64,000 bases of DNA, from the IMG/VR virus record IMGVR_UViG_3300023049_000005, positions 73,053-137,052 of that record; one strand, given 5' to 3'. The DNA is from a virus. How positions within the stretch are numbered: the stretch's first letter is position 1; every line of letters begins with the position of its first letter. A program made the translations under genes and the position numbers. The notes under the pieces were generated by a model. It was not told the DNA's origin and did no database searches. It saw only the letters and a list, made by a program, of their open reading frames with translations. This document shows, one piece after another, positions 1-64,000 of the stretch.

Positions 1-87
1 TATGAGTGTGCTGATCAGAGTAGAGAATATCCATTGGATAAAGCTGAAATAAGAGAAAGAAAAATTAATATGTTATTAGAAGTATGA
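1..87 (+). CDS. 3' end of an upstream gene (C-terminal 28 codons, ...YECADQSREYPLDKAEIRERKINMLLEV*)
   Basis: Open frame from window edge to TGA at 85-87; followed by terminator hairpin. Confidence 0.3.
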   Translation, partial: YECADQSREYPLDKAEIRERKINMLLEV

Positions 88-186
88 GAACAGTAAGTAA
101 AAATATCAAAGGTTTTAAAAAGTTTTTTAAGAAGAACTTTATTAGGGACAATACATCCTGATCGGAAATGATTAATAAATGTATAA

Positions 187-219
187 GCCCTAATAGAATA
201 TCTGTTAGGGCTTTTTTTA
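187..219 (+). terminator. Rho-independent terminator (aagccctaa...ttagggctt + T7)
   Basis: 9-bp GC-containing inverted repeat followed by T-run, just before tRNA array. Confidence 0.55.
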
Positions 220-223
220 TATC

Positions 224-297
224 CCCTCTTAACTCAGTTGGCTAGAGTACCGTGCTTTTAACACGGGAGTCGCAAGTTCGAGCCTTGTAGGGGGGAC
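224..297 (+). tRNA. tRNA-Lys (anticodon UUU)
   Basis: Manual fold: acceptor cccctct/agggggg (one G-U), D-arm actc-agttggctaga-gagt, anticodon stem ccgtg/cacgg loop cttttaa, T-arm gcaag-ttcgagc-cttgt, discriminator A. Confidence 0.7.
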
Positions 298-305
298 AAA
301 ATATG

Positions 306-393
306 CAGGTGTATCCGTAGTTGGTCGAACGGTCCCGCCTTTTAAGCGGATGAGTGAAAGCTCCAACGTGGGTTCGAATCCCACCACCTGCAC
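306..393 (+). tRNA. Type-II tRNA (long variable arm with GAAA tetraloop); best fold gives anticodon loop cttttaa = UUU (alternative registration would give Leu-UAA)
   Basis: Acceptor gcaggtg/cacctgc, 3-bp D-stem, anticodon stem ccgc/gcgg, 17-nt variable arm (gagt-gaaa-gctc), T-arm gtggg-ttcgaat-cccac, discriminator A. Confidence 0.6.
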
Positions 394-398
394 AAACG

Positions 399-471
399 GT
401 GATATAGCTCAGTTGGTAGAGCAGTGGATTGAAGATCCACGTGTCGGGGGTTCAAGTCCCTCTATCACCAC
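399..471 (+). tRNA. tRNA-Phe (anticodon GAA)
   Basis: Acceptor ggtgata/tatcacc, D-arm gctc-agttggtaga-gcag, anticodon stem gtgga/tccac loop ttgaaga, T-arm ggggg-ttcaagt-ccctc. Confidence 0.7.
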
Positions 472-479
472 AACATATT

Positions 480-553
480 CCCTCGTAGCTCAGTTGGTTA
501 GAGCTACCGACTTTTAATCGGTAAGTCACAGGTTCGAGTCCTGTCGGGGGAAC
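480..553 (+). tRNA. tRNA-Lys (anticodon UUU); body closely resembles E. coli tRNA-Lys
   Basis: Acceptor tccctcg/cggggga, anticodon stem accga/tcggt loop cttttaa, T-arm acagg-ttcgagt-cctgt. Confidence 0.7.
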
Positions 554-558
554 ATATG

Positions 559-630
559 GAAACTTAGCTGAGACGGTTTAGCGGAAGGTTGAAGACCTTC
601 AGAGGTGGGTTCGATCCCCACAGTTTCCAC
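559..630 (+). tRNA. tRNA-Phe (anticodon GAA), second copy
   Basis: Perfect acceptor ggaaact/agtttcc, D-stem gctg/tagc, anticodon stem gaagg/ccttc loop ttgaaga, T-arm gtggg-ttcgatc-cccac. Confidence 0.6.
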
Positions 631-636
631 AATATT

Positions 637-710
637 CCTTCGTAGCTCAGTTGGCTAGAGTAACTGACTCTTAATCAGTGGGTCACAGGTTCGAGTCCTG
701 TCGGGGGAAC
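637..710 (+). tRNA. tRNA-Lys (anticodon CUU); paralog of 480..553
   Basis: Acceptor tccttcg/cggggga, anticodon stem actga/tcagt loop ctcttaa, T-arm identical to 480..553. Confidence 0.7.
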
Positions 711-748
711 TAATCAGAGGTCGTGGGTTCGAATCCCACCGCCTGTAT
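711..748 (+). pseudogene. Truncated tRNA 3' fragment (part of anticodon/variable region + T-arm gtggg-ttcgaat-cccac + acceptor 3' strand cgcctgt); no 5' half
   Basis: T-arm identical to the type-II tRNA at 306..393; no complementary 5' acceptor strand upstream. Confidence 0.5.
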
Positions 749-801
749 TTATATTAAAGGTTGAAATAAAAGATTATAACGTAGATGAAAATTAAATAAG
801 A

Positions 802-1926
802 TCAAATAATTATTATACCGTCTCTATTAGGCGAAACGCTTAAGATTTTTATTCTCTGATGGAGATTATCTTGTATATAATTAATATATTGTCTAAAGTT
901 AGGATCTTCTAAATCTGCTTTAACCCATGATTTGAAATCATAATATTTACCACCACAATAAATTTTAAGTGGGGTTATATTTTCTAGTACATCAGATTTA
1001 GTCATAATTAAATCAGTTACTCCATTTAATTCTATACTCTCTTTTAATTCATCTAAGTTTAACCAACCACATCTTCTTGGTCTGCCTGTTGTAGCACCAA
1101 ACTCCCCACCTGCCTTCTGTATTCTTTCGCCAAGTTGATTTTTTAATTCAGTTTTCATATCACCATTACCAACTCGTGTTAAATATGATTTAAACACACC
1201 ATATACTTTACCAACACTCTGAGGTGGCATTGCCAACCCTACACATGCACCTGAACTTACTGTATTTGATGAAGTAACATATGGATAAGATCCATGATCA
1301 ATATCTAACATAGTACCTTGTGCGCCCTCTGCTAGTATTTCACCTTCTTGGTTTCTTAACCAATTAGACTTAACGATATTTAATGTTTTAAGAAATTCCA
1401 TACCTACTCTAAAATGTTCGAACTCAAGGAATTCATCTTGGTCTTTACCCATTAAATCAACAGGTTCTATATTTAGATCGTTTCCAATAAAATCCACAAC
1501 TCTATAACCTTCTCGGTATATTTTATCTCGATAACAAGGTCCGATCCCCTTTGGGGTACTACCTATGGTTGACACATTCTCTTTATCTTCCATAAAATGG
1601 AAAGGAGTCACTACGTGTGCGTTTTCTGAAATGAAAATTCTCTCTCTTGCGTTGGGTATATGTTCTTCAACTTCTTTTATTTCTTGCATCAATTGAAATG
1701 GGTCGATAACCATACCATTACCCAAAAAATTCTTTGTGTGTTCATGTACTATACCACTTGGTATTAAGTGTAAAACTATTTTTATTCCATTATGATATAT
1801 CGTATGTCCTGCGTTTGCACCGCCCTGATATCTAGCAACAATATCATATTTTTTAGACAACATATCTGTTATCTTTCCTTTTCCTTCGTCTCCAAATTGA
1901 AGCCCTACTAATACGTCCATAAACAA
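802..1926 (-). CDS. purA: Adenylosuccinate synthetase (PurA family; PurZ-like alternative not excluded)
   Basis: 374 aa; near-identical N-terminal motifs to E. coli PurA (GDEGKGKI, YQGGANAGHT, LHLIPSG), GAQG..LDIDHG.YPYVTSS, GATTGRPRRCGW, TKSD (GTP-specificity K/D retained). Confidence 0.9.
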   Translation of the reverse strand: MFMDVLVGLQFGDEGKGKITDMLSKKYDIVARYQGGANAGHTIYHNGIKIVLHLIPSGIVHEHTKNFLGNGMVIDPFQLMQEIKEVEEHIPNARERIFISENAHVVTPFHFMEDKENVSTIGSTPKGIGPCYRDKIYREGYRVVDFIGNDLNIEPVDLMGKDQDEFLEFEHFRVGMEFLKTLNIVKSNWLRNQEGEILAEGAQGTMLDIDHGSYPYVTSSNTVSSGACVGLAMPPQSVGKVYGVFKSYLTRVGNGDMKTELKNQLGERIQKAGGEFGATTGRPRRCGWLNLDELKESIELNGVTDLIMTKSDVLENITPLKIYCGGKYYDFKSWVKADLEDPNFRQYINYIQDNLHQRIKILSVSPNRDGIIII

Positions 1927-1985
1927 TGATTATTTTATTATTCTATTACTTTAGGGCATATATGTTTAAATAAAACTCTCTTATT

Positions 1986-1996
1986 TTAATATATAA
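1986..1996 (+). promoter_or_regulatory. TTAATATATAA motif 3 nt upstream of start codon
   Basis: Member of recurring start-proximal motif family. Confidence 0.3.
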
Positions 1997-1999
1997 TAT

Positions 2000-2674
2000 A
2001 TGATTAAGAACTTTAAACAATTTATGATAGAAGCAACTTCATATCATAAATTAAATGATGATGATGAATATAATATTACGAAGACTATAAGAGATGATGG
2101 ACATAATTATCAATATTGTGATGGTATATTATACGAACTTTCGGGGAATGATACGAAGGTTAGTGTAGATGAAGTAGAACAAACAGAAGAAAATATGGTT
2201 TATTCAGATCAAATCAAAAGGTATATACAATATTTTAACGAAGGTGGTATAACACAAACTTTCCCTGTTCAATCAAGTCCACTAGGCGACTGTACTAATT
2301 TAGAAGCTATGTTAGAGTATTTAGATGAACCTGATAATTTTGATATGGCTTGGGATCTTTTATCTAAATATCACAGGAAGTTATTTGATATGGATAAATT
2401 TGATATCGTAAGTGATCCTGATTCATTTGGGTTTAATGATGAAATGAAGCTATCACAAATAACTAATATAAAAGATTTAGACGATGCTTATAATGAAGAT
2501 ATAATGGAAGATGAAGACAGAGAAGGTGACTATGATGAAGAATTGTACTTAGGGTTTAGTACTATATTAGAATATTGGAAAGAAAACAAAGAGTATACAC
2601 TTACTGATTTTAATCATAGGTTCGCTGCTTTAGTAGAGATGGGTAGAAAATATATACTAGTAGAAGAGGTATAA
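2000..2674 (+). CDS. Hypothetical acidic protein
   Basis: 224-aa ORF; TTAATATATAA motif 3 nt upstream of ATG. Confidence 0.5.
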   Translation: MIKNFKQFMIEATSYHKLNDDDEYNITKTIRDDGHNYQYCDGILYELSGNDTKVSVDEVEQTEENMVYSDQIKRYIQYFNEGGITQTFPVQSSPLGDCTNLEAMLEYLDEPDNFDMAWDLLSKYHRKLFDMDKFDIVSDPDSFGFNDEMKLSQITNIKDLDDAYNEDIMEDEDREGDYDEELYLGFSTILEYWKENKEYTLTDFNHRFAALVEMGRKYILVEEV

Positions 2675-2706
2675 ATACCAAAAAAAGTAACAAAAAAAAA
2701 CATTTA

Positions 2707-3894
2707 ATGGAAAGATCGATTAATGATATACTAAGGGAACAAAGAGAAAAGAGAGAAGAAGAACAAAAGTTATACGAAGATAAATATACTGAACACCAAA
2801 AGTATATAGAGCATATCAAACCTTTAAGACGAATGTATGAATCTATAGCAGCAGCTTCAACTTCTAACGCAGGTGCAGGTGGTAGTAGAAAAGAATTAGT
2901 TTTAGTTGAAGTAGACCAAGCCGCTACTGATACATTTAGGTATCAACAACCAACAGAATATGATACGATAAACGATTTAATATACTTATCAACCTCTGAC
3001 ACAACTCACAATGATCCATTATATATTACAGAAAGCGATGGACAAGGTAAATTTATCAGCTTTTTAGATACTGGCTATATAGTTCCAATAGCATTCCAAA
3101 CTTCTTATTATAAAGCAAGTACACATAATTTTTATTCTATGACCACAGAAGGTATTGTTGAGGTTAATATATCAGTTGATGGTTTTGCTAATTCTTCAAC
3201 ATCAGCTACGATAAGCTCATATTTTGAGGATCAGTTATATCCCGAAACAGGCATATTTTCAATACTATATGTCGAGGGTGATTTATTATATTGTGTGAAA
3301 TCTTTAGAAAAAGCAGATATCCCAAACGAGTGGTTAGTTATTGACAAATCAACAGGAGATATTATAAGCAGAACAAATACTACATATGTTGGAAACCAAG
3401 AGTTTCAAGCACCACGTGGGTATTTTGATCCTAATACTAACAAGTATTATTTTATACACTTTGCTAACGAGACATCATATTGGGATATAGGTGATGTGGA
3501 AGCTTTTTTCCCACCACCAATTAACCCAACAGGAGTTTTCACATATAGAGTATTTGATTTTAATACTATGACAGAAACTACATATTCTACATTAGATGTT
3601 GGAGTAGCTAAGGAATATTACTTAGGTCGTATAAGAAGAATTGTATCCGAAACTACTTGGGAATTATATGCAAATATCGGAACTACATTCGCTTTACTTA
3701 CAATAGACATAACAACAGGTAAGGTAGTAAAAGAATTAGTTAGTGATAAAGAGTTTCCTACTAACACATCTAATTTTTCTGCTTATCTCACTACTAATCC
3801 AATTATATTCTTTAATGACGTTGGTAGAGGTTCTGAAATTAAAGTTATTATGAATCAAACCGATTTCCGTGAATTAGCATTAGTATTAAAATAA
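2707..3894 (+). CDS. Hypothetical protein
   Basis: 395-aa ORF, tight spacing with neighbours. Confidence 0.5.
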   Translation: MERSINDILREQREKREEEQKLYEDKYTEHQKYIEHIKPLRRMYESIAAASTSNAGAGGSRKELVLVEVDQAATDTFRYQQPTEYDTINDLIYLSTSDTTHNDPLYITESDGQGKFISFLDTGYIVPIAFQTSYYKASTHNFYSMTTEGIVEVNISVDGFANSSTSATISSYFEDQLYPETGIFSILYVEGDLLYCVKSLEKADIPNEWLVIDKSTGDIISRTNTTYVGNQEFQAPRGYFDPNTNKYYFIHFANETSYWDIGDVEAFFPPPINPTGVFTYRVFDFNTMTETTYSTLDVGVAKEYYLGRIRRIVSETTWELYANIGTTFALLTIDITTGKVVKELVSDKEFPTNTSNFSAYLTTNPIIFFNDVGRGSEIKVIMNQTDFRELALVLK

Positions 3895-3945
3895 TATTAA
3901 CTAAGTTATGTTTTTAATATATAAGAAAAATAACCCCTTAGGATT

Positions 3946-4569
3946 ATGACAATATATGATTTACTAAAAGAATACGGATATGATGCAAATGACTTAAAAG
4001 CGAGATTTAAGAATAAGCAAATTGAATTGAATGGCGAAGTAGTGGATAAAAATGAAAAGATTGGTTTTGTAAAAGAAGTTTTTAGTCAAGGATTTTTTAT
4101 GGAAAAGCTATATGAATTACCATTTTATCCTGATTTCTCAGATCAATTAATTTTTATCGGTATTGAAAATTTAATACATGGAGAAAGTAATATCAAAAAT
4201 GAGATGACTGAATTCTTAAAAGATTATAATATGTTAAAAGTATCTAAAACTAAAGCTATTTTCTTTAGTACTTTTGATGAAAAACCTGAAGGTGATACAA
4301 TAAAAATTCAATTCCATGTTGACACTAAAGGTAAGTATGAGCAAGAGTATGAAATACCTGAGGAAAAGGATGAATCAGAAGTTATCGATAAGCTAAAAGC
4401 TGATATCGATAAAGTAGAAAAACAATTATCAAACCCAGGTTTTGTTAACAACGCACCTAAGTTTAAAGTAGATGCTGCTAAGAACAGATTAGAAACTTTA
4501 AAGAAAAAGTTAGCTGATATGGGCGTAAATGAATCTAAAGGTATTAAGAGATTTAAAGACTTTAACTAA
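3946..4569 (+). CDS. Hypothetical protein
   Basis: 207-aa ORF; TTAATATATAAG motif ~20 nt upstream. Confidence 0.5.
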   Translation: MTIYDLLKEYGYDANDLKARFKNKQIELNGEVVDKNEKIGFVKEVFSQGFFMEKLYELPFYPDFSDQLIFIGIENLIHGESNIKNEMTEFLKDYNMLKVSKTKAIFFSTFDEKPEGDTIKIQFHVDTKGKYEQEYEIPEEKDESEVIDKLKADIDKVEKQLSNPGFVNNAPKFKVDAAKNRLETLKKKLADMGVNESKGIKRFKDFN

Positions 4570-4590
4570 TATACTCAGGAGCATGTTTAT

Positions 4591-4833
4591 TTAACATCTT
4601 TCAGCAAATTCTATATTTCCCCCTTCTTCGTTTTCTTTATTTAGATTCATACTGATCCACGTATTTTCATCGGGTTCAGATATATCCTTAGTTGTCTGTA
4701 ATCTATTGTCTGTAATTGTAGGAGCATTAGTCCACGCAAGTTGTCTTCTAGTCCCTGCTTTGAATGCCTCTCTACATTTAATTTCTAATTCTTCTGAGGT
4801 ATATACCTTTTTGTTTTTCGAATCCATAAACAC
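4591..4833 (-). CDS. Hypothetical small protein
   Basis: 80-aa ORF in the gap between convergent/divergent genes; compositionally like neighbours. Confidence 0.35.
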   Translation of the reverse strand: MFMDSKNKKVYTSEELEIKCREAFKAGTRRQLAWTNAPTITDNRLQTTKDISEPDENTWISMNLNKENEEGGNIEFAERC

Positions 4834-4850
4834 AAATGTAATAATATTTT

Positions 4851-5324
4851 ATGTACTTTTGTACTATGACAGAAAATCAATTAAAAAATATCTGTAATTT
4901 TTCATTCATTTTTTTATCCTTAAATATTTATAAAGAGAGTGATATTTATATTTTAGGAAAGTGGAAAGCTATAATTGATGATGGGGATAGAATTATTGTT
5001 GATGATAAAAATAATCCTATTATATACGAAGAAGATATCGTTCCCCATTATATGTTTGGATCAGTAGTTTTAGATTCGAAATTTATTTCTATTTTCTCTT
5101 TATTGTCTGATATAAAAGAGCTATATAGAGATGTCAAATTTACTAGAAGACCATTTACATTAGATAACTTATTAGAAATTTATAGAAAATATATTGATAT
5201 AGAGCTTGTCAATAACCATTATACTGATTTTGTTATTCATGCGAATCTATTACAGTCTAGAAATGAGTGGTTAGAATTTCCTATTAATAGTAGAACATAT
5301 ACCTTAGAATTGTTTACTGATTGA
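4851..5324 (+). CDS. Hypothetical protein (true start may be the internal Met at 4866)
   Basis: 157-aa ORF. Confidence 0.45.
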   Translation: MYFCTMTENQLKNICNFSFIFLSLNIYKESDIYILGKWKAIIDDGDRIIVDDKNNPIIYEEDIVPHYMFGSVVLDSKFISIFSLLSDIKELYRDVKFTRRPFTLDNLLEIYRKYIDIELVNNHYTDFVIHANLLQSRNEWLEFPINSRTYTLELFTD

Positions 5325-5673
5325 GAACTTTATTTAAGTGAGATAACCCGTAATATATCTCGGTTACTCTTACTTTTATAACAGCTTGCCTACCTTGGTT
5401 ATTGTAATTAGCGTTCTTTTTCTTGATAAGTGCAGTTAACCATATGTAATCACCACGACTAATATCTTTAGGTACAGACATATCAAAAGTAACTGCGGAC
5501 TCATCTATTTCACTTTCTTCTAGGTTTTCTTTCTCACTAGTAGATGGATCTTCATCTAATACATCAATGATGTGATCGATTTCCCATTCACTAGGATCAA
5601 ACTTTTCTCCATCTGACTCTTCTTCTGATAAAGAGAGGTCAAAGTCTTTGAATTTTTTAATATTATCTTTCAT
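5314..5673 (-). CDS. Hypothetical acidic protein
   Basis: 119-aa ORF; TATATATA motif upstream on minus strand. Confidence 0.5.
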   Translation of the reverse strand: MKDNIKKFKDFDLSLSEEESDGEKFDPSEWEIDHIIDVLDEDPSTSEKENLEESEIDESAVTFDMSVPKDISRGDYIWLTALIKKKNANYNNQGRQAVIKVRVTEIYYGLSHLNKVLNQ

Positions 5674-5701
5674 ATAGTATATATAAAAGATAGAAGGTCA
5701 A

Positions 5702-6091
5702 TTAATTATTTAATTCACCTACGTAATCTCTGATCTCTCTAATCAACTTAGATTCTTCTACGTTTGGATATTCTCCTTTAAGAGTTTCATATAGCTTGTT
5801 TTCTTCATCTCTTAGATTCTCTATTTTCTCATTAATGGGAATATAAATATGTTCAAGTTTCTTAGATTCTATCTCGAAGTCTTTTAGTTTATCCATGATA
5901 TCTTCTCTGTATTGTTCATCAGAAGTATAATCATCAGTATTATCTTTGATCTTAATAAGACCCTGTAATACTTCTTCGATGCCCGTTTTATTTTTTTCTA
6001 ATTCTTCGGTTAAGTGTCCCATTTGGCTACTCAACTCTAAAAAATCTTTTTTAATCCTTTTGGCTTGTTCTAAATATTTCTTATTTATCAT
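5702..6091 (-). CDS. Hypothetical coiled-coil protein
   Basis: 129-aa ORF, start overlaps stop of upstream gene (ATGA). Confidence 0.5.
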   Translation of the reverse strand: MINKKYLEQAKRIKKDFLELSSQMGHLTEELEKNKTGIEEVLQGLIKIKDNTDDYTSDEQYREDIMDKLKDFEIESKKLEHIYIPINEKIENLRDEENKLYETLKGEYPNVEESKLIREIRDYVGELNN

Positions 6092-7023
6092 GACTTACTA
6101 TTTGATTTTCTGCTTTTAACATATTTTTCAATACTCTGCTTGATTTGATCTTCTAATATTTTAGGATCTTCCATTAACTTATTAAAGATATATCTACTAT
6201 AATATTCAACAGGAGATTCATCGAAATCAAAGTTATCTTCCAAGAACTTAAATACTGTCTTATCGGGTATCTTTTCGTCAATTTTAAGATCTACTTTAAG
6301 GCTATGTGTTTTCTTAGCATTATCATATACTTTATTGCCTTTCTGAACTTCTTGTTGTTCCCTATCTAATCTTTGTTGTTCCCTATCTAATCTTTGTTGT
6401 TCAATTCTAGCATTTACATCTACTGCTTTAGGTTTTTCTTTTTTATCATATGCTAGATCTTCCAATGTAGCATCCGCACTCAGTTTTTCTTTTCCTTTAG
6501 ATGGGTTTGGTGTTTGTTTCCCATACTTATTAAGAAGCTCTTGTTCTTGCTCATCAGGTGTTAACTGTCTAGGTTGATGTTGTTCAACAACACTTGTGTT
6601 ACCAACATTAGGTTGGCGTTTTTCTACAACATTACCACTCATCTTTATATGTGATTGTTGACCATGTAGACCTAAATTAACAGGTGATAAATTAACATCT
6701 CCATCATCCCCAATAGAAATAGATCTATCATTAGTACTAGGGTTTGGGTTAGCGTTATTATTAACACTATTGTTGATACCTTCTAGCATTTGCTCGTATC
6801 TATTCTTAGGTGGATTTGGATCAGGGTTATGTCTTTCGACTACTGATTGGCTTTCGTTTATACTTTGGTTGTTATTGGCTTCACTAATTTGTTTATAAAA
6901 ACTAGAATCAGATAATCTCTCCACGGCTACTCGTTCACCGTTGTTTAATGTAGCGATATTGCTCTCTACGTTTTCAACTTTGACTACCCTTCCTTTACTA
7001 TCTTCAAATTTTAATCCCTTCAT
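6088..7023 (-). CDS. Hypothetical protein with internal tandem repeat (QQRLDRE x2) and N/P/S-rich low-complexity region
   Basis: 311-aa ORF; 21-nt perfect tandem repeat at 6355..6400. Confidence 0.5.
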   Translation of the reverse strand: MKGLKFEDSKGRVVKVENVESNIATLNNGERVAVERLSDSSFYKQISEANNNQSINESQSVVERHNPDPNPPKNRYEQMLEGINNSVNNNANPNPSTNDRSISIGDDGDVNLSPVNLGLHGQQSHIKMSGNVVEKRQPNVGNTSVVEQHQPRQLTPDEQEQELLNKYGKQTPNPSKGKEKLSADATLEDLAYDKKEKPKAVDVNARIEQQRLDREQQRLDREQQEVQKGNKVYDNAKKTHSLKVDLKIDEKIPDKTVFKFLEDNFDFDESPVEYYSRYIFNKLMEDPKILEDQIKQSIEKYVKSRKSNSKS

Positions 7024-7078
7024 AATTAAGGCTTTATTTTACTTATATAGAAAAAAACCACACTTTTGTTTAAAAAAA

Positions 7079-7112
7079 TAAGGGAGAAATATAAAAATAT
7101 TTCTCCCTTATC
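7079..7112 (-). terminator. Rho-independent terminator downstream of the gp32-like gene (aagggagaaatat...atatttctccctt)
   Basis: 13-bp inverted repeat flanked by A/T runs. Confidence 0.55.
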
Positions 7113-7133
7113 AATTTTTGATGACTATTCTTA

Positions 7134-8237
7134 TTAAAAGTCTAGTTCATCGAAGTCGTCGTCACCGACAGTTACTTCATCATCATCAAAACTTTCTAAT
7201 TCATCTGAATCACCACCATCATCCACATCATCAAAAGAGAACTCTTCGGGTTTTGTAGAGTCGTTAGAACTTGAACTACTAAAAGTTTTAGAAGATGCTT
7301 TTCCTGTTAAGAAATCGATAGCTTCTGATACTTTCTTTTGCATTTCTTCGTTCCATGCTTTACCTGCGAAAGATTCTAAATCAATATCTCTTGAAAGTAA
7401 CATGTTAACGATCTTTTCTTGGTGTTCTTTCTTGAACTTACCATCTTCCATAGGAACTCTGATGAATTTATATGATCCATCTTCTTCCTTAGCGATTGGA
7501 ATAGTTGTTGTTTCATCATAGAATCTACTCTTAGTGTAATCAGGAGCAGTAACTTCTTTGCCGTCTTGATTAGTGAAAGTATTCTCTTTGGCTAAAAGAA
7601 CAAAGTCTTTGCCTGTTTTTGGAGAAAATACATCACATGGTACACCTGTTGCTTCACCTTCTTTCTCACTTACGATAATGTCTTTGATTTGCTTTCCGTA
7701 AGAGAAAACCATGATTTTACCAACTAATTCAGGTTGTTGCTCATCTTCCAATATTAATACGTAAGAAAAATATTTCTTTTGGTATTTAATCTGATTAGCT
7801 TTCTCTTTCAAGATTGCGTTATCTGATTTACTTAATTGAAAGTAAGTTGTCGCCAAAGGACCGTACTTATCAGTAGAGTGTGGCTTCATTGTTTTAGGGT
7901 TGATGTTCGTTGGATCATCATAATACCCTCTTACATGAGACATTGCCTCGTTTTGGATATTTAGGTAGTGAGTCACTTTCTCAAAGTGAGCAGGACCTGA
8001 TGCTACTTCCATATCCTCATTGTACTTATCACCCGCATATGCTTTCATATACTCGTGGTTGTTTGTGAAGTTAGGTAGGAAACGCAATTTGGCTCTATAG
8101 CCCCTTGCTTTGTTTTCTGAACTAACTTTTTCTAGGTCTACTCTATATAGACCATCTTGTCCCCTTTCGGTACTTTTCTCCTCAAAGGACGTTTTTTTGC
8201 TTAATTTTTCGTCATCGAATAAATCTTCTGAATACAT
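7134..8237 (-). CDS. Single-stranded DNA-binding protein, T4 gp32-like
   Basis: 367 aa; AKLRFLPNF matches T4 gp32 AVIRFLPSK region; acidic Asp/Glu-rich C-terminal tail as in gp32. Confidence 0.7.
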   Translation of the reverse strand: MYSEDLFDDEKLSKKTSFEEKSTERGQDGLYRVDLEKVSSENKARGYRAKLRFLPNFTNNHEYMKAYAGDKYNEDMEVASGPAHFEKVTHYLNIQNEAMSHVRGYYDDPTNINPKTMKPHSTDKYGPLATTYFQLSKSDNAILKEKANQIKYQKKYFSYVLILEDEQQPELVGKIMVFSYGKQIKDIIVSEKEGEATGVPCDVFSPKTGKDFVLLAKENTFTNQDGKEVTAPDYTKSRFYDETTTIPIAKEEDGSYKFIRVPMEDGKFKKEHQEKIVNMLLSRDIDLESFAGKAWNEEMQKKVSEAIDFLTGKASSKTFSSSSSNDSTKPEEFSFDDVDDGGDSDELESFDDDEVTVGDDDFDELDF

Positions 8238-8404
8238 AATTTAATTACTTTTTTTTTCTGCTAACTCTTGCTAGTTATGCTATTTATGTGCTACTATGTT
8301 ATATAGATTCTTTGTTATAAAGTTTAAAACTAACTCGTTAATTTCCAAATCCTTTAATATAACTTTTTAATATATAAGTAAATAGAAAAAAGTTTTAAAA
8401 AGAG

Positions 8405-9175
8405 TTGAAAATAATTAAAGAATTTTGGGAGTTTTCTAAAAACCTACACAACCACAACGGTTACGTAAAGAGATCACATGAGATGTTAGTTGATGTAATT
8501 GACAAGTTTGTCCCCGAAGAAGGGAAGTGGTTCGAAGATAAAAACAAGAATGCTATCTTCATTAAAAAAGTAGAAGATGGTAAATATTATGGTCACAATA
8601 GAGATGGTCAGGATATTGAAGGAGACGTTCAAGATATCAGAAGTGAATTAACTAATGAATTATACATAGGGAATAATTTTGTAGTAAGTAAAAAATTAGA
8701 TAATAAAAAGCTACAATATGTGGGGGGTGGATCAGAAGCTATTGGAATTTTTACCGATGGAGAATATGCTTATAAAATAATAAGACCTGATTTAGTTCCT
8801 GAAATAGATATTATTAAATCTAAATACGTGAATCTAGGTTGTCCATCCGTGATTAAAATACATGATGCGTGGTTAGAGGAAACAAGAGATGGTTGGGAAA
8901 ATGTTATAATCAAAATGGAAGAACTAGAGCCTTTACCTTTAGAAAAAGTAAAAGATCAAGATGAATTAGAATGGGTAAGAAAAAGACTTTGGGAGTCACA
9001 AGACAACCAAGAACCCATTAAAGATTTAATACACGAAGTAAAAGATCCTGAAACCAAAAAGATGATACAAGCAATTATTGATGCCCAAAAATGTTTAGGA
9101 CATTTGGATATTGGTTTACATAATTTAATGTATGATCCGAAAAATGATCAATATAAGCAAATAGATATCTTTTAA
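8405..9175 (+). CDS. Hypothetical protein (weak kinase-like HLDIGLHNL motif)
   Basis: 256-aa ORF; TTAATATATAAG motif upstream. Confidence 0.5.
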   Translation: MKIIKEFWEFSKNLHNHNGYVKRSHEMLVDVIDKFVPEEGKWFEDKNKNAIFIKKVEDGKYYGHNRDGQDIEGDVQDIRSELTNELYIGNNFVVSKKLDNKKLQYVGGGSEAIGIFTDGEYAYKIIRPDLVPEIDIIKSKYVNLGCPSVIKIHDAWLEETRDGWENVIIKMEELEPLPLEKVKDQDELEWVRKRLWESQDNQEPIKDLIHEVKDPETKKMIQAIIDAQKCLGHLDIGLHNLMYDPKNDQYKQIDIF

Positions 9176-9176
9176 T

Positions 9177-9187
9177 TTAATATATAG
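9177..9187 (+). promoter_or_regulatory. TTAATATATAG motif 3 nt upstream of start codon
   Basis: Recurring motif. Confidence 0.3.
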
Positions 9188-9190
9188 GTT

Positions 9191-11884
9191 ATGAAATTTA
9201 TCAGAAGTAGAAACCAATTCAAAATATTAGAAAATGTACAACAAGCGAAGTCAGTCTTAAAGAAGTTTGATTTAGGTACATCACACCAAGACTATCAAAA
9301 GTTAAGAGAACTTATAGATGATGAGTTTGGTAATTTAAATTACTTGGGTCTTATGACTAAGTATAGATTCGAACAAGAGATTTCTATGGATGAATTAAAG
9401 GATATGTTACCTTGGTTAAAAGATAACGGTAATAGACTTCCAAAGAATCCACTTAAATACTCAGAATTCGAGGAATTAAAGGATGATATTATCACAGTAG
9501 ACAATAAACAAAGAGTAAAAGAAATTTATGATCTATACCCAAGAGCGCAAAAAGACGTAATGAATATAGAAGATGAAGAATTACAGAATAAGTTTTTAAA
9601 AATACATGAGATTAGTAAGATAGACCAATTCAAACAAAAACTATCTTCTTTAAAATCAGAGGAAGATATTAAAAGACATTTAAATGAGTTCATTTCTAAA
9701 TATTCTAAAGACTTAACTGAGTTCGGTACTATACAAAAAATAAAGAAAACGGATTCTAAAATCTTATATAAGAAAGGCGAAATTATAGTAGCTGAGGTAT
9801 TTGATTATCCTGCTTCACAAAAACTAGGATCTTCTAATTGGTGTATATCAACAGGAGAGGGTTCATTTAATTCTTATACTAGGGGAACTAAAAGACAATT
9901 CTTTATGTGGGATTTTTCTTTAGATCAAACTGATCCACTTTTCTTAGTGGGTTTCACTACTAACTCAAACGGAAGTATAACCAATATACATGATATGAGA
10001 GATAAGAGCTTAACAGGTAGTATTCCTGAAAAAGTAAGAACATCAATGTCTTCTATGGATATTTCTATAAAACCATTTGAATTCAAACAGCAGATATTTG
10101 ATAAAGTAGAACGAGAAGATGATTTAGAATTAATCGAATTAGAAAACACTGATTACGTATTACTACACCTAAAAAGTAGTTTATACCTAAATGATATAGT
10201 ATTTAATAGTCTTACTTCATATGATAAGAAAGCAAATAACTATTACTTATATGACTTCAGTAAAGATTTAAATTCTAATGATTTCTTTTGTCATATTAAA
10301 ACAAATGAACTAAAAAGTGTTAAGAATATGACTGCTCATTATGGTACTGATACTAAACATTATGTATTAAATAACGGGAAAGTAACAACAAATGAATTCA
10401 CAACAGAAGAGGACAAGTACATCTTATCTCTTTTCGAAAAAGAAATAACGCCTAAAGACTTAACAAAATATTATGAAGATAAGAAAAAGACCTATTTAGA
10501 CCAATTGGAAGATTTACCCGAAGAGATGGAAAGTCATTGGGGAACATCAAAACTTATTAAGGACACAGATAATCAGTTTTTATACCAAATAGGACATGGT
10601 AGAGATATAGAAAAGTTCAAATTTGATACCGATTATGGAATCAGGTATGACAATAAAAGACAAGACGGCAGCTCTATACATAGTTCTAATCTATATGTTT
10701 TAGTTAATAAGAATTTAGAGCCAATGGATAAAGATTTTATACAAGTAATATATGCTAAAGAAGGAGAATCAACAGTATATTTCCATTCTACTGATGAAGT
10801 AAAAAGAACTATTCCTAATGTAAGTTTACCTAAAGAAATAGGACAATTAATAGAGACGGGTGATATAGTACCTAAATCAGAAGCTGAGGTTAGAAAACAA
10901 ATCAAAGAGAAACAAGACGAATTTTGGGCTGAGGTAGAGGAAAAATATTCAGATCATAGAATAGATACATACGCACAAGCATTATATGACTATTTAGTAG
11001 AAATAGATGAAATAGATACAGAAGATTACCCTGATTATAAAAAAGTAATCATACCTAATGATGCCCATTATGATTTATATCAGTTTTCTATTTATGATTA
11101 TAGTTCAATGATATTAAATCAAAGATATAACGAAAGTAGTTATGCTATTGGTACAGACGATGAAATGGATAAAGCCGCATATGAATACCAAAGCCAATTA
11201 TTAGATGAGTTAGGATATGAAGGAATAAATGGTATTGAACAATTTATAAATGGTGAAGATGTTGCTGATAATTATTTATCAGGTGAACAAAGCTACTTAG
11301 AAGAAATGATTAGAGAAGACCCTGAGTATTATATAGAAAAGAAGAAAGTAGAAGGATATGATGAAAAATATGAAGCCTTAGAGAACCAAAAAGAGAAATT
11401 GGATGATCAAATATATGACCACGAACAAGATATTGAAGAATTCGGAAGAGATATTGAATCGGGTGAATATGATGAAGATTGGATAAGTAAAGCAAAAGAA
11501 GACATCAAAACATTAGAAACTGAAATAGAAGAATATAAAACCGAAATAGAAACCATTGATGAAACCATTGATGAAATGGATGATGAAGATAATGAAGAAT
11601 ATTGGGAATACAGAGAGGAAGATATCGAAGCTAAAGCTGAAGAGTTATATGATGAAAAATATGAAGAAGTAAAGAACGATCCCATAGAATATTTCAAAGA
11701 AATAGGATACGAAGAGTCTGCCTTAGCTAAAGAACTAGCACCTTATATTGATAAAAAAGAAGTCATCGAATATATAATTGATAGTGACGGTAGGTCACAC
11801 GGTTTAGCAGGATATGATGGACAAGAATATTATCATAATTTCGAAGACGAAGATTATTATATCATAATAATTAACAAACACTAA
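9191..11884 (+). CDS. Large hypothetical protein with Glu/Asp/Tyr-rich repetitive C-terminal region
   Basis: 897-aa ORF; TTAATATATAG motif 3 nt upstream of ATG. Confidence 0.55.
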   Translation: MKFIRSRNQFKILENVQQAKSVLKKFDLGTSHQDYQKLRELIDDEFGNLNYLGLMTKYRFEQEISMDELKDMLPWLKDNGNRLPKNPLKYSEFEELKDDIITVDNKQRVKEIYDLYPRAQKDVMNIEDEELQNKFLKIHEISKIDQFKQKLSSLKSEEDIKRHLNEFISKYSKDLTEFGTIQKIKKTDSKILYKKGEIIVAEVFDYPASQKLGSSNWCISTGEGSFNSYTRGTKRQFFMWDFSLDQTDPLFLVGFTTNSNGSITNIHDMRDKSLTGSIPEKVRTSMSSMDISIKPFEFKQQIFDKVEREDDLELIELENTDYVLLHLKSSLYLNDIVFNSLTSYDKKANNYYLYDFSKDLNSNDFFCHIKTNELKSVKNMTAHYGTDTKHYVLNNGKVTTNEFTTEEDKYILSLFEKEITPKDLTKYYEDKKKTYLDQLEDLPEEMESHWGTSKLIKDTDNQFLYQIGHGRDIEKFKFDTDYGIRYDNKRQDGSSIHSSNLYVLVNKNLEPMDKDFIQVIYAKEGESTVYFHSTDEVKRTIPNVSLPKEIGQLIETGDIVPKSEAEVRKQIKEKQDEFWAEVEEKYSDHRIDTYAQALYDYLVEIDEIDTEDYPDYKKVIIPNDAHYDLYQFSIYDYSSMILNQRYNESSYAIGTDDEMDKAAYEYQSQLLDELGYEGINGIEQFINGEDVADNYLSGEQSYLEEMIREDPEYYIEKKKVEGYDEKYEALENQKEKLDDQIYDHEQDIEEFGRDIESGEYDEDWISKAKEDIKTLETEIEEYKTEIETIDETIDEMDDEDNEEYWEYREEDIEAKAEELYDEKYEEVKNDPIEYFKEIGYEESALAKELAPYIDKKEVIEYIIDSDGRSHGLAGYDGQEYYHNFEDEDYYIIIINKH

Positions 11885-11916
11885 ACTTTATTTTATTTAT
11901 TAATATAAAAAGTAAA

Positions 11917-12330
11917 ATGAAAATAGATAAGAGCAATTATAGCCTAGTATTAATGTTTAGTACTGAAGGCAATTACAATGGATCTTTCAACGTTGTATAC
12001 AAAGACAGAATTTTTTCTAAAGAAACTGAAATATATGATGCTTCATATATAACAGAAGAAGAAAAGGGTTATCCTCTTTCTGATACATTGAAAAAGTCTT
12101 TGAAACAAATTGGAGGAATAATAGGAAAGGAATTTTCCAAAAAAGGATATGTTGTTTCTAATATTCATCTAGAATATTCACCCAATAAAGGAAACATTAA
12201 AATAATGTTTGCAACAGGAGATAATACAAACGAAGTTTCTTTTTCACTAATGGAGAATAAGCAAGTGTGTAAAAAGGCATTAAGTCTTTCTAGAAGTATA
12301 TCAAATTATATGATGAAGAAATTAAAGTAA
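11917..12330 (+). CDS. Hypothetical protein
   Basis: 137-aa ORF. Confidence 0.45.
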   Translation: MKIDKSNYSLVLMFSTEGNYNGSFNVVYKDRIFSKETEIYDASYITEEEKGYPLSDTLKKSLKQIGGIIGKEFSKKGYVVSNIHLEYSPNKGNIKIMFATGDNTNEVSFSLMENKQVCKKALSLSRSISNYMMKKLK

Positions 12331-12352
12331 GATTTGGCAAGGTGGTAGTAAC

Positions 12353-12386
12353 AAAAAAGGAGTAGATTTTTCTACTCCTTTTTTGT
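12353..12386. terminator. Bidirectional rho-independent terminator between convergent genes (aaaaaaggagtag-attttt-ctactcctttttt)
   Basis: 8-bp perfect stem flanked by A-run and T-run. Confidence 0.65.
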
Positions 12387-12428
12387 TTTAAACTGTTGTT
12401 AATAATATCTATGGGATTGTGCGTCATA

Positions 12429-13463
12429 TTACTTATTGAACCTAATGAATGCGTTTTGTGTCATATGAACATATTCTGCCTTTCCTATAAATTCAACGAG
12501 ATTGCGTTTACCACAATAACTCATTGCGCTTTTTAAATAGTCTCTGAAATTCTCAGTCCAACCACTAAGAGTATATTCTACTTTGCTATACTTAGTAATA
12601 CCCTCACTAGTGGTTAGTTTTTTCTTTCCCCATTTCTTTTGAACTTCTTTAGTGGACATTCCTCTATAATATGAGAATATAATTTCTCCTTCTTTAAGAA
12701 GTTTTTCGGCTTTGTTGTTAGTTATCTCTATGTAGTTATCTTTTTCTAATATGTATTTAGGTGTACATGATTCTAATGTTTTGTTTAGAATCCCACCTAA
12801 CATAATATAATTTGCGCCAACCGCTAATGCTTTAATAATATCACTGAAGTTTCTAAACCCACCATCAGCTACTATCTTAGTATCATATCCTTTAGATCTC
12901 TTGATCTTAGCACACTCTTCTACCAATGATCCCATAGGATAATGTACTGATGTGTTTGCACTAGTCGTACAAGCAGACCCACCGCCTATACCACAACGCA
13001 CATAGTCTACACCTATTTTACCATATTCTCTAAAGGTTTCAGGGTTAGCTATATTACCTATCATTAATTCTTTATCAGGGAACTTCTCTTTGTATTCCTT
13101 GGATAGATCCAATAATTTTTTCATATGACCATTAGCAACATCTACTAATAATTTTTGTGGTGGGTTTTGGTTAATGCTAATAATATCTTCGAATTCTGAT
13201 ATACTGACAGAGATAAAATACTTATCTACGTCTTCGTTTTTCCATACACTATTAGTATCTTCTGTTCTTGGTATACATACCTCAAATCCCCTTTCTAAGA
13301 ATTTATCATAGTTTTCCATATCTACTACTGTATCCATGGGTGATACGACTAAGGGTAATTTGCCCCCTTTATAGTAGATGTTTACTTCACTTCTAGATTC
13401 TATATCAGAGATTGCTGCAGGAACAATAGTAATATCATTCCAATCGAACTTTAAATTATCCAT
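12429..13463 (-). CDS. guaC: GMP reductase (GuaC; IMPDH/GMPR family without CBS domains)
   Basis: 344 aa; aligns along its length with E. coli GuaC (VDVANGH, GIGGGSACTT catalytic Cys loop, VADGG, YIMLGG, FYRGMS). Confidence 0.8.
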   Translation of the reverse strand: MDNLKFDWNDITIVPAAISDIESRSEVNIYYKGGKLPLVVSPMDTVVDMENYDKFLERGFEVCIPRTEDTNSVWKNEDVDKYFISVSISEFEDIISINQNPPQKLLVDVANGHMKKLLDLSKEYKEKFPDKELMIGNIANPETFREYGKIGVDYVRCGIGGGSACTTSANTSVHYPMGSLVEECAKIKRSKGYDTKIVADGGFRNFSDIIKALAVGANYIMLGGILNKTLESCTPKYILEKDNYIEITNNKAEKLLKEGEIIFSYYRGMSTKEVQKKWGKKKLTTSEGITKYSKVEYTLSGWTENFRDYLKSAMSYCGKRNLVEFIGKAEYVHMTQNAFIRFNK

Positions 13464-13642
13464 ATTTATATTTTAGATTTTTCGGTATAACACCAAATCT
13501 TATATAAATAGAAACAGAAAAAGTTTCGATATATCGAGTAAAATAATTTAATATATAGTTTAATAGACGAGACAATAGGAAATAAGAAAAAAGTGAGAAA
13601 AAAACAATAATATATATTATAGAAAAAATAAAAGAAATTAAT

Positions 13643-14932
13643 ATGATTAATTTAAAATTAGAGCTTTATAACTTCAAAAAAGGTCTAGACTTCGAAGAAC
13701 AAGAGGATATTTCAAGAATAGTTGAAACACATTTCAACCATGTAGGAAATTATTCTGAGAAACAAATAATAAGATCTCTTAATGAGAAATTATCAGTTCA
13801 TACTTATGATAAGAGCGTGATATCTCTATTAGAGAACCTTAACACAGACTTAAAAAGTAATGAGTTAATTTATGACTTAAAGGATTTATTTAAGATCATT
13901 GAATCAAAAAACCAAGGAATGATTTACAGACAAGCACTTAATGTGTTGTTAGAAATCATTAACACTGAGGATGAATCAGATGTAAAGAATAAGATATTGA
14001 ACGAATTGGCACTCCATGACTGGGTTCCTGAGATCAAAGTATTTTTACATAACTTACACAGCAATCCTGAAAAGAAAAACAACTTACTTAACGGTGGTGA
14101 AGCAAGCAACTTATTTACAATTGTAGAACAAGTTGAAAACGGACACGTTGCTTTAATTGATAGCAATTGGTTTTTCTTAGGGGAAGACAAAGTAGAAAAA
14201 ACATTATTAGAAAACCACATTAAGGAAGCTGATAAAGTTGCTACATTACGTCAATTACAAACAGCATTAGAATATGCTACTATCTCAGAACATAGAATTG
14301 ATTTCAAATTAGATGAAAACATTACAGTTGGTATTTCAGTAGATGAAAACTCAACTTTCATTAATGAAGATAAATTAGAGAAGGAAACTTCAATTGAGAA
14401 TTTATTTAACTCTCCAATTGTACCTATCGCTAAAAAGACTTTCTTCCCATTAATTAAATCAATTTCTGAGAACAAAGATAAGATCGTTGATCTAGATGTT
14501 GTTAAACATGTTTCTAACGTAGGAAATCCATTTGTTGAATGTTTTGCTTTTAATCATGGAAATGAAGTTTATCTATACAGAAAAGATTCTAGACAAGGAA
14601 CAAGTTTCTACAAATATGAATCAGCGACTGAATTAGTAAATGACGTGAAAAACGATTTACAATATGATCTAACTTATTTCTTTGAAAATAAATTAGACAA
14701 AGAGGTTATTAAACACAGAAAGTTAGAAGATAAGATCAGAGAGCTTGAAGTAAGCTTAGATGATATCGAAACTAATAAAGAAAGGGTTGACGCTAATATC
14801 AAAATGATAGGCGAAAGCGAAGTATTAGACAAAGCTTTACAACTCTTAGAAAAAAAGAAAGAAGAAGTTACTTCTGAGCTTAATGCTGCTAAAAGAGTAA
14901 TGTCTGATTCTAGAGAGAAAAGTTTTTCATAA
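13643..14932 (+). CDS. Hypothetical protein with C-terminal coiled coil
   Basis: 429-aa ORF. Confidence 0.5.
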   Translation: MINLKLELYNFKKGLDFEEQEDISRIVETHFNHVGNYSEKQIIRSLNEKLSVHTYDKSVISLLENLNTDLKSNELIYDLKDLFKIIESKNQGMIYRQALNVLLEIINTEDESDVKNKILNELALHDWVPEIKVFLHNLHSNPEKKNNLLNGGEASNLFTIVEQVENGHVALIDSNWFFLGEDKVEKTLLENHIKEADKVATLRQLQTALEYATISEHRIDFKLDENITVGISVDENSTFINEDKLEKETSIENLFNSPIVPIAKKTFFPLIKSISENKDKIVDLDVVKHVSNVGNPFVECFAFNHGNEVYLYRKDSRQGTSFYKYESATELVNDVKNDLQYDLTYFFENKLDKEVIKHRKLEDKIRELEVSLDDIETNKERVDANIKMIGESEVLDKALQLLEKKKEEVTSELNAAKRVMSDSREKSFS

Positions 14933-14954
14933 ATCTTAATATTAATCATCGAAG

Positions 14955-14983
14955 AAAGAGATAGTAACCTATCTCTTTTTTTG
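14955..14983 (+). terminator. Rho-independent terminator (aagagatag-taac-ctatctctt + T-run)
   Basis: 9-bp stem, T6 tail, directly after 13643..14932. Confidence 0.55.
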
Positions 14984-15130
14984 TGTCTAATAGTCTGATA
15001 ATCAGATAGTTATAAACTTTTTTTAAAGTATTACTATAAGTAACAGCATATAAATAGCACATAATAGCACATAATAGCCCAAACGATTAAAAACCCCTTG
15101 TAGAAAGGAAGAAAAAAATTAAAAAGGACT

Positions 15131-15499
15131 ATGTACTTATCATCAAAAAAATTATTCTGTGAGATCATCATTTCAAAAGCAAAAGGAGATCTTACTAGGA
15201 AAGCACAATCTATGCTAATATTATTAGCAGATAGAACAATAGAGAAATTCACATACTATGACCCTGAAGATAAATTTGATTGTTATCAACAAGGGCTATA
15301 CGATCTGTTTAAGAATTGGCATTTGTTTAATGAACAAAAATCAGAGAATGCGTTTGCATACCTAACAGAAATATTTAAGCGTGGTGCTACACAAGGGCTG
15401 AATAAGATTCATAAAAGAAAGGGGTCTGATGGTACTAATATAAAAGTTTATAGTATAGACAGTATTAATGATGGGCAAGGAATGCATAATATCATTTAA
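15131..15499 (+). CDS. Late-transcription sigma factor, T4 gp55-like
   Basis: 122 aa; QSMLILLADRT..., NAFAYLTEIFKRGATQGLNKIHKRK parallels T4 gp55 GLAIMLIAEG... [23 protein letters not shown]. Confidence 0.65.
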   Translation: MYLSSKKLFCEIIISKAKGDLTRKAQSMLILLADRTIEKFTYYDPEDKFDCYQQGLYDLFKNWHLFNEQKSENAFAYLTEIFKRGATQGLNKIHKRKGSDGTNIKVYSIDSINDGQGMHNII

Positions 15500-15510
15500 A
15501 TATATACTGT

Positions 15511-15987
15511 ATGAAAATAATTAAACCATTCAGTAAATTTTTAGAATCACATGAATTTACATTAGACAAAGGAAGTAAATTTTTCGATAAAGTATACTTT
15601 CCTAATATAGCTATTCTCCCTAAAGAGAATGAGGTTTCCTTCTCATACCAATCTCCACATAATTATGATCTAGAAATCGATATTAGATTTGATATCAGAA
15701 CAGGAAACTTTACAAGAGGAACAATCGGTCATTTAGTAAAAGGATGGTCATTTGATATAGGTAAAGGTCATAAAGAAATTAGTGGGTTCGAAGATGATAG
15801 TGAACATTTCGAAACACTAATAAAGATATCACAACAAGCAGTAAGAGAAGAGTTAAAACAATTACAAGAAGTAGCATCAAAAGAACCTACTTTAAAAGCA
15901 GAAGGTGATCTATATTATGATACTGACTTCTTGTTTAATACTACTGTTGATATAATCAAAACAAGTGCCTATAAAGGTATGTTTTAA
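15511..15987 (+). CDS. Hypothetical protein
   Basis: 158-aa ORF. Confidence 0.45.
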   Translation: MKIIKPFSKFLESHEFTLDKGSKFFDKVYFPNIAILPKENEVSFSYQSPHNYDLEIDIRFDIRTGNFTRGTIGHLVKGWSFDIGKGHKEISGFEDDSEHFETLIKISQQAVREELKQLQEVASKEPTLKAEGDLYYDTDFLFNTTVDIIKTSAYKGMF

Positions 15988-16616
15988 GTGGTTTCTAATT
16001 CTTCTTCCTCTTTCGTTAAATTAGGTATATAAAGGTTAGTTGGTTCGTCTTTTTTGACCTCAATACCACTATAATCACCCCTAAATCCACTAATATTAAA
16101 GGGTCTTACTATTAGGTGAATACCACTATTAGACTTCACCTCAGTTACATATTTAGTAACATCGATAGGTTTATAATTTTCTAGATCTGCTTTTAATGTA
16201 TCTAAGTTAAACATTGGGTCTTCTAAGTTCTCCTTATCGATATCTATGATCCATTTAGTATCGGATTCAGCAGCATATCTTCCTGCACAAGAAGAAAACA
16301 CCTTTGATAATCTATGGTAATTCTCGCTGTCTATTACATCCATGATGTCTTTAGTCATCTTAGTTGCTAACTTCTTATAACTCCTTTTATTTAATCGGAT
16401 AGTAACTCTTGCGTTATACTTCTCAGCATATTCAATCATTCTTTCTTTTTTATTATCAAAGTACTCAAAACTATTTATATAATAATCTCTGATCACAGCC
16501 GTATCCTTGTCCATATCAGGGTTATCTTTTCTTCTCTTTAGTATCTGTACGTAATAAAAATCTTCTTTAGAGTCAAATGACATTAGTTTTTTAATGTCGT
16601 CAAAATTGTCAATCAT
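15984..16616 (-). CDS. Hypothetical protein
   Basis: 210-aa ORF. Confidence 0.45.
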   Translation of the reverse strand: MIDNFDDIKKLMSFDSKEDFYYVQILKRRKDNPDMDKDTAVIRDYYINSFEYFDNKKERMIEYAEKYNARVTIRLNKRSYKKLATKMTKDIMDVIDSENYHRLSKVFSSCAGRYAAESDTKWIIDIDKENLEDPMFNLDTLKADLENYKPIDVTKYVTEVKSNSGIHLIVRPFNISGFRGDYSGIEVKKDEPTNLYIPNLTKEEEELETT

Positions 16617-16717
16617 ATGTAATAAATTATTTTATATTATATAACAAAGGTAGTTATTAGTTTTTGTTTTAGGGGAATAAAATTTATCAAATATATAGAA
16701 AAAATATAAACGAGTAT

Positions 16718-17239
16718 ATGAGCATATTTCCCGATAGAAAAGATCTAGGTAAAATACAAGAAGTAGGATACCAAAGCGACCTTGTAGAACAGCTACATGA
16801 TGCTGTTAAGAACATAGATTATGATAATCTAAACGATGAACCTAATTTAAAAATAAACGAAGTTGAGAAATCTAAAACGTTCGTGTGGACAAGAGTTTAT
16901 TTAAAGGAAGATAAAGAAAATATCAAAAAGGGGGATAAAGTATTCTTAAAATATATTCCAACAAATGAGGAAATCGAAATGATATTTGGCGCATATGAAA
17001 AATTAGGACTTAATAAAAACTTTGATGATGAAGTAACTAACTATATCTCTGATGACGATAAGAAAATACTTTGTTGTATGATCGACCAAAATAGACTTAA
17101 TAATGATTCAGATGATATACCTAATTTAAGAACGTTTTTTAGGAATTCAAGATACTATGAAGAAAATCTATTCTTTAAAAGAGATCTAGAAGTTTGGGTA
17201 AATGGTGAGCAATTAGAATACGCTTCAATTAGTTTTTAA
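16718..17239 (+). CDS. Hypothetical protein
   Basis: 173-aa ORF; AATATATAG motif upstream. Confidence 0.45.
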   Translation: MSIFPDRKDLGKIQEVGYQSDLVEQLHDAVKNIDYDNLNDEPNLKINEVEKSKTFVWTRVYLKEDKENIKKGDKVFLKYIPTNEEIEMIFGAYEKLGLNKNFDDEVTNYISDDDKKILCCMIDQNRLNNDSDDIPNLRTFFRNSRYYEENLFFKRDLEVWVNGEQLEYASISF

Positions 17240-17875
17240 TACACTATCGATAAAATCGTCTCTTTTTTTTGGATCTTTATTGTAAATACTTTTCAATATT
17301 TCCGATACTCCTTCTTCTATTTCTATTATAGAATTACCGATATCTTTATATCTAGTTAATTTCTCATGACTTTTAGGATCTGTTATCTCGCTGTTTAAGT
17401 CATTTATGATATTAATTACCTGCGTACTAAGACTATTATACACAATTCTATCTTCTTTGTCTAAATATTTTGCACATTCATAAGTATATTCTTTTATCAA
17501 ATCCATATATGCTTTAGTTATCCAAATGAAATAGCACAATTTAACAGTTTTCACGTACATCAGGATATCATAATGTATTTTACTAATAGGAGTTAATATG
17601 ATTCTCAATAGTATATCTACCTTTTTGTCACGATGATATAAGTTATTTCCATAAACATCGTCTTTTATATCATAATAGATAGTAATTCCGTGTGAAATTA
17701 AAACGAAAAAAGCACCACATATAAGTAAAGTAATTCCTATTTTTGAATGTACGGGGATTATAATAAACGAAAACAGAAATAAAAAAGTAACAAAGAACCT
17801 TATATAAAATAAACATCTGAGAGCAGAGGTAATAAATAATGAGATTCTATTTGATGTTGTTATAGTTCTATACAT
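17225..17875 (-). CDS. Polytopic membrane protein (>=4 predicted TM helices)
   Basis: 216 aa with long hydrophobic stretches in N-terminal half. Confidence 0.45.
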   Translation of the reverse strand: MYRTITTSNRISLFITSALRCLFYIRFFVTFLFLFSFIIIPVHSKIGITLLICGAFFVLISHGITIYYDIKDDVYGNNLYHRDKKVDILLRIILTPISKIHYDILMYVKTVKLCYFIWITKAYMDLIKEYTYECAKYLDKEDRIVYNSLSTQVINIINDLNSEITDPKSHEKLTRYKDIGNSIIEIEEGVSEILKSIYNKDPKKRDDFIDSVLKTN

Positions 17876-18317
17876 CCCTTTTTATCTTACGTAATACTTC
17901 TATTTGCGTATCATGTAATATTTCAAACGCTTCTTCTATTGATACCCATTTAAAATCATCACATTCAGGAAATGGTTCTTTTAATTTTTTACCACCTAAA
18001 TATACTACCATAGAGGTACATTTGAATGGATACTCATATAAAAAGCCATCATATTTATATAAGTATGATTTAAGTTGCTTCTTCCCACTTTTATATACAA
18101 CGATGTCATATTCTTTGATATAAGAACATTTTTCTAGCTTTCTGATGTCTAGATCGGTTTCCTCTCTAAACTCTCTTATAGCAGCATCTAAATACGCCTC
18201 GTTGGGATCTGCGTTACCTTTAGGTATACTCCAAAGATTAGGATCATGATTAGTAGGGTGTTCTACTAATAGTTCTTTGTTTTTGTTAAATAGGAATATA
18301 CCACATGTTGTTTTCAT
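17868..18317 (-). CDS. Nudix hydrolase
   Basis: Nudix box GNADPNEAYLDAAIREFREETDL (Gx5Ex7REUxEE). Confidence 0.7.
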   Translation of the reverse strand: MKTTCGIFLFNKNKELLVEHPTNHDPNLWSIPKGNADPNEAYLDAAIREFREETDLDIRKLEKCSYIKEYDIVVYKSGKKQLKSYLYKYDGFLYEYPFKCTSMVVYLGGKKLKEPFPECDDFKWVSIEEAFEILHDTQIEVLRKIKRDV

Positions 18318-18335
18318 GTCACAAAAATAACTATA

Positions 18336-18779
18336 TTATTTGAATAAATAACGTATTAATTTCTTAAAATGTGGCTCAACTAAATCTAGTGCTTTTTTTC
18401 TTTTACAAAGTTTTACTTTACGTATCTCTTTTTTATCTCTTTTTCCCTTTTCTAAATCTTCATATTCTTCCTTGGTTACTTTGATAATAAAGACATGTAA
18501 GTTCTTCTTGATACCATTCTTCTTATACGTATACTTAAAAGAACTATCAACTTGTCTTAATCCTATATCAATACCCGTTTCTTCCCTCATCTCTAAATAT
18601 GCATTATGAAATAAAGACTTATCTTCTTCGACATGACCTTTAGGTATCGAATACTTTTCGTCACCTTTGAACTTTTTGGGAAGGACTAAGCATATTTTTT
18701 TATTATCTACTATTAATGCTATCCCTGCTAGTTGATGTGATTCTTCTTTAAACGTGTTATATTCCTTAATTATGTACAT
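18336..18779 (-). CDS. Nudix-like hydrolase (divergent box GHVEEDKSLFHNAYLEMREETGI)
   Basis: Second Nudix-type motif immediately upstream of the first. Confidence 0.55.
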   Translation of the reverse strand: MYIIKEYNTFKEESHQLAGIALIVDNKKICLVLPKKFKGDEKYSIPKGHVEEDKSLFHNAYLEMREETGIDIGLRQVDSSFKYTYKKNGIKKNLHVFIIKVTKEEYEDLEKGKRDKKEIRKVKLCKRKKALDLVEPHFKKLIRYLFK

Positions 18780-18795
18780 ATACTATATATTTGTT

Positions 18796-19149
18796 TTAAA
18801 GTATGAATAATACTTCCCTATTTGATCTAAACTTAAGGGTGGGTATCTCTATACCTGTTACATAATTAGTCATTAGTTTTATCATCTCTGTTACTTCGTT
18901 ATGTGGTAAATCATATTGTTGTTGAATAATATATTTAGTTTCTATATTAAAATTATAGACTTTAAAATTATTATAGACCTCTAATATCCATTCACCCATA
19001 TCAGAATAATAACAAGTATATCCTTCTTTTTCTTTTTTGTTTTTATAAATGGATTTAAAATAATAGATCAATGTAACCGTACTATCCGAAAGGTCTTCTT
19101 TAATAACTTCTTGTAGCATAAGCTCCCTATTTAAATACCTTAGATTCAT
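18796..19149 (-). CDS. Hypothetical protein
   Basis: 117-aa ORF. Confidence 0.4.
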   Translation of the reverse strand: MNLRYLNRELMLQEVIKEDLSDSTVTLIYYFKSIYKNKKEKEGYTCYYSDMGEWILEVYNNFKVYNFNIETKYIIQQQYDLPHNEVTEMIKLMTNYVTGIEIPTLKFRSNREVLFIL

Positions 19150-19180
19150 GTTTTATATATTAAAATTAAATATATAGTAT

Positions 19181-19615
19181 ATGAAAAACTTAATCATAGT
19201 AAGCCTTTTACTATTAACATCATGTACTTTTAACAAAAAAGCTGACACTATATACGAATCAGAATATTGTATAGAAATCGAAAATACCGATAAAATAATT
19301 TGTTTCGATATGCCTGTTGACACTAATTCGACTTACATATATGTGGACGAATTTGGAGTAAAGAACATATACGATAATTTATTATTACACTACATGATGG
19401 TTGTGGAAATCAAAGGGGATGTTGTAACTCTTTCTAATGCGATAAACTCTATATCAATAAAATGGGTAGGTGAATTACCTAAGATACAAGATATGTTTTA
19501 TATCATAAGTAGTGAAAAAGTACTTGAAGAAACTACATTAATAACATACCCTGAATATATGATACCACAAGGTGAAGCAGTAGAAGGCGACGATGTTGAT
19601 ATAATTGAACCTTAA
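19181..19615 (+). CDS. Putative lipoprotein
   Basis: Signal peptide + lipobox LLTSC at residues 11-15. Confidence 0.5.
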   Translation: MKNLIIVSLLLLTSCTFNKKADTIYESEYCIEIENTDKIICFDMPVDTNSTYIYVDEFGVKNIYDNLLLHYMMVVEIKGDVVTLSNAINSISIKWVGELPKIQDMFYIISSEKVLEETTLITYPEYMIPQGEAVEGDDVDIIEP

Positions 19616-20148
19616 CCTCCGTTAATATAACTTCTGATCATTCTATCTACTTGTTCTTTTACGAGTATTTTAAATTCAATACCTTTTGGTTTACAGTATG
19701 CTATTGTGTGTTCCCATTTTGCCATATTCCTATTATATTCATCTATTGCCCACTTATAATTTTTAAGTTGCTTCTGAGTTAACCTACTAGCATCTTTCAT
19801 TTTCGGTGGTCTAGTCTGTTCTTTCGGTTTCACCTCTAATAATATTTCTCTAATGCTTCCGTCCTTCATCTTTAATTTATAATAAAAATCAGGATAATAT
19901 CTATGTCTACTGATACTCACTATACCATGCTTATCAGGTTTCTTTAATTGATATGGTATTTCAATACACTCCGCACCCCATAATATAACATTAGGTTCGT
20001 TGTCAAAGTATTTCATAGCAGTTAATTCCCAAGAGCTTCTGTAATATAATCCACCTCTTTCGTTTAACTTATAAACCTTACTCGTATTAGTAGGTGTAAA
20101 TAATCCCTGTCTGTAATTTCCTTTCCCGTTTGGAACGCTATTTAACAT
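19612..20148 (-). CDS. PD-(D/E)XK-superfamily nuclease-like protein
   Basis: SSWEL ... RYYPDFYY ... LLEVKPK motif arrangement (E..PD..EVK). Confidence 0.45.
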   Translation of the reverse strand: MLNSVPNGKGNYRQGLFTPTNTSKVYKLNERGGLYYRSSWELTAMKYFDNEPNVILWGAECIEIPYQLKKPDKHGIVSISRHRYYPDFYYKLKMKDGSIREILLEVKPKEQTRPPKMKDASRLTQKQLKNYKWAIDEYNRNMAKWEHTIAYCKPKGIEFKILVKEQVDRMIRSYINGG

Positions 20149-20225
20149 AAACTTTTGTTGATTTTTAAGTATATAATAAAAAAGGGACTTTCCTATTTTA
20201 ATAGATAAAAAAAATAAATTATAAT

Positions 20226-20921
20226 ATGTTAATTATTAAAGACTACAATGCAGTAACCATTAAGAATTTAAAAGAAAATGGTATAGAATACGAAGTAAAC
20301 AAAGAATCAAAAATATTCACTTATCTAAAAAAGACCATCAATAAAATTTCTTTTGGTTATTTCTACAAAGAAGATACTAATATCATTGATCCATATAAAA
20401 TAAGTAATCGGTTAGTAGAAGCTGATCCAAACAAAGAGATATATAAGAATTTACCATTAGATGCCTTTGAGAATATAAGCGAAAAAACACTAGAAAATTA
20501 TCCCGATAAGTTTAATTGGAATACTATCTCAAAATTAAACTTATCAGAGCAATTCATACTCAATAATTTTTCTTTATTAAGCACAGAAATATTATCTAAA
20601 AAACCATTAGCCCCCGTTATTATAATAAATAAATATTTAGATCTAAATATAAGAACATTATTTGAAACCAACGATATGTGTAAAGTATATATCTATTTAT
20701 ATGATGTGATAGGAAAAAGAAAACTGACAGAAAAGGAATTAGAATTCTTAACATACCTTAATGTATTTAATATGATCAAAAAATATGATCAGAGATTAAT
20801 CGAACAAAACCGAGAGGATATAGTAAATGAGTTTATAGTTTCTGCTGATATGAAAAGAATTAAAGATATGAAAAGAATTAAAGATACATTTAATGAAAAA
20901 GTAACGGAAGATAATGAGTAA
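20226..20921 (+). CDS. Hypothetical protein with 7-aa tandem repeat MKRIKDMKRIKD
   Basis: 231-aa ORF; 21-nt tandem repeat at 20851..20892. Confidence 0.45.
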   Translation: MLIIKDYNAVTIKNLKENGIEYEVNKESKIFTYLKKTINKISFGYFYKEDTNIIDPYKISNRLVEADPNKEIYKNLPLDAFENISEKTLENYPDKFNWNTISKLNLSEQFILNNFSLLSTEILSKKPLAPVIIINKYLDLNIRTLFETNDMCKVYIYLYDVIGKRKLTEKELEFLTYLNVFNMIKKYDQRLIEQNREDIVNEFIVSADMKRIKDMKRIKDTFNEKVTEDNE

Positions 20922-21201
20922 TATCATTTTTGAACTAGTAGGTCTTATTTGTTTATCTACATTATCAGTAAACGCAACTCCTGTGTTATGGATAAGACAC
21001 AAATTAGGAATATATCAAATGGATGACGATAATAGCTTTTTAAAGAATAAGTTAATTGAGTTATTGTCTTGTCCTATGTGCTTAGGGTTTTGGATAGGTT
21101 TTGGATTTCTGATCACGTCCTATTCCCTATTTGATACTATTTTATTAGCAAGTATAATTTCTATTTTTTCTGAATTATTAAATAAGTTACTAAGAATGTA
21201 A
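20914..21201 (+). CDS. Small membrane protein
   Basis: 95 aa, two hydrophobic helices. Confidence 0.4.
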   Translation: MSNIIFELVGLICLSTLSVNATPVLWIRHKLGIYQMDDDNSFLKNKLIELLSCPMCLGFWIGFGFLITSYSLFDTILLASIISIFSELLNKLLRM

Positions 21202-21227
21202 TATATAAAGAAAAAGAAAATGTAACC

Positions 21228-21449
21228 ATGGATGAAAAAGTAAAACACATTATCAAAGAAGTACACGCAAATAATGGTAAAGTGCCTGCTCATATTGTAG
21301 ACCAAATGTTTGAAGTACATAACCAACTATTTCCTAAAACAATGGAATTCAATAAAGGGTGTGGTACGTGTAGAAAAAGGACATTCGGAAGAATTCAAAC
21401 ATATTTTAATGATAACATAAATAACCTAGGTAATACTTCTTTTGGTTAA
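21228..21449 (+). CDS. Hypothetical small protein
   Basis: 73-aa ORF. Confidence 0.35.
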   Translation: MDEKVKHIIKEVHANNGKVPAHIVDQMFEVHNQLFPKTMEFNKGCGTCRKRTFGRIQTYFNDNINNLGNTSFG

Positions 21450-21459
21450 TATATAGTTT

Positions 21460-22167
21460 ATGTATGTACTAAAAGAGAAGATCAAAGAATTACTTAAAAC
21501 GACATCTATCCCTAGTTTCTTTAAAGACAACTCGATGCGTTTCATGAAGTTATACCAAAGTCCCGATAACGATAATGTTAAAGCTGTTAATATGGCTAAG
21601 ATACAAAAGGGTGGAATATACTTTATGTTGTATCAAGATGAATCTAATTGGATGCAATACTCTCCTATACTATGTTGTGATTTCAGAGATAATAGATTAG
21701 TATTCGGTATAAACCTTAACTTCATTCCATTAGAAATAAGGTTAGAACTTTTTGATAATATCATAAATGATCTCGAAGAAAATAATAATCAACCAAACGG
21801 AACTACACCATTTAATTACATCACTTTCGAAAAGGCATATAAAATGTTATTAAGATATGGGTATGAATATGCTATTGTTGAATATGAGATTAGTAGAATA
21901 GCACAGGTCTATGATATAAAATACGAAGAACTCCCATATTGGATTTACTCTCAATACCCCACACTTAAATATGATCCTATAAAACTATATCAAATATGGG
22001 AAAGTAAATTAGCTAAAAGACCCGAAAGACATAAAGAGATGATCGCTAAATTAGTTAAAGACTTCTATAACGTAACTGATGAATTGATCGAGAACAGCGA
22101 TGCACTCAAAGGTCATCTACAAAGACTTAAAAGAAACTATGATAAGTTTGGAGATAAGTTTAGTTAA
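21460..22167 (+). CDS. Hypothetical protein
   Basis: 235-aa ORF. Confidence 0.5.
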   Translation: MYVLKEKIKELLKTTSIPSFFKDNSMRFMKLYQSPDNDNVKAVNMAKIQKGGIYFMLYQDESNWMQYSPILCCDFRDNRLVFGINLNFIPLEIRLELFDNIINDLEENNNQPNGTTPFNYITFEKAYKMLLRYGYEYAIVEYEISRIAQVYDIKYEELPYWIYSQYPTLKYDPIKLYQIWESKLAKRPERHKEMIAKLVKDFYNVTDELIENSDALKGHLQRLKRNYDKFGDKFS

Positions 22168-22348
22168 TTTCCTTTAATAGTTCCTCTATCAATTTATCGA
22201 TTTCCTCAGTAAACCCTAAGTTTTCTTCAAGCATAGACTTAAAAAATCTACTATAAATCTTATCAGTGAAAATGTTATTTTCATCTACTTTAGCGTACCC
22301 AAACTCTTTGATGTTATTGACTGCGTTTCGTATTAATCTCTCTTTCAT
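22160..22348 (-). CDS. Hypothetical small protein
   Basis: 62-aa ORF. Confidence 0.3.
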   Translation of the reverse strand: MKERLIRNAVNNIKEFGYAKVDENNIFTDKIYSRFFKSMLEENLGFTEEIDKLIEELLKEIN

Positions 22349-22419
22349 ATAGTAAATATAATAAATATTTTTTAGGGGATGGTTTTATTTATATATAAAT
22401 AAAATATTTTAAAATATAA

Positions 22420-24117
22420 ATGGCGAGCTATAATCCGAATAACAGTCCAAGTTGGAGTAATAATAACACAGGAAATCAGGGATTTTTTTCGAGAGCGTTA
22501 AGAAACATCAGCAGTTGGGGCATGTACTACAATGACATGGTTTCTAAAAACAAAGTAACTATTGGTATAAATGAAGATCCTAATCAGATGTCAGGTAATG
22601 GTGGGATGTATGATTTCTTTTCACAGAGAGCCATTGCTTCTATATTAAGTCAAAAATCAGTTGCGTACTTAGATAAGAGCGTTAATGATAAAATAAGAAT
22701 ACTTAGAGAATATAGTATAAAAGACGAAATAAAAGATTTCGTAACTACTATATGTGATGAGGCTATTATTTATGATGATGAAAGAAGATTCTGTGAGCCT
22801 AAAAAACTAAAAGACGATTATCCACAAGAGGTAAAAGATAGATATTATGAGATATTCGAAGAGGTGTATAACAACTTTAATTTCTCAAATGGAAAAAGAG
22901 CTTGGGATATATTCAGAAGATTCTTAATTGATGGATATGCTGCATATGAAATTGTATGGGATGATAAAGCACAGAATATAATTGGATATGAAGAAGTAGA
23001 ACCTGTTACTCTAATGCCTGGCTATGAACCTGAATCGGGTACACATATTTGGATACAGTTTCCCGAAGACCCAACATTAAGAAGAGTGATATTAGATAGC
23101 CAAATCATATACCTTTCTTATAAATCTCATAACGAATATTCGGAGATGTCATACGTTGAGGGATTAATTAGACCATATAACCAACTTAAAATAATTGAAC
23201 AAAGTAAGATCATATTTAATATGGCTAATGCTACAATTTATCAAAAGTATGTAATACCTGTTAAAGACCTACCTAGACAAAGAGCAGAAGAAAGTGTTGG
23301 TAAGATGATTGCTAACTATTCAGAAGAAGTGAGTTGGGATGATACTATGGGTGTTCCTGAGATTAACGGAAGTAAGCATATACCTTATAATAAACAATTA
23401 TGGTTTCCTGAGGGAGAAAGTGGTACGCCACAATTTGAATTAATATCACCTGATGGTCATAACTTAAATGAAAACGATATGTTGACATGGTTTTATAATG
23501 CTTTAAAAAGAGCTAGTAATATCCCATTCTCAAGATTTGATAAAGATAATGGTGGTGGAGATATTTATGATAACAGTTCTGGAATGACTAACGATGAAGT
23601 AAAATTTGGAAACTTTGTAGGAAGATTAAGAACATCTTTTAAAGAAGTTGTTATTAAACCAATGAAACTTCAGATGCTTAGAGAATTTCCTGAGTATAAA
23701 GAAGACGCTAAACTATTAAATAGTATTGATGTAGAGTTTAATTCTAACGATCTATTCGAAGAATGGAAGCGAATTAACAACCTAAACAAACGTGTTGAAA
23801 CTGTACAGAAATTAGCAGATGCTATTGAAATAGATGGAAGACCTTATTTCCATCCTGAGTATATAGTTGATAAATACTTAAAACTTACTGAAGAAGAAAA
23901 ACAAGAAAACGAAGCATATTGGAAGAAGAAACCAATTAAAGGAGACGCAGGCGATGGATCAGGAGGTGGTGACAGCTTTGGTGGTGATGATGACTTTGGT
24001 GGTGGAGACTTCGGTGGCGATGACGATTTCGGTGGCGGTGAAGATCTAGGTGGAGAAGACCTAGGCGGTGGCGCAGATGAAGGCGGTGGAGAAGACGTTG
24101 GTGATTTCGAATTCTAA
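22420..24117 (+). CDS. Portal protein, T4 gp20-like, with Gly/Asp-rich C-terminal repeats
   Basis: 565 aa; NQLKIIEQSKIIFNM / KDLPRQRAEESVGKMIAN parallels T4 gp20 NQLKLLEDAVVIYRI / GNMPARKAAEHMQHVMN; position in portal-protease-scaffold-MCP module. Confidence 0.7.
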   Translation: MASYNPNNSPSWSNNNTGNQGFFSRALRNISSWGMYYNDMVSKNKVTIGINEDPNQMSGNGGMYDFFSQRAIASILSQKSVAYLDKSVNDKIRILREYSIKDEIKDFVTTICDEAIIYDDERRFCEPKKLKDDYPQEVKDRYYEIFEEVYNNFNFSNGKRAWDIFRRFLIDGYAAYEIVWDDKAQNIIGYEEVEPVTLMPGYEPESGTHIWIQFPEDPTLRRVILDSQIIYLSYKSHNEYSEMSYVEGLIRPYNQLKIIEQSKIIFNMANATIYQKYVIPVKDLPRQRAEESVGKMIANYSEEVSWDDTMGVPEINGSKHIPYNKQLWFPEGESGTPQFELISPDGHNLNENDMLTWFYNALKRASNIPFSRFDKDNGGGDIYDNSSGMTNDEVKFGNFVGRLRTSFKEVVIKPMKLQMLREFPEYKEDAKLLNSIDVEFNSNDLFEEWKRINNLNKRVETVQKLADAIEIDGRPYFHPEYIVDKYLKLTEEEKQENEAYWKKKPIKGDAGDGSGGGDSFGGDDDFGGGDFGGDDDFGGGEDLGGEDLGGGADEGGGEDVGDFEF

Positions 24118-24118
24118 T

Positions 24119-24493
24119 CTAAGGTAAATATTCTTTAGCATATCCTAAATCAATAAGTTCTTGGTTCAAATAAATTTGTTCTCCTGTTTCTTCATTGATA
24201 TAATAAATCTTAGCAAGGTATCTACCATACTTACCTGTTCTATCTTTAATAGATTGTATAATAACATTTTTTTCAAGGATTTTAGATCTGACATAATCTC
24301 TCGATATTCGACCCTGTTCTAATTCTTCACCACGCATTTCAGGTGTATCTATTCCATATAACCTCAACGCTACTCCTTTTCCTTCAAGTCCGTTTTGTTT
24401 TATTCCGAACCCTAGGTCGAAATGACATCTAATAGTATCACCATCGTAGACTGATACTACATATCCTCTATATACATATTCTGTTGTTATCAT
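24119..24493 (-). CDS. Staphylococcal-nuclease (SNase/thermonuclease)-like protein
   Basis: 124 aa; DGDTIR, RLYGIDTPE, GRYLAKIY motifs typical of SNc domain. Confidence 0.65.
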   Translation of the reverse strand: MITTEYVYRGYVVSVYDGDTIRCHFDLGFGIKQNGLEGKGVALRLYGIDTPEMRGEELEQGRISRDYVRSKILEKNVIIQSIKDRTGKYGRYLAKIYYINEETGEQIYLNQELIDLGYAKEYLP

Positions 24494-24638
24494 ATAGTAT
24501 ATATTTTTAATTAAATACTAATATGTGGTATATAGATATAATATATAAGATAATTAAAGATAATACAATTATTTGCTGATTTTAGAAAAAAGGCGTTTTC
24601 TAAGGTAAATATATAGTATAAGAAAAATAATATAACCT

Positions 24639-26885
24639 ATGAAAAACGTATTAATCATTGAACATAATCCTACTTCATTAAAACCCATTAATGAATCAGC
24701 AGGAAAAGGTCAAGAAGATAAGTATACATTAGGAGGCGTATTTACAGAATTTGACAAAAAGAATAGAAACGATAGGGTCTATACTTGGAGTAAGTTCGAA
24801 CCTGCATTAAACGAATTAAATGAAAGAATCAGCACAATGGGTGTATACGGTGAGTATGATCATCCCGATACTTTTGATACTTCATTAAAGAATGCATCAC
24901 ACATGGTTGAAACGGCTTCTTATGACGAAAAAAACAATTGTGTTACAGGAAAAATCAGATTACTTAATACTCAGTGGGGTAAAGAAGCAAAAGCATTGGT
25001 TGAAGATAATTCACCTTTATTCGTTTCTTCGAGAGCTGCAGGTATTACAGAAGGTAATGGTGAAGTAACACTTAAAAAATTATTCACATATGATATTGTG
25101 GCAGATCCAGGATTTTCCTCTGCTAGAATGCAATCATTGAATGAATCTATGGGCTATTCATCAAATTCCAACTTTCAAATATATGAAATGGATGATGAAA
25201 CAAAAATTAATCAATTATTTGAAATGAACAAAAATGATATGGTAACAAAACAGCAAATGGTAGATTACTCTGAGTATTTAGTAGAAAACATCAAAGAGGT
25301 GAAAGCTAAAATCAACGAATCTATCAAAACAGGTCAAATTCAACCTAAAAAATTAAATGAATTAACACAGTATTACGAAAGAATGCTTGAAGAACAAAAT
25401 AAGATGACTAAGTACTTAGATTACTTAGCTGAAAATTTACAAGTTGTAGTAAAAGAAAACATAGAATTAAAAGAAAGTAATTCTAAGTTAGAAAAAACTA
25501 CTAACAACCTTATTAAGCATAATGATTATTTAGCTGAAAACTTAGAGAAGTCTATTGAATTCTCTGATTATATTGCTGAGGAATTAGATAAGTCTGTAGA
25601 ATACAGTGAGTATATCGCTGAGGAATTAGATAAGTCTATCCAATATGGTGAGTATATCGCTGAGGAATTAGATAAGTCTATCCAATATGGTGAATACATT
25701 GCTGAAAACTTAAACAAATCTATTGAATTCTCTGATTATTTAGCTGAGAATTTAGATAACTCAATCGTATATTCTGAATATTTAGCTGAAAACATTGATA
25801 CTAATATCAAGTACTCTGAATACATTGCTGAGAATTTAGATAGCGGTTTAGCATACACTGATTATGTTGCTGAACAATTAGATAAGTCTATTGAATACAG
25901 CAAAATGATTACAGAAAAATTAAACGAATCATCTAGTAAATTATTTGAAAGCGTTGAGGGCGAAGAAATGGATGGATTTCCATCACCTGATATCGTAGGT
26001 CTTTCTGAACTAGAAATGGATATGGAAGAAGATGAAGATGAGGATGAAGATAATTTGGATATCAACGTTGATGTTGATGTTGAAATTGAAGGATCTGAGG
26101 ATGACGTAAACTGCAGAGTAGTTTGTGATGATGACGAAGATGTAAATATAGATGATACTCCCGAATTAGAAGAAGGTGAAACAGAAGAAATTATTTCTGA
26201 TGAGCTTGATGAAGAAGAAGAGGAAATGGAAGAAAAGGAAGAATTAGAAGAAGCAATTTCTGAAGAAGTTTCACAAGAAGAAGCACACGACGAAGATAAA
26301 GACGAGTGTAAAGACTGTGAAGAAGAAAAAGAAGAAGAAGAAGAAGAAGATTTAATGATGGAAAATAATCTATCAAAATCTATCGACCAATTAATATTAG
26401 AAGCTAAAAAACGAGAAGCTTCTAAGACAAACGAACCTAATTTCTTGTCGTTTTTAAATAAAGATCAGTTAGATTCATTCTACGCTTTAGAGAACGATGA
26501 TAGAGAATTAGTTATTGCCCATATAAACGAGAAGGGTAATTATTATTCTACAAGTGATGTACTAACTCTTATGAACGAAGCATTAGCTACGAAAGAGAAG
26601 AGTTTAGAGGAACGTTTAGTCGATGAAATGCCTGAGGAAGTTAAGGACAAATGGGAAAAGATTACAGAATCTGCAAAGAACTCAATATTGAGTCAAGCTA
26701 GATTACATCCTACTACTAATTGGAATGAAGCGACTATGGAGCATTTTTGGTTAACTCGTAAGTTCCCTGCGATCAGAGAGTCAAACCGTGAATTGATCAA
26801 CAAAGAAGATAGATTAATCCTAGAGGATAGTTTATCAGATGATGCGATGAATTCAATTATGGAGAAATTTAATTCAATTAAATAA
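24639..26885 (+). CDS. Prohead core protease (T4 gp21-like) fused to a repetitive coiled-coil/acidic scaffold-like region
   Basis: N-terminal LGGVFTEFDKKNRNDRVYT ... GEYDHPD parallels gp21 FGGVFTG...NGRIYT...GEFNHPD; ~10 tandem 14-aa units (YIAEELDKSIxYxE) then poly-acidic tract. Confidence 0.7.
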   Translation: MKNVLIIEHNPTSLKPINESAGKGQEDKYTLGGVFTEFDKKNRNDRVYTWSKFEPALNELNERISTMGVYGEYDHPDTFDTSLKNASHMVETASYDEKNNCVTGKIRLLNTQWGKEAKALVEDNSPLFVSSRAAGITEGNGEVTLKKLFTYDIVADPGFSSARMQSLNESMGYSSNSNFQIYEMDDETKINQLFEMNKNDMVTKQQMVDYSEYLVENIKEVKAKINESIKTGQIQPKKLNELTQYYERMLEEQNKMTKYLDYLAENLQVVVKENIELKESNSKLEKTTNNLIKHNDYLAENLEKSIEFSDYIAEELDKSVEYSEYIAEELDKSIQYGEYIAEELDKSIQYGEYIAENLNKSIEFSDYLAENLDNSIVYSEYLAENIDTNIKYSEYIAENLDSGLAYTDYVAEQLDKSIEYSKMITEKLNESSSKLFESVEGEEMDGFPSPDIVGLSELEMDMEEDEDEDEDNLDINVDVDVEIEGSEDDVNCRVVCDDDEDVNIDDTPELEEGETEEIISDELDEEEEEMEEKEELEEAISEEVSQEEAHDEDKDECKDCEEEKEEEEEEDLMMENNLSKSIDQLILEAKKREASKTNEPNFLSFLNKDQLDSFYALENDDRELVIAHINEKGNYYSTSDVLTLMNEALATKEKSLEERLVDEMPEEVKDKWEKITESAKNSILSQARLHPTTNWNEATMEHFWLTRKFPAIRESNRELINKEDRLILEDSLSDDAMNSIMEKFNSIK
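25540..25910 (+). repeat. Tandem array of ~42-nt (14-codon) repeats inside the protease-scaffold gene
   Basis: Repeated gattatattgctgaggaattagataagtct... units visible directly. Confidence 0.7.
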
Positions 26886-26980
26886 GATCCAAAAACTATC
26901 ACTTAAAGTTGAAAAACGGAAAAAACACGCTTTTTAATGTGAATATATACTATAAGTGAAATAAAAAAAATAAAGTTAAA

Positions 26981-28693
26981 ATGATAAACTTAGACAAAAC
27001 AGTAAAAAAATGGACTCCAATTCTAGAGAATATGGGAGTTGAGGGATCTGATCGTTTAGATTGGATGTCAGAGTACGCAGAGTATCATTCATTGAATGAA
27101 AATGCTTATGCAAACTTAGGTAATTTTAATGGCATGGGCGGTGTAGCTAACCCAACGGTAGCTGCTAACCCAGGTAATGCATTAGGAGTTACAGATTTCA
27201 GCAGAGGATACAATGCTGATGGAAATTCAGGCTCAGGTGACTACGGTCAGCAATTATTGCCTGTTGCGATGAAAATTGCTGCACAAACAATTGGTTTAGA
27301 CCTAGTAAGCGTAAAGCCTACACCTGGTCCAAAAATTGATTTAATGTACATCGATTTCGCATACGATGATAACACAAACGAAACAAATGAAAGACCTCAG
27401 GTTTTTGCTATTGATTTCGGAGCTAATGCAGGTGCATTGGAAACTTTCCTTAATGCAGCTTCAGCAGAAGCAGGTGCTATCCAAAGAGTAGGTGGTTTAA
27501 CTGAGAGAGTATATCTTTCATTAAATGACGCTGCGGCTAACGCACAAACAGGTTATGATCCAGGTGTTGCACCTGTTGGATCAAAACAATCATGGGTTGA
27601 ATTCTTAGGATACTCTCGTATCGATAGAAAGCCTATGTTCAGAATTTTCCGTCAGGCTAACGTAGCAACAGCTACTACAGGTTCTGCATGGGGATTTGTA
27701 CAAGCTGATAACACTTTTACAACTGATGAGGTATTAACTACTGTATTCGGTGGTGGATTTGGTGACACAGCAGGTGGCGCAACTTCTGCAACAGGTTCTA
27801 GCACAAGCTTAGAATTAGTGTCTGCATTAGAAGATCACTTACCTGCATTTGCAGCAAACTTTGCTTCTGACAAATATCCTCAAACAAGAGAACAAGAAGA
27901 AACTAATTACCCAGGAATTATTGCTCCTAGAGTACAATCTAAGACAATCCAAGCGGGGACATTAGAAATTTCTACTGCTCTTAAGAGAACTGAGATAGAA
28001 GATATCAAAGCAAACTTAGGTATCGATATCGTTCAAAAAATGGAGTCAATCCTTGTGAACGAATTATCACAAACTATCTCTAAGCAAATAGTTGAAAAAT
28101 TATTTGAAATGGGTGACTTAAACCGTCAGTCTGCACCTGGTTACACAACTGCAACTGCTGCTACAACAGTATTTGATTTAGACGTTGATGCATACCTTGG
28201 ATCATCTGCTTCGCCAGGTGGTGAAACTTCTCACGCTGTACAAAGAAGATTAGTGACTAAAATCCTTAATTCTTCTAACTACTTAGCAACAGAAGGTCGT
28301 GTAGGTCCTGCTCAGTTCGTAGTTACTAACGGACGTTTAGCTGCTGCTTTAGCTGACATCGCAGGTTATACAATTAACCCTGTGAAATCTAAAGTAAATG
28401 GTTCAGGTCAACTGTATCCAATGGGTACAATCGGAGACGTTCAAATTTACGTTGATCCTTACATGTTATATAATGATAACAGAATGTTAGTAGGACGTAA
28501 GAACAATCCTGACCAACCAGGTATCGTATTCGTACCATACTTAATGGCTCAGTCAATCAGCTTATTATCTGAAGCTACATTCGCACCAAGAATGTTGTTA
28601 AGATCTAGATATGCGATTGCAGAGTTAGGATTTTATCCACAAAAACAATATATGACAGTTAAAGTTGTAGATACTAATAATATCTTAGCGTAA
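26981..28693 (+). CDS. Major capsid protein, T4 gp23-like
   Basis: 570 aa; KKWTPILENMGVEG and IGLDLVSVKPTPGPKIDLMYIDF parallel gp23 NKWKPLLEGEGL and LIAFDICGVQPMNSPTGQVFAL; followed by strong terminator. Confidence 0.8.
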   Translation: MINLDKTVKKWTPILENMGVEGSDRLDWMSEYAEYHSLNENAYANLGNFNGMGGVANPTVAANPGNALGVTDFSRGYNADGNSGSGDYGQQLLPVAMKIAAQTIGLDLVSVKPTPGPKIDLMYIDFAYDDNTNETNERPQVFAIDFGANAGALETFLNAASAEAGAIQRVGGLTERVYLSLNDAAANAQTGYDPGVAPVGSKQSWVEFLGYSRIDRKPMFRIFRQANVATATTGSAWGFVQADNTFTTDEVLTTVFGGGFGDTAGGATSATGSSTSLELVSALEDHLPAFAANFASDKYPQTREQEETNYPGIIAPRVQSKTIQAGTLEISTALKRTEIEDIKANLGIDIVQKMESILVNELSQTISKQIVEKLFEMGDLNRQSAPGYTTATAATTVFDLDVDAYLGSSASPGGETSHAVQRRLVTKILNSSNYLATEGRVGPAQFVVTNGRLAAALADIAGYTINPVKSKVNGSGQLYPMGTIGDVQIYVDPYMLYNDNRMLVGRKNNPDQPGIVFVPYLMAQSISLLSEATFAPRMLLRSRYAIAELGFYPQKQYMTVKVVDTNNILA

Positions 28694-28714
28694 TAACTAC
28701 ATAAATATATTACA

Positions 28715-28751
28715 GAAAAAACTCTTTGGTTCGCCAAAGAGTTTTTTTTTG
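28715..28751 (+). terminator. Rho-independent terminator after capsid gene (actctttgg-ttcg-ccaaagagt + T9)
   Basis: 9-bp perfect stem, TTCG loop, 9 T. Confidence 0.75.
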
Positions 28752-28778
28752 TTTATATTTGTCTAATATATAAGGTAC

Positions 28779-30401
28779 ATGGAACAAAAGTTACTTGAAA
28801 TATTTGAAAGTCCTCATAGGATGAGGGAAACGTATGTTAAAAAACATCACCCAAGTCTATATGATAGTATTATATCATATGTGGATTTTGACATTTCTTT
28901 CAAAGAAAAGCTTTGGTATTACTATAATAAACTAGAAGAAAAAATTACATGTAAGTGTGGTAAGGAAACTACGTTCAATAAGAATTTTAAAGACGGTTAT
29001 AAAAAATATTGCTCTGCTAAATGCGCACAGACAGCCGAATCTACTAAAGAAAAAAGAAAGAAAACTACTTTACATAAATATGGTGTTGATAATGTAGCTA
29101 AAAGTCAGAAAATTAAAGACAAGACCGAAGAAACCAATATCGAAAGGTATGGTCATAGATCTACGTTTCAAAATAAAGAAGTTCAGAGCAAATGGAAGGA
29201 AAATATTAAAAACAAATATGGCGTTGATCATATCTTCCAATCAGAGGAAGTAAAAGGAAAGATACAAGATACTATGAAGGAAAGGTATGGTGGACATTAT
29301 ACCAAAACCGATCATTATACAGATAAGCTTGGTGAAATTGGATTCAAGGAACTAATAAGGAAAAAGAAGTTAGATAAACACAAAGATTTTTTTAAAACAC
29401 ATGGTTATGAGTTTATAGAAATTAAAGATTATAGGAAATTCACCATAAAAAAGGATGATGATATATTCGAAATATATTGGGAAACTTTTATAAATAGGCT
29501 AGAAAACGGATATGAAATATCTACTAATATAAACCCATTATATTATACAGGTCAAAGTGAAAAGGAAAAGGAACTCATATCATGGATTAGGACATTGGGT
29601 GTAGAAATCGATGAATCTAATAGAAAAATACTAAATGGTAAAGAAATAGATATATTTCTACCTGAATATAAATTAGGAATAGAATTCAATGGTTTATATT
29701 GGCATAGTGAAATGAATAAAGAAAAGAAACATCATATAAACAAAACAAAACAGTTAAATGAATTAGGAATTAGTTTGGTACACGTATGGGAGGATGATTG
29801 GGATCATAAAAAAAATATAATACAATCTATTATTCTTAATAAGTTAAATAAAATATCTAATAAGATATATGCTAGAAAGTGTATTATAAAAGAAGTAAAT
29901 AGTAAGGAAACTAATTCCTTTTTAGATAAAAACCATATACAAGGTAAGTCAAAGGCTAATATTAAATTAGGTCTATATTATAGAGATGAATTAGTTAGCC
30001 TAATGACGTTTGGTTATCGTAATATAAACGGAACTAAGCAATATGAACTGATTAGGTTTTGTAATAAAATAAATAATATTGTCGTTGGGTCAGCTTCTAA
30101 ATTATTTAAATATTTTATTAATAATTATAATTATGATAACATCTTATCATACTCTGATATAAGTATGTTTGATGGCAAATTATATGAAATGTTAGGATTC
30201 GAAAACATGGGGGAAACTTCTCTAAACTATTGGTGGGTTGTTGATAAAAAGAGGTATCATCGGTTTACATATAATAAGAAAAAGTTGATCAAAGAAGGAC
30301 ATGACCCAAACTTGACAGAAAAGGAAATTATGTATTCTCTAGGTAATTATAGAATTTGGGGATGTGGTCAAATTAGGTGGGTATATAAAAAACGATATTA
30401 A
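28779..30401 (+). CDS. Homing-endonuclease-like multidomain protein (zinc ribbon + KYG... repeats + Vsr/DUF559-type PD-(D/E)XK nuclease domain + conserved C-terminal domain)
   Basis: 540 aa; CKCG..CSAKC; IDIFLPEYKLGIEFNGLYWHSE...LVHVWEDDW nuclease core; paralog of 48871..50595. Confidence 0.6.
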   Translation: MEQKLLEIFESPHRMRETYVKKHHPSLYDSIISYVDFDISFKEKLWYYYNKLEEKITCKCGKETTFNKNFKDGYKKYCSAKCAQTAESTKEKRKKTTLHKYGVDNVAKSQKIKDKTEETNIERYGHRSTFQNKEVQSKWKENIKNKYGVDHIFQSEEVKGKIQDTMKERYGGHYTKTDHYTDKLGEIGFKELIRKKKLDKHKDFFKTHGYEFIEIKDYRKFTIKKDDDIFEIYWETFINRLENGYEISTNINPLYYTGQSEKEKELISWIRTLGVEIDESNRKILNGKEIDIFLPEYKLGIEFNGLYWHSEMNKEKKHHINKTKQLNELGISLVHVWEDDWDHKKNIIQSIILNKLNKISNKIYARKCIIKEVNSKETNSFLDKNHIQGKSKANIKLGLYYRDELVSLMTFGYRNINGTKQYELIRFCNKINNIVVGSASKLFKYFINNYNYDNILSYSDISMFDGKLYEMLGFENMGETSLNYWWVVDKKRYHRFTYNKKKLIKEGHDPNLTEKEIMYSLGNYRIWGCGQIRWVYKKRY

Positions 30402-30444
30402 TTTTTAATATATACTTTAACAAAAAAATAACTTACTGATACTG

Positions 30445-30690
30445 ATGGAAAAAATAATTAAATCCTTTGCTACCTTCGCAAAATCTATTAAAGAAAATGT
30501 AGAAGAAGAGATGTTATCAACATGGACACTTACTGTATATGATGAAGATGATAACATTAGACATCAAGAAGATATTGATTCTGATGACGAACTCAAAGCT
30601 GAAACAACTGCTAGAAAAATGGTAGATAATATGGATGACTACTGTGACGGATGGGATTGGACTTTAATGCCTAAAGAATTCTTTGCTTAG
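30445..30690 (+). CDS. Hypothetical small acidic protein
   Basis: 81-aa ORF. Confidence 0.4.
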   Translation: MEKIIKSFATFAKSIKENVEEEMLSTWTLTVYDEDDNIRHQEDIDSDDELKAETTARKMVDNMDDYCDGWDWTLMPKEFFA

Positions 30691-30992
30691 ATATAAGACT
30701 TAAATACATATATCCAAATAGATATAACACCCACTAATATCAGTAGTGATATAACATATTCTTTTTTAGTAGCTTCATATTTCCTCCCGAATCCCACTGT
30801 GTTATCCATAGATAAAAATATTGCTGTACTCATAACTAAAGATAAAAGTGATGAATTCAAATTACTCATTCCCGTGTACCCAAATGATATACCTATAATT
30901 AACCAAAGACATATTAAAAATACAACACTCGAACTTAATCTCATAGTAGATTCCGTGTCCGTTGGCTTAAATGTTCTTAAATAATTTCTCAT
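30687..30992 (-). CDS. Small membrane protein
   Basis: 101 aa, 3 hydrophobic helices. Confidence 0.4.
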   Translation of the reverse strand: MRNYLRTFKPTDTESTMRLSSSVVFLICLWLIIGISFGYTGMSNLNSSLLSLVMSTAIFLSMDNTVGFGRKYEATKKEYVISLLILVGVISIWIYVFKSYI

Positions 30993-31504
30993 AATTTTTC
31001 TCTTGTTTTCATTAATACTTTTCCTAATCTATTTTCACCTGTCCAATTTTCTTCAAATAATATCTGATCATCCGAGGCTGATATACCCACCCCCCATTTA
31101 TTATCATATGGAGAAGCTTCGACAAGTGTTCTATCACCACTATCAACTAATGTTTTGTGGGCTTCTTTATTAAAAGTATATTTATGTAGACATACGTTAT
31201 ACATTACACCAAAGCTAATTTTATCCCATTTCTCAGCATCAAAGTTGGGTATAGATCTACCTATATTTTTAACTTTCTTAGGATCGATTTCATTAATACA
31301 TTTCTCGGCTAGTTCTAATTGATTAAAGAACATACACTTCTCAAACATATAAGCTTGCTCTGAATTATTAAAAAGGTACTCTTGTGTAATTTCCCCTGTT
31401 AATATATCATTCACTTTCTTTCTATATAAGAAAGGAGCAGGGTAGAAGTTTGAAAAAACATCTGCTACCGAAAAGAAATATATGTGTGTATCTGTTATTC
31501 TCAT
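30989..31504 (-). CDS. NADAR / YbiA-family (DUF1768) N-glycosidase-like protein
   Basis: 171 aa; FFSVADVFSNFYPAPF..SEQAYMFEK..GRSIPNFDAEKWDK..LVEASPYDNKWGVG matches YbiA pattern FS.FSNF...SEHYFQA.KF...GR...W...LVE.S..D.YWG.G. Confidence 0.7.
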   Translation of the reverse strand: MRITDTHIYFFSVADVFSNFYPAPFLYRKKVNDILTGEITQEYLFNNSEQAYMFEKCMFFNQLELAEKCINEIDPKKVKNIGRSIPNFDAEKWDKISFGVMYNVCLHKYTFNKEAHKTLVDSGDRTLVEASPYDNKWGVGISASDDQILFEENWTGENRLGKVLMKTREKL

Positions 31505-31512
31505 TGCTTTTA

Positions 31513-31551
31513 TATAAAAAAAAAGGAGATTAGTTTATAATCTCCTTTTTG
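31513..31551 (-). terminator. Rho-independent terminator (aggagatta-gtt-taatctcct flanked by A/T runs)
   Basis: 9-bp stem, T-run on minus strand. Confidence 0.55.
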
Positions 31552-31573
31552 TATATCTATTTTTATGTGTGTT

Positions 31574-32404
31574 TTATTTTAATCCTTTCACAACAGTAGT
31601 GCCTGCCCCGTATACATTATCAGTACCGTAAGGAGAACCTTTACCTTCTCTGAATCCTTGCCACTTTACGTATTCGTTATACTGTGGTGATCTAGCAAGT
31701 TGTTTTTGGATAAGTTGAATGTATTGAGATTCACCTTCTGCTTCTAATATAGTAGCTTGTTTAGTACCTTCTGCTTTCTTAATAGTAGCATTAGCTATGT
31801 ATTCTTGTTCTAATTCTAGTTCTTTAGCTCTTTGGTTTTTCTGCTTTTGTTCCTCTTTGCCCGTAATTGCTTTTCTTACATTATCAGGTAAGGTAACATC
31901 TGCGATCTCACAGAAATGATAGTCAATATAATTAGATCTAAATTCTCTGTCCATAAGCTCATCAAGTTCTAATTCTAAGGCTTCTCTTTTAGTAGAATAA
32001 ATTTCTTCATATGTATATCTACCAATGACATTCTTAATAGCTCCCTTTACAATAGGATCAATATAACTAGTTTCATATCCTACACCATGTTTTAAATGGA
32101 GTTTAGGTGTCTTATATTTAGCAGGGCTATAGTTAACTGTGATATCTACTGTGATATCCATTCCATTCTTTTCCATCACCGAGGATGAATAGTTTCTACT
32201 TTGTTGTAGAACATTATACCTAATAAGGTCATTCCAAGGTGCGATAAGCTGTGCGCCTTCTTTATAAACTGTTGATGTGTCTACACCATCATTATCCCAT
32301 GGTCTAAACATAAATGCTTCCTGACCAGGATCTACAACGTTAACACATGATGTCATTGATATTACTGCGATAGACATCGCAAAGATTTGAATTACTTTTT
32401 TCAT
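31574..32404 (-). CDS. SPFH/band-7 (prohibitin-like) lipoprotein
   Basis: 276 aa; signal peptide + lipobox MTSC; PHB-like core and C-terminal coiled-coil (QKQKNQRAKELELEQEY). Confidence 0.5.
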   Translation of the reverse strand: MKKVIQIFAMSIAVISMTSCVNVVDPGQEAFMFRPWDNDGVDTSTVYKEGAQLIAPWNDLIRYNVLQQSRNYSSSVMEKNGMDITVDITVNYSPAKYKTPKLHLKHGVGYETSYIDPIVKGAIKNVIGRYTYEEIYSTKREALELELDELMDREFRSNYIDYHFCEIADVTLPDNVRKAITGKEEQKQKNQRAKELELEQEYIANATIKKAEGTKQATILEAEGESQYIQLIQKQLARSPQYNEYVKWQGFREGKGSPYGTDNVYGAGTTVVKGLK

Positions 32405-32478
32405 ATTATTTTTATTTAATTTATATTAGACTATAAATATATGAATAAAAAAAGACCCAAACAAGGTTTAGGTCTTTT

Positions 32479-32861
32479 TTTAATGGAGTGGAGATGGAGG
32501 GAGTCGAACCCTCGTCACAGACACTTTAGTATAATACTTTCTACAAGTTTAGTTTACATAGTTAGGGTAAACACCTTAGTTAAACTTATTTTTTTAAACT
32601 GTTCTAATCAAACCAAAATTCAGTCCTTCTTATAATAACTGCTAAGAAGTTTGCAGCTTGGAGTTTTGTCGGTTGCTTAGACAGCTAATACAAGTTCTCC
32701 GTCTTGTACAGATTCCGTAGAATCTAATGCGTCTAAAACGTCAATCTTTTCAGATACTACGTTTAATTGTTTATCTACTAATTTATTAATCGGACACTTT
32801 AATAGACAATCCGATACTTGCTTACACTATCTGAAAATGACGCTCTAATCCAGTCACCCCC
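32479..32861 (-). ncRNA. ssrA: tmRNA (SsrA), phage-encoded
   Basis: 5' GGGGGUGACUGGAUU... pairs with 3' ...CAUCUCC-A (7 bp incl. G3-U70), T-arm GAGGGUUCGACUCCCUC, candidate tag frame ending ...GELVLAV-UAA at 32677..32730. Confidence 0.7.
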
Positions 32862-32926
32862 ATTTAAGTTTCATTATTTTATATATAAAAATATTAGAAT
32901 AAGTTTTAGCAAAATTAAATAAAAGA

Positions 32927-33481
32927 ATGGATAATAACAAATTAATAGTATTAGATATAGACGAAACTCTATTTCATTGTGAATATGAATTAGAGGATTT
33001 TGACTATGTGTTCGAAGAAGATAATATTATGTACTATACTAAGAAAAGACCTTATCTAGAAGAGTTTCTGAATTATATTAAAGGAAATTTCAAGTATGGT
33101 ATCTATACTACAGCAGGTGAAGATTATACTAAAATACACATGAAAAAGCTGAATTTAGACCCATTATTCCTCCTATCTTATAAAAATTGTACCCAAAAAA
33201 GGAAATTTAGTATGGGTGAGCAGAATGGATATACTTCTGAATGGTACTCATTAAAGAAACTTGATAAAGTAAAAAGGTATAGTGATAAATCTAATATGAT
33301 TGCTATCGATGATAAATGGGAAAGTTTTGCTAATGATTACGGAAACTTAATTAAAGTGAATCCTTTTACGGGTGATATAAATGATACTACCTTAAAGAAA
33401 CTTATGAAATATTTAGAAGATCTTAAAGGTGTGAAAAATATTAGAAAGGTTGAGAAACGGGGTTGGATGAGTAAATATTAA
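32927..33481 (+). CDS. HAD-superfamily phosphatase, NIF/FCP1-like
   Basis: 184 aa; LIVLDIDETLFH (DxDxT), KRPYLEEFL, IAIDD. Confidence 0.6.
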   Translation: MDNNKLIVLDIDETLFHCEYELEDFDYVFEEDNIMYYTKKRPYLEEFLNYIKGNFKYGIYTTAGEDYTKIHMKKLNLDPLFLLSYKNCTQKRKFSMGEQNGYTSEWYSLKKLDKVKRYSDKSNMIAIDDKWESFANDYGNLIKVNPFTGDINDTTLKKLMKYLEDLKGVKNIRKVEKRGWMSKY

Positions 33482-34119
33482 TCATCCTCTTCATCGATGC
33501 GTTCTACACTATCAGAAAACCCATTTTGTTTTTTCCACACATCCCATTTTAATATCTCTTTACCTCCCTCTTCGTGTTCAACGTCTTTAGGACTTAAACT
33601 ATTAGTGTAATCTTTTACCGTAATCTTATCAAACTCTTTAATATGATCCCCAGCTAAAGCTGTTATTTTATCAAAGTTATCTAGATCGATTTTTTCTTTA
33701 TTTATAATAGTTGCCAATGATTCTAAGAAAGGGATAAACAAAGGATGTGAGAACATAGAAAAAATATCATAACTTATATTACTCTTTAAACTTTGGTTGA
33801 AATAGTTTATTAAGAACTCTGTGAATTCTGTTAATGGTTCTAATAAACCATATACATTTCTCATCCTTAATTCTGAAAAAAGCTTTCTGTAAATAGCTTT
33901 GTCTTTACCAAAAGAGATTGCCAATGAACACATAGTAAGATAAACAACAGTCTCCTTATCTTCTTCTGCTTCTATATCACTATTATTAATAAAAGCTTCT
34001 ACAACTTGATAAAAAGATAAAATAGGATCTAAGTATGTATTCATAAACTGAAAATCAAAATCTGATTTCAATTTACCTTCGTTTTCTTTTTTTAGAACTT
34101 TGATTGTAATATCTTTCAT
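33478..34119 (-). CDS. Hypothetical protein
   Basis: 213-aa ORF; TTAATATATAAG motif upstream on minus strand. Confidence 0.5.
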   Translation of the reverse strand: MKDITIKVLKKENEGKLKSDFDFQFMNTYLDPILSFYQVVEAFINNSDIEAEEDKETVVYLTMCSLAISFGKDKAIYRKLFSELRMRNVYGLLEPLTEFTEFLINYFNQSLKSNISYDIFSMFSHPLFIPFLESLATIINKEKIDLDNFDKITALAGDHIKEFDKITVKDYTNSLSPKDVEHEEGGKEILKWDVWKKQNGFSDSVERIDEEDD

Positions 34120-34156
34120 ATCTTATATATTAAAAGTCATTATACAAATATATGAT

Positions 34157-34167
34157 TTAATATATAA
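34157..34167 (+). promoter_or_regulatory. TTAATATATAA motif 3 nt upstream of start codon
   Basis: Recurring motif. Confidence 0.3.
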
Positions 34168-34170
34168 ACC

Positions 34171-34629
34171 ATGGTATTGAATTATAAACTTTTTGAGACT
34201 AAACAAGAAGCCGAATCTTTTTTAAATAATAAAGACATCGATTTAAAGGATGAAAAGTATATCGAACTAAAAAAGATATGCGAAAAAACACCCGCCCTTT
34301 TGGGAGTATGTACTAAGCTACTATTCTCAAAGAAAATGGCTATCGATGAAATCAAAGATATTTTACAGAAACTAACTAAAATGAGTAACCAACTGAAAAG
34401 AGATAATTTATCTATTCAGAATATACTTGTTGATGCCCTTAAAACAAAAGGAAATAGTTCTGAGTATATAGAGGATATTATTAATACGGTTAAAACCAAA
34501 ACCGATGTATATAAGTTTATCAATTCTTTACAACACAAAGAAGTTAGAAACGAATTAAAGAACACCGAAGAATATTATAACGATGTAGAAGCAGGTATAA
34601 TTTCACTAAACCATATCATGATATCATAG
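34171..34629 (+). CDS. Hypothetical protein
   Basis: 152-aa ORF; TTAATATATAA 3 nt upstream. Confidence 0.45.
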   Translation: MVLNYKLFETKQEAESFLNNKDIDLKDEKYIELKKICEKTPALLGVCTKLLFSKKMAIDEIKDILQKLTKMSNQLKRDNLSIQNILVDALKTKGNSSEYIEDIINTVKTKTDVYKFINSLQHKEVRNELKNTEEYYNDVEAGIISLNHIMIS

Positions 34630-34846
34630 AACTTGAATCAGGAATCAGAAGTAGATCTAAAATAAAAGAGATTTTAAACAATTATGTAGACACCCAAATA
34701 CTGAGTTTAGATAATATGATAAGAAAAGTGAAAATTTTTTCTAACCTTAAGTAACTCACTTTCAATTAGTTACAATAATGTCCTAAAAATAGATGTAAAC
34801 TTTATTAAAACTCTTAGATATACATCGAAAAGTAACACTAAAATAT

Positions 34847-35374
34847 ATGGAATTTATACCTGATTACCATTTAGAAGAATGGGATGAAATAGAAGAGAAT
34901 GTTTTCGAAAAAGAGAATTTGAGAATAGCCGTAATAGAGGATCGAAATGTGCTTTATATAAAAGACAAAGGAAACACCTTTAGGGAAATAAAAGATATCA
35001 CGAATTATTGGGAATATAGAAGTTTGGATATGTTTTTAAATACTGAAACAAATGGCGATCAAGATAATTACGAATATCAACATGATTTCTTTATGTATAT
35101 CAGAGATAATTTCCAACACTATGATTACTTAGTATTTGATAAATCTAATAACCAAGTATACGGGCATAATGGTTTATTTGATGTTGATAATAAATGGGCA
35201 GACCAAGAAATGAAACAGAAATATAAAGATGGTAAAGTATTTATAGTTGATGTTTCTTATGATATATTGCCTTTATGTTATGATGAAGGATGGAAAGACA
35301 TTGATATTATGTCATATAAAGAAGCTGTAGTGGAACATAGAGATAAGAAGATATCAGAAGTGCTTAATATATAA
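34847..35374 (+). CDS. Hypothetical protein
   Basis: 175-aa ORF. Confidence 0.45.
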   Translation: MEFIPDYHLEEWDEIEENVFEKENLRIAVIEDRNVLYIKDKGNTFREIKDITNYWEYRSLDMFLNTETNGDQDNYEYQHDFFMYIRDNFQHYDYLVFDKSNNQVYGHNGLFDVDNKWADQEMKQKYKDGKVFIVDVSYDILPLCYDEGWKDIDIMSYKEAVVEHRDKKISEVLNI

Positions 35375-35377
35375 CAC

Positions 35378-35719
35378 ATGTTAATAGACAAAGGAGCAAA
35401 ATTTAAATATTTCTACCGAATCTTGAAAGAGGTTTATAAGATCATTGAGATCAATTGGGAAATGAAAGAGGAAGATATAGATAAATTAATCAATATCATA
35501 AATTCACATTTAACAGTCTATAACGAAAAATATGCTCATGTTAGAATGAGTGGATTATATGACGAAGATAAAAAATCACTTACTATATTTTTAAGTGATT
35601 ATGTACCAACCCGTGGAATGAAAAAACTTTTCAAAGACACGATTTATATTAAATCAATTCATAGAGACAAATTCATCGACGACTTATTAGGAGAAGATGA
35701 AAGTAATTATTCAATTTAA
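35378..35719 (+). CDS. Hypothetical protein
   Basis: 113-aa ORF. Confidence 0.4.
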   Translation: MLIDKGAKFKYFYRILKEVYKIIEINWEMKEEDIDKLINIINSHLTVYNEKYAHVRMSGLYDEDKKSLTIFLSDYVPTRGMKKLFKDTIYIKSIHRDKFIDDLLGEDESNYSI

Positions 35720-35725
35720 AACATT

Positions 35726-36097
35726 ATGGAATTAATAACAACTCATGTATGTATGAGAAAAGACCTAGGAGTGCATGGTAATCTCTTTGGTGGAATTTTA
35801 ATGTCGTGGTTAGATGAAGCTGCAGCAGCATATGCTTGTATAAAAGCAGATAGTAATAGAATGGTAACTCTTAAATTAAGTGAGTTAATGTTCAAAAAGC
35901 CTATTAGAGAAGGCGACTTAATTAAAATTTACGGTGAGGTATTAAGACTAGGTAGTAGTTCAATCACTTTAAAATTACTTGTTAAAAATCACAATCCTAA
36001 AAATGGAGTAGAAGAAGTTACGACTTCAACTGAAATAGTATTCGTTAAAATTGACGAAAATGGTAAACCCACTAAAATTAAAAAAGATGAAAATTAA
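35726..36097 (+). CDS. Hotdog-fold acyl-CoA thioesterase (YciA/4HBT-like)
   Basis: 123 aa; GNLFGGILMSWLDEAAAAYA motif. Confidence 0.6.
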   Translation: MELITTHVCMRKDLGVHGNLFGGILMSWLDEAAAAYACIKADSNRMVTLKLSELMFKKPIREGDLIKIYGEVLRLGSSSITLKLLVKNHNPKNGVEEVTTSTEIVFVKIDENGKPTKIKKDEN

Positions 36098-36374
36098 ATT
36101 AGATTATGATAATACAGAAGTATTAGAACATATGATCGATAGAGTTTATATTTCTAATAACGGAAAGAAAGGTAATGATGATAAGATCATTATTGAAAAA
36201 GGTGATATTTATTATACCCTTCTATCTAAAATACCTCACGATCAAGTTAAGTTAAGTAATAATATAATAGATGGTTATTTGATATGTAATAAAAAGGAAT
36301 TAGAAGATAGGATCGAACTATATCCAAACGCTTCTTACTGTATTACAATAGAAGATAAATATTCGTTTTATTAA
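36051..36374 (+). CDS. Hypothetical protein (probable start at internal ATG 36087, MKIKLDYD...)
   Basis: ORF overlaps previous gene; internal start gives 11-nt overlap. Confidence 0.4.
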   Translation: MTKMVNPLKLKKMKIKLDYDNTEVLEHMIDRVYISNNGKKGNDDKIIIEKGDIYYTLLSKIPHDQVKLSNNIIDGYLICNKKELEDRIELYPNASYCITIEDKYSFY

Positions 36375-37672
36375 ACAATGTCTAACATTGAGATAGAAAG
36401 GGGTTTACCATTTTTTAAATCTCTTTCTATTTTAGACATATTAGCTTCCCATTTATTGAACATAATATCTAAGTTAGATAACTTACGTAGACGGTTTTCG
36501 ATATCTATGATCTCCTTTTCTTTCTCGCTGAGTTCCTTCTGATTCTCAGTAAGGTCGCTTTCGCTTTTAAGTGCGTCTAATACTTCTTGTTTCTGTTCTA
36601 AGGACTTTTCTAATATTAGCTTTTCTCTTAATTTAGTTAGTAATGTGATATATTGTTTTAGAAAGATATTTTCTTCAACAGTTCTATATACTGAAACACT
36701 ATCTATTTCTTCCTCAACGTCTTCAAATGTATCTTTTAAGATATTCTTCTTCTGATCATAATCTTTAATTTGATCACGATACATCTTTATTAATTGATCC
36801 TCTTTATCTAAGAAGTTTTTATCATTTAACATAATGTCTTTATAATCCATATATTCATTCATCTTTAAGATGTATTTAGTAGTATTAGGTAAAAGTATTT
36901 TCTGCATAGTTTTTATAATTCTTTGATCAAACACATTAGAATAATCAACATCAAACCCTTTATAGACTTCCATAGAAGTAGCGAATCCATTCTTATCATA
37001 CCAAAGTTTTATTCTAATAGTATTTAGTTCACCGTTCAAAGGAGTAAAACAATTAACCTTAATAACGAAAGATCCATATTCTGTATTGATCTCATAAAAG
37101 AATAATTTAGTATTTCTATCTTCAAAGATATTCTCAGGGTCAGTTACAATGTTTAAATTATAATTAATATTATTCTTATTTAATTCCGCTTCTATAAAGT
37201 TCTTCACATAAAGAATGAATTCAGTATTACTTTTCTTTTCTTCTTCTGTGAATTCTTCATTTAGTTTAATAAAAAGTTCGTTTTGTTTACTTTGGGTATA
37301 AGATATAATAAATTCATTAATATCATTTTTGATAGTTTCGTCTGTATCGGCTATGTTATAAGAATCTATATGGAATGACCCATAATGCTGTGGTTTATCT
37401 TCTATACCTTTTAGATCATCTGATTCAACACTTATCATATAATCAAAACTAGTAGAATCAAAACTAGATCTTTTATATAATTGCATTTTAAATTTGTACA
37501 TGTTACCAAATTCCATAGTTAATACGGGCTTTAAATGGCTAATATCTTCTAGATCTTCTTCTATGTCAATATCACCCAAAGTAAAATTCAAAGATGTTAT
37601 ACCACCAATGATAATCCCTTTAATTATTTCTATATTCTCAATAGTTTCAGATAGAATTTTTTTTGATCTCAT
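36371..37672 (-). CDS. Hypothetical protein with C-terminal coiled coil
   Basis: 433-aa ORF. Confidence 0.5.
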   Translation of the reverse strand: MRSKKILSETIENIEIIKGIIIGGITSLNFTLGDIDIEEDLEDISHLKPVLTMEFGNMYKFKMQLYKRSSFDSTSFDYMISVESDDLKGIEDKPQHYGSFHIDSYNIADTDETIKNDINEFIISYTQSKQNELFIKLNEEFTEEEKKSNTEFILYVKNFIEAELNKNNINYNLNIVTDPENIFEDRNTKLFFYEINTEYGSFVIKVNCFTPLNGELNTIRIKLWYDKNGFATSMEVYKGFDVDYSNVFDQRIIKTMQKILLPNTTKYILKMNEYMDYKDIMLNDKNFLDKEDQLIKMYRDQIKDYDQKKNILKDTFEDVEEEIDSVSVYRTVEENIFLKQYITLLTKLREKLILEKSLEQKQEVLDALKSESDLTENQKELSEKEKEIIDIENRLRKLSNLDIMFNKWEANMSKIERDLKNGKPLSISMLDIV

Positions 37673-38150
37673 TTAGTTCTCTTTTTTTCTCTCTTATGAA
37701 CTCTTCTAATTGCTCCTGTTCATCTTTATATTGTTCTTCTAAGTCTTTGATATCTTGCTCAAACTCTTTAGTCTTTTCTTCTTTCTCTGACATTTGTTCT
37801 TTAAGCCTCTGTGTTTGACTTTCTCTGTCCTCTTGGTCAGAAAGACTACTAACACTATTTAAATCACTTCTAAGCTTACTTATAGTATCTCTCATGTCTG
37901 TTATAGCTAATTCCTTTTTCTTCATCCTAGCCTCCAAATTTAAGATCTGACCCATTCTAGATAAGAAAGGATTCTCTTCTACTATATCTTGATACGCTTT
38001 TGTGATATCTTTATCAGTATCAATATTATCTATAATAAGATTTTTTAGATTGCCCTTTTTAGATTCGAATTCTCTTAGTTGAAATTCTAATTGTTCACCA
38101 GGACTTTGGGTGTTTTCTTCCTTAAATAATTTATAACTTTTAACTCTCAT
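37647..38150 (-). CDS. Hypothetical coiled-coil protein
   Basis: 167-aa ORF; TTAATATATAAG upstream. Confidence 0.45.
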   Translation of the reverse strand: MRVKSYKLFKEENTQSPGEQLEFQLREFESKKGNLKNLIIDNIDTDKDITKAYQDIVEENPFLSRMGQILNLEARMKKKELAITDMRDTISKLRSDLNSVSSLSDQEDRESQTQRLKEQMSEKEEKTKEFEQDIKDLEEQYKDEQEQLEEFIREKKRELNEIKKNSI

Positions 38151-38219
38151 ATCTTATATATTAAATCACAAAATGATCAAAAAGGTGCAACATTATAATA
38201 TAATAGAATTTATTAAGTA

Positions 38220-38522
38220 TTATTTATCTCTATTTAACTTATAATCGTTAAATAATACATCCCCTTCTTGATACTTATCGAATACATCTTGATCATATCT
38301 ATAACCTTCATAATCTTTTGTGCCATTATTAGTTACCCCTCCTGATACATCATTTGAAAAAGATCTACATTTTTTACATTGACCATAAGTATTAGGATTA
38401 TCGTTATATTTATCTTCAAATACCTCGAATCTAGCTTTACACCAAAAATTAGTACAAGTTAACGTAAGGGACTTAGGTTTTTCTTTATTTAATATTTTTT
38501 GTAGTTTTTTATGGAAGCTCAT
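38220..38522 (-). CDS. Small zinc-ribbon protein (CxxxxC...CxxC)
   Basis: 100 aa; CTNFWC ... CKKC. Confidence 0.4.
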   Translation of the reverse strand: MSFHKKLQKILNKEKPKSLTLTCTNFWCKARFEVFEDKYNDNPNTYGQCKKCRSFSNDVSGGVTNNGTKDYEGYRYDQDVFDKYQEGDVLFNDYKLNRDK

Positions 38523-38772
38523 CTTGTTCTTTCTTTAATTTATATATTAGATCTTTTATCTCAGGTTTATCATATACTACCTTGGAATGATTTTTATATG
38601 AATATATAACTTCTTCTTCATAATCAATATAAAAGGTTCTACCTAATATATTGAATGTTCTCTTATAAACATCGGAGATATGTTTTACTCTTTTAATAAT
38701 TTGACTAGTGATATAATCACAGGTTAGGGTTTGATCTCTTATAATAAAACAAAAGAAATCTTTTATACTCAT
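38509..38772 (-). CDS. Hypothetical small protein
   Basis: 87-aa ORF, overlaps neighbours by few codons. Confidence 0.4.
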   Translation of the reverse strand: MSIKDFFCFIIRDQTLTCDYITSQIIKRVKHISDVYKRTFNILGRTFYIDYEEEVIYSYKNHSKVVYDKPEIKDLIYKLKKEQDELP

Positions 38773-39242
38773 TGTAATAAGTTATTTTCTAAGCTAAATT
38801 CGTATATAACAGGTAAGGATAACTCTCTCATAAACTTATCTCTACATTCTTTAATGTTCTTAGAACCTTTATTTATATTTAAAACCACTTCTTTGAAATG
38901 ATTAACAAATATATCAGCGTATTCATCCCATGATTTTTTATAAATATTACTATTTTTCCAAGTATTATCACCACCCGATAACCAATATAAAATATTATAA
39001 ACATTAATGTTGTAACGCATATCGTCTGTTATTCTAATATCCCAAATTTTATCCATTGAGTAGGCTTGTCTTAGTTTCATGAGAGCTGCAGTTGCTTCCA
39101 TATAATCGAAGGTAGAGAAATTATATAATTTTGGATTACTTGATTGAAAAAAATACATATTAGATTCTTGGTAAATATAAACTTGGCTTTTAAATTCTAT
39201 TAAGTTTTTTTCTATCAACATCACTTTTTTCTCTTTTTTCAT
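38769..39242 (-). CDS. Hypothetical protein
   Basis: 157-aa ORF. Confidence 0.45.
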   Translation of the reverse strand: MKKEKKVMLIEKNLIEFKSQVYIYQESNMYFFQSSNPKLYNFSTFDYMEATAALMKLRQAYSMDKIWDIRITDDMRYNINVYNILYWLSGGDNTWKNSNIYKKSWDEYADIFVNHFKEVVLNINKGSKNIKECRDKFMRELSLPVIYEFSLENNLLQ

Positions 39243-39250
39243 AATAATTT

Positions 39251-39568
39251 TTATTTTTTATTTCGGTTATCTATACCTGAGATCCAATTTCCTTTGAAAT
39301 CCCCATCCTCAAAAATGCCGTTTAGCCACTTTCCATAGAACGTACCCATTAACCAAATACCATACTTCCAACTACCGTGTAAATAATTACCCGATTTCCA
39401 AATTATAGTATCCCTAATAAGTTCTATTTCTGCGTCTTCAAACTCAGAATCTACTAACCAAAAAAATTTATGATCCTTTAAAATAGAATTGATATCATTA
39501 TCATTCTCTATTTGTTCTCCATTAAATTCAAAACTTTTATATCTCATTGAATTAATTAATTTATACAA
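39251..39568 (-). CDS. MORN-like repeat protein (GxWxxGxFxxG units)
   Basis: 105 aa; WKSGNYLHGSWKYGIWLMGTFYGKWLNGIFEDGDFKGNWISG. Confidence 0.4.
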   Translation of the reverse strand: MYKLINSMRYKSFEFNGEQIENDNDINSILKDHKFFWLVDSEFEDAEIELIRDTIIWKSGNYLHGSWKYGIWLMGTFYGKWLNGIFEDGDFKGNWISGIDNRNKK

Positions 39569-39675
39569 TATATATAAATTTAGGAAAACTGATTTATTCG
39601 AAATTGGGAAAATAATTGAAAAAAAAAAGCAACGACTGTAATAGCCACTGCTTTAATTATTGAGGTAGTAATATT

Positions 39676-39810
39676 TTAATTAAGTTGTTCTACACACAAA
39701 TCATAAGCTTTCTGTATGTCTTGATTAAGTACAGCTTCTTTTAATTCGTCTGAAAGATCCATCTCTTTTAGTACAGGCATCAACCAATCCCACGATTTAT
39801 CGTATTTCAT
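39676..39810 (-). CDS. Small ORF (44 aa) starting one codon after the in-frame TGA
   Basis: MKYDKSWDWLMPVLKEMDLSDELKEAVLNQDIQKAYDLCVEQLN. Confidence 0.3.
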   Translation of the reverse strand: MKYDKSWDWLMPVLKEMDLSDELKEAVLNQDIQKAYDLCVEQLN

Positions 39811-39813
39811 AGT

Positions 39814-39975
39814 TCAAGTGGCGTGATATCTACTATGGTCGGGCCATCTTTTTTTATTAGACAGACCATAATCCATCAAATAATGATCTAACTCTTTGTT
39901 TTCATTTAAATATGTAGTCAATAGGCTTCCACCCATAAACATACATAGCTTCTTATTTTTATCTTCTCTATTCAT
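39814..39975 (-). CDS. Small ORF (53 aa) terminated by TGA that is in frame with the next ORF
   Basis: MNREDKNKKLCMFMGGSLL...; see finding. Confidence 0.3.
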   Translation of the reverse strand: MNREDKNKKLCMFMGGSLLTTYLNENKELDHYLMDYGLSNKKRWPDHSRYHAT

Positions 39976-39990
39976 TGTTTTTAGTTTTAT

Positions 39991-40197
39991 TTACCAATGT
40001 ATTTTACTATAAAAGTAGGGTAATACTTCTACCATATTATAATCCATAAATCCGAATAATACCACGTATATAATCGTGTAAATAAGTACTATTATCATAC
40101 CTACTATACCCCCGATTTCTTCTTTGCACTCAGCAGGGAGTGAACAAATTATTATTATTATTCCTACTATATACATTATCAGATCTAATACGTGCAT
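39991..40197 (-). CDS. Small membrane protein (2 TM)
   Basis: 68 aa hydrophobic. Confidence 0.35.
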   Translation of the reverse strand: MHVLDLIMYIVGIIIIICSLPAECKEEIGGIVGMIIVLIYTIIYVVLFGFMDYNMVEVLPYFYSKIHW

Positions 40198-40202
40198 GTT
40201 TT

Positions 40203-40667
40203 TTAGTTTTGGGGTTGTAGATATTTAAATACTTCTTTCATACCTTTTTCAATAGCTTTTTCTCTTTTTTTAATTGGGTTATCAGAAGTTTCTTTCTCAT
40301 ATACACACCAAACATATTCAACTCCTCCGTTATATCCATTTCTAAGAGGGGCAACATAAAAGTGTATATTATATTTCTCTATTAACCAATCTTGAACATC
40401 ATGTATTCTAGGCGCAGAACACATATACCAATGTTCACTAGAATTATCTAGTGTTTTATCATTATTAATGAAAGATTGTGATTCTCTTGATAGTTCATTC
40501 ATTTCCCAACCAAAAGATCCTTCTTTTTTACCCGTTTCAGGATCTACACTTTCAGTTAAAGAAATCACATAATGATGACTAGATAATCTATTATATCCCA
40601 CTTCTTTTAATTTCTTTGAAATATCAAAAGGGAGAATATCATTATTTATTTTATCGAATATATTCAT
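40203..40667 (-). CDS. Hypothetical protein
   Basis: 154-aa ORF. Confidence 0.45.
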   Translation of the reverse strand: MNIFDKINNDILPFDISKKLKEVGYNRLSSHHYVISLTESVDPETGKKEGSFGWEMNELSRESQSFINNDKTLDNSSEHWYMCSAPRIHDVQDWLIEKYNIHFYVAPLRNGYNGGVEYVWCVYEKETSDNPIKKREKAIEKGMKEVFKYLQPQN

Positions 40668-40880
40668 TATTTTTCGAATTTAATAGTCACAGATTTAATA
40701 TATTTATTATCTTCGAATGTTTTAACTACTTCTTTTGTAGCTTCTTTCATTTCGAAAATATTTTTTTCTATTAAATCCTCAAAATTATCATTAGTGAAAT
40801 TATTAGTACTCCATCGTTTCTGTTTTTAATATATTCCATCTTTAGTTGTCTTTAATATTACAACAAATATACGAATTATT

Positions 40881-40892
40881 TTAATATATAAG
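40881..40892 (+). promoter_or_regulatory. TTAATATATAAG motif 2 nt upstream of start codon
   Basis: Recurring motif. Confidence 0.3.
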
Positions 40893-40894
40893 AT

Positions 40895-41563
40895 ATGTTA
40901 TTTAAATATCAACAATTTTTAAAAGAGAATAATAGTCTTAATATTTGGTATCATGGTACACCCGATGGTAGAGGGATAGTCAAAGATGGATTCTCACAAA
41001 ATACTAAAAGTGTGGAATATTTAAAAGATATTGAAGGTTATAAAGATATTATGAACCAATTAGAACAAGCTAGAATAGATGGTAAAGATAAATACTTTGA
41101 GATATTAGATAAGATATCTGATTTCAAAGACAATTTCACTTTTAATAAACCTATATTTTTAAGTAATAATTATAGAGTTGCTTCTACGTATGCTACTGAG
41201 AAAAGAGCATTTGATTACCAAGAATCTATACCGAAAGTATTTAAAATGGGTATAAAAAACGAAGGTAAGGTATTAACTATATATGCTCACAATAAACGAT
41301 TTAGATTTATTGATTCTGATTTTATAAAAAAGGGGTTAATGGACGGTGGTATAAGTTCAGAAAAAGCTGAAGAAACTATAAGTAAATTCAATTTCTTTTC
41401 AAGAAAAGATGGGATATCGATAGATACTATTGGAGCTATTGCTACTTATTTAGGATTTGATACAGTAGATGTAGTTGGTGTATTAGATAGTTACCACGGT
41501 GGTACTGTAAAATCTACGGTAAGAATGGTATTTGATTCGAAGAATATAGAGATATTAAACTAA
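40895..41563 (+). CDS. Hypothetical protein
   Basis: 222-aa ORF; TTAATATATAAG 2 nt upstream of ATG. Confidence 0.5.
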   Translation: MLFKYQQFLKENNSLNIWYHGTPDGRGIVKDGFSQNTKSVEYLKDIEGYKDIMNQLEQARIDGKDKYFEILDKISDFKDNFTFNKPIFLSNNYRVASTYATEKRAFDYQESIPKVFKMGIKNEGKVLTIYAHNKRFRFIDSDFIKKGLMDGGISSEKAEETISKFNFFSRKDGISIDTIGAIATYLGFDTVDVVGVLDSYHGGTVKSTVRMVFDSKNIEILN

Positions 41564-41982
41564 TCTCCTAATATTTTATCTATCATATAATCTCTCATAA
41601 GATAACTAAAATTTTTATCATTAGATAATGTTTCTAAGGTATCATTATATGATTTCTCTGTAACAGTTAAATTATATTCTTTTACATAGTCTAATCTACG
41701 TAATAAAAATCGACGCATTAAATCCTTATCTCTGAAATAAAAAGTAGATTGATTTGATGCGTGATCAGAAGGATCTGTTTCTATTCTCGATAATTTATCA
41801 ACACTTAATTGACTTCCATAATAACAATTTTCTAATTTCAAATTATTATTTAACGGAAAATTCAATTCGTATATTTGACCTTGTGCGAATGGGTTGATGA
41901 TAACAGTAGTATAGCGATATTCTTCTAGTTTCTTAGCTATACTTTTAGATTGTTTACTAGTTAGACTAAGACCATTAACCAT
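41560..41982 (-). CDS. Hypothetical protein (antisense gene immediately upstream of terminase)
   Basis: 140-aa ORF. Confidence 0.45.
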   Translation of the reverse strand: MVNGLSLTSKQSKSIAKKLEEYRYTTVIINPFAQGQIYELNFPLNNNLKLENCYYGSQLSVDKLSRIETDPSDHASNQSTFYFRDKDLMRRFLLRRLDYVKEYNLTVTEKSYNDTLETLSNDKNFSYLMRDYMIDKILGD

Positions 41983-42228
41983 TTCATTAACTGTCTTAAA
42001 GGGTAATAATTCTAACTTATTGTTTTTTTTTATTATAATAAGTCTTTATATCATTAGCTAAAAATCCGTTATTCTCTTTAATGTAGATGAAATTATTTCT
42101 ATTATTTCCCATAATTTGTCTATTTATTACAGCAAATATAACCAATTTTAATTAAATATAGGCTAAAAGACCTATAAGTACTTAATATAGTCTTATATGG
42201 CTATAATTAAGTTTTTTATATATAATTC

Positions 42229-44466
42229 ATGAAAAAATTCTTAATTAAATTAATCTATAAATGTATAGAGCTTATAGAAAGGATAGAATATAGAAACCAT
42301 ATATTAGACGAAGATGATAATGATTATAAAATATTATCTGAACATGATGTTTATGGGTATAAAGTTAAATCTGATTCGGGTTATATTGATATTAGTAAAA
42401 TGATGATCACACAACCATATACTCATTATTATTTAGAGTTAGAAAATGGGATGAATTTGACTTGTGCTGATAATCATAGAATATTTGATCAATATTTAAG
42501 TGAAATGTTTGTGAAACACTTAAAGGTAGGTGATAAAATATCTACTGAATCAGGTATATCTAAAGTTAAGATAATAAAGAAATTGAAAAGAAAGACTTCT
42601 ATGGTTGATATTACAGTTGATCATGAAGACCATAGGTATTATACAAATGGTATATTAAGTCATAACACAGTATGTGCGGCTATTTATATATTACATTATA
42701 TGATGTTTAATAATAATAAAAACGTACTTATTGCTGCGAATAAATTAGAAACATCACAAGAAGTACTTGATAAAATTAAGACACTTTATAGTTACATTCC
42801 ATTGTTTTTAAAACAAGGTATTGATACATGGAATGTAAATAGGATAAAATTTGAGAACGGATGTAGAGCTAAAGCATTCGCAATGACGAAAAATGCTTCT
42901 ATTGGTAATGCGGGTGACTTAGTATATGTTGATGAGTTTGCCCATATTAATAATAATATAGCAGATAAATTCTATAAATCTATTTTCCCTACTTTAGCAT
43001 CTATCGAAAATTCTAAAATGATTATTACATCGACACCTGATGGATATAACCTATTTCATAAACTATTAACAGATGCTGAGAGAGAAATATCAGATCCATT
43101 GAAGAATGAGTTTACACCATTGAGGGTTTATTGGCATCAAGTACCTGGTCGTAATGTAACTTATTTCAAGATAAACCAACATTTATTATTACAACAGAAT
43201 TTAGATTTAGATTCGGTCTTTGAACAATTGAAAGAAATATATAACCCTAACGATGATGTCAATTCTAATAATATTCCTCTTGTAACAAAGAAAACACAAA
43301 GTATTAATAGGAAAACATGGATACATGTACAGAACACAGAAAGATTAAAATATGATGATCTTAAAAATACTTCTGTGGTCAATAGAGATGGTGAAAAAAT
43401 ATTTTGTTCTACATTCTGTGATGGTATTTCTACTTGGAAATTAGATGCAATTAAGAATATTGGTGGTGAGGATAACTTTAATCAAGAATATGATCTTCGT
43501 TTCGCATCAGGGTCTAGAAGTGTATTAAAAGAAGAAACCATTGAAAGAATTACTAATAGTAAACAAAAGTATAGACATATTAATGGATTAGAAGAATTCG
43601 ATAAATTAAAATGGGATTATAGCTCATTAAAATTCGCTAAAGATTGGGATGAAGATATGAGAAAGAATATGTATGGTATGATCTCCGTCGATGTATCTGA
43701 GGGATTAGGTCAAGATTATAGTGTAATTAATATGTTCAGATTAGGATATAAATCACAAGAAATAATAGAAGAACAAAAGGAACACTATTCAGTAAGAGAA
43801 GACTTTTTTCAATTAACTCAATTTGGATTATTTAGATCTAATATAATTAGTGTAGAGCAACTTGCTGAGATACTTTATGTATTGATATTCGAATTTTTTG
43901 ATCCTGATAAAATGAAAGTAGTTGTTGAATATAACAATGACGGAAAGACATTATTGAATGCTATTAAGAACGTATTCAACAGAGAGAATGATTATAGTAC
44001 TTATGTTATGTTAAAATTTAAACATCGATTAGATGCTGTTGATCGAAAGGTAGGTCTGAAAGTAGGACTTAATAAAAATAAGTTTGTTAAAGATTATCAG
44101 TTAATGTTAGAAGATCAGACTATTTTAGTTAGTGAAGAGAATACTATCAAAGAGATATCTACCTTTATTTCACATGAAACAGCAGCAGGGAATGTGATTT
44201 ATAGAGGGGATGGTTCTAATGATGACTTAGCTATGACTATTGTGAATCTAACACAAGGTTGGAGAAACAGATCATTTAAAGATACTGTATTAGATTTCAT
44301 GGATAATGAACCGAATAATATTATAAATAAATTAATAGCTGAGGTATTAGAAAAGGAGAAGTCTATTGGAACAGATTATGGATCTTTTTTTAAGGGTAAG
44401 AAAAATTACACAAATTATAATACTAGAAATTTTAGAGGGGGTATAGACCCTAAATCACTTATTTAA
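42229..44466 (+). CDS. terL: Large terminase subunit (T4 gp17-like) C-terminal portion preceded by a mini-intein; N-terminal ATPase segment not encoded upstream
   Basis: From residue 146 aligns with gp17 right after Walker A (TVCAAIYILHY..., Walker B LVYVDEFAHI, ITSTPDGYN); residues ~12-145 carry intein blocks B (GMNLTCADNHRIF) and F/G (VDITVDHEDHRYYTNGILSHN|T). Confidence 0.8.
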   Translation: MKKFLIKLIYKCIELIERIEYRNHILDEDDNDYKILSEHDVYGYKVKSDSGYIDISKMMITQPYTHYYLELENGMNLTCADNHRIFDQYLSEMFVKHLKVGDKISTESGISKVKIIKKLKRKTSMVDITVDHEDHRYYTNGILSHNTVCAAIYILHYMMFNNNKNVLIAANKLETSQEVLDKIKTLYSYIPLFLKQGIDTWNVNRIKFENGCRAKAFAMTKNASIGNAGDLVYVDEFAHINNNIADKFYKSIFPTLASIENSKMIITSTPDGYNLFHKLLTDAEREISDPLKNEFTPLRVYWHQVPGRNVTYFKINQHLLLQQNLDLDSVFEQLKEIYNPNDDVNSNNIPLVTKKTQSINRKTWIHVQNTERLKYDDLKNTSVVNRDGEKIFCSTFCDGISTWKLDAIKNIGGEDNFNQEYDLRFASGSRSVLKEETIERITNSKQKYRHINGLEEFDKLKWDYSSLKFAKDWDEDMRKNMYGMISVDVSEGLGQDYSVINMFRLGYKSQEIIEEQKEHYSVREDFFQLTQFGLFRSNIISVEQLAEILYVLIFEFFDPDKMKVVVEYNNDGKTLLNAIKNVFNRENDYSTYVMLKFKHRLDAVDRKVGLKVGLNKNKFVKDYQLMLEDQTILVSEENTIKEISTFISHETAAGNVIYRGDGSNDDLAMTIVNLTQGWRNRSFKDTVLDFMDNEPNNIINKLIAEVLEKEKSIGTDYGSFFKGKKNYTNYNTRNFRGGIDPKSLI
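42262..42663 (+). mobile_element. Mini-intein (Hint domain, no endonuclease domain) in terminase P-loop
   Basis: Cys12 ... block B TxxH-type ... terminal HN followed by Thr; ~134 aa. Confidence 0.65.
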
Positions 44467-44811
44467 GCTTTCATCTATCATTTTTTTCCATTCGGCAGCA
44501 CCTTCGTAATCTTCAACTTTAACACAATTTTCCATTTCGGTTTCCATTTCCTTGATTGCGTCTTTTTTAATTATATTAAGGTTCTTCTCAACATTAGCTT
44601 CTAGTCCTACTAATATTTGATTGTTTTTTTGATGTAATCTAACAGTTCTTTCGGTTCTTAATTCATTTAGACCATTATTAAAATCATTTAATTCACCTAT
44701 TGTGTTAGATTCGAATATTTCCTCAGTGAGTTTTACTATCTCAATAAATACATCGTTTTTATTGGTATGTAATTCCAAGTACCCTACTATTCTATCTTTC
44801 ATTTTATCCAT
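44455..44811 (-). CDS. Hypothetical protein
   Basis: 118-aa ORF overlapping terminase stop by 12 nt. Confidence 0.4.
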   Translation of the reverse strand: MDKMKDRIVGYLELHTNKNDVFIEIVKLTEEIFESNTIGELNDFNNGLNELRTERTVRLHQKNNQILVGLEANVEKNLNIIKKDAIKEMETEMENCVKVEDYEGAAEWKKMIDESLNK

Positions 44812-44954
44812 AATCTTATTATTTTATAATCTACCCATACCACAAAGTTAAGGATTTTATTTAAATATATACATTATATAGGTATATAGTATAAACTGTA
44901 AAATACCACTTTTAGAAGTTAATATATATATTAGAAAAAAAATATTTAAACAAT

Positions 44955-47900
44955 ATGCCAACAGTAGATATAGGTAAATACCAAAGACCAGGAATTTTCA
45001 TAGAAGAATTTAATAACTCAGCAATAGAAACACCTATTGTTACAGGTATTCAGTCATTAGTTATTGGTTCTAGTAAGAAAGGACCTCTCAATACACCTGT
45101 TGTAATTAACTCACAAATCCAATTAGAAAGAATTTTTGGAACAATTGATAGATCTTTAGAATCAAAGGGTTCTTTTTTTCACAGAACTATATCAAGAGTT
45201 TTACAAAACACACCCGTAGTTGCTATGAACATAGTAGACTTAGACGACGATTTAGATCAAATCGAGTATAAATCATTATCAACAGCAACAGGTTATGTAA
45301 ATGATGCAATAAGAGAAGCACCATATAGTAGATTTTTCAATACTTCTGCTTTTTGGGAAAAAGATAGAGAAGCATTTTTATCTGTAACAGACGATAACGC
45401 AGGTGACGAAAATAGAGTATTACACTTCACTAACTTAAATAATAGACAAGTTACTATCTTTATAGTAAAGTCACAAAACTCATATGGATTTGATAAAACA
45501 TTATTAGAATGGTATGGATCAGTTGATAAAGTACCTTTATATTTGGATAAAAATGATTTCGCATCAGACTACTTAGTAGATGTTGTAATGTTATCAGGAG
45601 ATTGGACTAATTACACTGAATTATCAGTAGATCCAATTTGGAGTCAATACTTCAATAACCAAGGATTAGTTAAAGATCAATTATTCAATTTAGTGAATAA
45701 TCAAAGTATTAATACGTTAGGGGTATTCAGAAACTTATCATTAATCCCTTACTTCACAGATGCTAGTAACACTAACATCTTTATTGAAGATAGAATTAAT
45801 TTAAGAACTGATGAAACAGGTATTTATATGGCATATAATATCGACGCAGTAGAAACTACATATAGAAATGGTTTATTAGATTTAGTAGGTAATAATATTA
45901 TTGCTGATAACACTATTGAAAGAATTGAAATGTTATCATATAATGATGATGTTACAGAAAAAAACGAATATGTTGAAAAACAATTAGATTCATTAGGTAA
46001 TACACACCAATTAACATTTGGTTCTTATTATCAAGAAGCGGGTCAAGAAAGAAAGGCAGCATACGCAGAGGATTTTGTGATCGGTCTTATCGGACCTTCT
46101 GCATCTGAGATTGATGGTACATACCCATCGGATGTAGGATATGGTACATATAGCGTAGATTTTGGTACAACTTCTGTAACAATTGGAGCAGAACAACCAT
46201 ATGCTATCATTGGTGGACAAGCTTTATTAATAGCTGCTACTGATTTTGATTTTGTTCCTGATGATTTTACGACAAATAGTACAAGTCCTGGAACAACACA
46301 AAGTTTCCAAAAAGTATTCTTTATTGATACTGACGGTGGTATTAAAACTAACCCTAATAACAATGACCTCACAAATGGTATAGTATTAGGTTACGTTGAT
46401 ATTATAGTAGCATTAGATGCAGATAGAGTTAAATATTTCCAATCTGTTGACTATACACCTGTATCAGTAGGTGAAAGTGGATTTATCTACTTTGATAATT
46501 CAACTGATGTAACAGTAACAGTTAACGCTAATCAAAATCAAATTACATATGAATTCTTAAACACAACAGGAGTTCCTGATGTAACTGATTATGTTGGATA
46601 TAGAAGATGGAAGACATTTAATAATATGTCAGGTATCTTAAGTAGTTCAACAGGAAATAGAGCAACAATATTAGTAGATGAAGGAAGTGGTTCTAATGGA
46701 AATCCATGGAAAAGAGCTATTGCTGATCTAGACGTTACATTAGTAACTAGCACTACATTAAATAAAACAATAACAATTAGTGGATTTGATACAGGATTTT
46801 TAAATTCTTCTATCTTAGAAACTAACGGACTTGTATTACATATAATTGATAATGAATTTGTATTATCATCAGAAGGTGCTATTACAACAAATAATTGGAT
46901 TGGAGCAACATATGGTATAGTAGCTGAATACAGTGATTTATATCAAGATTATATAGATGGTAATATAAACACAGGAGATTATTTCTACGAAAACTTAATT
47001 GATGGATTAGATAATACAGCCGAAGCATCTGAGTTAAACTATGTTAGATTATTAGATATCAATGGTGATGATTACTTAATAAGTGATAAAGAATTAAATT
47101 TCCAAACGAATGATACTATTATCTTACCTGAATCTACAAGTAACACAGGAGAATTGATCGTTTCAGATCCAACTCCAATTGCTACGGGATTAACGGGAGC
47201 GACAGGTGCGTATTTTGGATATTTATTATCATCTAATATTACTGATGAAGTAATAGTTAATCCAACTAAGATTTGGTTAACAAGCGGAACAGGACAAAAA
47301 TTCCTAAGATTTTACTTAGTGAATGATATATTGACAATTGATTTTACTGATGCTAGTCTAAACCCTGGTGCGAGTACATTCAATAAAACGATTGATATTA
47401 TTTCACAATCATCTAATTTTAGACAAACAGTAGAAATAGAAGAACCTGTAGGATACACTCCTATAACTAATAAAATATTAGTAGATGCTACTAGATATGC
47501 TGAAATTAGAATAGGTGATTTCTTACAAGCAGTAGCACCTGAGGCAACTGAATTAGGAGAAGTTCCAAGACAAGTAACAAGAGTTATCAGAAAAAGAACA
47601 TATTCTGAGGATGTATCATTAGTAGAAATTACATGTGATTCAGCTATTAGATTATATGACTTCAATGGTGATAAACAAACATACAGATTTACACAGATCG
47701 ATGATTATGTATCAACATATAAAGGTATTAATTTATTTGGTTTCAGATTAAGAACAGCTTCTTTACCTGATAATACTGATAGTAGATTAACAGATATATT
47801 AAATGTAGTAGGTAAAGGAACATCTTTATATAACGCATTAACAGATAAAAATATCATTGATTTTAGATACTTGATCGATTCTTATGGATTAGGTCTTATA

Positions 47901-48764
47901 AGTAATTCTAAGCAACAATTAGCTGATATTTGTGGTAAGCGTTTAGATTGCTTCGGTATATTAAACATGCCAAGTATGAAACAATTTAGAAATGCTGCAG
48001 CACCGAGTTTCACTGATAGTAGAGGTGCTATTAGATTTGATTATATCAGATTAGGAGGTAACCCTGAAGCAGTTGCGGGATTTAACTTCTCATTAGCAGA
48101 AGGCGATGGTCAAACATGTGTGGCTTACTTTACTCCTTATGTAACAATAGGAGATAACGGTAGACCAATTTCATTACCACCATCATCATTTGTGGCTAAC
48201 ACTTTCCTTAGAAAGCATAATAACGCTCTAACAAGTGTGACACCATGGACTATTGCTGCGGGTATTACTGATGGACAAATTACAGGTATATCAGGATTAG
48301 AATATAATTTAACAAATGAAGATATCATCGAGTTAAACCAAATGTCAGTTAACCCAATTGTTTCTAAGAGAAACAGAGGTAATGTAATTGAAACTGAGAA
48401 TACAGCAGAATCACTAGTAAATAGTGCATTAAGCTTTATCCATTCAAGAGAAGTATTAATTGAATTAGAAAGAGATCTTTCTGATATGTTACTACAATTC
48501 CAATGGAAATATAACACACCTGAGATTAGATCAGAGATCAAATTAAGAGCAGATACTATCTGTCAAGACTATGTAAATAGAAACGGACTATTTAACTTCT
48601 TTAATAAGATTGATAGTGAAAACAACACACAGGAGATTATCGATAATCAAATAGGTGTATTAGACACATATGTTGAGATTATTAAAGGTATGGGTGTAAT
48701 TGTTAATAACATCACGATACTTAATACGGGTGCAATTGATTCATCAGGTTTTCAAACTAGTTAA
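44955..48764 (+). CDS. Tail sheath protein, T4 gp18-like, with large internal insertions (1269 aa)
   Basis: N-terminus MPTVDIGKYQRPGIFIEE parallels gp18 N-terminus; C-terminal domain (VNPIVSKRNRGNVIETENT...) parallels conserved gp18 C-terminus; followed by terminator. Confidence 0.7.
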   Translation: MPTVDIGKYQRPGIFIEEFNNSAIETPIVTGIQSLVIGSSKKGPLNTPVVINSQIQLERIFGTIDRSLESKGSFFHRTISRVLQNTPVVAMNIVDLDDDLDQIEYKSLSTATGYVNDAIREAPYSRFFNTSAFWEKDREAFLSVTDDNAGDENRVLHFTNLNNRQVTIFIVKSQNSYGFDKTLLEWYGSVDKVPLYLDKNDFASDYLVDVVMLSGDWTNYTELSVDPIWSQYFNNQGLVKDQLFNLVNNQSINTLGVFRNLSLIPYFTDASNTNIFIEDRINLRTDETGIYMAYNIDAVETTYRNGLLDLVGNNIIADNTIERIEMLSYNDDVTEKNEYVEKQLDSLGNTHQLTFGSYYQEAGQERKAAYAEDFVIGLIGPSASEIDGTYPSDVGYGTYSVDFGTTSVTIGAEQPYAIIGGQALLIAATDFDFVPDDFTTNSTSPGTTQSFQKVFFIDTDGGIKTNPNNNDLTNGIVLGYVDIIVALDADRVKYFQSVDYTPVSVGESGFIYFDNSTDVTVTVNANQNQITYEFLNTTGVPDVTDYVGYRRWKTFNNMSGILSSSTGNRATILVDEGSGSNGNPWKRAIADLDVTLVTSTTLNKTITISGFDTGFLNSSILETNGLVLHIIDNEFVLSSEGAITTNNWIGATYGIVAEYSDLYQDYIDGNINTGDYFYENLIDGLDNTAEASELNYVRLLDINGDDYLISDKELNFQTNDTIILPESTSNTGELIVSDPTPIATGLTGATGAYFGYLLSSNITDEVIVNPTKIWLTSGTGQKFLRFYLVNDILTIDFTDASLNPGASTFNKTIDIISQSSNFRQTVEIEEPVGYTPITNKILVDATRYAEIRIGDFLQAVAPEATELGEVPRQVTRVIRKRTYSEDVSLVEITCDSAIRLYDFNGDKQTYRFTQIDDYVSTYKGINLFGFRLRTASLPDNTDSRLTDILNVVGKGTSLYNALTDKNIIDFRYLIDSYGLGLISNSKQQLADICGKRLDCFGILNMPSMKQFRNAAAPSFTDSRGAIRFDYIRLGGNPEAVAGFNFSLAEGDGQTCVAYFTPYVTIGDNGRPISLPPSSFVANTFLRKHNNALTSVTPWTIAAGITDGQITGISGLEYNLTNEDIIELNQMSVNPIVSKRNRGNVIETENTAESLVNSALSFIHSREVLIELERDLSDMLLQFQWKYNTPEIRSEIKLRADTICQDYVNRNGLFNFFNKIDSENNTQEIIDNQIGVLDTYVEIIKGMGVIVNNITILNTGAIDSSGFQTS

Positions 48765-48780
48765 TTTTAATAGATAAGAA

Positions 48781-48812
48781 TAAAAAAAGGAGAAATATAT
48801 TCTCCTTTTTTT
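48781..48812 (+). terminator. Rho-independent terminator after sheath gene (ggagaa-atatat-ttctcc + T7)
   Basis: A-run, GC-containing stem, T-run. Confidence 0.6.
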
Positions 48813-48870
48813 ATTGTTTAAACTTTTTTCCTATATTTGATACATATATAAAACACCAATATATAGTAAT

Positions 48871-50595
48871 ATGCTATCAAAGGAATTCATAAAAGAGTTC
48901 AATTTCAATAATAAGTCAGGTAAGATGTCTAGTTCTAAATATGTATCAAAGAACTATGCTGCGGATTATGATATTATTATAGGTAATATTAAAGAAGATA
49001 TCTCATTTAAAGAGAAAGTATATCTAACTGTTAATGATATTAACCATTCTCCTAATTGTAAGAATCCTAATTGTAATGACAAGGTAAAATTCAGAAATAC
49101 TACTTTAGGGTATAGAGAGTATTGTTCTAATAAATGTATTGGTTCAGATCCTAATATGATCAAAAGAAAAGAACAAAAGTCTTTAGAAAAGTTTGGCACA
49201 AAAACACCTGCCGAATCAGAAGTAATCAAACAAAAAATGATCAATACTAATAATAAATTATATGGTGGTAATTCTCCTATGTCAAATAAAGAAATTCAAG
49301 AGAAATCTAAGAAAACTTTAATGGGTAATTGGGGTGTAGAAAACCCTAACAGACATAAAGATTTAACAGAAAAAAGAATTAAGAGTTTTAAAAAAAATAT
49401 AGATCAGTTTAAGGCTTCTTTCAAAGAAACTAGCTTAAAGAAATATGGTGTGGAACACCATTGGATGGTTAAAGAAATACACGATAAAGGAATTAAAACT
49501 ACTAATAAGAAAAAACTTCAAAAGGAAGAAACTAAAATTAAAAAGAGGATACCAAGTGATTATAAATTACTTGGAATATTCAAAGAAAGTGAATTACATA
49601 ACAGAACAAGTAGTAGGATGTTATGTAATAAGGGTCATGAATTTGTCATAAATAATGATCTTTTATATCATAGGACAGTTAAAAACGATACAGTGATATG
49701 TACTGAATGTCATCCTCAAAATAATAGAAGTGTAAGTGGATTAGAATTACAACTACTTAATTTCATCGAAGAAAGTTATGAAGGTGAAATCATAACTAAT
49801 AATAGAACTATTATACCGCCACACGAAGTAGATATTTATCTACCTGAAATCAAATTAGCTATTGAATTTAATGGTCTTTTTTGGCATAGTGAGATCAATA
49901 AGGACAAGTATTATCACTTCAATAAAACTAATGAAGCTGAGAAAGAAGGCATACAGATGTTACATATTTGGGAAGACGATTGGCTATTGAAGGATGATAT
50001 AGTTAAATCTATGTTAAAGAATAAATTCAATAATACTCCTAATAAAGTATTTGGTAGAAAATGTAAAATTAAAAAAGTTGGCTCTAAGGAATACAGAGAA
50101 TTCTTAGATAATAATCATATACAAGGTTATTCTAATTCTACTTACTCGTATGGTTTGTATTATAACGAAAAATTAGTTAGTCTAATGACCTTTTCTAAAC
50201 CAAGGAATATGATGGGACATAAAAGTAGAGATAATGTTTATGAGTTAGCTAGGTTTTGTAATAAGACTAATTACAATATAGTAGGTGGTGCTTCTAAATT
50301 ATTTAAACACTTTATAAAAGAACATTCTCCTAAAGAAATATATTCTTTTAGTGATAGGTCATATTCTAATGGTAATCTTTATAAGATATTAGGGTTTGAA
50401 TATAGTCACAGAAGTAAAATAAATTACCATTGGGTATTAAACAAAGAGAGAAAGCATAGATATAATTTTGCTAAACATAAACTAGTAGAAAAGGGATACG
50501 ATCCCAATTTATCAGAAAGGGAAATTATGTATGAACAAGTGGGTGCTTATAGAATATGGAATAGTGGTCAAGATAAGTGGGTTTATCACATATAG
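48871..50595 (+). CDS. Homing-endonuclease-like multidomain protein, paralog of 28779..30401
   Basis: 574 aa; CKNPNC..CSNKC, EVDIYLPEIKLAIEFNGLFWHSE...LHIWEDDW, shared C-terminal domain (YRIWNSGQDKW). Confidence 0.6.
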   Translation: MLSKEFIKEFNFNNKSGKMSSSKYVSKNYAADYDIIIGNIKEDISFKEKVYLTVNDINHSPNCKNPNCNDKVKFRNTTLGYREYCSNKCIGSDPNMIKRKEQKSLEKFGTKTPAESEVIKQKMINTNNKLYGGNSPMSNKEIQEKSKKTLMGNWGVENPNRHKDLTEKRIKSFKKNIDQFKASFKETSLKKYGVEHHWMVKEIHDKGIKTTNKKKLQKEETKIKKRIPSDYKLLGIFKESELHNRTSSRMLCNKGHEFVINNDLLYHRTVKNDTVICTECHPQNNRSVSGLELQLLNFIEESYEGEIITNNRTIIPPHEVDIYLPEIKLAIEFNGLFWHSEINKDKYYHFNKTNEAEKEGIQMLHIWEDDWLLKDDIVKSMLKNKFNNTPNKVFGRKCKIKKVGSKEYREFLDNNHIQGYSNSTYSYGLYYNEKLVSLMTFSKPRNMMGHKSRDNVYELARFCNKTNYNIVGGASKLFKHFIKEHSPKEIYSFSDRSYSNGNLYKILGFEYSHRSKINYHWVLNKERKHRYNFAKHKLVEKGYDPNLSEREIMYEQVGAYRIWNSGQDKWVYHI

Positions 50596-50614
50596 TAACC
50601 CCTATTCCTAATAT

Positions 50615-50872
50615 CTATGTTAAGTTTAGAAAGAAGTTCTTAGTTCCTCTTACTAATACTCTTAATATGAACACAAATAGTTCTACTGCGATTACACCAT
50701 AACAAAATAACCAAATATATTTCCCATAATCAGGATTCATCCCATGATCACTGATCAATAGACCGATTACGATTTTAGTTACATAAAGCTCTAATGCGAC
50801 AAATATTGAAAATGTAGCAATAGCAACAGTTCCGTTGATTATTAATTTACATAATGTGAATAAAGTTTTCAT
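50615..50872 (-). CDS. Small membrane protein (2-3 TM; holin-like topology, speculative)
   Basis: 85 aa hydrophobic. Confidence 0.35.
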   Translation of the reverse strand: MKTLFTLCKLIINGTVAIATFSIFVALELYVTKIVIGLLISDHGMNPDYGKYIWLFCYGVIAVELFVFILRVLVRGTKNFFLNLT

Positions 50873-50938
50873 AGTTTTTTAGTTTGTTAATACAAATATA
50901 CTAAAAAATATGATAATACCAAAGAATTTATGACTTTT

Positions 50939-51319
50939 CTATATCAAGTTATTTATTATTTGATCTCTTTTTATAATCTTCTCTATATCTATTGTAGTAT
51001 AGAATCCATATCGAGCATTCGATTTATATTTTTGGTAAAAGTCAATACTCCACAGTTCACCTAATTCTGAATAAGAATTAAATATACTATATCTATTTAT
51101 ACCACTTAAGGCTGTTTTATCTGACCCTGTGGTTATCTTATAAACACCACCTTTAGTTTCTCTTTCTCCAAAATCACCATAATAATACACACCATTATCA
51201 ACTTCAATAGTAAATTCTAATTTATAATCTCGTGCTAAAGCACTTTTCGTTATATACTTATCTATATTATTGAAAATGGTAATAATATCCTCTGTTAGTG
51301 GTTTTCGTTTAATCTTCAT
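50939..51319 (-). CDS. Paralog family member B' (C-terminal motif IEKIIKRDQIINNLI)
   Basis: 126 aa; paralog of 51697..52122. Confidence 0.45.
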   Translation of the reverse strand: MKIKRKPLTEDIITIFNNIDKYITKSALARDYKLEFTIEVDNGVYYYGDFGERETKGGVYKITTGSDKTALSGINRYSIFNSYSELGELWSIDFYQKYKSNARYGFYTTIDIEKIIKRDQIINNLI

Positions 51320-51707
51320 CTAAAATATTATTAATACTTAATTCTCTATTCCTTTGTTTGATCCAACTACCATCACGTGTTACAAAGTAGTGATTGTCTT
51401 TATCCTTACCTTTTTCGAAAAAACTTATTATATGTATATCTTCCCATTCTAATTGATGGAAAATATTATAATGTTTTATATCAGATATATGAGATTGAGA
51501 AAATCCAATTCTATCTATATAATGTAAAGTGATATCGTCTACCTGATTAGTTTGGAAATTCAGAGAAAAACAATCATTAAATCCTTTCATATATCTGAAA
51601 TTAGAAACATTCCAAAGATTACCTTCTGTGTATATACACATATAATTAATCCTATCTGATATAGTGTTCAATATATCTTCGTTTATATTTTCTGTTCTAA
51701 TGTTCAT
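51309..51707 (-). CDS. Paralog family member A' (C-terminal ...SINNILDED)
   Basis: 132 aa. Confidence 0.45.
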   Translation of the reverse strand: MNIRTENINEDILNTISDRINYMCIYTEGNLWNVSNFRYMKGFNDCFSLNFQTNQVDDITLHYIDRIGFSQSHISDIKHYNIFHQLEWEDIHIISFFEKGKDKDNHYFVTRDGSWIKQRNRELSINNILDED

Positions 51708-52122
51708 CTAAGATATTATTTATGATATTATCTCTATTTAAAATAGTAAATATGTTAGTCTGCGTATAAAATTTTATTTTAGGTCTTGTTTTATATTTTT
51801 GATACAGCATTATAACTGTATAAGTCTCATCATTAAGTGCGTGACGTACTGACAACGTATATCTATTTAAACCCTTAATTGTTTTGGGGTTTATGTTAAT
51901 GCTTTCGGGTATAGTAGTTACCATAAAAAGGTCACCTTTATTTTCTGATAACTTACCATAATCACCATATACATAATCTTTGGTATCCTTTGTATAACCA
52001 ATATTAATTTTATCTTTAAGTTTAAAGTCACATATACTATAATTGAGGTAATGATCTCTTACTTTATTATAAAGGTCAATATTTGTAATAATATCTAAGA
52101 AGTCTGTTGTTATCTTTTTCAT
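51697..52122 (-). CDS. Paralog family member B (C-terminal FTILNRDNIINNILDEH)
   Basis: 141 aa. Confidence 0.45.
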   Translation of the reverse strand: MKKITTDFLDIITNIDLYNKVRDHYLNYSICDFKLKDKINIGYTKDTKDYVYGDYGKLSENKGDLFMVTTIPESININPKTIKGLNRYTLSVRHALNDETYTVIMLYQKYKTRPKIKFYTQTNIFTILNRDNIINNILDEH

Positions 52123-52439
52123 GATAGTAAAGAATTTAAAATGAGATCTCTTTTGATTATTTTTTCTATATCGATATTAAAATCCATATCCCCCATGAGT
52201 TTATCGTTAATATCATAAAATTCAATGTGTTTTTGGTCTAATATAATACTAATAATGTTATGTATCTTTGTCTCATGGTAAGGGTGTTCATTCATTTTGA
52301 TTGTTATTTGACAGAACATCCCTTTTTTTGACCAACTAAGCCTAGCAGAATTTTTTGTGTTTACATTATACCAAAAATATTGAAAATTAGAATCAATCAT
52401 TTTTATTATAGGTATAGTCAGCTTAATCTTTTCTTTCAT
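52119..52439 (-). CDS. Paralog family member A (C-terminal IEKIIKRDLILNSLLS)
   Basis: 106 aa. Confidence 0.45.
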   Translation of the reverse strand: MKEKIKLTIPIIKMIDSNFQYFWYNVNTKNSARLSWSKKGMFCQITIKMNEHPYHETKIHNIISIILDQKHIEFYDINDKLMGDMDFNIDIEKIIKRDLILNSLLS

Positions 52440-52593
52440 CTAAATGTTGTTTCATCCATTTATTATATTCGTCAAAGTTAAAGATTTTTTTCTCATTATC
52501 AAACCCGCACTTATGACATAAATAAGGATGATCATCATCGGACTTTATTTCCCATGACCAACTACATTTACTACATATTACTTTACTTTCCAT
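52423..52593 (-). CDS. Small zinc-ribbon protein (56 aa; CSKC...CHKC), below ORF-track cutoff
   Basis: MESKVICSKCSWSWEIKSDDDHPYLCHKCGFDNEKKIF...; TATATA-type motif just upstream. Confidence 0.35.
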   Translation of the reverse strand: MESKVICSKCSWSWEIKSDDDHPYLCHKCGFDNEKKIFNFDEYNKWMKQHLDERKD

Positions 52594-52638
52594 GTAGTAT
52601 ATAGTAAAAAAACACTTTTATAAAATAATATATATTTT

Positions 52639-52920
52639 ATGAGAAAATTAACCAATGAAAAATCTATATCTAAGGTGGATAGTGTACACAAAGGTTTATA
52701 TAAATATGATAAAACTAATTATGATATGTGTATAGAATATGATGGTATCCAACATTATAAACCTGTAGATTTTTTTGGAGGAATAAAAACACTTAAGGAT
52801 ATTAAAAAAAGAGACAATATAAAAACAAAATATTGTCAAGAAAACAATATAAAATTAATAAGAATCCCTTATAATAAAGAGGTTATAGAGTTAATGGAAA
52901 GTATTAATTTTAATATATAG
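52639..52920 (+). CDS. Stand-alone mini Vsr/DUF559-like nuclease domain protein
   Basis: 93 aa; CIEYDGIQHY ... NIKLIRIPY mirrors IEFNGLYWH...LVHVW core of the two HE-like proteins. Confidence 0.45.
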   Translation: MRKLTNEKSISKVDSVHKGLYKYDKTNYDMCIEYDGIQHYKPVDFFGGIKTLKDIKKRDNIKTKYCQENNIKLIRIPYNKEVIELMESINFNI

Positions 52921-52950
52921 AGTATAGAAAATAAAAAAAAATTAAGATAT

Positions 52951-53583
52951 ATGTCACCTTTACCACACTTCTCACAAGTAAACTCACACGGGTCAACACA
53001 CCCAAATACCGAGCAGATATTCGAACCTGTTTATCCATCGTTATTTGAAGTAACATTTGTACTACCTACAATCGTGCAAGATCAGGGTAGAGACCCACTT
53101 CTTCTTTTAGAAAACGCAACAAGCGTTGAAGGAATCGAAGTACACAAAGCATTAGGAACACAGGAACAACGTTTCAAGTACAGTACTAGAATGTTCTTAA
53201 CAATGCCTGAAAATACATCAATCGATGGACTTAATATTAAGTTCAACGTAAATGTCGGAAACGCAGGTGATGTATTTAACTATAACGCATTAAGAGCATG
53301 GTATGATTTAGCTTGGAACTCACAAAACGGTACACTCGCTTATAAGAGAGACATCGTTGGTACAATTGTAATCAACCATCACGACAGAAAAGGTTTCGTA
53401 ATTAGAAGAATTACTTTACATAACTGTCAAATCAAAAACATCGGAGGATATTTAGATTCTGTTGATTGGAGTGATACTACTTCAATACTTACTGACGTAA
53501 ATGCAGAATTTGTAGTAGACTATTGGACAGATGAAAGAGTAGATCTTGATACATCTGATATTGGTAATGTATATGGCACATAA
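52951..53583 (+). CDS. Tail tube protein, T4 gp19-like
   Basis: 210 aa; C-terminus AEFVVDYWTDE parallels gp19 EVTLALDYWE; downstream of sheath. Confidence 0.65.
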   Translation: MSPLPHFSQVNSHGSTHPNTEQIFEPVYPSLFEVTFVLPTIVQDQGRDPLLLLENATSVEGIEVHKALGTQEQRFKYSTRMFLTMPENTSIDGLNIKFNVNVGNAGDVFNYNALRAWYDLAWNSQNGTLAYKRDIVGTIVINHHDRKGFVIRRITLHNCQIKNIGGYLDSVDWSDTTSILTDVNAEFVVDYWTDERVDLDTSDIGNVYGT

Positions 53584-53617
53584 ATAGCTTATTCATATTC
53601 CTATTTTTTTTTTTTTT

Positions 53618-53649
53618 GAAAAGGAGCGAAATATTTTCGCTCCTTTTTT
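53618..53649 (+). terminator. Rho-independent terminator (aggagcgaaa-tatt-ttcgctcct + T-run), preceded by a 16-nt poly-T tract
   Basis: 10-bp stem. Confidence 0.6.
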
Positions 53650-53733
53650 ATTTTTATAAAACATTTCACCCCCTTTTAATATAATAGGAAGTATAGCTAA
53701 AAAACTATATAGATTAAAATATAAAATACAAGT

Positions 53734-54645
53734 ATGGCAACACAGAGTTCATCAGAAGATTATTTAAAGGAATTTCTTGATCAGAAAGATCATGCAGATA
53801 ATAAACCTAAAGTAGAAGAAAGTAATAAAGAAGAAATAAAAGACCTAGGATCAGTAAAAGATTTAGATTTTATTGGGATAGATATTAGTGAGTTACCATG
53901 TAGAGATTTTTATCCTGCAGGGACTACGGTTAAGGTAAGACCCGCTAAAGTATCTGAGATACAAGCTTATAGTATGGTTGATGATACTAATATGTATGAT
54001 GTATACGAAAAAGTAAATCACTTAGTATCATCTTGTGTATTTTTAATATCACCAACAGGAGATAAAATGCCATATACTCATTTGAAGGACGGAGATAGAT
54101 GGTATTTACTATTTGTTATAAGAGAACTTACTTTCCAAAAGGGGAAAGATCTATATATTGAGGTAGATAATGTTCAGATTCCTATTCAGAGAAAAAACTT
54201 TGAATTTTATAAAATGGACGACAAGTTAAAAAAATATTACAGAAAAGAAGAAGGTAAATTTATATTTACTACACAAATGGGTGAGGTCGAAATGTCTCCC
54301 CCAACCTTAGGTGTCCAAAAATCATTTACTGATTATATGGTAGACCAAACTAAAAAAAGAAAAGTATTAAACCAAAGTTTCTTAAAAATAATACCTTTCA
54401 CATTACCGAATAGATTAAGTATTACTCAAGAAGGTATCGAAAAGAAATTGAAGGAATTTGGTGAAATGGATATAGAAATGTTCCAATTCTTAAACGGTGC
54501 TGCAGAAAAGATGACGTTTGGTATCAAAGGGGTAAAAATGATAGATAATCAGAGTGGTCAGGAGGTCCGCTCTGATGAGATATTTCCCAAAGGGTTTAGT
54601 GGGCTATTCGTTCAACATGATGCCTTTGATACTTTCCTTACATAA
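53734..54645 (+). CDS. Hypothetical tail-module protein (possible tail assembly chaperone/terminator)
   Basis: 303-aa ORF directly after tube gene. Confidence 0.5.
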   Translation: MATQSSSEDYLKEFLDQKDHADNKPKVEESNKEEIKDLGSVKDLDFIGIDISELPCRDFYPAGTTVKVRPAKVSEIQAYSMVDDTNMYDVYEKVNHLVSSCVFLISPTGDKMPYTHLKDGDRWYLLFVIRELTFQKGKDLYIEVDNVQIPIQRKNFEFYKMDDKLKKYYRKEEGKFIFTTQMGEVEMSPPTLGVQKSFTDYMVDQTKKRKVLNQSFLKIIPFTLPNRLSITQEGIEKKLKEFGEMDIEMFQFLNGAAEKMTFGIKGVKMIDNQSGQEVRSDEIFPKGFSGLFVQHDAFDTFLT

Positions 54646-54979
54646 AAAAGAAGTCGCTGAGGGTACTAAATTAAAAGCAGAATGCAATTTCTTAAAAGAA
54701 TACTTCTCCTTATTTATGATAGATGATGAAGCACTTAATCGAAATATGTGGTTATTGTCTATTAGATCTAAAGGTGGCTTGTCTATTGGTGAAATAGAAA
54801 GAATGGCTTTTTGGAGATATGAAAGGTATGTCGATATTGCTAACAAACTAGCTGAGGAAGAGAAAGACGAAAGGAAAAAACAAGAAGAAAAACAGAAAAA
54901 CCAAAGTCAAAATAAGTCTGCTAACCCTAGTAGTTATCTTAATAAGATAAGTGGTATGGCTAACAAATTCAAATCCTAA
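54554..54979 (+). CDS. Hypothetical protein overlapping previous gene in +1 frame (likely start at internal ATG 54617; frameshift fusion not excluded)
   Basis: Open +1 frame through last 92 nt of 53734..54645. Confidence 0.4.
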   Translation: MVRRSALMRYFPKGLVGYSFNMMPLILSLHKKEVAEGTKLKAECNFLKEYFSLFMIDDEALNRNMWLLSIRSKGGLSIGEIERMAFWRYERYVDIANKLAEEEKDERKKQEEKQKNQSQNKSANPSSYLNKISGMANKFKS

Positions 54980-54980
54980 T

Positions 54981-54991
54981 TTAATATATAG
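54981..54991 (+). promoter_or_regulatory. TTAATATATAG motif 6 nt upstream of start codon
   Basis: Recurring motif. Confidence 0.3.
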
Positions 54992-54997
54992 TGTACG

Positions 54998-55441
54998 ATG
55001 GAAATAACTACACTAATAAACGATTTTTATGACTTTATAGTATATGGTATAAGTGAATACTTATTCGTGTTCAATTTACACTATATTTTAGCATATATAA
55101 CCATTTTAGTGGGTATTAAGTACACAAATAACTTTAAATGGTATGAAAAACTACTTAATAAAGTAAAGTTATCTGCTGCACCATTTACGGGATTTTTACT
55201 TATATTAGCATATACTTTCATAGGTACGGGTGGGATAAGTGTTGAAACAGTTGTTTCACTGTTACAATCTTTTATTATAACACTATCTTTACAAGATGTA
55301 TTCATCGTTCTATTTGGAGTCCTACTTAATAAACTAACATTTGGTATGATTAAACTTGATCATAATAAAAGGTCTATTATCTATGTTAAGACTAATAAAA
55401 ATAATGATGATGTTGAATTAGATAAGAAACAAGAAGATTAA
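54998..55441 (+). CDS. Membrane protein (3-4 TM)
   Basis: 147 aa hydrophobic; TTAATATATAG 6 nt upstream. Confidence 0.45.
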   Translation: MEITTLINDFYDFIVYGISEYLFVFNLHYILAYITILVGIKYTNNFKWYEKLLNKVKLSAAPFTGFLLILAYTFIGTGGISVETVVSLLQSFIITLSLQDVFIVLFGVLLNKLTFGMIKLDHNKRSIIYVKTNKNNDDVELDKKQED

Positions 55442-56169
55442 TACTTTAAATAATTTCTAATAAACTTTATAACACTAGAATTAATCCCTCTGAATGTCAT
55501 TGGTTTTTCAGACTTTTGTTTAGCTTTAATATCATATTGTCTAAGTAGATCAGCTACTTCATCTTCGTGTAAATATATATCTTCAACAGGATCATATATA
55601 GCATGAGGCATATCAATACCAAGACCCTTTTGTTTAAATGGTAAATTAGGATCAGTTTTATCTCCCTTTTCACCGAAATGTCCTCTTACTCCTTTAGATG
55701 GGTTTCCATAATTTACTCCCCAATTACCAACGTGCGCACCTTGTCCATAACCAGGGGCATTTACGTCACCACTATCAGGTGTTTGGTGATTAGATTCTTT
55801 AATTGATTCATAAAAATCTAAATCTACTTTAGTAGCTAATTCATAATCATAATAAAACATATCACTTAGGCTTTTAGATAAACCTTCTTTTAAAATATTC
55901 TTATCTCCTTGTAGTAAGAACACCTCAACTTCTACATTATCTTCATCAATTTCATTGACTTTTATTTTAAATAAATGCTTATTTAGATCTTCGTCTATGA
56001 AAGAAAAATCACCTCTGAATCCTACATACTCTTTTTCGAATAATGATTCAACAGCAGTTTCTCTGTTCATTGTTGTTAATTCACCTTCACTGTCACTCAC
56101 TTTGAATATCAGTTTGAAGTCAGCTTTGTTACCACTGTTAAAGTTTTCGTATAGTTTTAAATATTTCAT
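55438..56169 (-). CDS. Hypothetical protein
   Basis: 243-aa ORF. Confidence 0.5.
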   Translation of the reverse strand: MKYLKLYENFNSGNKADFKLIFKVSDSEGELTTMNRETAVESLFEKEYVGFRGDFSFIDEDLNKHLFKIKVNEIDEDNVEVEVFLLQGDKNILKEGLSKSLSDMFYYDYELATKVDLDFYESIKESNHQTPDSGDVNAPGYGQGAHVGNWGVNYGNPSKGVRGHFGEKGDKTDPNLPFKQKGLGIDMPHAIYDPVEDIYLHEDEVADLLRQYDIKAKQKSEKPMTFRGINSSVIKFIRNYLKY

Positions 56170-56202
56170 ATAGTATATATTAAAGTTCGTATCTGATTAT
56201 TT

Positions 56203-56213
56203 TTAATATATAG
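56203..56213 (+). promoter_or_regulatory. TTAATATATAG motif 3 nt upstream of start codon
   Basis: Recurring motif. Confidence 0.3.
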
Positions 56214-56216
56214 TTT

Positions 56217-58319
56217 ATGGAAAAAAAGACGATCAAAGCCTTATCTAACTTCGGTGATGCCATTGATACACTTGTAGAGGAACTAAAGAAACAGAACCAA
56301 CAGAAAGCTACTACAGGTAGTTTTATGTCTAATCTTTTTGGTAAAGATTCTCTTTCTAAAAGAGTTAAAAGTATACAAGACGGTATTAATAAGATCAAAG
56401 AAGATACACAGAAAATCATCAAGAACCAAGAGGATTTTATGAATATCCGAAAACAAGAAAATAAAGGAAAAGAGGGTGGTGTATTTGAAAAGTCAGGAGA
56501 GAGTAGTAATATTGATAAAATAAAACAAGGGGTGGGTTCTATTATACTCATCGCAGGGGCTGTATTAGCACTTGGGGCAGCTTTTAATATAATTGACCCT
56601 AGTAAGTTCGATATACCGTTGATCGTCGCTATAAGTTTCTCTATGACCTTAATGGGGATGGCGTTAGCTAAGATAATGGAAGCAGGTGTTCCAAATCCCG
56701 CAGAAGCTTTAAGTATTGGGTTAGCATTGATTGCTATGAGTGGTGCAGTTGTAGTAACAGGAGCATTAATGGCACTTATTCCTAAAATAGAACCATATCA
56801 ATTTATGACATTCTTAGGTATAGCAGCTACGTTTACTTTGATGTTCGCATTAGGATTTAGTAAGGCTATTGAGGCTTCGGGTAAGATGAAAGCGAAATCT
56901 ATCATTATGTTACCATTAGCATTAATAGGTATATCAGCAGCGATTATGGCATCAAGTCATATTTTACAATATGCCCAAGAAATTGATGGATCTAAATTAT
57001 GGAATTTAGTACAACAGGGATTAGCTTTAGCTGCCATAGCATTATTTATATCCATACCACTATTCATATTAGGTAAGGTAGGATTAGGAAATGTATTAAT
57101 GGGATCATTAGCTCTTGTTTTAGTAGCAGGGGCGTTAACATTATCATCGATGATGTTAGCACATGGTAATTGGGAAAATCCAATTCCACTTAATTGGGCA
57201 TTATCATTTAGTGTTACTATGTTATTATTAGCAATACCTGTTGCTATATTGGGGGCGATTGGTTTACAGTTTGTAGTCCCAGGGGCTATAGGACTAGTAA
57301 TTGTAGCAGCAGCACTTGTAGCAGCATCTTGGTTATTATCCTTTATTAAACCTGATTTCTTTTATACTATATCAGATGCTATAGCTTATTTTGTGAATGT
57401 AGTAGGTGGAGCAGTAATTAAATTCGCTAAAAATTTCTTACCTATATTAGTTAGTATAGCAGGAGCATTTATGACTAAAATATTACCACCATTGGCTAAG
57501 TTCATAAATGCCATTATACCAACGTTAGGTAACTTCTTAGAAACAATCATAAATTCATTCTTCCCTTACTTTGAACAAATAATGGATTATATGAAGTTTG
57601 CTGTGGGACAAATTGATAATATAATATTAGCTATTGGTACAGTATTAGAGAAAATTGGTGGTGTTTTAGGTAAAGTAGGTGATGTGTTTAGAGCAGTAGG
57701 CGATTCAATAGCAACTGTATTAGATTCAGTTGGTGGTATAATTGATAAGATAGCTAAGGGTATAATGGGAGTATTTAAAACTGTTACAGAATCAATTTTA
57801 AGTCTTAGTCAAGTAGATGGTGGTAATTTATTACAAGTAGGCGCAGGTTTACTAGCAATTGGTGGGGGTCTTGCAGCTATGACAGCAGGATCAATAATAA
57901 AAGGAATAGGTGATTTCTTTACGGGTGATGGATTAACGGATCAATTGAAAAACTTATCAGAATTCCATAAAGAAATTTTTATGACAGGTAAAGGTATCGA
58001 AATGTTAGCAACAGGATTAGAATCTATTAATGATGTTGATATAGATAGTGATAGAATAGAAGGTATTGTACAAGTATTAGATAAAGTAACAGGTATGAGA
58101 GCATCAGCAGACGCAGAAATAGTTACTAGACAGATCATAGAAACAGGAAACTTAATACAAGAACTAAAAGGATTAACTGAACCTGATGATAATAGTGAGA
58201 TGTTAAACGAATTAAAGAAAATGAACCAAAGACTAGAAGCATTGATTAGTACTAACTCAGGTATAGGTGCTATGTTAGGTAATATGGGTACTGATGAAGA
58301 ACCTAAATTAGAATATTAA
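56217..58319 (+). CDS. Large polytopic membrane protein with C-terminal coiled coil; candidate tape-measure-like protein
   Basis: 700 aa; ~10 hydrophobic Gly/Ala/Ile-rich helices, position downstream of tube/chaperone-like genes. Confidence 0.5.
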   Translation: MEKKTIKALSNFGDAIDTLVEELKKQNQQKATTGSFMSNLFGKDSLSKRVKSIQDGINKIKEDTQKIIKNQEDFMNIRKQENKGKEGGVFEKSGESSNIDKIKQGVGSIILIAGAVLALGAAFNIIDPSKFDIPLIVAISFSMTLMGMALAKIMEAGVPNPAEALSIGLALIAMSGAVVVTGALMALIPKIEPYQFMTFLGIAATFTLMFALGFSKAIEASGKMKAKSIIMLPLALIGISAAIMASSHILQYAQEIDGSKLWNLVQQGLALAAIALFISIPLFILGKVGLGNVLMGSLALVLVAGALTLSSMMLAHGNWENPIPLNWALSFSVTMLLLAIPVAILGAIGLQFVVPGAIGLVIVAAALVAASWLLSFIKPDFFYTISDAIAYFVNVVGGAVIKFAKNFLPILVSIAGAFMTKILPPLAKFINAIIPTLGNFLETIINSFFPYFEQIMDYMKFAVGQIDNIILAIGTVLEKIGGVLGKVGDVFRAVGDSIATVLDSVGGIIDKIAKGIMGVFKTVTESILSLSQVDGGNLLQVGAGLLAIGGGLAAMTAGSIIKGIGDFFTGDGLTDQLKNLSEFHKEIFMTGKGIEMLATGLESINDVDIDSDRIEGIVQVLDKVTGMRASADAEIVTRQIIETGNLIQELKGLTEPDDNSEMLNELKKMNQRLEALISTNSGIGAMLGNMGTDEEPKLEY

Positions 58320-58355
58320 CGAGGGAAGAAGTTTTCAATTATATATATTCTTGTT

Positions 58356-58766
58356 ATGAAAGACTTATCATTTTTTAAAAAACTAAAATTATTATTTGAC
58401 TATTTAAGGATAGTGAAACAAAAGAAGATTGCGATTCTTGATAAAAAGAATACTGTTCAATTAAGATTAGACAAAGCAAAAAGATTCTATACTGTATGTA
58501 ATTGCGACAAAGATGTGGAGAAATACGGTAAAAATTTAGCAGAGAAATATATTAAAGAGCATATAAACATGTGCGAAAAGATATTTATCAACAGTAACTT
58601 AATTGAATTCGTGGGTGTGTGGGATATTACTCAGATAGATGAAACTAATTATTTAATAGTATTTGGGTTTAAGGGTTTTAGAACAGAAAGGCTTTTCAGG
58701 AATACAATCATCTTTTCTTCGTTATTATTAGGATCGGGTATTTACTTTTTTTTAAATTTTTTGTAA
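58356..58766 (+). CDS. Hypothetical protein with C-terminal TM segment
   Basis: 136-aa ORF. Confidence 0.4.
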   Translation: MKDLSFFKKLKLLFDYLRIVKQKKIAILDKKNTVQLRLDKAKRFYTVCNCDKDVEKYGKNLAEKYIKEHINMCEKIFINSNLIEFVGVWDITQIDETNYLIVFGFKGFRTERLFRNTIIFSSLLLGSGIYFFLNFL

Positions 58767-58810
58767 ACTTTTTTCATTATTTGTAATAAGACTTAAAAAA
58801 ACAAATTATT

Positions 58811-59230
58811 ATGAATAGCGAAAGATATACAGAATTGTCAGAAGACATCATTGAAAATTTTCAAGAAATCTATAACACAAAAAGTTTCCCAATCAAAATT
58901 GGATTCACTTACTTAAATGATGATAAGTTAAAAAAGGTAGTAGATATTAAAAAACTATCTGAGATGTATCAGGTTCTTTTAAATAAAGAAATGGTAGTAA
59001 TTTTCAACGAAACATTATTTGATAAATTAGATAAAGAATCTATTACAATATTAATTGAACAAGAGCTTGATAAAGTAGAAATCAATATGAATAACGGTAA
59101 AATCAAAATGAATAAGCCTAATATTCAAACATTTTCTTCTTTATTAAACAAGTATGGTAGAGAGAAAATCGTAAGAGCTAACGATTTAGATAACTTATCT
59201 GCTGCACAAGAAGCAGATATGGTAGCTTAA
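58811..59230 (+). CDS. Hypothetical protein
   Basis: 139-aa ORF. Confidence 0.45.
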   Translation: MNSERYTELSEDIIENFQEIYNTKSFPIKIGFTYLNDDKLKKVVDIKKLSEMYQVLLNKEMVVIFNETLFDKLDKESITILIEQELDKVEINMNNGKIKMNKPNIQTFSSLLNKYGREKIVRANDLDNLSAAQEADMVA

Positions 59231-59281
59231 TAGTAAACAAATATTATATTTTTAATATAAATAAAAAAGTAAAATTACATT

Positions 59282-60016
59282 ATGGAAAATACCCAACAAG
59301 AACAATTAAAAAACATAGTTATAGCGGAAAAGCCCGATATGAACTTCAAAGCATACAATGAAACTTTGATTCGTGTTTTATCACAAGAAGACGAAACTTA
59401 TTTAGATTCTAAGTATGATGAAATCATGGACTTTATGAGAAATAAACATTCTAAAACTTACAGCGATGGTGAAAAAGAAGCTGTATATAAACAACTTCAA
59501 ATTCTATGGAATGAGGTTAGTGGCAAAAATGGCGGTAGATTAAATTCAATTAGTTTTGATCTTATCCTACACCAAGAAGAATATAAGTTTGTCAATGAGA
59601 TGCTTAATAGCAAATTGGAATATGATGTTGACACAATCTTTTATGCTATTGAATTAAAAGACATGTTAGATAACATGAAAGAAAATGGTAATTATGATAG
59701 TGCTGATCAAGCTATTGGATTCAAGATGAATGCAGTTGATCTTCAGTATTTATACCACCTTCTTTCTAAGCAAACTTTCAAAGGTTTAACTAAAAGAACA
59801 TATACTTTCGCAGAAGTAATCAAAAGAATTGCATTATCAAGTAATATCTTTGGTTATTATAAAAATAAGTACGAAGACTTAGCTAAAGCTATTCAGTTTT
59901 GGGTAAACACCTTAGAAAAGGATGTTAATATCAACAAAAATGATAAGATGTATCATCTTATTTGGGGGGAAGCAGATGTTGAACCTAGTGTTGCAGAAAC
60001 AACCGAGTCTAAGTAA
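59282..60016 (+). CDS. Hypothetical protein
   Basis: 244-aa ORF. Confidence 0.5.
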   Translation: MENTQQEQLKNIVIAEKPDMNFKAYNETLIRVLSQEDETYLDSKYDEIMDFMRNKHSKTYSDGEKEAVYKQLQILWNEVSGKNGGRLNSISFDLILHQEEYKFVNEMLNSKLEYDVDTIFYAIELKDMLDNMKENGNYDSADQAIGFKMNAVDLQYLYHLLSKQTFKGLTKRTYTFAEVIKRIALSSNIFGYYKNKYEDLAKAIQFWVNTLEKDVNINKNDKMYHLIWGEADVEPSVAETTESK

Positions 60017-60023
60017 TTTTATT

Positions 60024-60066
60024 TATTTGGTTAAGAAGGGGAATGAGATTTATATCTTGTTCCCCT
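60024..60066. terminator. Bidirectional rho-independent terminator between convergent genes (aaggggaa...ttcccctttttttt)
   Basis: 8-bp GC-rich inverted repeat + T8. Confidence 0.6.
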
Positions 60067-60074
60067 TTTTTTTG

Positions 60075-63000
60075 TTATACAGTAGGCACTGTTTCTAATA
60101 TAGCACTATCGTCTGCATCAAATCTTATCTCATAAGACCTTTTCACAGTTCTGTTCTGACCATATCCATTTTCGGCTCTTATCTCTACTACTACATAAGG
60201 ATCTATACTACTATCTAAAGTAAAGTTATATGGTAAGAACATATTTTCACCACTTCTATATTCTTTAAAACTCTGTACCATTTCTAGATCTATTTCTGCC
60301 CATTTTGTAACATCATCCCACAATATAAAATCAGTGTTTTCTAATAATATATTTTCCTGAGGCGAAATTTCTCTCTCTTTAACTTTATAAAGATCTTTAG
60401 TCTTATTATAATCTTTTCTTAGGTTTAATATCATTGTCCTAGCTTCGATACTATTTGCGGGTTTAGTTCCTTCATATTGTGTTTCGGGTAAATTGAGTAG
60501 GTCAATAGATATATCAGTCAATAATGATTCATCTCTATCTAATAAATCACACCATCTATTTGGGTAATTGGATCTAATTATATCTAATACGTCAAAATTA
60601 TTTGCTATCATATCTTCTTCTATTCGTAAGTAGTTAGGAGTGTCGGGTTCGTTACCTAATAAATCAAGTAGATCGTTATATAAATTATCATCTACACCAT
60701 TTCTACTATCAGGTGTTCCGACTAAACATGATCCACTAGCACCCACCCAAGGTAAGTAATTAACCGTTGTAGTTCTTAATGAATATTTATAAAACCTTCT
60801 TTTATATTTTACTACATTACTGTCTTCGTATAAAGTATTAACATCCCATGTATCCACTTCTTGGAATTCTAAAGGAGTATTATTGAAGTTTAATACTACA
60901 TTACCTTCATCTTCTAATACGTTCTCATATATTTTACCAAAATAATCCACCTTATCTCCTGTGTTGTATGAATTAAATGCTTCCCATTTATCATATGTCT
61001 TATAGGTTTTCACACCTAATGTAAAATAATCAGGAGAATCATTTGAAGCTGTTAGAAAATCAATTATTGTAGTATATACTGTACTACCATTTTGTATAGG
61101 CATCACATAAGATTCTTCTATATTAAAGTCTATCTCTGACATAGTATCATTGGTTTCGAAAACTTTAATAGATGATGATGTATCAAAATTTTGATCTATA
61201 GATAAGAAACTCAATTCCCCTGTTATATCTTTAATTTCATGTGTTAGTGGAATAATATTCTTCTCTAACCAATATTTAAGACCTTCTAATTTGATGATAG
61301 CTTCTTCTATACTATATGTGATCAACTTATTTCCTTCGAAATCAGTGATTCTATATGTAAGGTTAAATAGTTTAGTTTCTTCATAGTTCGGGTTAGGGAA
61401 TTGATAAAATTTATAATTATCTGTCCAACCGTCTATGTCATTATTGAATATATCCTCAACCTCAACTTTAAATAGTTTCAAGAACTCTGCGCTATCTACA
61501 TTTATGTTTTGGAAATATTCATATAATATAAGGTCATTATAACCAAAGTAATTTATAGCATTTATGATACTTCTATATGCACCTAAGTAGTTATAGATAT
61601 CATTTTTTACTGTAAGTAATTCCTTACGTTTCTCATTCATAAATGTCCAATCAATACCACCCTCATTTATATCATAGTCTTTGAAAATATAAATATCCTC
61701 AGGGTTTATAATCTTACCTATATTAGTTAATTCATTTTTAAATCTTTCATCTTCTATTTCTGTTTGTGCGTAAATATCAAACTCAGCTACTTTCTTTTTG
61801 ATTACTTCTAAAGTTAAATCTAAATATGTAGTAGTTCCTTCTGATGGGTATTCTACTGCAGTTGTTTCATTAGTAAATGTATTATCATCTAAATATTCAA
61901 CAATAAGTTCTCTTTCAAATAATTGGATTATTTTCACATTAATATTATCATTTGATGACACATACCCAACATCGTTTGTAGTATCAAGAACTCTTATGTT
62001 TAAGAATTGGTTTTCATTAAAATTAGTACTTGTTCCTGTTAAATTATCTAAGTCAACTATTTGATTAAAAGTATCTGTTGAGTTGGATGATAATGTTATT
62101 ATACCTCTATTATTTTCGCTATCATGTGTAAATGTAAATTCTTGATCAGGTAGTGTTACTGAGAATTCTGAGTTAGTAAATGAATCATACGAAGGAAAAG
62201 TAAATTTAATATCTTCATCTTCATATATGTTTAGAATATTATTAATAACCCCCTCTGTTTTGGAATTGAACCCGATAAAAGTTTGTATAGACACAGGAGT
62301 AAATGATATATTTTCCTCACTATCATTATAATCTAATGTATATGTAAGATTATTAAATATTGTTTGTTGTGCATATCCCTCATCTACTAAATTTAAATCT
62401 CTATTTGGTTTCCTTTTTATAATAGGATTAGGTAATGGTTTAGTTCCTGTGTATGAATAACTACCTGTTGATTCAAGGAAATCACCTGTTACGTCATACA
62501 TAAATAATTCTTTAAGTATTTCATCTTCTGTGTTCTCCCATCTATATTCCCAAGTAGCCTGTGGTGCGCCATCAGTCATGTAATTCTTCCTTGGTCTTCT
62601 AATAAACTCTCTTGTCTTTAACTTAATGTAATCATCTAAGGAAGTATCATTGTCTTCTGATAATGATCCATATGTTTCTGATCCGTTAGTATCAAACGGT
62701 GTTGAAGCAGAAGCTTGTGATGATAAGTTAAATATATTAGAAAATGCCTTTAGTTCATAAATAAAATCAACATCAATTGATAATATTTGATTATTATTTA
62801 AGTTAATACCATATATATCATTAGTACTCTTATTTATATTTATTTTATCAACATTGAAATCAACATTTAAAGTAAAGAATACTTGATTAACATAGGTTGA
62901 AAATACTTTTATTTCTTGATTCTGTGTTGCAATATAAATATGAGAATCATTAGGACTAGTAAATATAAATCCATGATCTGTGATATCAAGATTATCAGCA

Positions 63001-64000
63001 ATGATATCTATTTCACTTATAGAAACTAATTTCCCTTCTTCGTTATTAATCCAAAAATACTTATTGAAATTATCTAATGTTATAGAATAATAATTATTAG
63101 TCGATATACCAAAGCTAGTGAATGTAGAATCACTGTTTATCTTATTTAATTCCCCATCGTTGGCTACGTACATTGATCCATTATATGGGTTGTAGTGTAA
63201 CTCACCCGATTCTCTTTCTAGTCCCAAATAACTAGGCGTAGATCCTGTAGAACCAACTCCTATGTTACTAGCAGTTATTCCATCTATTAAGAAATCACCA
63301 AATACTACTTTAGTATCAGTATTAACTTTATAAAGGATTTTATCGCTTGTTATACCAATATCTAAGTTTTGTCTACCGAAGATATACATTGCTTCTTCAT
63401 CTCTGTTATAAGTCATCTTATTCCAATTATAATTTGCTTGGAAATCAAATGATATGAAACTAAAATCAACAGGGTCAATGATCATTATTCTATCACTATC
63501 TGTAAATGATATATATGTTTCACCTGTTATATAATCAACTTCCATATCCCAACCAATTCCTAAGTTAGAAACAGTTGATTTTATCTGATTTAAATAAGGA
63601 TCTATAACATATACAAAGTTATCACTGAGTACATATAAAAGGTTATTAAATGGGTTCATAGACTGCATAATAGGGGCTTCTATACTACTAATAGTATCCT
63701 CTACCCTAAAAGTAGAACTAATTAAATTAACTTGATCGGTCAATGCTATATTCTTAAACGTAGAGTTTAAGTAGTCGATATCAACTAAATTAGAATTTAA
63801 AGTAAGGTACTTAATATCATCAGGATTAAAAGAAGCTGTTAAACTAATTGCGCTTTCATCATAATAAAAAGCATTCTCTCTTTCTATAGTAATGACTTGG
63901 TTTCCATCAGCAGCTTGGTAGAAATTCTTAGCAACCTTTGTTACAGACGCAGTAGAGAAACTACCACTATCAATGTATAGAATAGTATCACCTATTTCAA
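60075..64000 (-). CDS. Very large structural-type protein (tail fibre/baseplate candidate), 5' end beyond window
   Basis: Frame stays open past the TTG the ORF track used as start (63741..63743) to the window edge; >1300 aa, Asn/Thr/Ser/Asp-rich. Confidence 0.55.
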   Translation of the reverse strand, partial: EIGDTILYIDSGSFSTASVTKVAKNFYQAADGNQVITIERENAFYYDESAISLTASFNPDDIKYLTLNSNLVDIDYLNSTFKNIALTDQVNLISSTFRVEDTISSIEAPIMQSMNPFNNLLYVLSDNFVYVIDPYLNQIKSTVSNLGIGWDMEVDYITGETYISFTDSDRIMIIDPVDFSFISFDFQANYNWNKMTYNRDEEAMYIFGRQNLDIGITSDKILYKVNTDTKVVFGDFLIDGITASNIGVGSTGSTPSYLGLERESGELHYNPYNGSMYVANDGELNKINSDSTFTSFGISTNNYYSITLDNFNKYFWINNEEGKLVSISEIDIIADNLDITDHGFIFTSPNDSHIYIATQNQEIKVFSTYVNQVFFTLNVDFNVDKININKSTNDIYGINLNNNQILSIDVDFIYELKAFSNIFNLSSQASASTPFDTNGSETYGSLSEDNDTSLDDYIKLKTREFIRRPRKNYMTDGAPQATWEYRWENTEDEILKELFMYDVTGDFLESTGSYSYTGTKPLPNPIIKRKPNRDLNLVDEGYAQQTIFNNLTYTLDYNDSEENISFTPVSIQTFIGFNSKTEGVINNILNIYEDEDIKFTFPSYDSFTNSEFSVTLPDQEFTFTHDSENNRGIITLSSNSTDTFNQIVDLDNLTGTSTNFNENQFLNIRVLDTTNDVGYVSSNDNINVKIIQLFERELIVEYLDDNTFTNETTAVEYPSEGTTTYLDLTLEVIKKKVAEFDIYAQTEIEDERFKNELTNIGKIINPEDIYIFKDYDINEGGIDWTFMNEKRKELLTVKNDIYNYLGAYRSIINAINYFGYNDLILYEYFQNINVDSAEFLKLFKVEVEDIFNNDIDGWTDNYKFYQFPNPNYEETKLFNLTYRITDFEGNKLITYSIEEAIIKLEGLKYWLEKNIIPLTHEIKDITGELSFLSIDQNFDTSSSIKVFETNDTMSEIDFNIEESYVMPIQNGSTVYTTIIDFLTASNDSPDYFTLGVKTYKTYDKWEAFNSYNTGDKVDYFGKIYENVLEDEGNVVLNFNNTPLEFQEVDTWDVNTLYEDSNVVKYKRRFYKYSLRTTTVNYLPWVGASGSCLVGTPDSRNGVDDNLYNDLLDLLGNEPDTPNYLRIEEDMIANNFDVLDIIRSNYPNRWCDLLDRDESLLTDISIDLLNLPETQYEGTKPANSIEARTMILNLRKDYNKTKDLYKVKEREISPQENILLENTDFILWDDVTKWAEIDLEMVQSFKEYRSGENMFLPYNFTLDSSIDPYVVVEIRAENGYGQNRTVKRSYEIRFDADDSAILETVPTV

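Follow-up and report, generated by a model that had tools for sequence, protein, structure and literature searches.

Counter-defence by phage NADAR proteins is already known: such proteins were catalogued between 2012 and 2022, and neutralisation of DarTG1 by them was shown in 2024-2025. The literature describes four NADAR families, namely the DarG1/BC4488 antitoxins, the T4-type "phage NADARs", the YbiA-type proteins and the stand-alone "NADAR family". In the DarG1/BC4488 antitoxins the catalytic position is occupied by Asp, the N-terminus carries a basic extension and a DarT1 gene lies alongside; the T4-type proteins (AdfN-T4, gp30.3) have His at this position and consist of the core fold only; and both the YbiA-type and the stand-alone proteins have Glu. 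All NADARs tested so far, from all four families, hydrolyse ADP-ribosylated guanine (G-ADPr) in both DNA and RNA; ADP-ribosylated cytosine (C-ADPr) is also removed by the families of Glu type. Phage NADARs from three clades, AdfN of T4, Bas32 and Bas60, neutralise DarTG1, and AdfN-Bas60 rescues DarTG1-sensitive phages and neutralises DarT1 (Johannesman et al., Nat Commun 2025, 16:1598). The same authors set apart a "second, larger set" among the phage NADARs, whose members are similar to bacterial NADARs that belong to neither the YbiA nor the DarG1 group. An intact active site is no guarantee of counter-defence in vivo, since in uninfected cells neither YbiA nor T4 AdfN relieves the toxicity of DarT1.

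NADAR genes are common in large phages. By tblastn, relatives were present in 795 of 50,697 phage records, including Kayvirus, myoviruses of Listeria, Bacillus and Enterococcus, phi92- and phAPEC8-like coliphages, jumbo phages and Lak megaphages. A single peptide pattern retrieved 254 relatives from IMG/VR, mostly on contigs longer than 100 kb, and when 1.84 billion cluster representatives were scanned exhaustively with HMMER, 9,264 matched at E<=0.001 and 3,829 at E<=1e-10. The best matches of the exhaustive search included several very large proteins (P0088, 4240 aa; P0090, 1075 aa; P0094; and P0136) with four to seven tandem NADAR-like stretches.

The NADAR gene described here lies in a 64,000-nucleotide stretch of viral DNA, which we refer to as the window (Table 1). 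The initial annotation had placed an open reading frame of the NADAR/YbiA family (DUF1768) at this site without stating its strand; the boundaries proved exact, and the frame is on the minus strand. The four motifs on which that assignment was built all occur in the translation: FSNF at residues 17-20, SEQAYMFEK at 48-56, the G82/R83/W93 set, and LVEASPYDNKWGVG at 127-140. The assignment itself was borne out by matches to Pfam NADAR (PF08719; 144 bits where the curated cut-off is 35.1, E=6.3e-42, with 153 of 163 profile positions covered), PHROG 1017 (E=5e-47), NCBIfam TIGR02464 (135 bits, cut-off 73.7) and, from sequence alone, PDB 8BAU, the NADAR of Phytophthora nicotianae (PnNADAR; E=9e-12). 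As sequence matches these are far beyond chance. The ATG start is supported by homologues that have the same N-terminus, MRxTDTHIYF. An identical protein is present on three independent assemblies, the longest of which is a 270,756-bp contig, and hmmsearch with the family profile against all six-frame ORFs of the window revealed no second NADAR.

Table 1. Features of the window and of two related megaphage loci (positions are those of the window unless another record is named).
Feature	Position	Strand	Remarks
Cluster of six tRNAs	223..710	+	Lys-UUU x3, Phe-GAA x2, Lys-CUU; 6/6 confirmed by Rfam
Adenylosuccinate synthase-like auxiliary gene	802..1926	-	
IMPDH/GMP-reductase-like auxiliary gene	12429..13463	-	
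Nudix hydrolase gene, first of tandem pair	17868..18317	-	faint NadM-Nudix similarity
Nudix hydrolase gene, second of tandem pair	18336..18779	-	faint NadM-Nudix similarity; weakly like the YffH/AdpP ADP-ribose pyrophosphatase family
Staphylococcal-nuclease-like auxiliary gene	24119..24493	-	between portal and prohead protease genes
Homing-endonuclease-like gene (DUF7487)	28779..30401	+	phrog_3339 "homing endonuclease", E=1e-126
101-aa predicted membrane protein	30687..30992	-	ORF; hydrophobic segments ~19-41 and ~79-99
NADAR-domain protein CDS	30989..31504	-	171 aa; ATG start; TGA stop inside end coordinate
W137 codon	31094-31096	-	read from DNA
D134 codon	31103-31105	-	read from DNA
E129 codon (GAA)	31118-31120	-	read from DNA
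W93 codon	31226-31228	-	computed from ORF start
R83 codon	31256-31258	-	computed from ORF start
K56 codon (AAG)	31337-31339	-	read from DNA
E49 codon (GAG)	31358-31360	-	read from DNA
S18 codon	31451-31453	-	computed from ORF start
TATATAA promoter-like motif	31510..31516	-	ends 6 nt before NADAR ATG; putative promoter
Intrinsic-terminator-like hairpin	31520..31550	-	13-bp stem, T-run; between SPFH stop and NADAR start
SPFH/Band_7 protein	31574..32404	-	lipoprotein-type signal MKK...MTSC; phrog_200 "lipoprotein"
Phage tmRNA	32486..32861	-	between SPFH and NIF phosphatase genes; ~1 kb from NADAR
NIF/FCP1/Dullard-like HAD phosphatase	32927..33481	+	Pfam NIF, E=3e-30; like eukaryotic CTD phosphatases
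4HBT thioesterase auxiliary gene	35726..36097	+	
Homing-endonuclease-like gene (DUF7487)	48871..50595	+	
YbiA-type NADAR, then DPPY gene, LR756502 (L100)	20248..20709 and 20994..21944		
YbiA-type NADAR, then DPPY gene, LR745206 (L099)	19997..20470 and 20467..21417		

The fold agrees with the family assignment. An AlphaFold2 model built with 74 homologues in the alignment had a mean pLDDT of 97.6 and a pTM of 0.91, Foldseek searches with it gave TM values of 0.82 and 0.71, and the YbiA-like alpha-helical core fold is present, together with N-terminal beta-strands at residues 7-10, 25-33 and 37-45. The initial annotation had proposed a structure prediction as a check and had named the lack of a NADAR fold as the outcome that would speak against it; since the AlphaFold2 model and Foldseek agree on the fold, this objection falls. 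In PnNADAR, E43 positions the distal ribose, K50 binds the diphosphate and E125 is catalytic (Schuller et al. 2023, PMC11543638). Alignment to the 8BAU sequence pairs these residues with E49, K56 and E129 of the window protein, and R79, W89, D130 and W133 with R83, W93, D134 and W137. S18, E49, K56, R83, W93, D134 and W137 are all present and invariant in one or both of two alignments; across the 74 homologues, the invariant positions are S18, E49, K56, G82, W93, K108, E129, D134 and W137. The sole ADP-ribose contact that is not conserved is PnNADAR R93, which is Ser in the window protein. Mutation of the residues equivalent to E49 and K56 in T4 AdfN (E36A and K43A) abolishes counter-defence (Johannesman et al.), and in Streptomyces SCO5665 a change of the residue that corresponds to E129 (E167D or E167Q) abolishes activity. 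By residue conservation, the product is thus predicted to be a catalytically intact, single-domain enzyme.

We placed the protein among the known subtypes by pairwise scores and diagnostic residues. By BLASTP, it matched Staphylococcus Kayvirus phiSA12 gp011 with 126 bits, Phapecoctavirus tuntematon gp050 with 88, the phi92-like phage protein Paula_0095 with 83 (E=2e-24, 30% identity), the partial sequence of PnNADAR with 61 and E. coli YbiA with 40 (28% identity), and neither BLASTP nor phmmer detected significant similarity to T4 gp30.3. Despite the T4-type structural module of the window, phmmer found no gp30.3-like gene among its six-frame ORFs. E129, within LVEASPYD, sits at the position of PnNADAR E125 and SCO5665 E167. 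By its sequence, the window protein is a Glu-type stand-alone NADAR and belongs to neither the His-type T4 AdfN nor the Asp-type DarG1 clade; on the same scores and residues, it therefore falls within the second, larger set of Johannesman et al. The nearest type with an experimentally tested member is AdfN-Bas60, reached through Paula_0095, whose gene is 97.6% identical at the nucleotide level to one in the BASEL phage PaulScherrer (MZ501100); since the BASEL phi92-like phages are Bas60-62, Paula_0095 is of the AdfN-Bas60 type. A place in the DS-32 family of anti-phage defence NADARs (NCBIfam NF053876) was rejected, with 51 bits against a cut-off of 240. A PADLOC candidate model, PDC-M42C, matches the protein with 96 bits; this model has no curated threshold and also matches YbiA and the Bas60-type protein. 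One "E. coli" match among the relatives (L153) was considered as a sigma70-linked NADAR and dropped, as it showed no similarity to the rpsU-dnaG-rpoD region.

On the minus strand, the NADAR gene follows the gene for an SPFH/Band_7 lipoprotein and precedes that for a 101-aa predicted membrane protein. The ATG of the membrane protein overlaps the NADAR stop codon (ATGA), and the two genes are probably co-transcribed and translationally coupled. The membrane protein had no match in Pfam, PHROG or PADLOC, and no homologue of it was found by tblastn in 88 loci of NADAR relatives or by BLASTP against the NADAR-flanking ORFs of four relatives. The hairpin between the SPFH and NADAR genes is the sole terminator-like site in positions 30400-33000, which speaks against NADAR being just the second member of an SPFH operon. 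Motifs of the ATATATA/TAATATATAAG/TATATAA type are enriched approximately 9-17-fold in the 60 nt upstream of window genes (ATATATA precedes 37 of 71) and often end just 4-10 nt ahead of the ATG (e.g., genes starting at 42229, 28779 and 34119). This distribution suggests that the motif may serve as a phage-specific promoter with very short leaders. Promoters were considered as a guide to expression timing and set aside: because the motif precedes structural and accessory genes alike, NADAR included, no timing class can be assigned to NADAR.

The initial annotation had argued for an anti-defence role partly from the SPFH and membrane-protein neighbours. This part of the argument carries no weight, because the hairpin separates SPFH from NADAR, NADAR has a TATATAA element of its own, and neighbours differ in every relative examined, including those that are 57-68% identical; a functional link to these neighbours was accordingly rejected. 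Tblastn with the SPFH, membrane, NIF and Nudix proteins, a search which detects fairly close homologues only, found none in the loci of the 88 relatives, and a divergent Band_7 gene lies approximately 4 kb from the NADAR of a more distant relative (L010). The proposal of counter-defence itself stands as the best supported reading; for homologous phage proteins it had been demonstrated before.

Two further observations concern this region. The C-terminal half of the SPFH protein showed a weak PADLOC match to Cas6f (E=4e-5), which we judged most likely spurious. An 81-aa, strongly acidic ORF at 30445..30690 on the plus strand (22 D/E against 9 K/R) is convergent with the NADAR unit and might be a candidate DNA-mimic-type protein; the loci of the relatives contain no homologue of it.

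The window carries a T4-type morphogenetic module with Gp23 capsid, T4 portal, prohead protease, gp32 and large terminase genes. The best matches to its capsid protein come from the 635-642 kb "megaphages" LR745206 and LR756502, with 57-58% identity, and from the 735-kb LR756501/3, with 48%; phages of Tenacibaculum, Prevotella (Lak) and Chryseobacterium come next. A Shine-Dalgarno-like core was seen in only 2 of 71 window genes. The capsid relatives and the scarcity of such cores point to Bacteroidota as the probable host. Background on these megaphages is given in PMC9723777.

LR756502 and LR745206 carry a different NADAR, a YbiA-type protein of 153-157 aa encoded approximately 3.5 kb downstream of the capsid gene and followed by a DPPY-motif methyltransferase-like gene. 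These NADARs score 80-88 bits against E. coli YbiA and 36-46 bits against the window protein. The ORF directly after their capsid gene has a "HAKGVPGSHVVIR" motif, which may resemble an NFACT-R/DUF814 domain. A NADAR has been kept in the lineage while its allele and surroundings change, as would be expected of accessory genes in host conflict, and the pattern fits selection for function combined with allele turnover. A search for a bacterial donor or host was uninformative: the best bacterial and metagenome-assembled relatives were at most 41% identical (best segment) and scattered over many phyla, and some of the "MAG" contigs that carry relatives are themselves phage-sized. In another relative (P0009, contig L006), whose NADAR is 57% identical to that of the window, a patatin-like phospholipase gene (6982..7920) lies approximately 470 bp downstream with one ORF between; the presence of patatin genes in megaphages has drawn comment before (PMC9723777).

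The tmRNA was called by ARAGORN with an unusually long predicted tag (VVSEKIDVLDALDSTESVQDGELVLAV*) and matched Rfam RF00023 over its full length (E=1e-20; 59.3 bits for a gathering score of 47), with good alignment in the tRNA-like domain and PK1 and poor alignment in the middle. TmRNAs have been reported before in related megaphages, in Mar_Mega_1 (PMC9723777). One of the Lys-UUU tRNAs is 89 nt long (305..393) and may have an extra arm or intron. The first of the two large homing-endonuclease-like genes directly follows the major capsid gene; the second belongs to the terminase region, where the order is terminase, 1269-aa ORF, homing-endonuclease-like gene. The NIF-like phosphatase had no PHROG match.

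The analysis establishes directly that the product belongs to the NADAR family, has the NADAR fold, keeps its active site intact and stands alone, that the gene comes from a phage and that NADAR genes turn over within the phage lineage; the reading that we favour on balance is that its product acts as an ADP-ribosyl-nucleobase glycohydrolase on G-ADPr in single-stranded phage DNA, in the service of counter-defence. The ADP-ribose moiety would be bound via K56, R83, W93, D134 and W137, with E49 positioning the distal ribose. E129 would then cleave, by hydrolysis, the N-glycosidic link from ribose C1'' to the exocyclic amine of the modified base, so that ADP-ribose and the base in its unmodified form are set free. 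Of the possible substrates, ADP-ribosyl-guanine in single-stranded DNA of the phage is the likeliest; with Glu as catalytic residue, the enzyme would probably take ADP-ribosyl-cytosine and RNA substrates too. In its likeliest role, the enzyme would erase ADP-ribose put on the replicating phage genome by a host DarT1-like or other nucleic-acid ADP-ribosyltransferase, and phage replication could continue. The tandem Nudix enzymes of the window might act downstream of ADP-ribose release.

The enzyme could instead degrade soluble molecules that contain ADP-ribose (e.g., cyclic ADPR variants and other immune signals, toxic ADP-ribose derivatives, or by-products of RNA repair or NAD+ turnover), and would then serve NAD+/ADP-ribose metabolism or the quenching of a signal while infection proceeds. 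This has been proposed for most phage NADARs from their co-occurrence with SLOG, Macro, Nudix and NAD+ salvage genes (Iyer et al. 2022), and in locus L010, cpYpsA/SLOG, Band_7 and NUDIX genes do lie no more than 6 kb from the NADAR. The window also holds the tandem Nudix pair, one member of which weakly resembles AdpP; however, the pair lies 12 kb from NADAR, no SLOG, Macro or NAD+ salvage Pfam match was found among the window genes, and every experimentally tested NADAR acts on base-linked ADP-ribose. We regard a soluble substrate as unlikely.

A quite improbable further reading is that this Glu-type NADAR, predicted to act on guanine as well as cytosine in DNA and RNA, is aimed at a still-undescribed nucleic-acid ADP-ribosylating defence of Bacteroidota hosts, with the swap of NADAR subtype close to the capsid gene in the megaphage lineage as the footprint of an arms race. 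The target of such a defence could even be RNA, with the phage tmRNA 1 kb away and the phage's own tRNAs in mind. A literature search found no DarTG1-type system tied to phage defence in Bacteroidota.

It is also highly improbable that the protein reverses marks made by an ADP-ribosyltransferase of the phage itself, for self-immunity or temporal regulation, or that it is a non-enzymatic, ADP-ribose-binding inhibitor of an NAD+-consuming defence effector. NADARs of T4-like phages are often early genes near ADP-ribosyltransferases (e.g., T4 alt beside the 30.x cluster), but no gene in the 64-kb window has a Pfam match to an ADP-ribosyltransferase family. A catalysis-independent anti-defence role of a phage NADAR protein, connected with Retron-Eco1, is cited by Johannesman et al. 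(their ref. 36); for the window protein, strict conservation of the full catalytic set across the 74 homologues speaks for catalysis and not for binding alone.

Least probable of all is a YbiA-like housekeeping "damage-control" N-glycosidase acting on reactive riboflavin-pathway intermediates as an auxiliary metabolic gene: the protein does pass the TIGR02464 model ("riboflavin biosynthesis intermediates N-glycosidase"), shares the catalytic Glu of YbiA and has homologues frequently auto-annotated as "ribA/ribD-fused" or "GTP cyclohydrolase II", but TIGR02464 is non-discriminating because the Bas60-type anti-DarTG1 NADAR also exceeds its cut-off (110 bits), phage and stand-alone NADARs score much closer than YbiA, the protein is single-domain with no riboflavin gene (ribA/ribD) or fusion found by Pfam in the window, and in the published phylogeny the majority of phage NADARs other than the T4 type fall outside the group of YbiA housekeeping proteins.

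We thus return to base-linked ADP-ribose and counter-defence as the probable function. The gene is a sound but ordinary further example of a known counter-defence and opens no new question. If the protein is active, AdfN-type enzymatic counter-defence would extend to a megaphage-related lineage, probably of Bacteroidota, and the protein, compact at 171 aa and modelled with confidence, would be a Glu-type NADAR on which to test specificity for guanine or cytosine and for DNA or RNA.

The locus can be set against each of the known systems. E. coli YbiA (PDB 2B3W) is a riboflavin-intermediate N-glycosidase of weak similarity, whose gene shares a LexA-controlled operon on the chromosome with dinG and ybiB, whereas the window NADAR is a phage accessory gene. 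DarG1 (BC4488 family, PDB 8BAT) belongs to the same superfamily, and the same chemistry, guanine-ADPr hydrolysis, would be expected of both; however, the window protein lacks the catalytic Asp and the basic N-terminal beta-beta-alpha extension, and its gene is adjoined by those for the 101-aa membrane protein and the SPFH lipoprotein rather than by a DarT1 ADP-ribosyltransferase gene. PnNADAR (8BAU), SCO5665 and the sigma70-linked NADAR of E. coli are cellular, not viral, with approximately 30% identity, and the stand-alone Glu-type family has been described with short N-terminal helices, where the window model has beta-strands instead. AdfN-T4 is likewise a single-domain phage NADAR that keeps the Glu and Lys of the SEQ..K helix and has the same proposed role, but it has His for the catalytic Glu, Glu129 in the window protein, and removes G-ADPr and not C-ADPr. 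The AdfN-Bas60 type of phi92-like Justusliebigvirus differs in its sequence (only 30% identity), in an insertion of approximately 7 residues after helix 2 which the E. coli proteins have and the window protein lacks, and in its source, an E. coli myovirus as against a T4-type megaphage relative with a probable Bacteroidota host. It resembles the window protein in being a stand-alone phage NADAR of approximately 170-180 aa with the N-terminus MRITD..FFFS..FSNW/F, the VEASPYD..(W/Y)G and NW.G.N.LGK motifs, a catalytic Glu and an N-terminal beta-hairpin insertion.

Follow-up and report, generated by a model that had tools for sequence, protein, structure and literature searches.

In the tmRNA (ssrA) genes of Flavobacteriia and other Bacteroidota, an acceptor stem with a G3:U pair is followed by a D-loop analogue, the P2 helix, pseudoknot 1, a linker of 10-15 nt, the resume codon, the tag, a stop codon, further pseudoknots and the T-arm. 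The resume codon is GGC, and the tag is a nine-codon peptide of the type GExNYALAA. In Bacteroides, the tag GETNYALAA has been found to act as a strong degron (10.1101/2025.03.18.644028). Phages also carry tmRNAs, which have been on record since at least 2014. The mycobacteriophage Bxz1, a large myovirus of cluster C with tRNA genes, is listed among the phages with ssrA (PMC4131195), and its tmRNA is a full-length one-piece molecule. A tblastn search with the Bxz1 tag found nothing, and the tag was confirmed with ARAGORN on the Bxz1 genome. It reads ATDTDATVTDAEIEAFFAEEAAALV, comprises 25 amino acids with seven acidic residues, and ends in ...AAALV. Other tmRNAs are known from huge phages (PMC7162821), from Bacillus phage G (PMC12484599), and from the IMG/VR large-phage contigs L038/L054, L080-L098 and L096, with genomes of ~200 kb or more that hold tRNAs and other translation genes. 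The tags of these large phages are also long (24-31 aa). Phage SmpB genes have been reported by Al-Shayeb et al. 2020 (PMC7162821). The view that phage tmRNAs are rare, expressed in the original prediction, overstates the case, as one 23-mer scan of IMG/VR matched 55 viral contigs, 43 of which carry a tmRNA according to ARAGORN.

The locus described here lies on a viral contig of 206,690 bp, of which a window of 64,000 nt was analysed; the gene is interior, ~61 kb from the nearer end. A probability of about 80% is assigned to its being a complete one-piece tmRNA gene of a lytic-type, T4-like huge phage of the Mahaphage lineage, probably with a Bacteroidota host. The gene alone is an expected part of the translation toolkit of huge phages. 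What it adds is a well-resolved tmRNA for a Mahaphage-related lineage that probably infects Bacteroidota, with a tag that differs from those of the host phylum.

A complete one-piece tmRNA gene

The stretch is a genuine and complete phage-borne tmRNA gene on the minus strand, as had been proposed from the letters alone. This identity is supported by two independent detectors that agree on the full length. ARAGORN calls a one-piece tmRNA at 32488..32861 (minus strand), and the Rfam model RF00023 matches 32486..32861 on the same strand with 59.3 bits (E 1e-20; gathering score 47), spanning model positions 1-374 of 374 without truncation. From both calls and the sequence, the gene is placed at 32489..32861 (minus strand). 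Positions in the RNA run from G1, at 32861, to A373, the discriminator, at 32489, the window coordinate being 32862 minus the position. The 5' end, GGGGGUGACUGGAUUAGAGCG, begins at 32861, and the 3' end, ...GAGGGUUCGACUCCCUC-CAUCUCC-A, finishes at 32489. A span of 32479-32861 and a length of ~383 nt had been expected; the 5' end holds, while the gene stops at 32489, the extra 10 nt being trailer, and the mature RNA measures 373 nt without CCA. Flavobacteriales and Prevotella tmRNAs compared with it are longer (391-398 nt). The CCA end is absent from the gene, in which CUC follows the discriminator, and is encoded by none of the phage tRNA genes. An identical tmRNA gene is present in a second assembly (L121), and the two assemblies differ elsewhere. 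The resolved parts of the gene follow one another as in the Flavobacteriia/Bacteroidota ssrA outlined above.

All the tRNA-like features that had been read from the minus strand, namely the acceptor pairing, the G3-U wobble, the A discriminator, the T-arm and the 5' hallmarks, were found. The acceptor stem has 7 bp (GGGGGUG/CAUCUCC, with G3:U and G5:U wobbles), and its 5' strand (positions 1-7; 32855..32861, minus strand) is assigned from the sequence and the P1 columns of Rfam. The partner of G3 is U370, which forms the alanine identity pair, and the discriminator A373 is a purine. The D-loop analogue is ACUGGAUUA, of the hallmark type UGGAUU. In the Rfam alignment, the T-arm (positions 349-365), the acceptor 3' strand CAUCUCC (366-372) and the discriminator A (373) occupy 32489..32513 (minus strand) with a posterior probability near 1; the T-arm reads GAGGG-UUCGACU-CCCUC, with the loop UUCGACU. 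The P2 helix, traced by the Rfam alignment and manual pairing, joins positions 17-46 (32816..32845) with 314-347 (32515..32548), both on the minus strand. Its base consists of the tandem pairs G17.A347 / A18.G346, it contains GCAAGU/ACUUGU and UAGUGUAA/UUAUACUA, and it ends in GUAAGCA, as in Flavobacteriia/Bacteroidota ssrA. The tRNA-like domain of Flavobacteriia differs from that of the phage.

Two H-type pseudoknots were recognized by scoring against shuffled sequences. Pseudoknot 1 (32771..32815, minus strand) has a first stem at positions 47-52 / 68-73 (AUCGGA/UCCGAU), a second at 53-63 / 81-91 (UUGUCUAUUAA/UUAGUAGAUAA), and UAAUAAA as loop 3. Its score of 36, against 18.9 +/- 4.9 in dinucleotide shuffles, was reached by 1/300 of them. 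This layout is common to other large-phage and Bacteroidota tmRNAs; the large-phage molecules share a 7-nt loop 3 beginning with UAA and a linker of 10-11 nt ending in UAAAY. Pseudoknot 2 (32626..32658, minus strand) pairs positions 204-209 / 220-225 (AGCUGC/GCAGUU) in its first stem and 213-219 / 230-236 (CUUCUUA/UAAGAAG) in its second, and its score of 30, against 17.1 +/- 7.5, was equalled in 0/300 shuffles. Beyond it, only a terminal hairpin and weak pseudoknot candidates were seen, in a part of low Rfam posterior. The hairpin, GUUUAC-CCUAACUAU-GUAAAC (positions 290-310; 32552..32572, minus strand), lies just 5' of the P2 3' strand and may stand at the place that the last pseudoknot's final stem takes in the tmRNAs compared with it. 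The central region as a whole fits RF00023 poorly, with an average posterior of 0.52. Activity is known to survive the experimental replacement of pseudoknots 2-4 (PMC2481249). The minimum-free-energy fold of the whole molecule did not reproduce the tmRNA architecture, as is expected of a pseudoknotted RNA.

An intrinsic terminator was detected with RNAfold at 32447..32481 (minus strand). It comprises an A-run, a GC-containing stem of 10 bp (32475-32466 / 32462-32453), the loop CUU and a U-run (32452-32447), and the stem proper begins 13 nt past the tmRNA 3' end. Pairing of the flanking A and U runs extends the fold to 17 pairs. Its energy is -18.7 kcal/mol (z = -7.1), and 0/200 shuffles fold as well. 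A simple consensus scan called no terminator here; the structure was seen by direct folding. The terminator is likely bidirectional.

The same region had been reported as an open reading frame of 64 aa on the plus strand (32441..32635), which was already suspected of being an artefact over the tRNA-like arm. Translation gives ...MEWRWRESNPRHRH..., antisense to the tRNA-like domain in the 3' half of the tmRNA. The frame is ATG-initiated, and a protein product could be considered on that ground. Its start, however, falls inside the terminator hairpin, no PHROG family matches it, and the gene callers left the interval empty on L121. In temperate phages, attP is often the 3' end of a tmRNA gene, and the locus could likewise be a partial tmRNA copy serving as an attachment site. 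Such a copy is at odds with a full-length tmRNA that has its own 5' half, in a T4-like genome with no Pfam integrase domain recorded on the called genes of the inspected regions. Both readings were rejected, and together they retain next to no probability. The annotation error is thus mended by an RNA gene in place of a spurious ORF.

Upstream signals were searched with less specific patterns. A sigma-70 consensus scan gave 5 sites against 4.0 expected and was uninformative. The T4 late-promoter motif TATAAATA occurs 31 times, with 26.4 expected, which is no enrichment, and it is absent upstream of the tmRNA gene. A tentative candidate, found by pattern match with the Bacteroidota promoter consensus, consists of TTTG, a 20-nt spacer and TAATTTTG (32910..32941, minus strand). 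It stops 48 nt short of G1 and overlaps the start of the divergent upstream gene. This -33/-7 motif has 4 matches in the window, where 2.7 are expected, and shows no enrichment; two or three of the 4 sit just upstream of minus-strand genes.

Resume codon and tag

The tag frame predicted earlier, ending ...QDGELVLAV-UAA, is real. ARAGORN and translation place it at 32680..32760 (minus strand), 27 codons from GUA (positions 102-104, 32760..32758) to GUC, followed by the stop codon UAA (positions 183-185; 32677..32679, minus strand). The encoded peptide is VVSEKIDVLDALDSTESVQDGELVLAV, or (A)VVSEKIDVLDALDSTESVQDGELVLAV with the tmRNA-borne alanine ahead. It counts 27 aa with seven acidic residues, has a net charge of -6, and ends in ...VLAV.

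GUA at 32760 is the most likely start of the tag, given its 10-nt spacing after pseudoknot 1 and the hexamer UUAAAC upstream. Seven other large-phage tmRNAs have 11 nt at this place, and the spacing is 10-15 nt in those seven tmRNAs of Bacteroidota for which pseudoknot 1 was correctly found. Of six Flavobacteriaceae tmRNAs examined, five share the hexamer at positions -6 to -1, and it is identical in Aquimarina, Formosa, Polaribacter, Winogradskyella and Myroides. It keeps U(-5) A(-4) ahead of GUA, and in E. coli tmRNA U(-5) A(-4) sets the frame (PMC2481249). The frame also has the stop and a hydrophobic final residue, which is the norm for tags (PMC4131195).

The frame is open upstream of GUA, and a real tmRNA with its tag starting elsewhere, at GAU 32775 or GCA 32730, can be conceived but is unlikely. 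A start at GAU would produce a 32-codon tag, DKQLNVVSEK...LAV, and the preceding UUAGUA resembles the E. coli UAGUC. This codon (GAU87), 15 nt upstream, is the one at which Rfam places the resume codon; it lies within stem 2 of pseudoknot 1 and was rejected. A start at GCA, the commonest resume codon, would give the 17-codon tag ALDSTESVQDGELVLAV. It is preceded by UUAGAC, but it stands 40 nt past pseudoknot 1, against 10-15 nt in the correctly placed comparison tmRNAs. Neither codon is preceded by the Flavobacteriia hexamer UUAAAC, which stands before GUA.

With the start at GUA, the tag differs from those of the host phylum. The resume codon specifies Val instead of the GGC of Flavobacteriia/Bacteroidota ssrA, and the phage tag is three times longer than the nine codons of GExNYALAA, carries a charge of -6, and ends in LAV. 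Its end had been described earlier as non-canonical; among phage tmRNAs, such a tag is no exception. The tag of Bxz1 is likewise long and very acidic, with seven acidic residues in each and a hydrophobic end other than AA. The tag of phage G ends in ...QVA (PMC12484599), and tags of large phages in IMG/VR end in ...MELV and ...ASVA. When the hydrophobic ends are compared, LAV is found here, ALV in Bxz1 and ELV in L096.

Bxz1 belongs to an unrelated lineage with an Actinomycetota host, and no sequence relationship with it is detectable. Its gene sits in an array of 25+ tRNA genes, whereas the present gene occupies an accessory region between the capsid and terminase genes. The other large-phage tmRNAs are only 45-51% identical, their tags are unrelated in sequence, and they differ in strand and neighbouring genes. 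The common tag style of Bxz1 and the other large-phage tmRNAs suggests that phage tags may have a logic of their own.

Proposed role during infection

The arrangement of the locus suggests the following pathway. The gene would form its own transcription unit, ended by the strong terminator hairpin that begins 13 nt past the tmRNA. RNase P would trim the 5' end, the 3' trailer would be removed, and the CCA would be supplied by a CCA-adding enzyme. Host AlaRS is then expected to charge the RNA with alanine by means of the G3:U pair. With host SmpB, the tmRNA might enter ribosomes stalled on broken or stop-less mRNAs. Translation would resume at GUA (32760), the nascent chain would gain A-VVSEKIDVLDALDSTESVQDGELVLAV, and the ribosome would be released at UAA. 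The likely benefit would be a larger pool of free ribosomes in infection, when mRNA cleavage yields many non-stop messages.

No SmpB domain (PF01668) is recorded on the called genes between window coordinates of about -8000 and 64000 (~72 kb), and a tblastn search with an approximate E. coli SmpB sequence as query gave nothing significant. The locus differs in this respect from the huge phages with reported SmpB genes, and resembles Bacteroidota ssrA less in being phage-encoded with no SmpB gene nearby. As no phage SmpB was seen there, function would depend on the heterologous SmpB of the host.

The lack of an SmpB gene in the inspected ~72 kb, and thus competition for the host SmpB, could also be taken as a sign that the RNA mainly serves to withhold SmpB, AlaRS or stalled ribosomes from the tmRNA of the host. 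A host response that needs trans-translation would then be blunted, and the tag sequence would be incidental. In mycobacteriophage DS6A only the tRNA-like domain is present, and a molecule of this kind inhibits tmRNA (PMC4131195). A decoy, however, needs none of the parts kept here, which include a spaced pseudoknot 1, the UUAAAC hexamer, an open frame of 27 codons, a hydrophobic end and a stop. In another large-phage tmRNA lineage, moreover, two tag variants differ at nine synonymous and three non-synonymous codons, a precedent that points to purifying selection on long phage tags as peptides. Titration as the main function is for these reasons quite unlikely, and ribosome rescue with tagging remains the preferred reading.

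In E. coli, SsrA variants with a terminal V (AAV, ASV) still direct degradation, although less strongly (PMC11003136). The LAV end probably still signals proteolysis, though it may be weaker than the ...YALAA of the host or be targeted differently. The earlier idea that an altered tag re-routes host ClpXP tagging is a conjecture. In a broader, tentative proposal, large-phage tmRNAs, including the present one, may systematically replace the short ...ALAA degron of the host by a long, strongly acidic tag with another hydrophobic end, and their tags would then be a distinct functional class and not drifted copies. This generalization is held with low confidence. If it were true, trans-translation driven by the phage would go on freeing ribosomes, while its products would carry a mark unlike that of the host. 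They might escape or slow degradation of the ClpXP type, be handed to a different protease or adaptor, or be neutralised otherwise. The near-invariant nine-residue tag of the host phylum and the acidic 27-residue phage tag ending in LAV provide a testable contrast.

Relatives, host and genome context

The surrounding genes are those of a T4-type phage, including portal, prohead protease, Gp23 capsid, terminase and gp32. The tmRNA gene follows the Gp23 capsid gene at a distance of 3.8 kb and precedes the terminase gene by 9.4 kb, with phage genes on both flanks and no prophage-host junction. A cluster of six tRNA genes is found 32 kb away, and a homing-endonuclease-like gene is present near the locus.

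The nearest capsids are those of Mahaphages of 634-735 kb, followed by phages of Tenacibaculum, Prevotella and Chryseobacterium. Mahaphages over 634 kb have been predicted to replicate in Bacteroidetes (PMC7162821). These capsids, together with the phage SPFH protein, whose best named homologues come from Flavobacteriales, point to a probable host among the Bacteroidota, plausibly a Flavobacteriia-like bacterium.

The only other copy of the gene found was the identical one in the second assembly. The exact 5' 21-mer of the tmRNA had no match in IMG/VR, and a blastn search of 50,697 GenBank phages gave no hit for the locus. A two-anchor pattern built on both ends of the tRNA-like domain retrieved one unrelated GC-rich tmRNA from 241 million JGI metagenome records. 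The tmRNA gene and its tag are not conserved among related phages. No tmRNA occurs in the corresponding region of the nearest relatives by capsid (82% and 76% identity) or of an SPFH-bearing relative. The more distant L038 and L054, of the same capsid lineage (57% identity), do carry a tmRNA a few kb downstream of the capsid gene, with an unrelated tag. Absent conservation among relatives has no bearing on membership in the tmRNA family.

This patchy occurrence might indicate a decaying passenger, acquired from a bacterium or phage into a variable accessory region and no longer functional. The absence of a tmRNA from that place in the nearest capsid relatives, the homing-endonuclease-like gene nearby and the poor alignment of the central RNA to the family model would agree with it. 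Against it stand the intact state of all conserved elements, the well-formed pseudoknots 1 and 2, a strong terminator belonging to the gene, and its identical sequence in two otherwise differing assemblies. The tmRNA is only 39-45% identical overall to Bacteroidota tmRNAs, which in Flavobacteriaceae share ~70% among themselves, and is therefore no recent capture. Decay is accordingly considered very unlikely.

The immediate neighbours on either side provide context only. Downstream lies an SPFH/Band 7 (prohibitin-like) protein gene (31574..32404, minus strand; Pfam PF01145, E 3e-22), and the divergent upstream neighbour encodes a NIF-type (CTD-like) phosphatase (32927..33481, plus strand; Pfam PF03031, E 3e-30). 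Neither flanking protein has relatives in IMG/VR, and the contigs of the best SPFH homologues show no adjacent tmRNA. The best named cellular homologues of the SPFH protein are prohibitins of Flavobacteriales/Bacteroidota, with 50-63% identity.

The tmRNA gene and its surroundings

A tmRNA (ssrA) gene occupies the minus strand, reading from GGGGGUGACUGGAUUAGAGCG... at 32861 through ...GACGAGGGUUCGACUCCCUCCAUCUCCA at 32489, and we put the probability that it is a working phage tmRNA at about 0.8. ARAGORN called a single tmRNA, 32488..32861 (-), and read its tag as VVSEKIDVLDALDSTESVQDGELVLAV*. The Rfam tmRNA model RF00023 matched 32486..32861 (-) with 59.3 bits (E 1e-20) against a gathering score of 47, over model positions 1-374 of 374 and untruncated; RF00023 apart, no family came near its own threshold in the Rfam scan of this stretch. 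The minus-strand tmRNA of the original prediction is thus borne out by both of the tools proposed for checking it, with corrected limits: the RNA measures 373 nt instead of ~383, and a 3' boundary at 32479 lies 10 nt too far. CCA is absent from the gene, the bases after the discriminator A being CUC.

A plus-strand ORF at 32441..32635 does translate as had been described (...MEWRWRESNPRHRH...). Its dismissal as an artefact also holds, since it has no PHROG match, starts inside the terminator hairpin and was not called by the gene callers on the source contig. A protein-coding or attP reading of the locus is scarcely credible.

Positions are counted from G1, the 5' end, so that the window coordinate equals 32862 minus the position. 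The acceptor stem (positions 1-7 / 366-372) includes G3:U370 and G5:U368 and is followed by discriminator A373; the T-arm (349-353 / 361-365) carries the loop UUCGACU. P2 (17-46 / 314-347) opens with tandem G.A/A.G pairs, a tmRNA-typical trait, and its pairings include GCAAGU/ACUUGU and UAGUGUAA/UUAUACUA. Pseudoknot 1 follows directly, with stem 1 AUCGGA/UCCGAU (47-52 / 68-73), stem 2 UUGUCUAUUAA/UUAGUAGAUAA (53-63 / 81-91) and loop 3 UAAUAAA; dinucleotide shuffles gave 18.9 +/- 4.9, with 1 of 300 attaining the pseudoknot's score of 36. Pseudoknot 2 (204-236; AGCUGC/GCAGUU and CUUCUUA/UAAGAAG) scored 30 against 17.1 +/- 7.5, a value reached by none of 300 shuffles. A hairpin at 290-310 lies just 5' of the P2 3' strand; in this part of the molecule, where the Rfam alignment is unreliable, no clear pseudoknots 3 and 4 were seen. 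That the locus is a decaying passenger gene appears improbable beside these paired elements. In the minimum free energy fold of the whole molecule, the tag end and stop codon AGCUGUCUAAGCAACCG (positions 176-192, window 32686-32670) pair long-range with UGGUUUGAUUAGAACAGUU (~247-266, window 32615-32596), enclosing pseudoknot 2. This modelled pairing could be a closing helix like that of H5/pseudoknot 2, masking the stop codon, or could arise by chance.

A terminator, with a 10-bp stem starting 13 nt beyond the tmRNA 3' end and A- and U-runs on its flanks, folds at -18.7 kcal/mol (z = -7.1). Upstream, a Bacteroidota-style candidate promoter at 32941..32910 (TTTG, 20 nt, TAATTTTG) is tentative because such motifs are not enriched in the window (4 seen, 2.7 expected). 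The phage also encodes a sigma-70 region-2 protein, immediately upstream of the window, and so may have a promoter specificity of its own.

The tmRNA has a NIF/CTD-type phosphatase gene (32927-33481 (+)) as its divergent neighbour, which is unusual for a phage and has no relatives in IMG/VR. Directly downstream, past the terminator and on the same strand, lies an SPFH/Band 7 prohibitin-like gene (31574-32404 (-)), which relatives possess without a tmRNA. SPFH proteins of the HflK/C type regulate the protease FtsH, which also degrades SsrA-tagged proteins; a functional link between the two genes is pure speculation.

Start and character of the tag

The tag frame is open far upstream of the tag, so no stop codon fixes its start. 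ARAGORN starts it at GUA, position 102. A start at another codon would be compatible with a working tmRNA and is unlikely: GAU at position 87, the start implied by the Rfam alignment, falls within stem 2 of pseudoknot 1. GUA102 is placed 10 nt after pseudoknot 1. With the same pseudoknot finder, run without a resume-codon constraint, the corresponding gap was 11 nt in seven other large-phage tmRNAs and 10-15 nt in the seven Bacteroidota tmRNAs with pseudoknot 1 correctly placed (four others, in which the finder chose a spurious structure overlapping the tag, were left out); in E. coli it is 12 nt (PMC2481249). The hexamer UUAAAC before GUA102 also precedes GGC in the tmRNAs of Aquimarina, Formosa, Polaribacter, Winogradskyella and Myroides, its place being taken by UUAAUU or AUAAUU in Bacteroidales and Sphingobacteriia. 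It retains U at -5 and A at -4, the positions that determine the reading frame in E. coli (PMC2481249). Because overlap, spacing and hexamer all favour GUA102, this is most likely the resume codon, and in the tag Ala, donated by the charged tmRNA, would most likely precede VVSEKIDVLDALDSTESVQDGELVLAV.

A genome-wide scan for GExNYALAA before a stop found at least 120 stretches, nearly all from Bacteroidota among the matches listed, and ARAGORN read GE[N/D/Y]NYALAA on 11 of 12 sampled tmRNAs. In Bacteroides, the tag GETNYALAA is a strong degron (10.1101/2025.03.18.644028). The phage tag has three times this length, contains seven acidic residues and one basic, and ends in LAV. The altered tag of the original prediction thus stands in relation to Bacteroidota, but the style is not new for phages. 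The long-known tmRNA of mycobacteriophage Bxz1 (PMC4131195) has the tag ATDTDATVTDAEIEAFFAEEAAALV, and that of phage G ends in ...QVA (PMC12484599). Among IMG/VR large-phage contigs, L096 (254 kb) shows ...VVEEIELMELV, and L038 and L054, of the same capsid lineage as this phage, ...KVNEVASVA.

Six further IMG/VR contigs (L080, L081, L082, L084, L091 and L098; ~45-290 kb) share the 24-codon tag A[V/E]E[L/K]S[T/S][M/F]TF[E/A]DAMAFVGAD[Y/L]AVAA. They form a separate phage lineage in which the tmRNA adjoins tRNA genes, mostly large arrays (at least 15 genes in four of the six). Variants of this tag differ mostly synonymously in the C-terminal half, and the nine synonymous against three non-synonymous codon differences between L081 and L082 indicate that such long tags are selected as peptides. 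In E. coli, a terminal valine leaves degradation possible, AAV and ASV being weaker degrons (PMC11003136). A further, rather unlikely reading is that the tags of large phages make up a functional class of their own and alter the fate of rescued products.

Phage, host and proposed role

The window is phage DNA by its structural and packaging genes: a T4-type portal (22420-24117; PF07230, E 3e-64), prohead protease (24639-26885), Gp23 major capsid protein (26981-28693; E 4e-30) and terminase (42229-44466), with gp32-like and sheath-like proteins also encoded. An exact-protein look-up led to a 206,690-bp contig (ENA ERZ27315366, k141_4805) 99.9% identical to the window, with an identical tmRNA. 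The best GenBank matches of the capsid are uncultured 634-735 kb phages (LR745206, LR756502, LR756504, LR756501; 48-58% identity), followed by Tenacibaculum phages PTm1 and PTm5, Prevotella Lak phages and Chryseobacterium phages. The 'Mahaphage' clade of Al-Shayeb et al., with predicted Bacteroidetes hosts, takes in the Lak phages and the genomes larger than 634 kb (PMC7162821). The best named cellular homologues of the SPFH protein belong to Flavobacteriales and other Bacteroidota (50-63% identity). As both lines point there, the host is probably a low-GC member of Bacteroidota.

The tmRNA shares the frame-setting context of Flavobacteriia. Its identity to Bacteroidota tmRNAs is 39-45%, against ~70% among Flavobacteriaceae, and so it is no recent host capture. 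No close homologue was found in IMG/VR, JGI metagenome contigs, GenBank phages or beside the SPFH gene in relatives. One 23-mer scan of IMG/VR matched 55 viral contigs, 43 with an ARAGORN tmRNA call, some of which may lie at prophage-host junctions. Phage tmRNAs are documented in Bxz1-like mycobacteriophages and phage G (PMC4131195), and in huge phages generally (PMC7162821).

During infection, the phage tmRNA would use the host AlaRS, SmpB, EF-Tu and CCA-adding enzyme and release ribosomes stalled on damaged mRNAs, and the rescued products would receive the phage's own tag. No SmpB domain is recorded on genes called from ~8 kb upstream of the window to its end. That the RNA instead acts as a decoy titrating SmpB seems quite unlikely.

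Other features of the window

Two paralogous homing-endonuclease-like genes (28779-30401 (+) and 48871-50595 (+); DUF7487, PHROG 3339, E 1e-126) are present, one immediately 3' of the capsid gene, in keeping with a variable, mobile-element-prone interval from capsid to terminase. Within the prohead protease/scaffold gene, 25272-25937 contains internal repeats with many off-diagonal tblastx matches; nowhere else do the two assemblies vary, and here they show a 42-nt indel and 18 clustered SNPs (25572-25647). A gene called as 2199 aa (60075 to past 64000 (-)) runs off the window end and has no Pfam record, a search that may not cover it as it is cut by the locus end. Nucleotide-metabolism genes comprise adenylosuccinate synthase, an IMPDH/GMP-reductase-like gene, two NUDIX genes and PRPP synthetase; these and the sigma gene lie at 802-1926, 12429-13463 and 17868-18779 and, upstream of the window, at 2675-4532 of locus L252.

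The sole tRNA cluster (223-745) holds six genes for two amino acids: three Lys-UUU, one Lys-CUU and two Phe-GAA. CCA is encoded by none of the window's tRNA genes, nor by the tmRNA. A 'Lys-UUU' gene of 89 nt (305-393) has a long, class II-like variable arm, odd for tRNA-Lys, and a tRNA 3' fragment after the array (~720-745) has a similar T-arm, GTGGGTTCGAATCCCAC.

Follow-up and report, generated by a model that had tools for sequence, protein, structure and literature searches.

Naturally and atypically split inteins of the phage large terminase subunit (TerL) have been known since 2009, and split inteins as such, atypical split sites in TerL and half-genes lying far apart, as for DnaE, are all established. 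Trans-splicing has been demonstrated for the AceL-TerL, GOS-TerL and Cat inteins, and atypically split TerL inteins of this type were reportedly described by Thiel in 2014 and by Bachmann and Mootz in 2015. In cyanobacteria, the DnaE split intein yields an essential enzyme from two distant genes, whose products are joined by protein trans-splicing. Contiguous mini-inteins are annotated in TerL of Vi01-like Ackermannviridae, as in gp50 of Salmonella phage Maynard ('intein from Cys110-Asn268'), that is, in the same host protein and at the same Lys/Thr site of the Walker A motif as the intein considered here. This site represents the classic P-loop insertion of inteins (Kelley et al., 2016, PMC5050341). 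Natural atypically split inteins have IntN fragments of 15-37 aa (PMC13014065). A further known arrangement is the fractured gene, which consists of an N-half, a free-standing homing endonuclease gene and a C-half, and which is linked to a Vsr-like endonuclease family (Dassa et al., 2009, PMC2677866).

The stretch of viral DNA analyzed here (the window; 64,000 nucleotides, positions 73,053 to 137,052 of IMG/VR record IMGVR_UViG_3300023049_000005) carries a TerL gene of a huge phage that we read, with a probability of about 85%, as the C-half of a naturally, atypically split TerL, whose partner is a 165-aa gene at least about 60 kb away and whose two products would be joined by trans-splicing. 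Direct support for this reading comes from the sequence anatomy, the Hint fold, the conservation of catalytic residues, the existence and co-occurrence of the partner, the colinearity of the exteins and an evolutionary series in relatives. The features of the locus are as follows.

40895..41563, + strand: ORF with no function assigned, 222 aa; no significant Pfam or PHROG match
41560..41982, - strand: ORF with no function assigned, 140 aa; no significant Pfam or PHROG match
41983..42228, no strand: intergenic stretch 5' of the TerL gene, without terminase coding sequence; in-frame TAA at 42223..42225
42229..44466, + strand: gene encoding IntC fused to the TerL C-extein (745 aa); the product has the same sequence as database protein P0416
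42229..42666, + strand: IntC (aa 1-146), which is the larger of the two fragments of a split class-1 intein with a predicted Hint domain
42232..42294, + strand: amphipathic helix at the IntC N-terminus (aa 2-22), KKFLIKLIYKCIELIERIEYR, which includes the non-catalytic Cys12
42463..42477, + strand: intein block B, CADNH (aa 79-83), with His83 as the conserved block-B histidine
42598..42666, + strand: intein blocks F and G, SMVDITVDHEDHRYYTNGILSHN (aa 124-146), with the penultimate His145 and the terminal Asn146
42667..42669, + strand: Thr147, the +1 nucleophile and at the same time the Walker A Thr (GK/T)
42667..44463, + strand: TerL C-extein (aa 147-745, 599 aa), comprising the remaining ATPase domain and the nuclease domain; Pfam Terminase_6N, PHROG TerL families
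42919..42945, + strand: Walker B, LVYVDEFAH (aa 231-239)
44455..44811, - strand: gene for a UVR-motif protein (Pfam; tblastn against Tara and JGI relatives)
44955..48764, + strand: gene for a tail-sheath-like protein, 1269 aa (Pfam; tblastn against Tara and JGI relatives)

The gene begins with the ATG at 42229, and the TAA lies two codons upstream. The protein and its start are identical in three independent assemblies, its N-terminus M[KR]KF/Y...IYK is kept in phage LR756501 and other relatives, and it shares 93% identity with P0121, free of disruptions. The Pfam Terminase_6N match is confined to aa 147-292 and covers profile positions 11-155, just past Walker A. A preliminary description made from the letters of the window had already given the 745-aa reading frame with its in-frame stop, the antisense upstream ORF, terminase similarity setting in right after the Walker A GK, the Walker B motif, and an intein block B, C-terminal blocks and a +1 Thr at a P-loop insertion point; all of these are present in the sequence and the ORF list.

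Several lines of analysis identify aa 1-146 as an intein fragment. First, a phmmer search of the PDB with IntC matched inteins only (the C fragment of the Cat intein, 6dsl_B, 5.7e-6; gp41-1, 3.9e-5; VidaL, 1.2e-4). Second, IntC is predicted to have a Hint fold: its AF2 model (pLDDT 82) shows a helix at residues 2-22, and the best 50 Foldseek matches of this model in the PDB are all inteins or intein-like Hint domains, with TM-scores that are low (0.3-0.44) because IntC is an incomplete Hint domain. Third, the intein motifs are invariant or nearly so in 110 C-half homologues, whose divergence reaches down to about 45% identity. In block B, A80, D81 and H83 are each found in 110/110 and C79 in 108/110, the motif CADNH deviating from TxxH in that Ala or Cys occupies the usual Thr position. 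D127, H135, R136, L143, S144, H145 and N146 of blocks F and G, as well as T147 at +1, are likewise found in every homologue. Across 60 sequences, the N-terminal helix has an invariant E17, and I13 and E20 are kept in at least 90%. The Pfam intein models gave no match to the window protein; the homologue P0127 has a weak PF14890 match. An ordinary terminase N-domain was not found in residues 1-145, the Terminase_6N match starting at aa 147, and the intein queries used matched no other intein in the window.

The preliminary description had taken this segment for a complete mini-intein starting at Cys12, and in these two respects it has to be corrected. Block A with Cys1, the first strands and helix alpha1 are missing from the window gene and are encoded by a separate N-half. 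The column of Cys12 holds Leu in 70, Ile in 16 and Ser in 7 of the 110 homologues, and its position falls inside the linker helix of contiguous relatives.

In agreement with the preliminary description, the N-terminal ATPase segment is not encoded in the window, nor is it in about 15 kb of added flanks, as judged from tblastn with two N-exteins and from a profile of 120 N-halves run with filters off (positive controls of the N-half searches, 1.4e-87 and 3.2e-42). A Walker A regular expression also found no N-half in the window. Measured from the C-half, there is none within 50 kb upstream in any frame or 26 kb downstream, and no second TerL occurs in the 78.7 kb around the window. The inspected sequence amounts to about 100 kb, out of a genome that measures at least 363 kb. 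A search of IMG/VR with an exact 39-mer of the window gave no match.

A GK-ending ORF followed by an IntN, which had been expected elsewhere with an IntN of about 20-30 aa, was found in the same assembly. This protein, P0392, is absent among the best 120 homologues of the LR756501 N-half and was reached through a representative search leading to P0245, a third homologue search and a cluster look-up. It has 165 aa and consists of a 114-aa N-extein ending with the Walker A sequence ...SILMASRQIGK and a 51-aa IntN beginning with Cys1, the nucleophile Cys standing directly after the N-extein (...SRQIGK/CVDPLTEV). Its ORF, at 10001..10498 of its locus (L009), has its own ATG and TAG. P0392 lies on contig k141_41822 of ERZ27315366 and on Logan SRR7141805_4200, and the window gene on k141_4805 and SRR7141805_2824, so that assembly and run are the same for both. 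The longest contig is 270,756 bp for both proteins, and from this identical figure they apparently share one contig of that length in a third assembly. The same sample and run, the identical longest-contig figure, the GC content (30.3% vs 29.7% at the two loci) and the divergence pattern are the basis for assigning both halves to one genome, in which they are separated by at least about 60 kb. Over seven same-genome pairs, the divergence of the N-half correlates with that of the C-half (r = 0.93), which is consistent with co-evolution, and the window pair lies on the trend.

Joined in silico, the N-extein and the C-extein give a TerL of 713 aa with an intact Walker A and the junction SRQIGK-TVCAAIY. 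This protein is colinear with the intein-less P0132 (706 aa; 61.8% identity over 705 positions), and the intein junction aligns with SRQVGK-T of intein-less TerLs, in agreement with an intein inserted between Lys and Thr of Walker A in a T4-type TerL.

Gene order was compared with relatives using the UVR-motif and tail-sheath-like genes as an anchor, and the window gene lies within a conserved TerL-UVR-sheath module. Synteny with relatives exists only on the outer sides, with Rnl1 beside the N-half and with UVR and sheath beside the C-half. The two ORFs of 40895..41982 are outside the intein. They occupy the same position as the N-half and the homing-endonuclease gene in relatives. Their interpretation as a homing-endonuclease remnant was rejected, with no similarity to the 323-aa endonuclease of a Tara relative and no significant Pfam or PHROG match. 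Also rejected was TTATATATA as a shared upstream motif: it precedes both half-genes, but its 9 occurrences show no enrichment over the 8.9 expected.

Since the N-part is encoded by a separate and distant gene, TerL is probably joined at the protein level. The two polypeptides would associate and complete one Hint fold, to which IntN would contribute block A (Cys1), the first strands and helix alpha1, and IntC blocks B, F and G. This association is probably aided by the conserved helix on either side of the split, and the helices may act as a docking zipper; an AF2 model of the contiguous P0251 built without an alignment (pLDDT 32) was unusable for the pairing of the junction helices. Canonical class-1 protein trans-splicing would proceed by an N-S acyl shift at Cys1, trans-esterification to Thr+1, cyclization of Asn146 and an O-N shift, and would yield a TerL of 713 aa whose GKT P-loop is intact. 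We infer that splicing occurs and that packaging requires it.

An improbable alternative is that the intein halves only dimerize the TerL fragments, so that a two-chain ATPase works without splicing. Split-intein fragments do bind one another, and the conserved helices that flank the split could serve association alone. However, the residues needed only for the chemistry (Cys1, His83, His145, Asn146 and Thr+1) are invariant, a 197-aa Hint domain between the Lys and Thr of the P-loop is expected to disrupt ATP binding, and unspliced TerL inteins have been argued to be incompatible with the pentamer (Kelley et al., 2016, PMC5050341). Quite improbable, too, is a decaying remnant, that is, a non-functional TerL fragment in a phage that packages with another, intact terminase encoded elsewhere in its genome. 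The genome is seen only in part (about 100 kb of at least 363 kb), and terL may be duplicated or replaced in huge phages, its replacement having been discussed (PMC12880540). Nevertheless, the ORF is uninterrupted through all 745 aa, lies within the conserved TerL-UVR-sheath module and matches P0121 at 93% identity with no disruption, the catalytic motifs of both intein and TerL are conserved across more than 100 clusters, the matching N-half is intact, and the 78.7 kb contain no other TerL.

The preliminary description had left two explanations side by side. The first, an IntC plus C-extein half with the N-half gene elsewhere, accords with P0392 in the same assembly and with the same layout in more than 100 TerL clusters. 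The second places the start of a contiguous intein at Cys12 and supposes that insertion of 40895..41982 displaced the N-extein, that recoding supplies it or that a sequencing error at the TAA hides it; this explanation draws on the in-frame TAA two codons upstream and on the unrelated ORFs that fill the upstream region. It is rejected as very improbable: protein and start are the same in three independent assemblies and the N-terminus is conserved in relatives, Cys12 is mostly replaced by Leu, Ile or Ser and the genuine block A, with Cys1, belongs to the N-half, and 50 kb upstream hold no N-extein coding sequence in any frame. Finally, although group I introns that fragment terL are reported in jumbo phages (PMC12880540), a terL that a group I or group II intron interrupts, as in gut Jug phages, and that is repaired by RNA splicing has next to no probability here, as no Rfam intron family was detected in the window or the N-half locus at gathering thresholds, the break is flanked by two Hint-domain halves, and these halves, which have separate start and stop codons, lie at least 60 kb from each other.

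The split arrangement is widespread among relatives of the window gene. Among the 120 closest TerL clusters, 109 have IntC at the start and no Walker A, and the N-half proteins detected number more than 200. In 221 of 228 N-half-like proteins the residue after GK is Cys, which is invariant in alignment A1, and IntN in the family measures 43-114 aa (median 54). The contiguous inteins P0251, P0304, P0325 and P0373 are colinear across the split point, and in unsplit relatives the C-terminal helix of IntN runs straight into the N-terminal helix of IntC. Relatives of about 61% identity have the fractured-gene layout: a Tara scaffold carries an N-half, a 323-aa gene with a Vsr-like/DUF559 domain and a C-half. 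This layout is present in relatives L015 and L016, and in L016 the halves lie on both sides of a decayed copy of the Vsr-like/DUF559 endonuclease. In the 735-kb phage LR756501, the halves are 12.5 kb apart on one strand. The relatives form an unusually complete series for the origin and dispersal of a split intein: a contiguous mini-intein, a contiguous intein enlarged by a helical insertion, a pair of halves flanking a Vsr-like homing endonuclease, a pair flanking a decayed endonuclease, and halves 12.5 kb and at least 60 kb apart.

A broader proposal, which we put forward tentatively and hold to be somewhat doubtful as a whole, is that these proteins constitute a large, apparently undescribed family of split P-loop TerL inteins dominating one huge-phage clade. 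The split would be located inside a conserved helix-loop-helix insertion (IntN about 50 aa, IntC about 146 aa), and therefore each fragment would have its own built-in amphipathic helix, the two helices zipping the halves together. The halves of some genomes would have drifted into different regions, with the N-half next to RNA ligase, SMC-like and DnaJ genes and the C-half within the sheath/structural module, and assembly of the motor could then be timed by their separate expression.

The packaging ATPase of a whole huge-phage clade appears to depend on protein trans-splicing, considering the 109 of the 120 closest clusters that start with IntC. Pipelines for TerL-based phylogeny or completeness, if the halves are left unpaired, would meet a truncated TerL and an orphan 'hypothetical' protein of 165-180 aa. 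Protein engineers could take an interest in the family, in which natural atypically split inteins with Thr+1 junctions and helices at the fragment ends are numerous; if the proposal is true, hundreds of diverged atypical split inteins with Cys1 and Thr+1 would be available in it as a ready-made library.

The mechanism itself is already known, and the window case represents a new, very common form with unusual conserved helices at the split. AceL-TerL, GOS-TerL and Cat share with it the phage TerL host and an early split, close to the N-terminus, which leaves blocks B, F and G on IntC. The proposed kinship with AceL-TerL stands in part: the Cat IntC is the best sequence match of the window IntC among solved structures (5.7e-6; about 26% identity in the Foldseek structural alignment), and both are split in broadly the same region, but the Cat-type site lies further downstream in TerL (...QEYD.. 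/ C[S/E]FLGS) and has Cys+1, whereas the window intein is at GK/T with Thr+1, and the Vi01-like inteins are closer. For AceL and GOS, the site was deduced from the Cat-like intein of Vibrio phage VP-1, which stands after ...QEYDCLWGQS and before CSFLGS and is accompanied by a separate P-loop intein. The AceL/GOS-TerL (Cat) family is split directly behind helix alpha1 (S2), with an IntN of 25-37 aa, and the window split appears to lie about 21 aa beyond that point, past an extra helix. IntN has 51 aa here, compared with 15-37 aa in known natural atypical cases (PMC13014065), and IntC has 146 aa, compared with 104-122 aa. The fractured-gene layout of Dassa et al. is matched by the Tara relative with its Vsr-like/DUF559 gene, whereas in the window the endonuclease gene is gone from the C-half side and the halves are at least 60 kb apart. 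DnaE shares distant loci with the window pair but differs in its canonical split (long IntN, IntC of about 36 aa), its cellular host and its extein. Judged by sequence, the mini-inteins annotated at the TerL P-loop in Vi01-like phages are the closest homologues of the window intein, with 36% identity to aa 14-146 of IntC (E about 1e-14; tblastn, 296 phage records). The Maynard junctions, ...ARQSGK/CVRGDT ... GFLSHN/TTVVAAF, show Cys1 and Thr+1 as here and a related C-terminal block SHN. The Vi01-like inteins, however, are contiguous, have 159 aa and splice in cis, whereas the window intein is divided between two genes, with N-extein and IntN missing from the window gene; and the linker from alpha1 to the following beta strand, a short loop in the Vi01-like inteins, is formed in the window intein by two helices, at which it is broken.

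The large terminase subunit (TerL) gene in the window encodes an intein C fragment (IntC) fused to the C-terminal part of the terminase (C-extein), with these features at and around it:

41560..41982, strand opposite to the TerL ORF: upstream neighbour ORF
42229..44466, + strand: IntC and TerL C-extein ORF, ATG start, 745 aa (product P0416)
aa 79-83 of the product: block B, CADNH
aa 124-146: blocks F/G, ending in SHN
aa 147: Thr147, the residue after SHN
aa 231-239: Walker B, LVYVDEFAH

An in-frame TAA (42223..42225) lies two codons 5′ of the ATG; the ORF, this stop, the antisense neighbour and the motifs had all been listed in the preliminary description and were found in place. Pfam Terminase_6N covers only aa 147-292 of the 745-aa protein (profile positions 11-155), its match starting directly after the P-loop, and matches to the PHROG TerL families begin at about aa 125-147 and run onward. 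The N-terminal ATPase segment, already described as not encoded in the window, was not found there or in 8 kb and 6.7 kb of added flank by motif scan, by tblastn with two related N-exteins, or by a profile of 120 N-halves (N-extein plus intein N fragment, IntN) with all filters off, which gave 1.4e-87 and 3.2e-42 for two positive controls.

Residues 1-146 are an intein fragment lacking block A, and not the complete mini-intein starting at Cys12 that had been proposed. In a PDB sequence search inteins were the sole matches, led by 6dsl_B (5.7e-6, query aa 27-146), the C fragment of Cat, a consensus atypically split intein, and including gp41-1 (3.9e-5) and VidaL (1.2e-4). In an AlphaFold model of aa 1-164 (59 homologues in the alignment, pLDDT 82), aa 2-22 form a helix and aa 35-130 a beta-rich domain, and the best 50 Foldseek matches against the PDB were without exception inteins or intein-like Hint domains. 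Model confidence drops over aa 131-150, the part requiring the absent strands. Across 110 homologous N-termini diverging down to ~45% identity, A80, D81, H83, D127, H135, R136, L143, S144, H145, N146 and T147 are invariant. The Cys12 column is Leu in 70, Ile in 16 and Ser in 7, and therefore Cys12 is not the nucleophile.

The missing half was reached through relatives. The phage-collection records closest to the window (LR7565xx, LR745206) come from huge phages that are uncultured and measure 460-735 kb. LR745206 has a contiguous, intein-less TerL of 710 aa (...SRQVGK-TISASIF). LR756501 shares the window layout; its C-half (IntC plus C-extein) is a 755-aa ORF starting MRKFLRRVIYKLLELIEK..., and its N-extein is encoded 12.5 kb upstream, in the same orientation, by a gene of its own, whose 181-aa product ends ...SRQVGK-CIDFTSVLTV... 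and ~55 aa more. A search with this N-half yielded 176 proteins of ~166-189 aa, in which SILMASRQxGK-C is invariant, and a profile run against 1.84 billion representatives recovered many further N-halves of 160-200 aa as well as contiguous TerLs of ~800-925 aa, in which the match spans the whole IntN tail. P0245, the representative nearest the window lineage, led to P0392, a 165-aa protein in which ...SILMASRQIGK is followed directly by CVDPLTEVKIIDKTDNNYIMPFFRLLYKSKVSKTIYDHIKYVLYSLLYKLS. The first option of the preliminary description, an N-extein and IntN gene elsewhere, is thus borne out, as is its predicted GK-then-Cys ending, with an IntN of 51 aa against the ~20-30 aa expected. P0392 lies on contig k141_41822 (156,286 bp) of ENA assembly ERZ27315366, in which the window corresponds to k141_4805 (206,690 bp), and Logan run SRR7141805 carries both genes. 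The longest contig for each of P0392 and P0416 is 270,756 bp, and the two evidently share this one contig in a third assembly. Gene positions in the two ENA contigs put at least ~60.7 kb between the halves, and the genome would be at least 363 kb, provided that these contigs do not overlap.

The two halves fit each other. Joining the 114-aa N-extein to the 599-aa C-extein in silico gives 713 aa, restores SRQIGK-TVCAAIYILH at the junction and aligns end-to-end with intein-less relatives (61.8% identity over 705 positions to P0132, 706 aa). Concatenated IntN and IntC are colinear with the contiguous inteins of P0251, P0304, P0325 and P0373, no segment being missing or duplicated, and the split point lies in a loop between two helices. 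Identities of N-halves and C-halves correlate in seven same-genome pairs (r = 0.93), a trend that the window pair fits (52-64% versus 58-63% with the same partners; 41% versus 39% with LR756501). In the best-supported mechanism, the 165-aa and 745-aa products would undergo class-1 protein trans-splicing to give a TerL of 713 aa whose P-loop is intact. Anatomy, conservation and the partner gene are demonstrated; catalysis and the necessity of splicing would follow from established intein chemistry and from insertion inside Walker A. A TerL of two chains held non-covalently is disfavoured, as residues serving only the chemistry are invariant. A decaying fragment, with another TerL elsewhere in the genome, is likewise disfavoured by intact ORFs, kept synteny and family-wide conservation. 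An intron interrupting terL is opposed by the Hint halves flanking the break, the distance between the loci and the absence of Rfam intron families at the window and N-half loci. The options entertained earlier of a contiguous intein whose N-extein was displaced, of recoding, or of a sequencing error behind the TAA are refuted: three assemblies agree, the start is conserved and Cys12 is not.

Among the 120 closest TerL clusters, 109 have IntC at the start, 10 are intein-less at the Walker A insertion site (GK-T) and one (P0131) carries there an unrelated Ala1 LAGLIDADG intein. P0122, a 70% identical TerL-C relative, and P0139 carry a LAGLIDADG intein, contiguous, within the nuclease domain (...DDC-VPGDT...VHN-C.MT); with at least three elements, TerL is a hotspot for inteins in this clade. 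The N-half-like P0336 and P0380, both among the representatives, have Ala or Ser in place of Cys after the Walker A GK (AIDPSVRV..., SLSPLSKV...), and the split intein may thus exist in Ala1 or Ser1 forms. In LR756500.1, a 462-kb phage, ~2.3 kb separates the N-extein and C-extein matches (193434..197788, - strand), and an intein-like match falls in between (195688..196080); the intein there is probably contiguous and larger, or a version that contains an endonuclease. On a Tara scaffold the order is Rnl1(-), ..., N-half(+), a 323-aa gene(+) with a C-terminal DUF559/MTES_1575 (Vsr-like) domain, C-half(+), UVR(-), sheath, which is the fractured-gene arrangement with halves around a Vsr-like homing endonuclease gene (Dassa et al., 2009; PMC2677866). 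A JGI contig retains only the N-terminal part of the endonuclease gene. In the window genome, Rnl1 is still beside the N-half and UVR and sheath beside the C-half, but there is no endonuclease gene, and the two blocks lie apart. Two window segments, 49768..49983 (+), within a 574-aa DUF7487 ORF downstream of the sheath gene, and 29649..29834 (+), weakly resemble the C-terminal domain of the Tara endonuclease (E ~2-3e-4, 28-32% identity) and may belong to other homing-endonuclease-like genes.

Further features include genes for nucleotide metabolism and transcription of the kind usual in huge phages:

223..709 (+) and 32486..32861 (-): six-tRNA gene cluster and phage-encoded tmRNA (Rfam gathering-level; tRNA 52-73 bits, tmRNA 59 bits)
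802..1926 (-), and 290..4532 of the upstream-flank DNA L006: adenylosuccinate synthase (PurA), PRPP synthetase, sigma-70 region-2 protein, DEAD_2/ResIII helicase
~12408 onward (L006 20409), inside the window: IMPDH-like gene
60075..64000 and beyond (10794..17393 of L008, DNA running past the window end), - strand: giant ORF of 2199 aa without Pfam match

Split inteins, phage TerL inteins with atypical split sites and the fractured-gene arrangement are already known, as are distant half-genes in cyanobacterial DnaE; a limited literature search found no description of P-loop TerL inteins that are split, of how common these are in huge phages, of their intermediate fragment sizes and conserved junction helices, or of the dispersal of their halves. 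AceL/GOS-TerL (Cat) inteins are the known naturally atypically split TerL inteins, and the suspected kinship with them holds as far as the Cat C fragment being the best PDB match, but a Cat-like query falls elsewhere in TerL. Vibrio phage VP-1 (MH363700.1 74807..78149) combines a P-loop intein of the window type, there contiguous, with a Cat-like split intein downstream of it (...QEYDCLWGQS / ...GVVSHN-CSFLGS, then GIY-YIG endonuclease-like sequence); since it carries both at different TerL places, the window intein is not allelic with AceL/GOS-TerL. Two CDSs stand in the VP-1 record, annotated 'terminase large subunit' and 'terminase like family protein', and this phage, which is in culture, could be used to study TerL trans-splicing. 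The window intein is homologous (36% identity over aa 14-146) to the annotated mini-intein of Vi01-like Ackermannviridae TerL, present in 296 phage records and given in Salmonella phage Maynard as 'intein from Cys110-Asn268' (...ARQSGK-CVRGDT...GFLSHN-TTVV), at the classic Lys-Thr P-loop site (Kelley et al., 2016; PMC5050341). The IntN of P0392 has 51 aa (family median 54) against 15-37 aa in published natural atypical IntN fragments, the AceL/GOS split point lying just after helix alpha1 (PMC13014065). The extra ~21 aa form a conserved tail (...R.L...E.IK..LYK.L), and the first 22 aa of IntC are a conserved helix (E17 invariant, I13 and E20 at least 90%), with which the tail helix would pair to dock the fragments.
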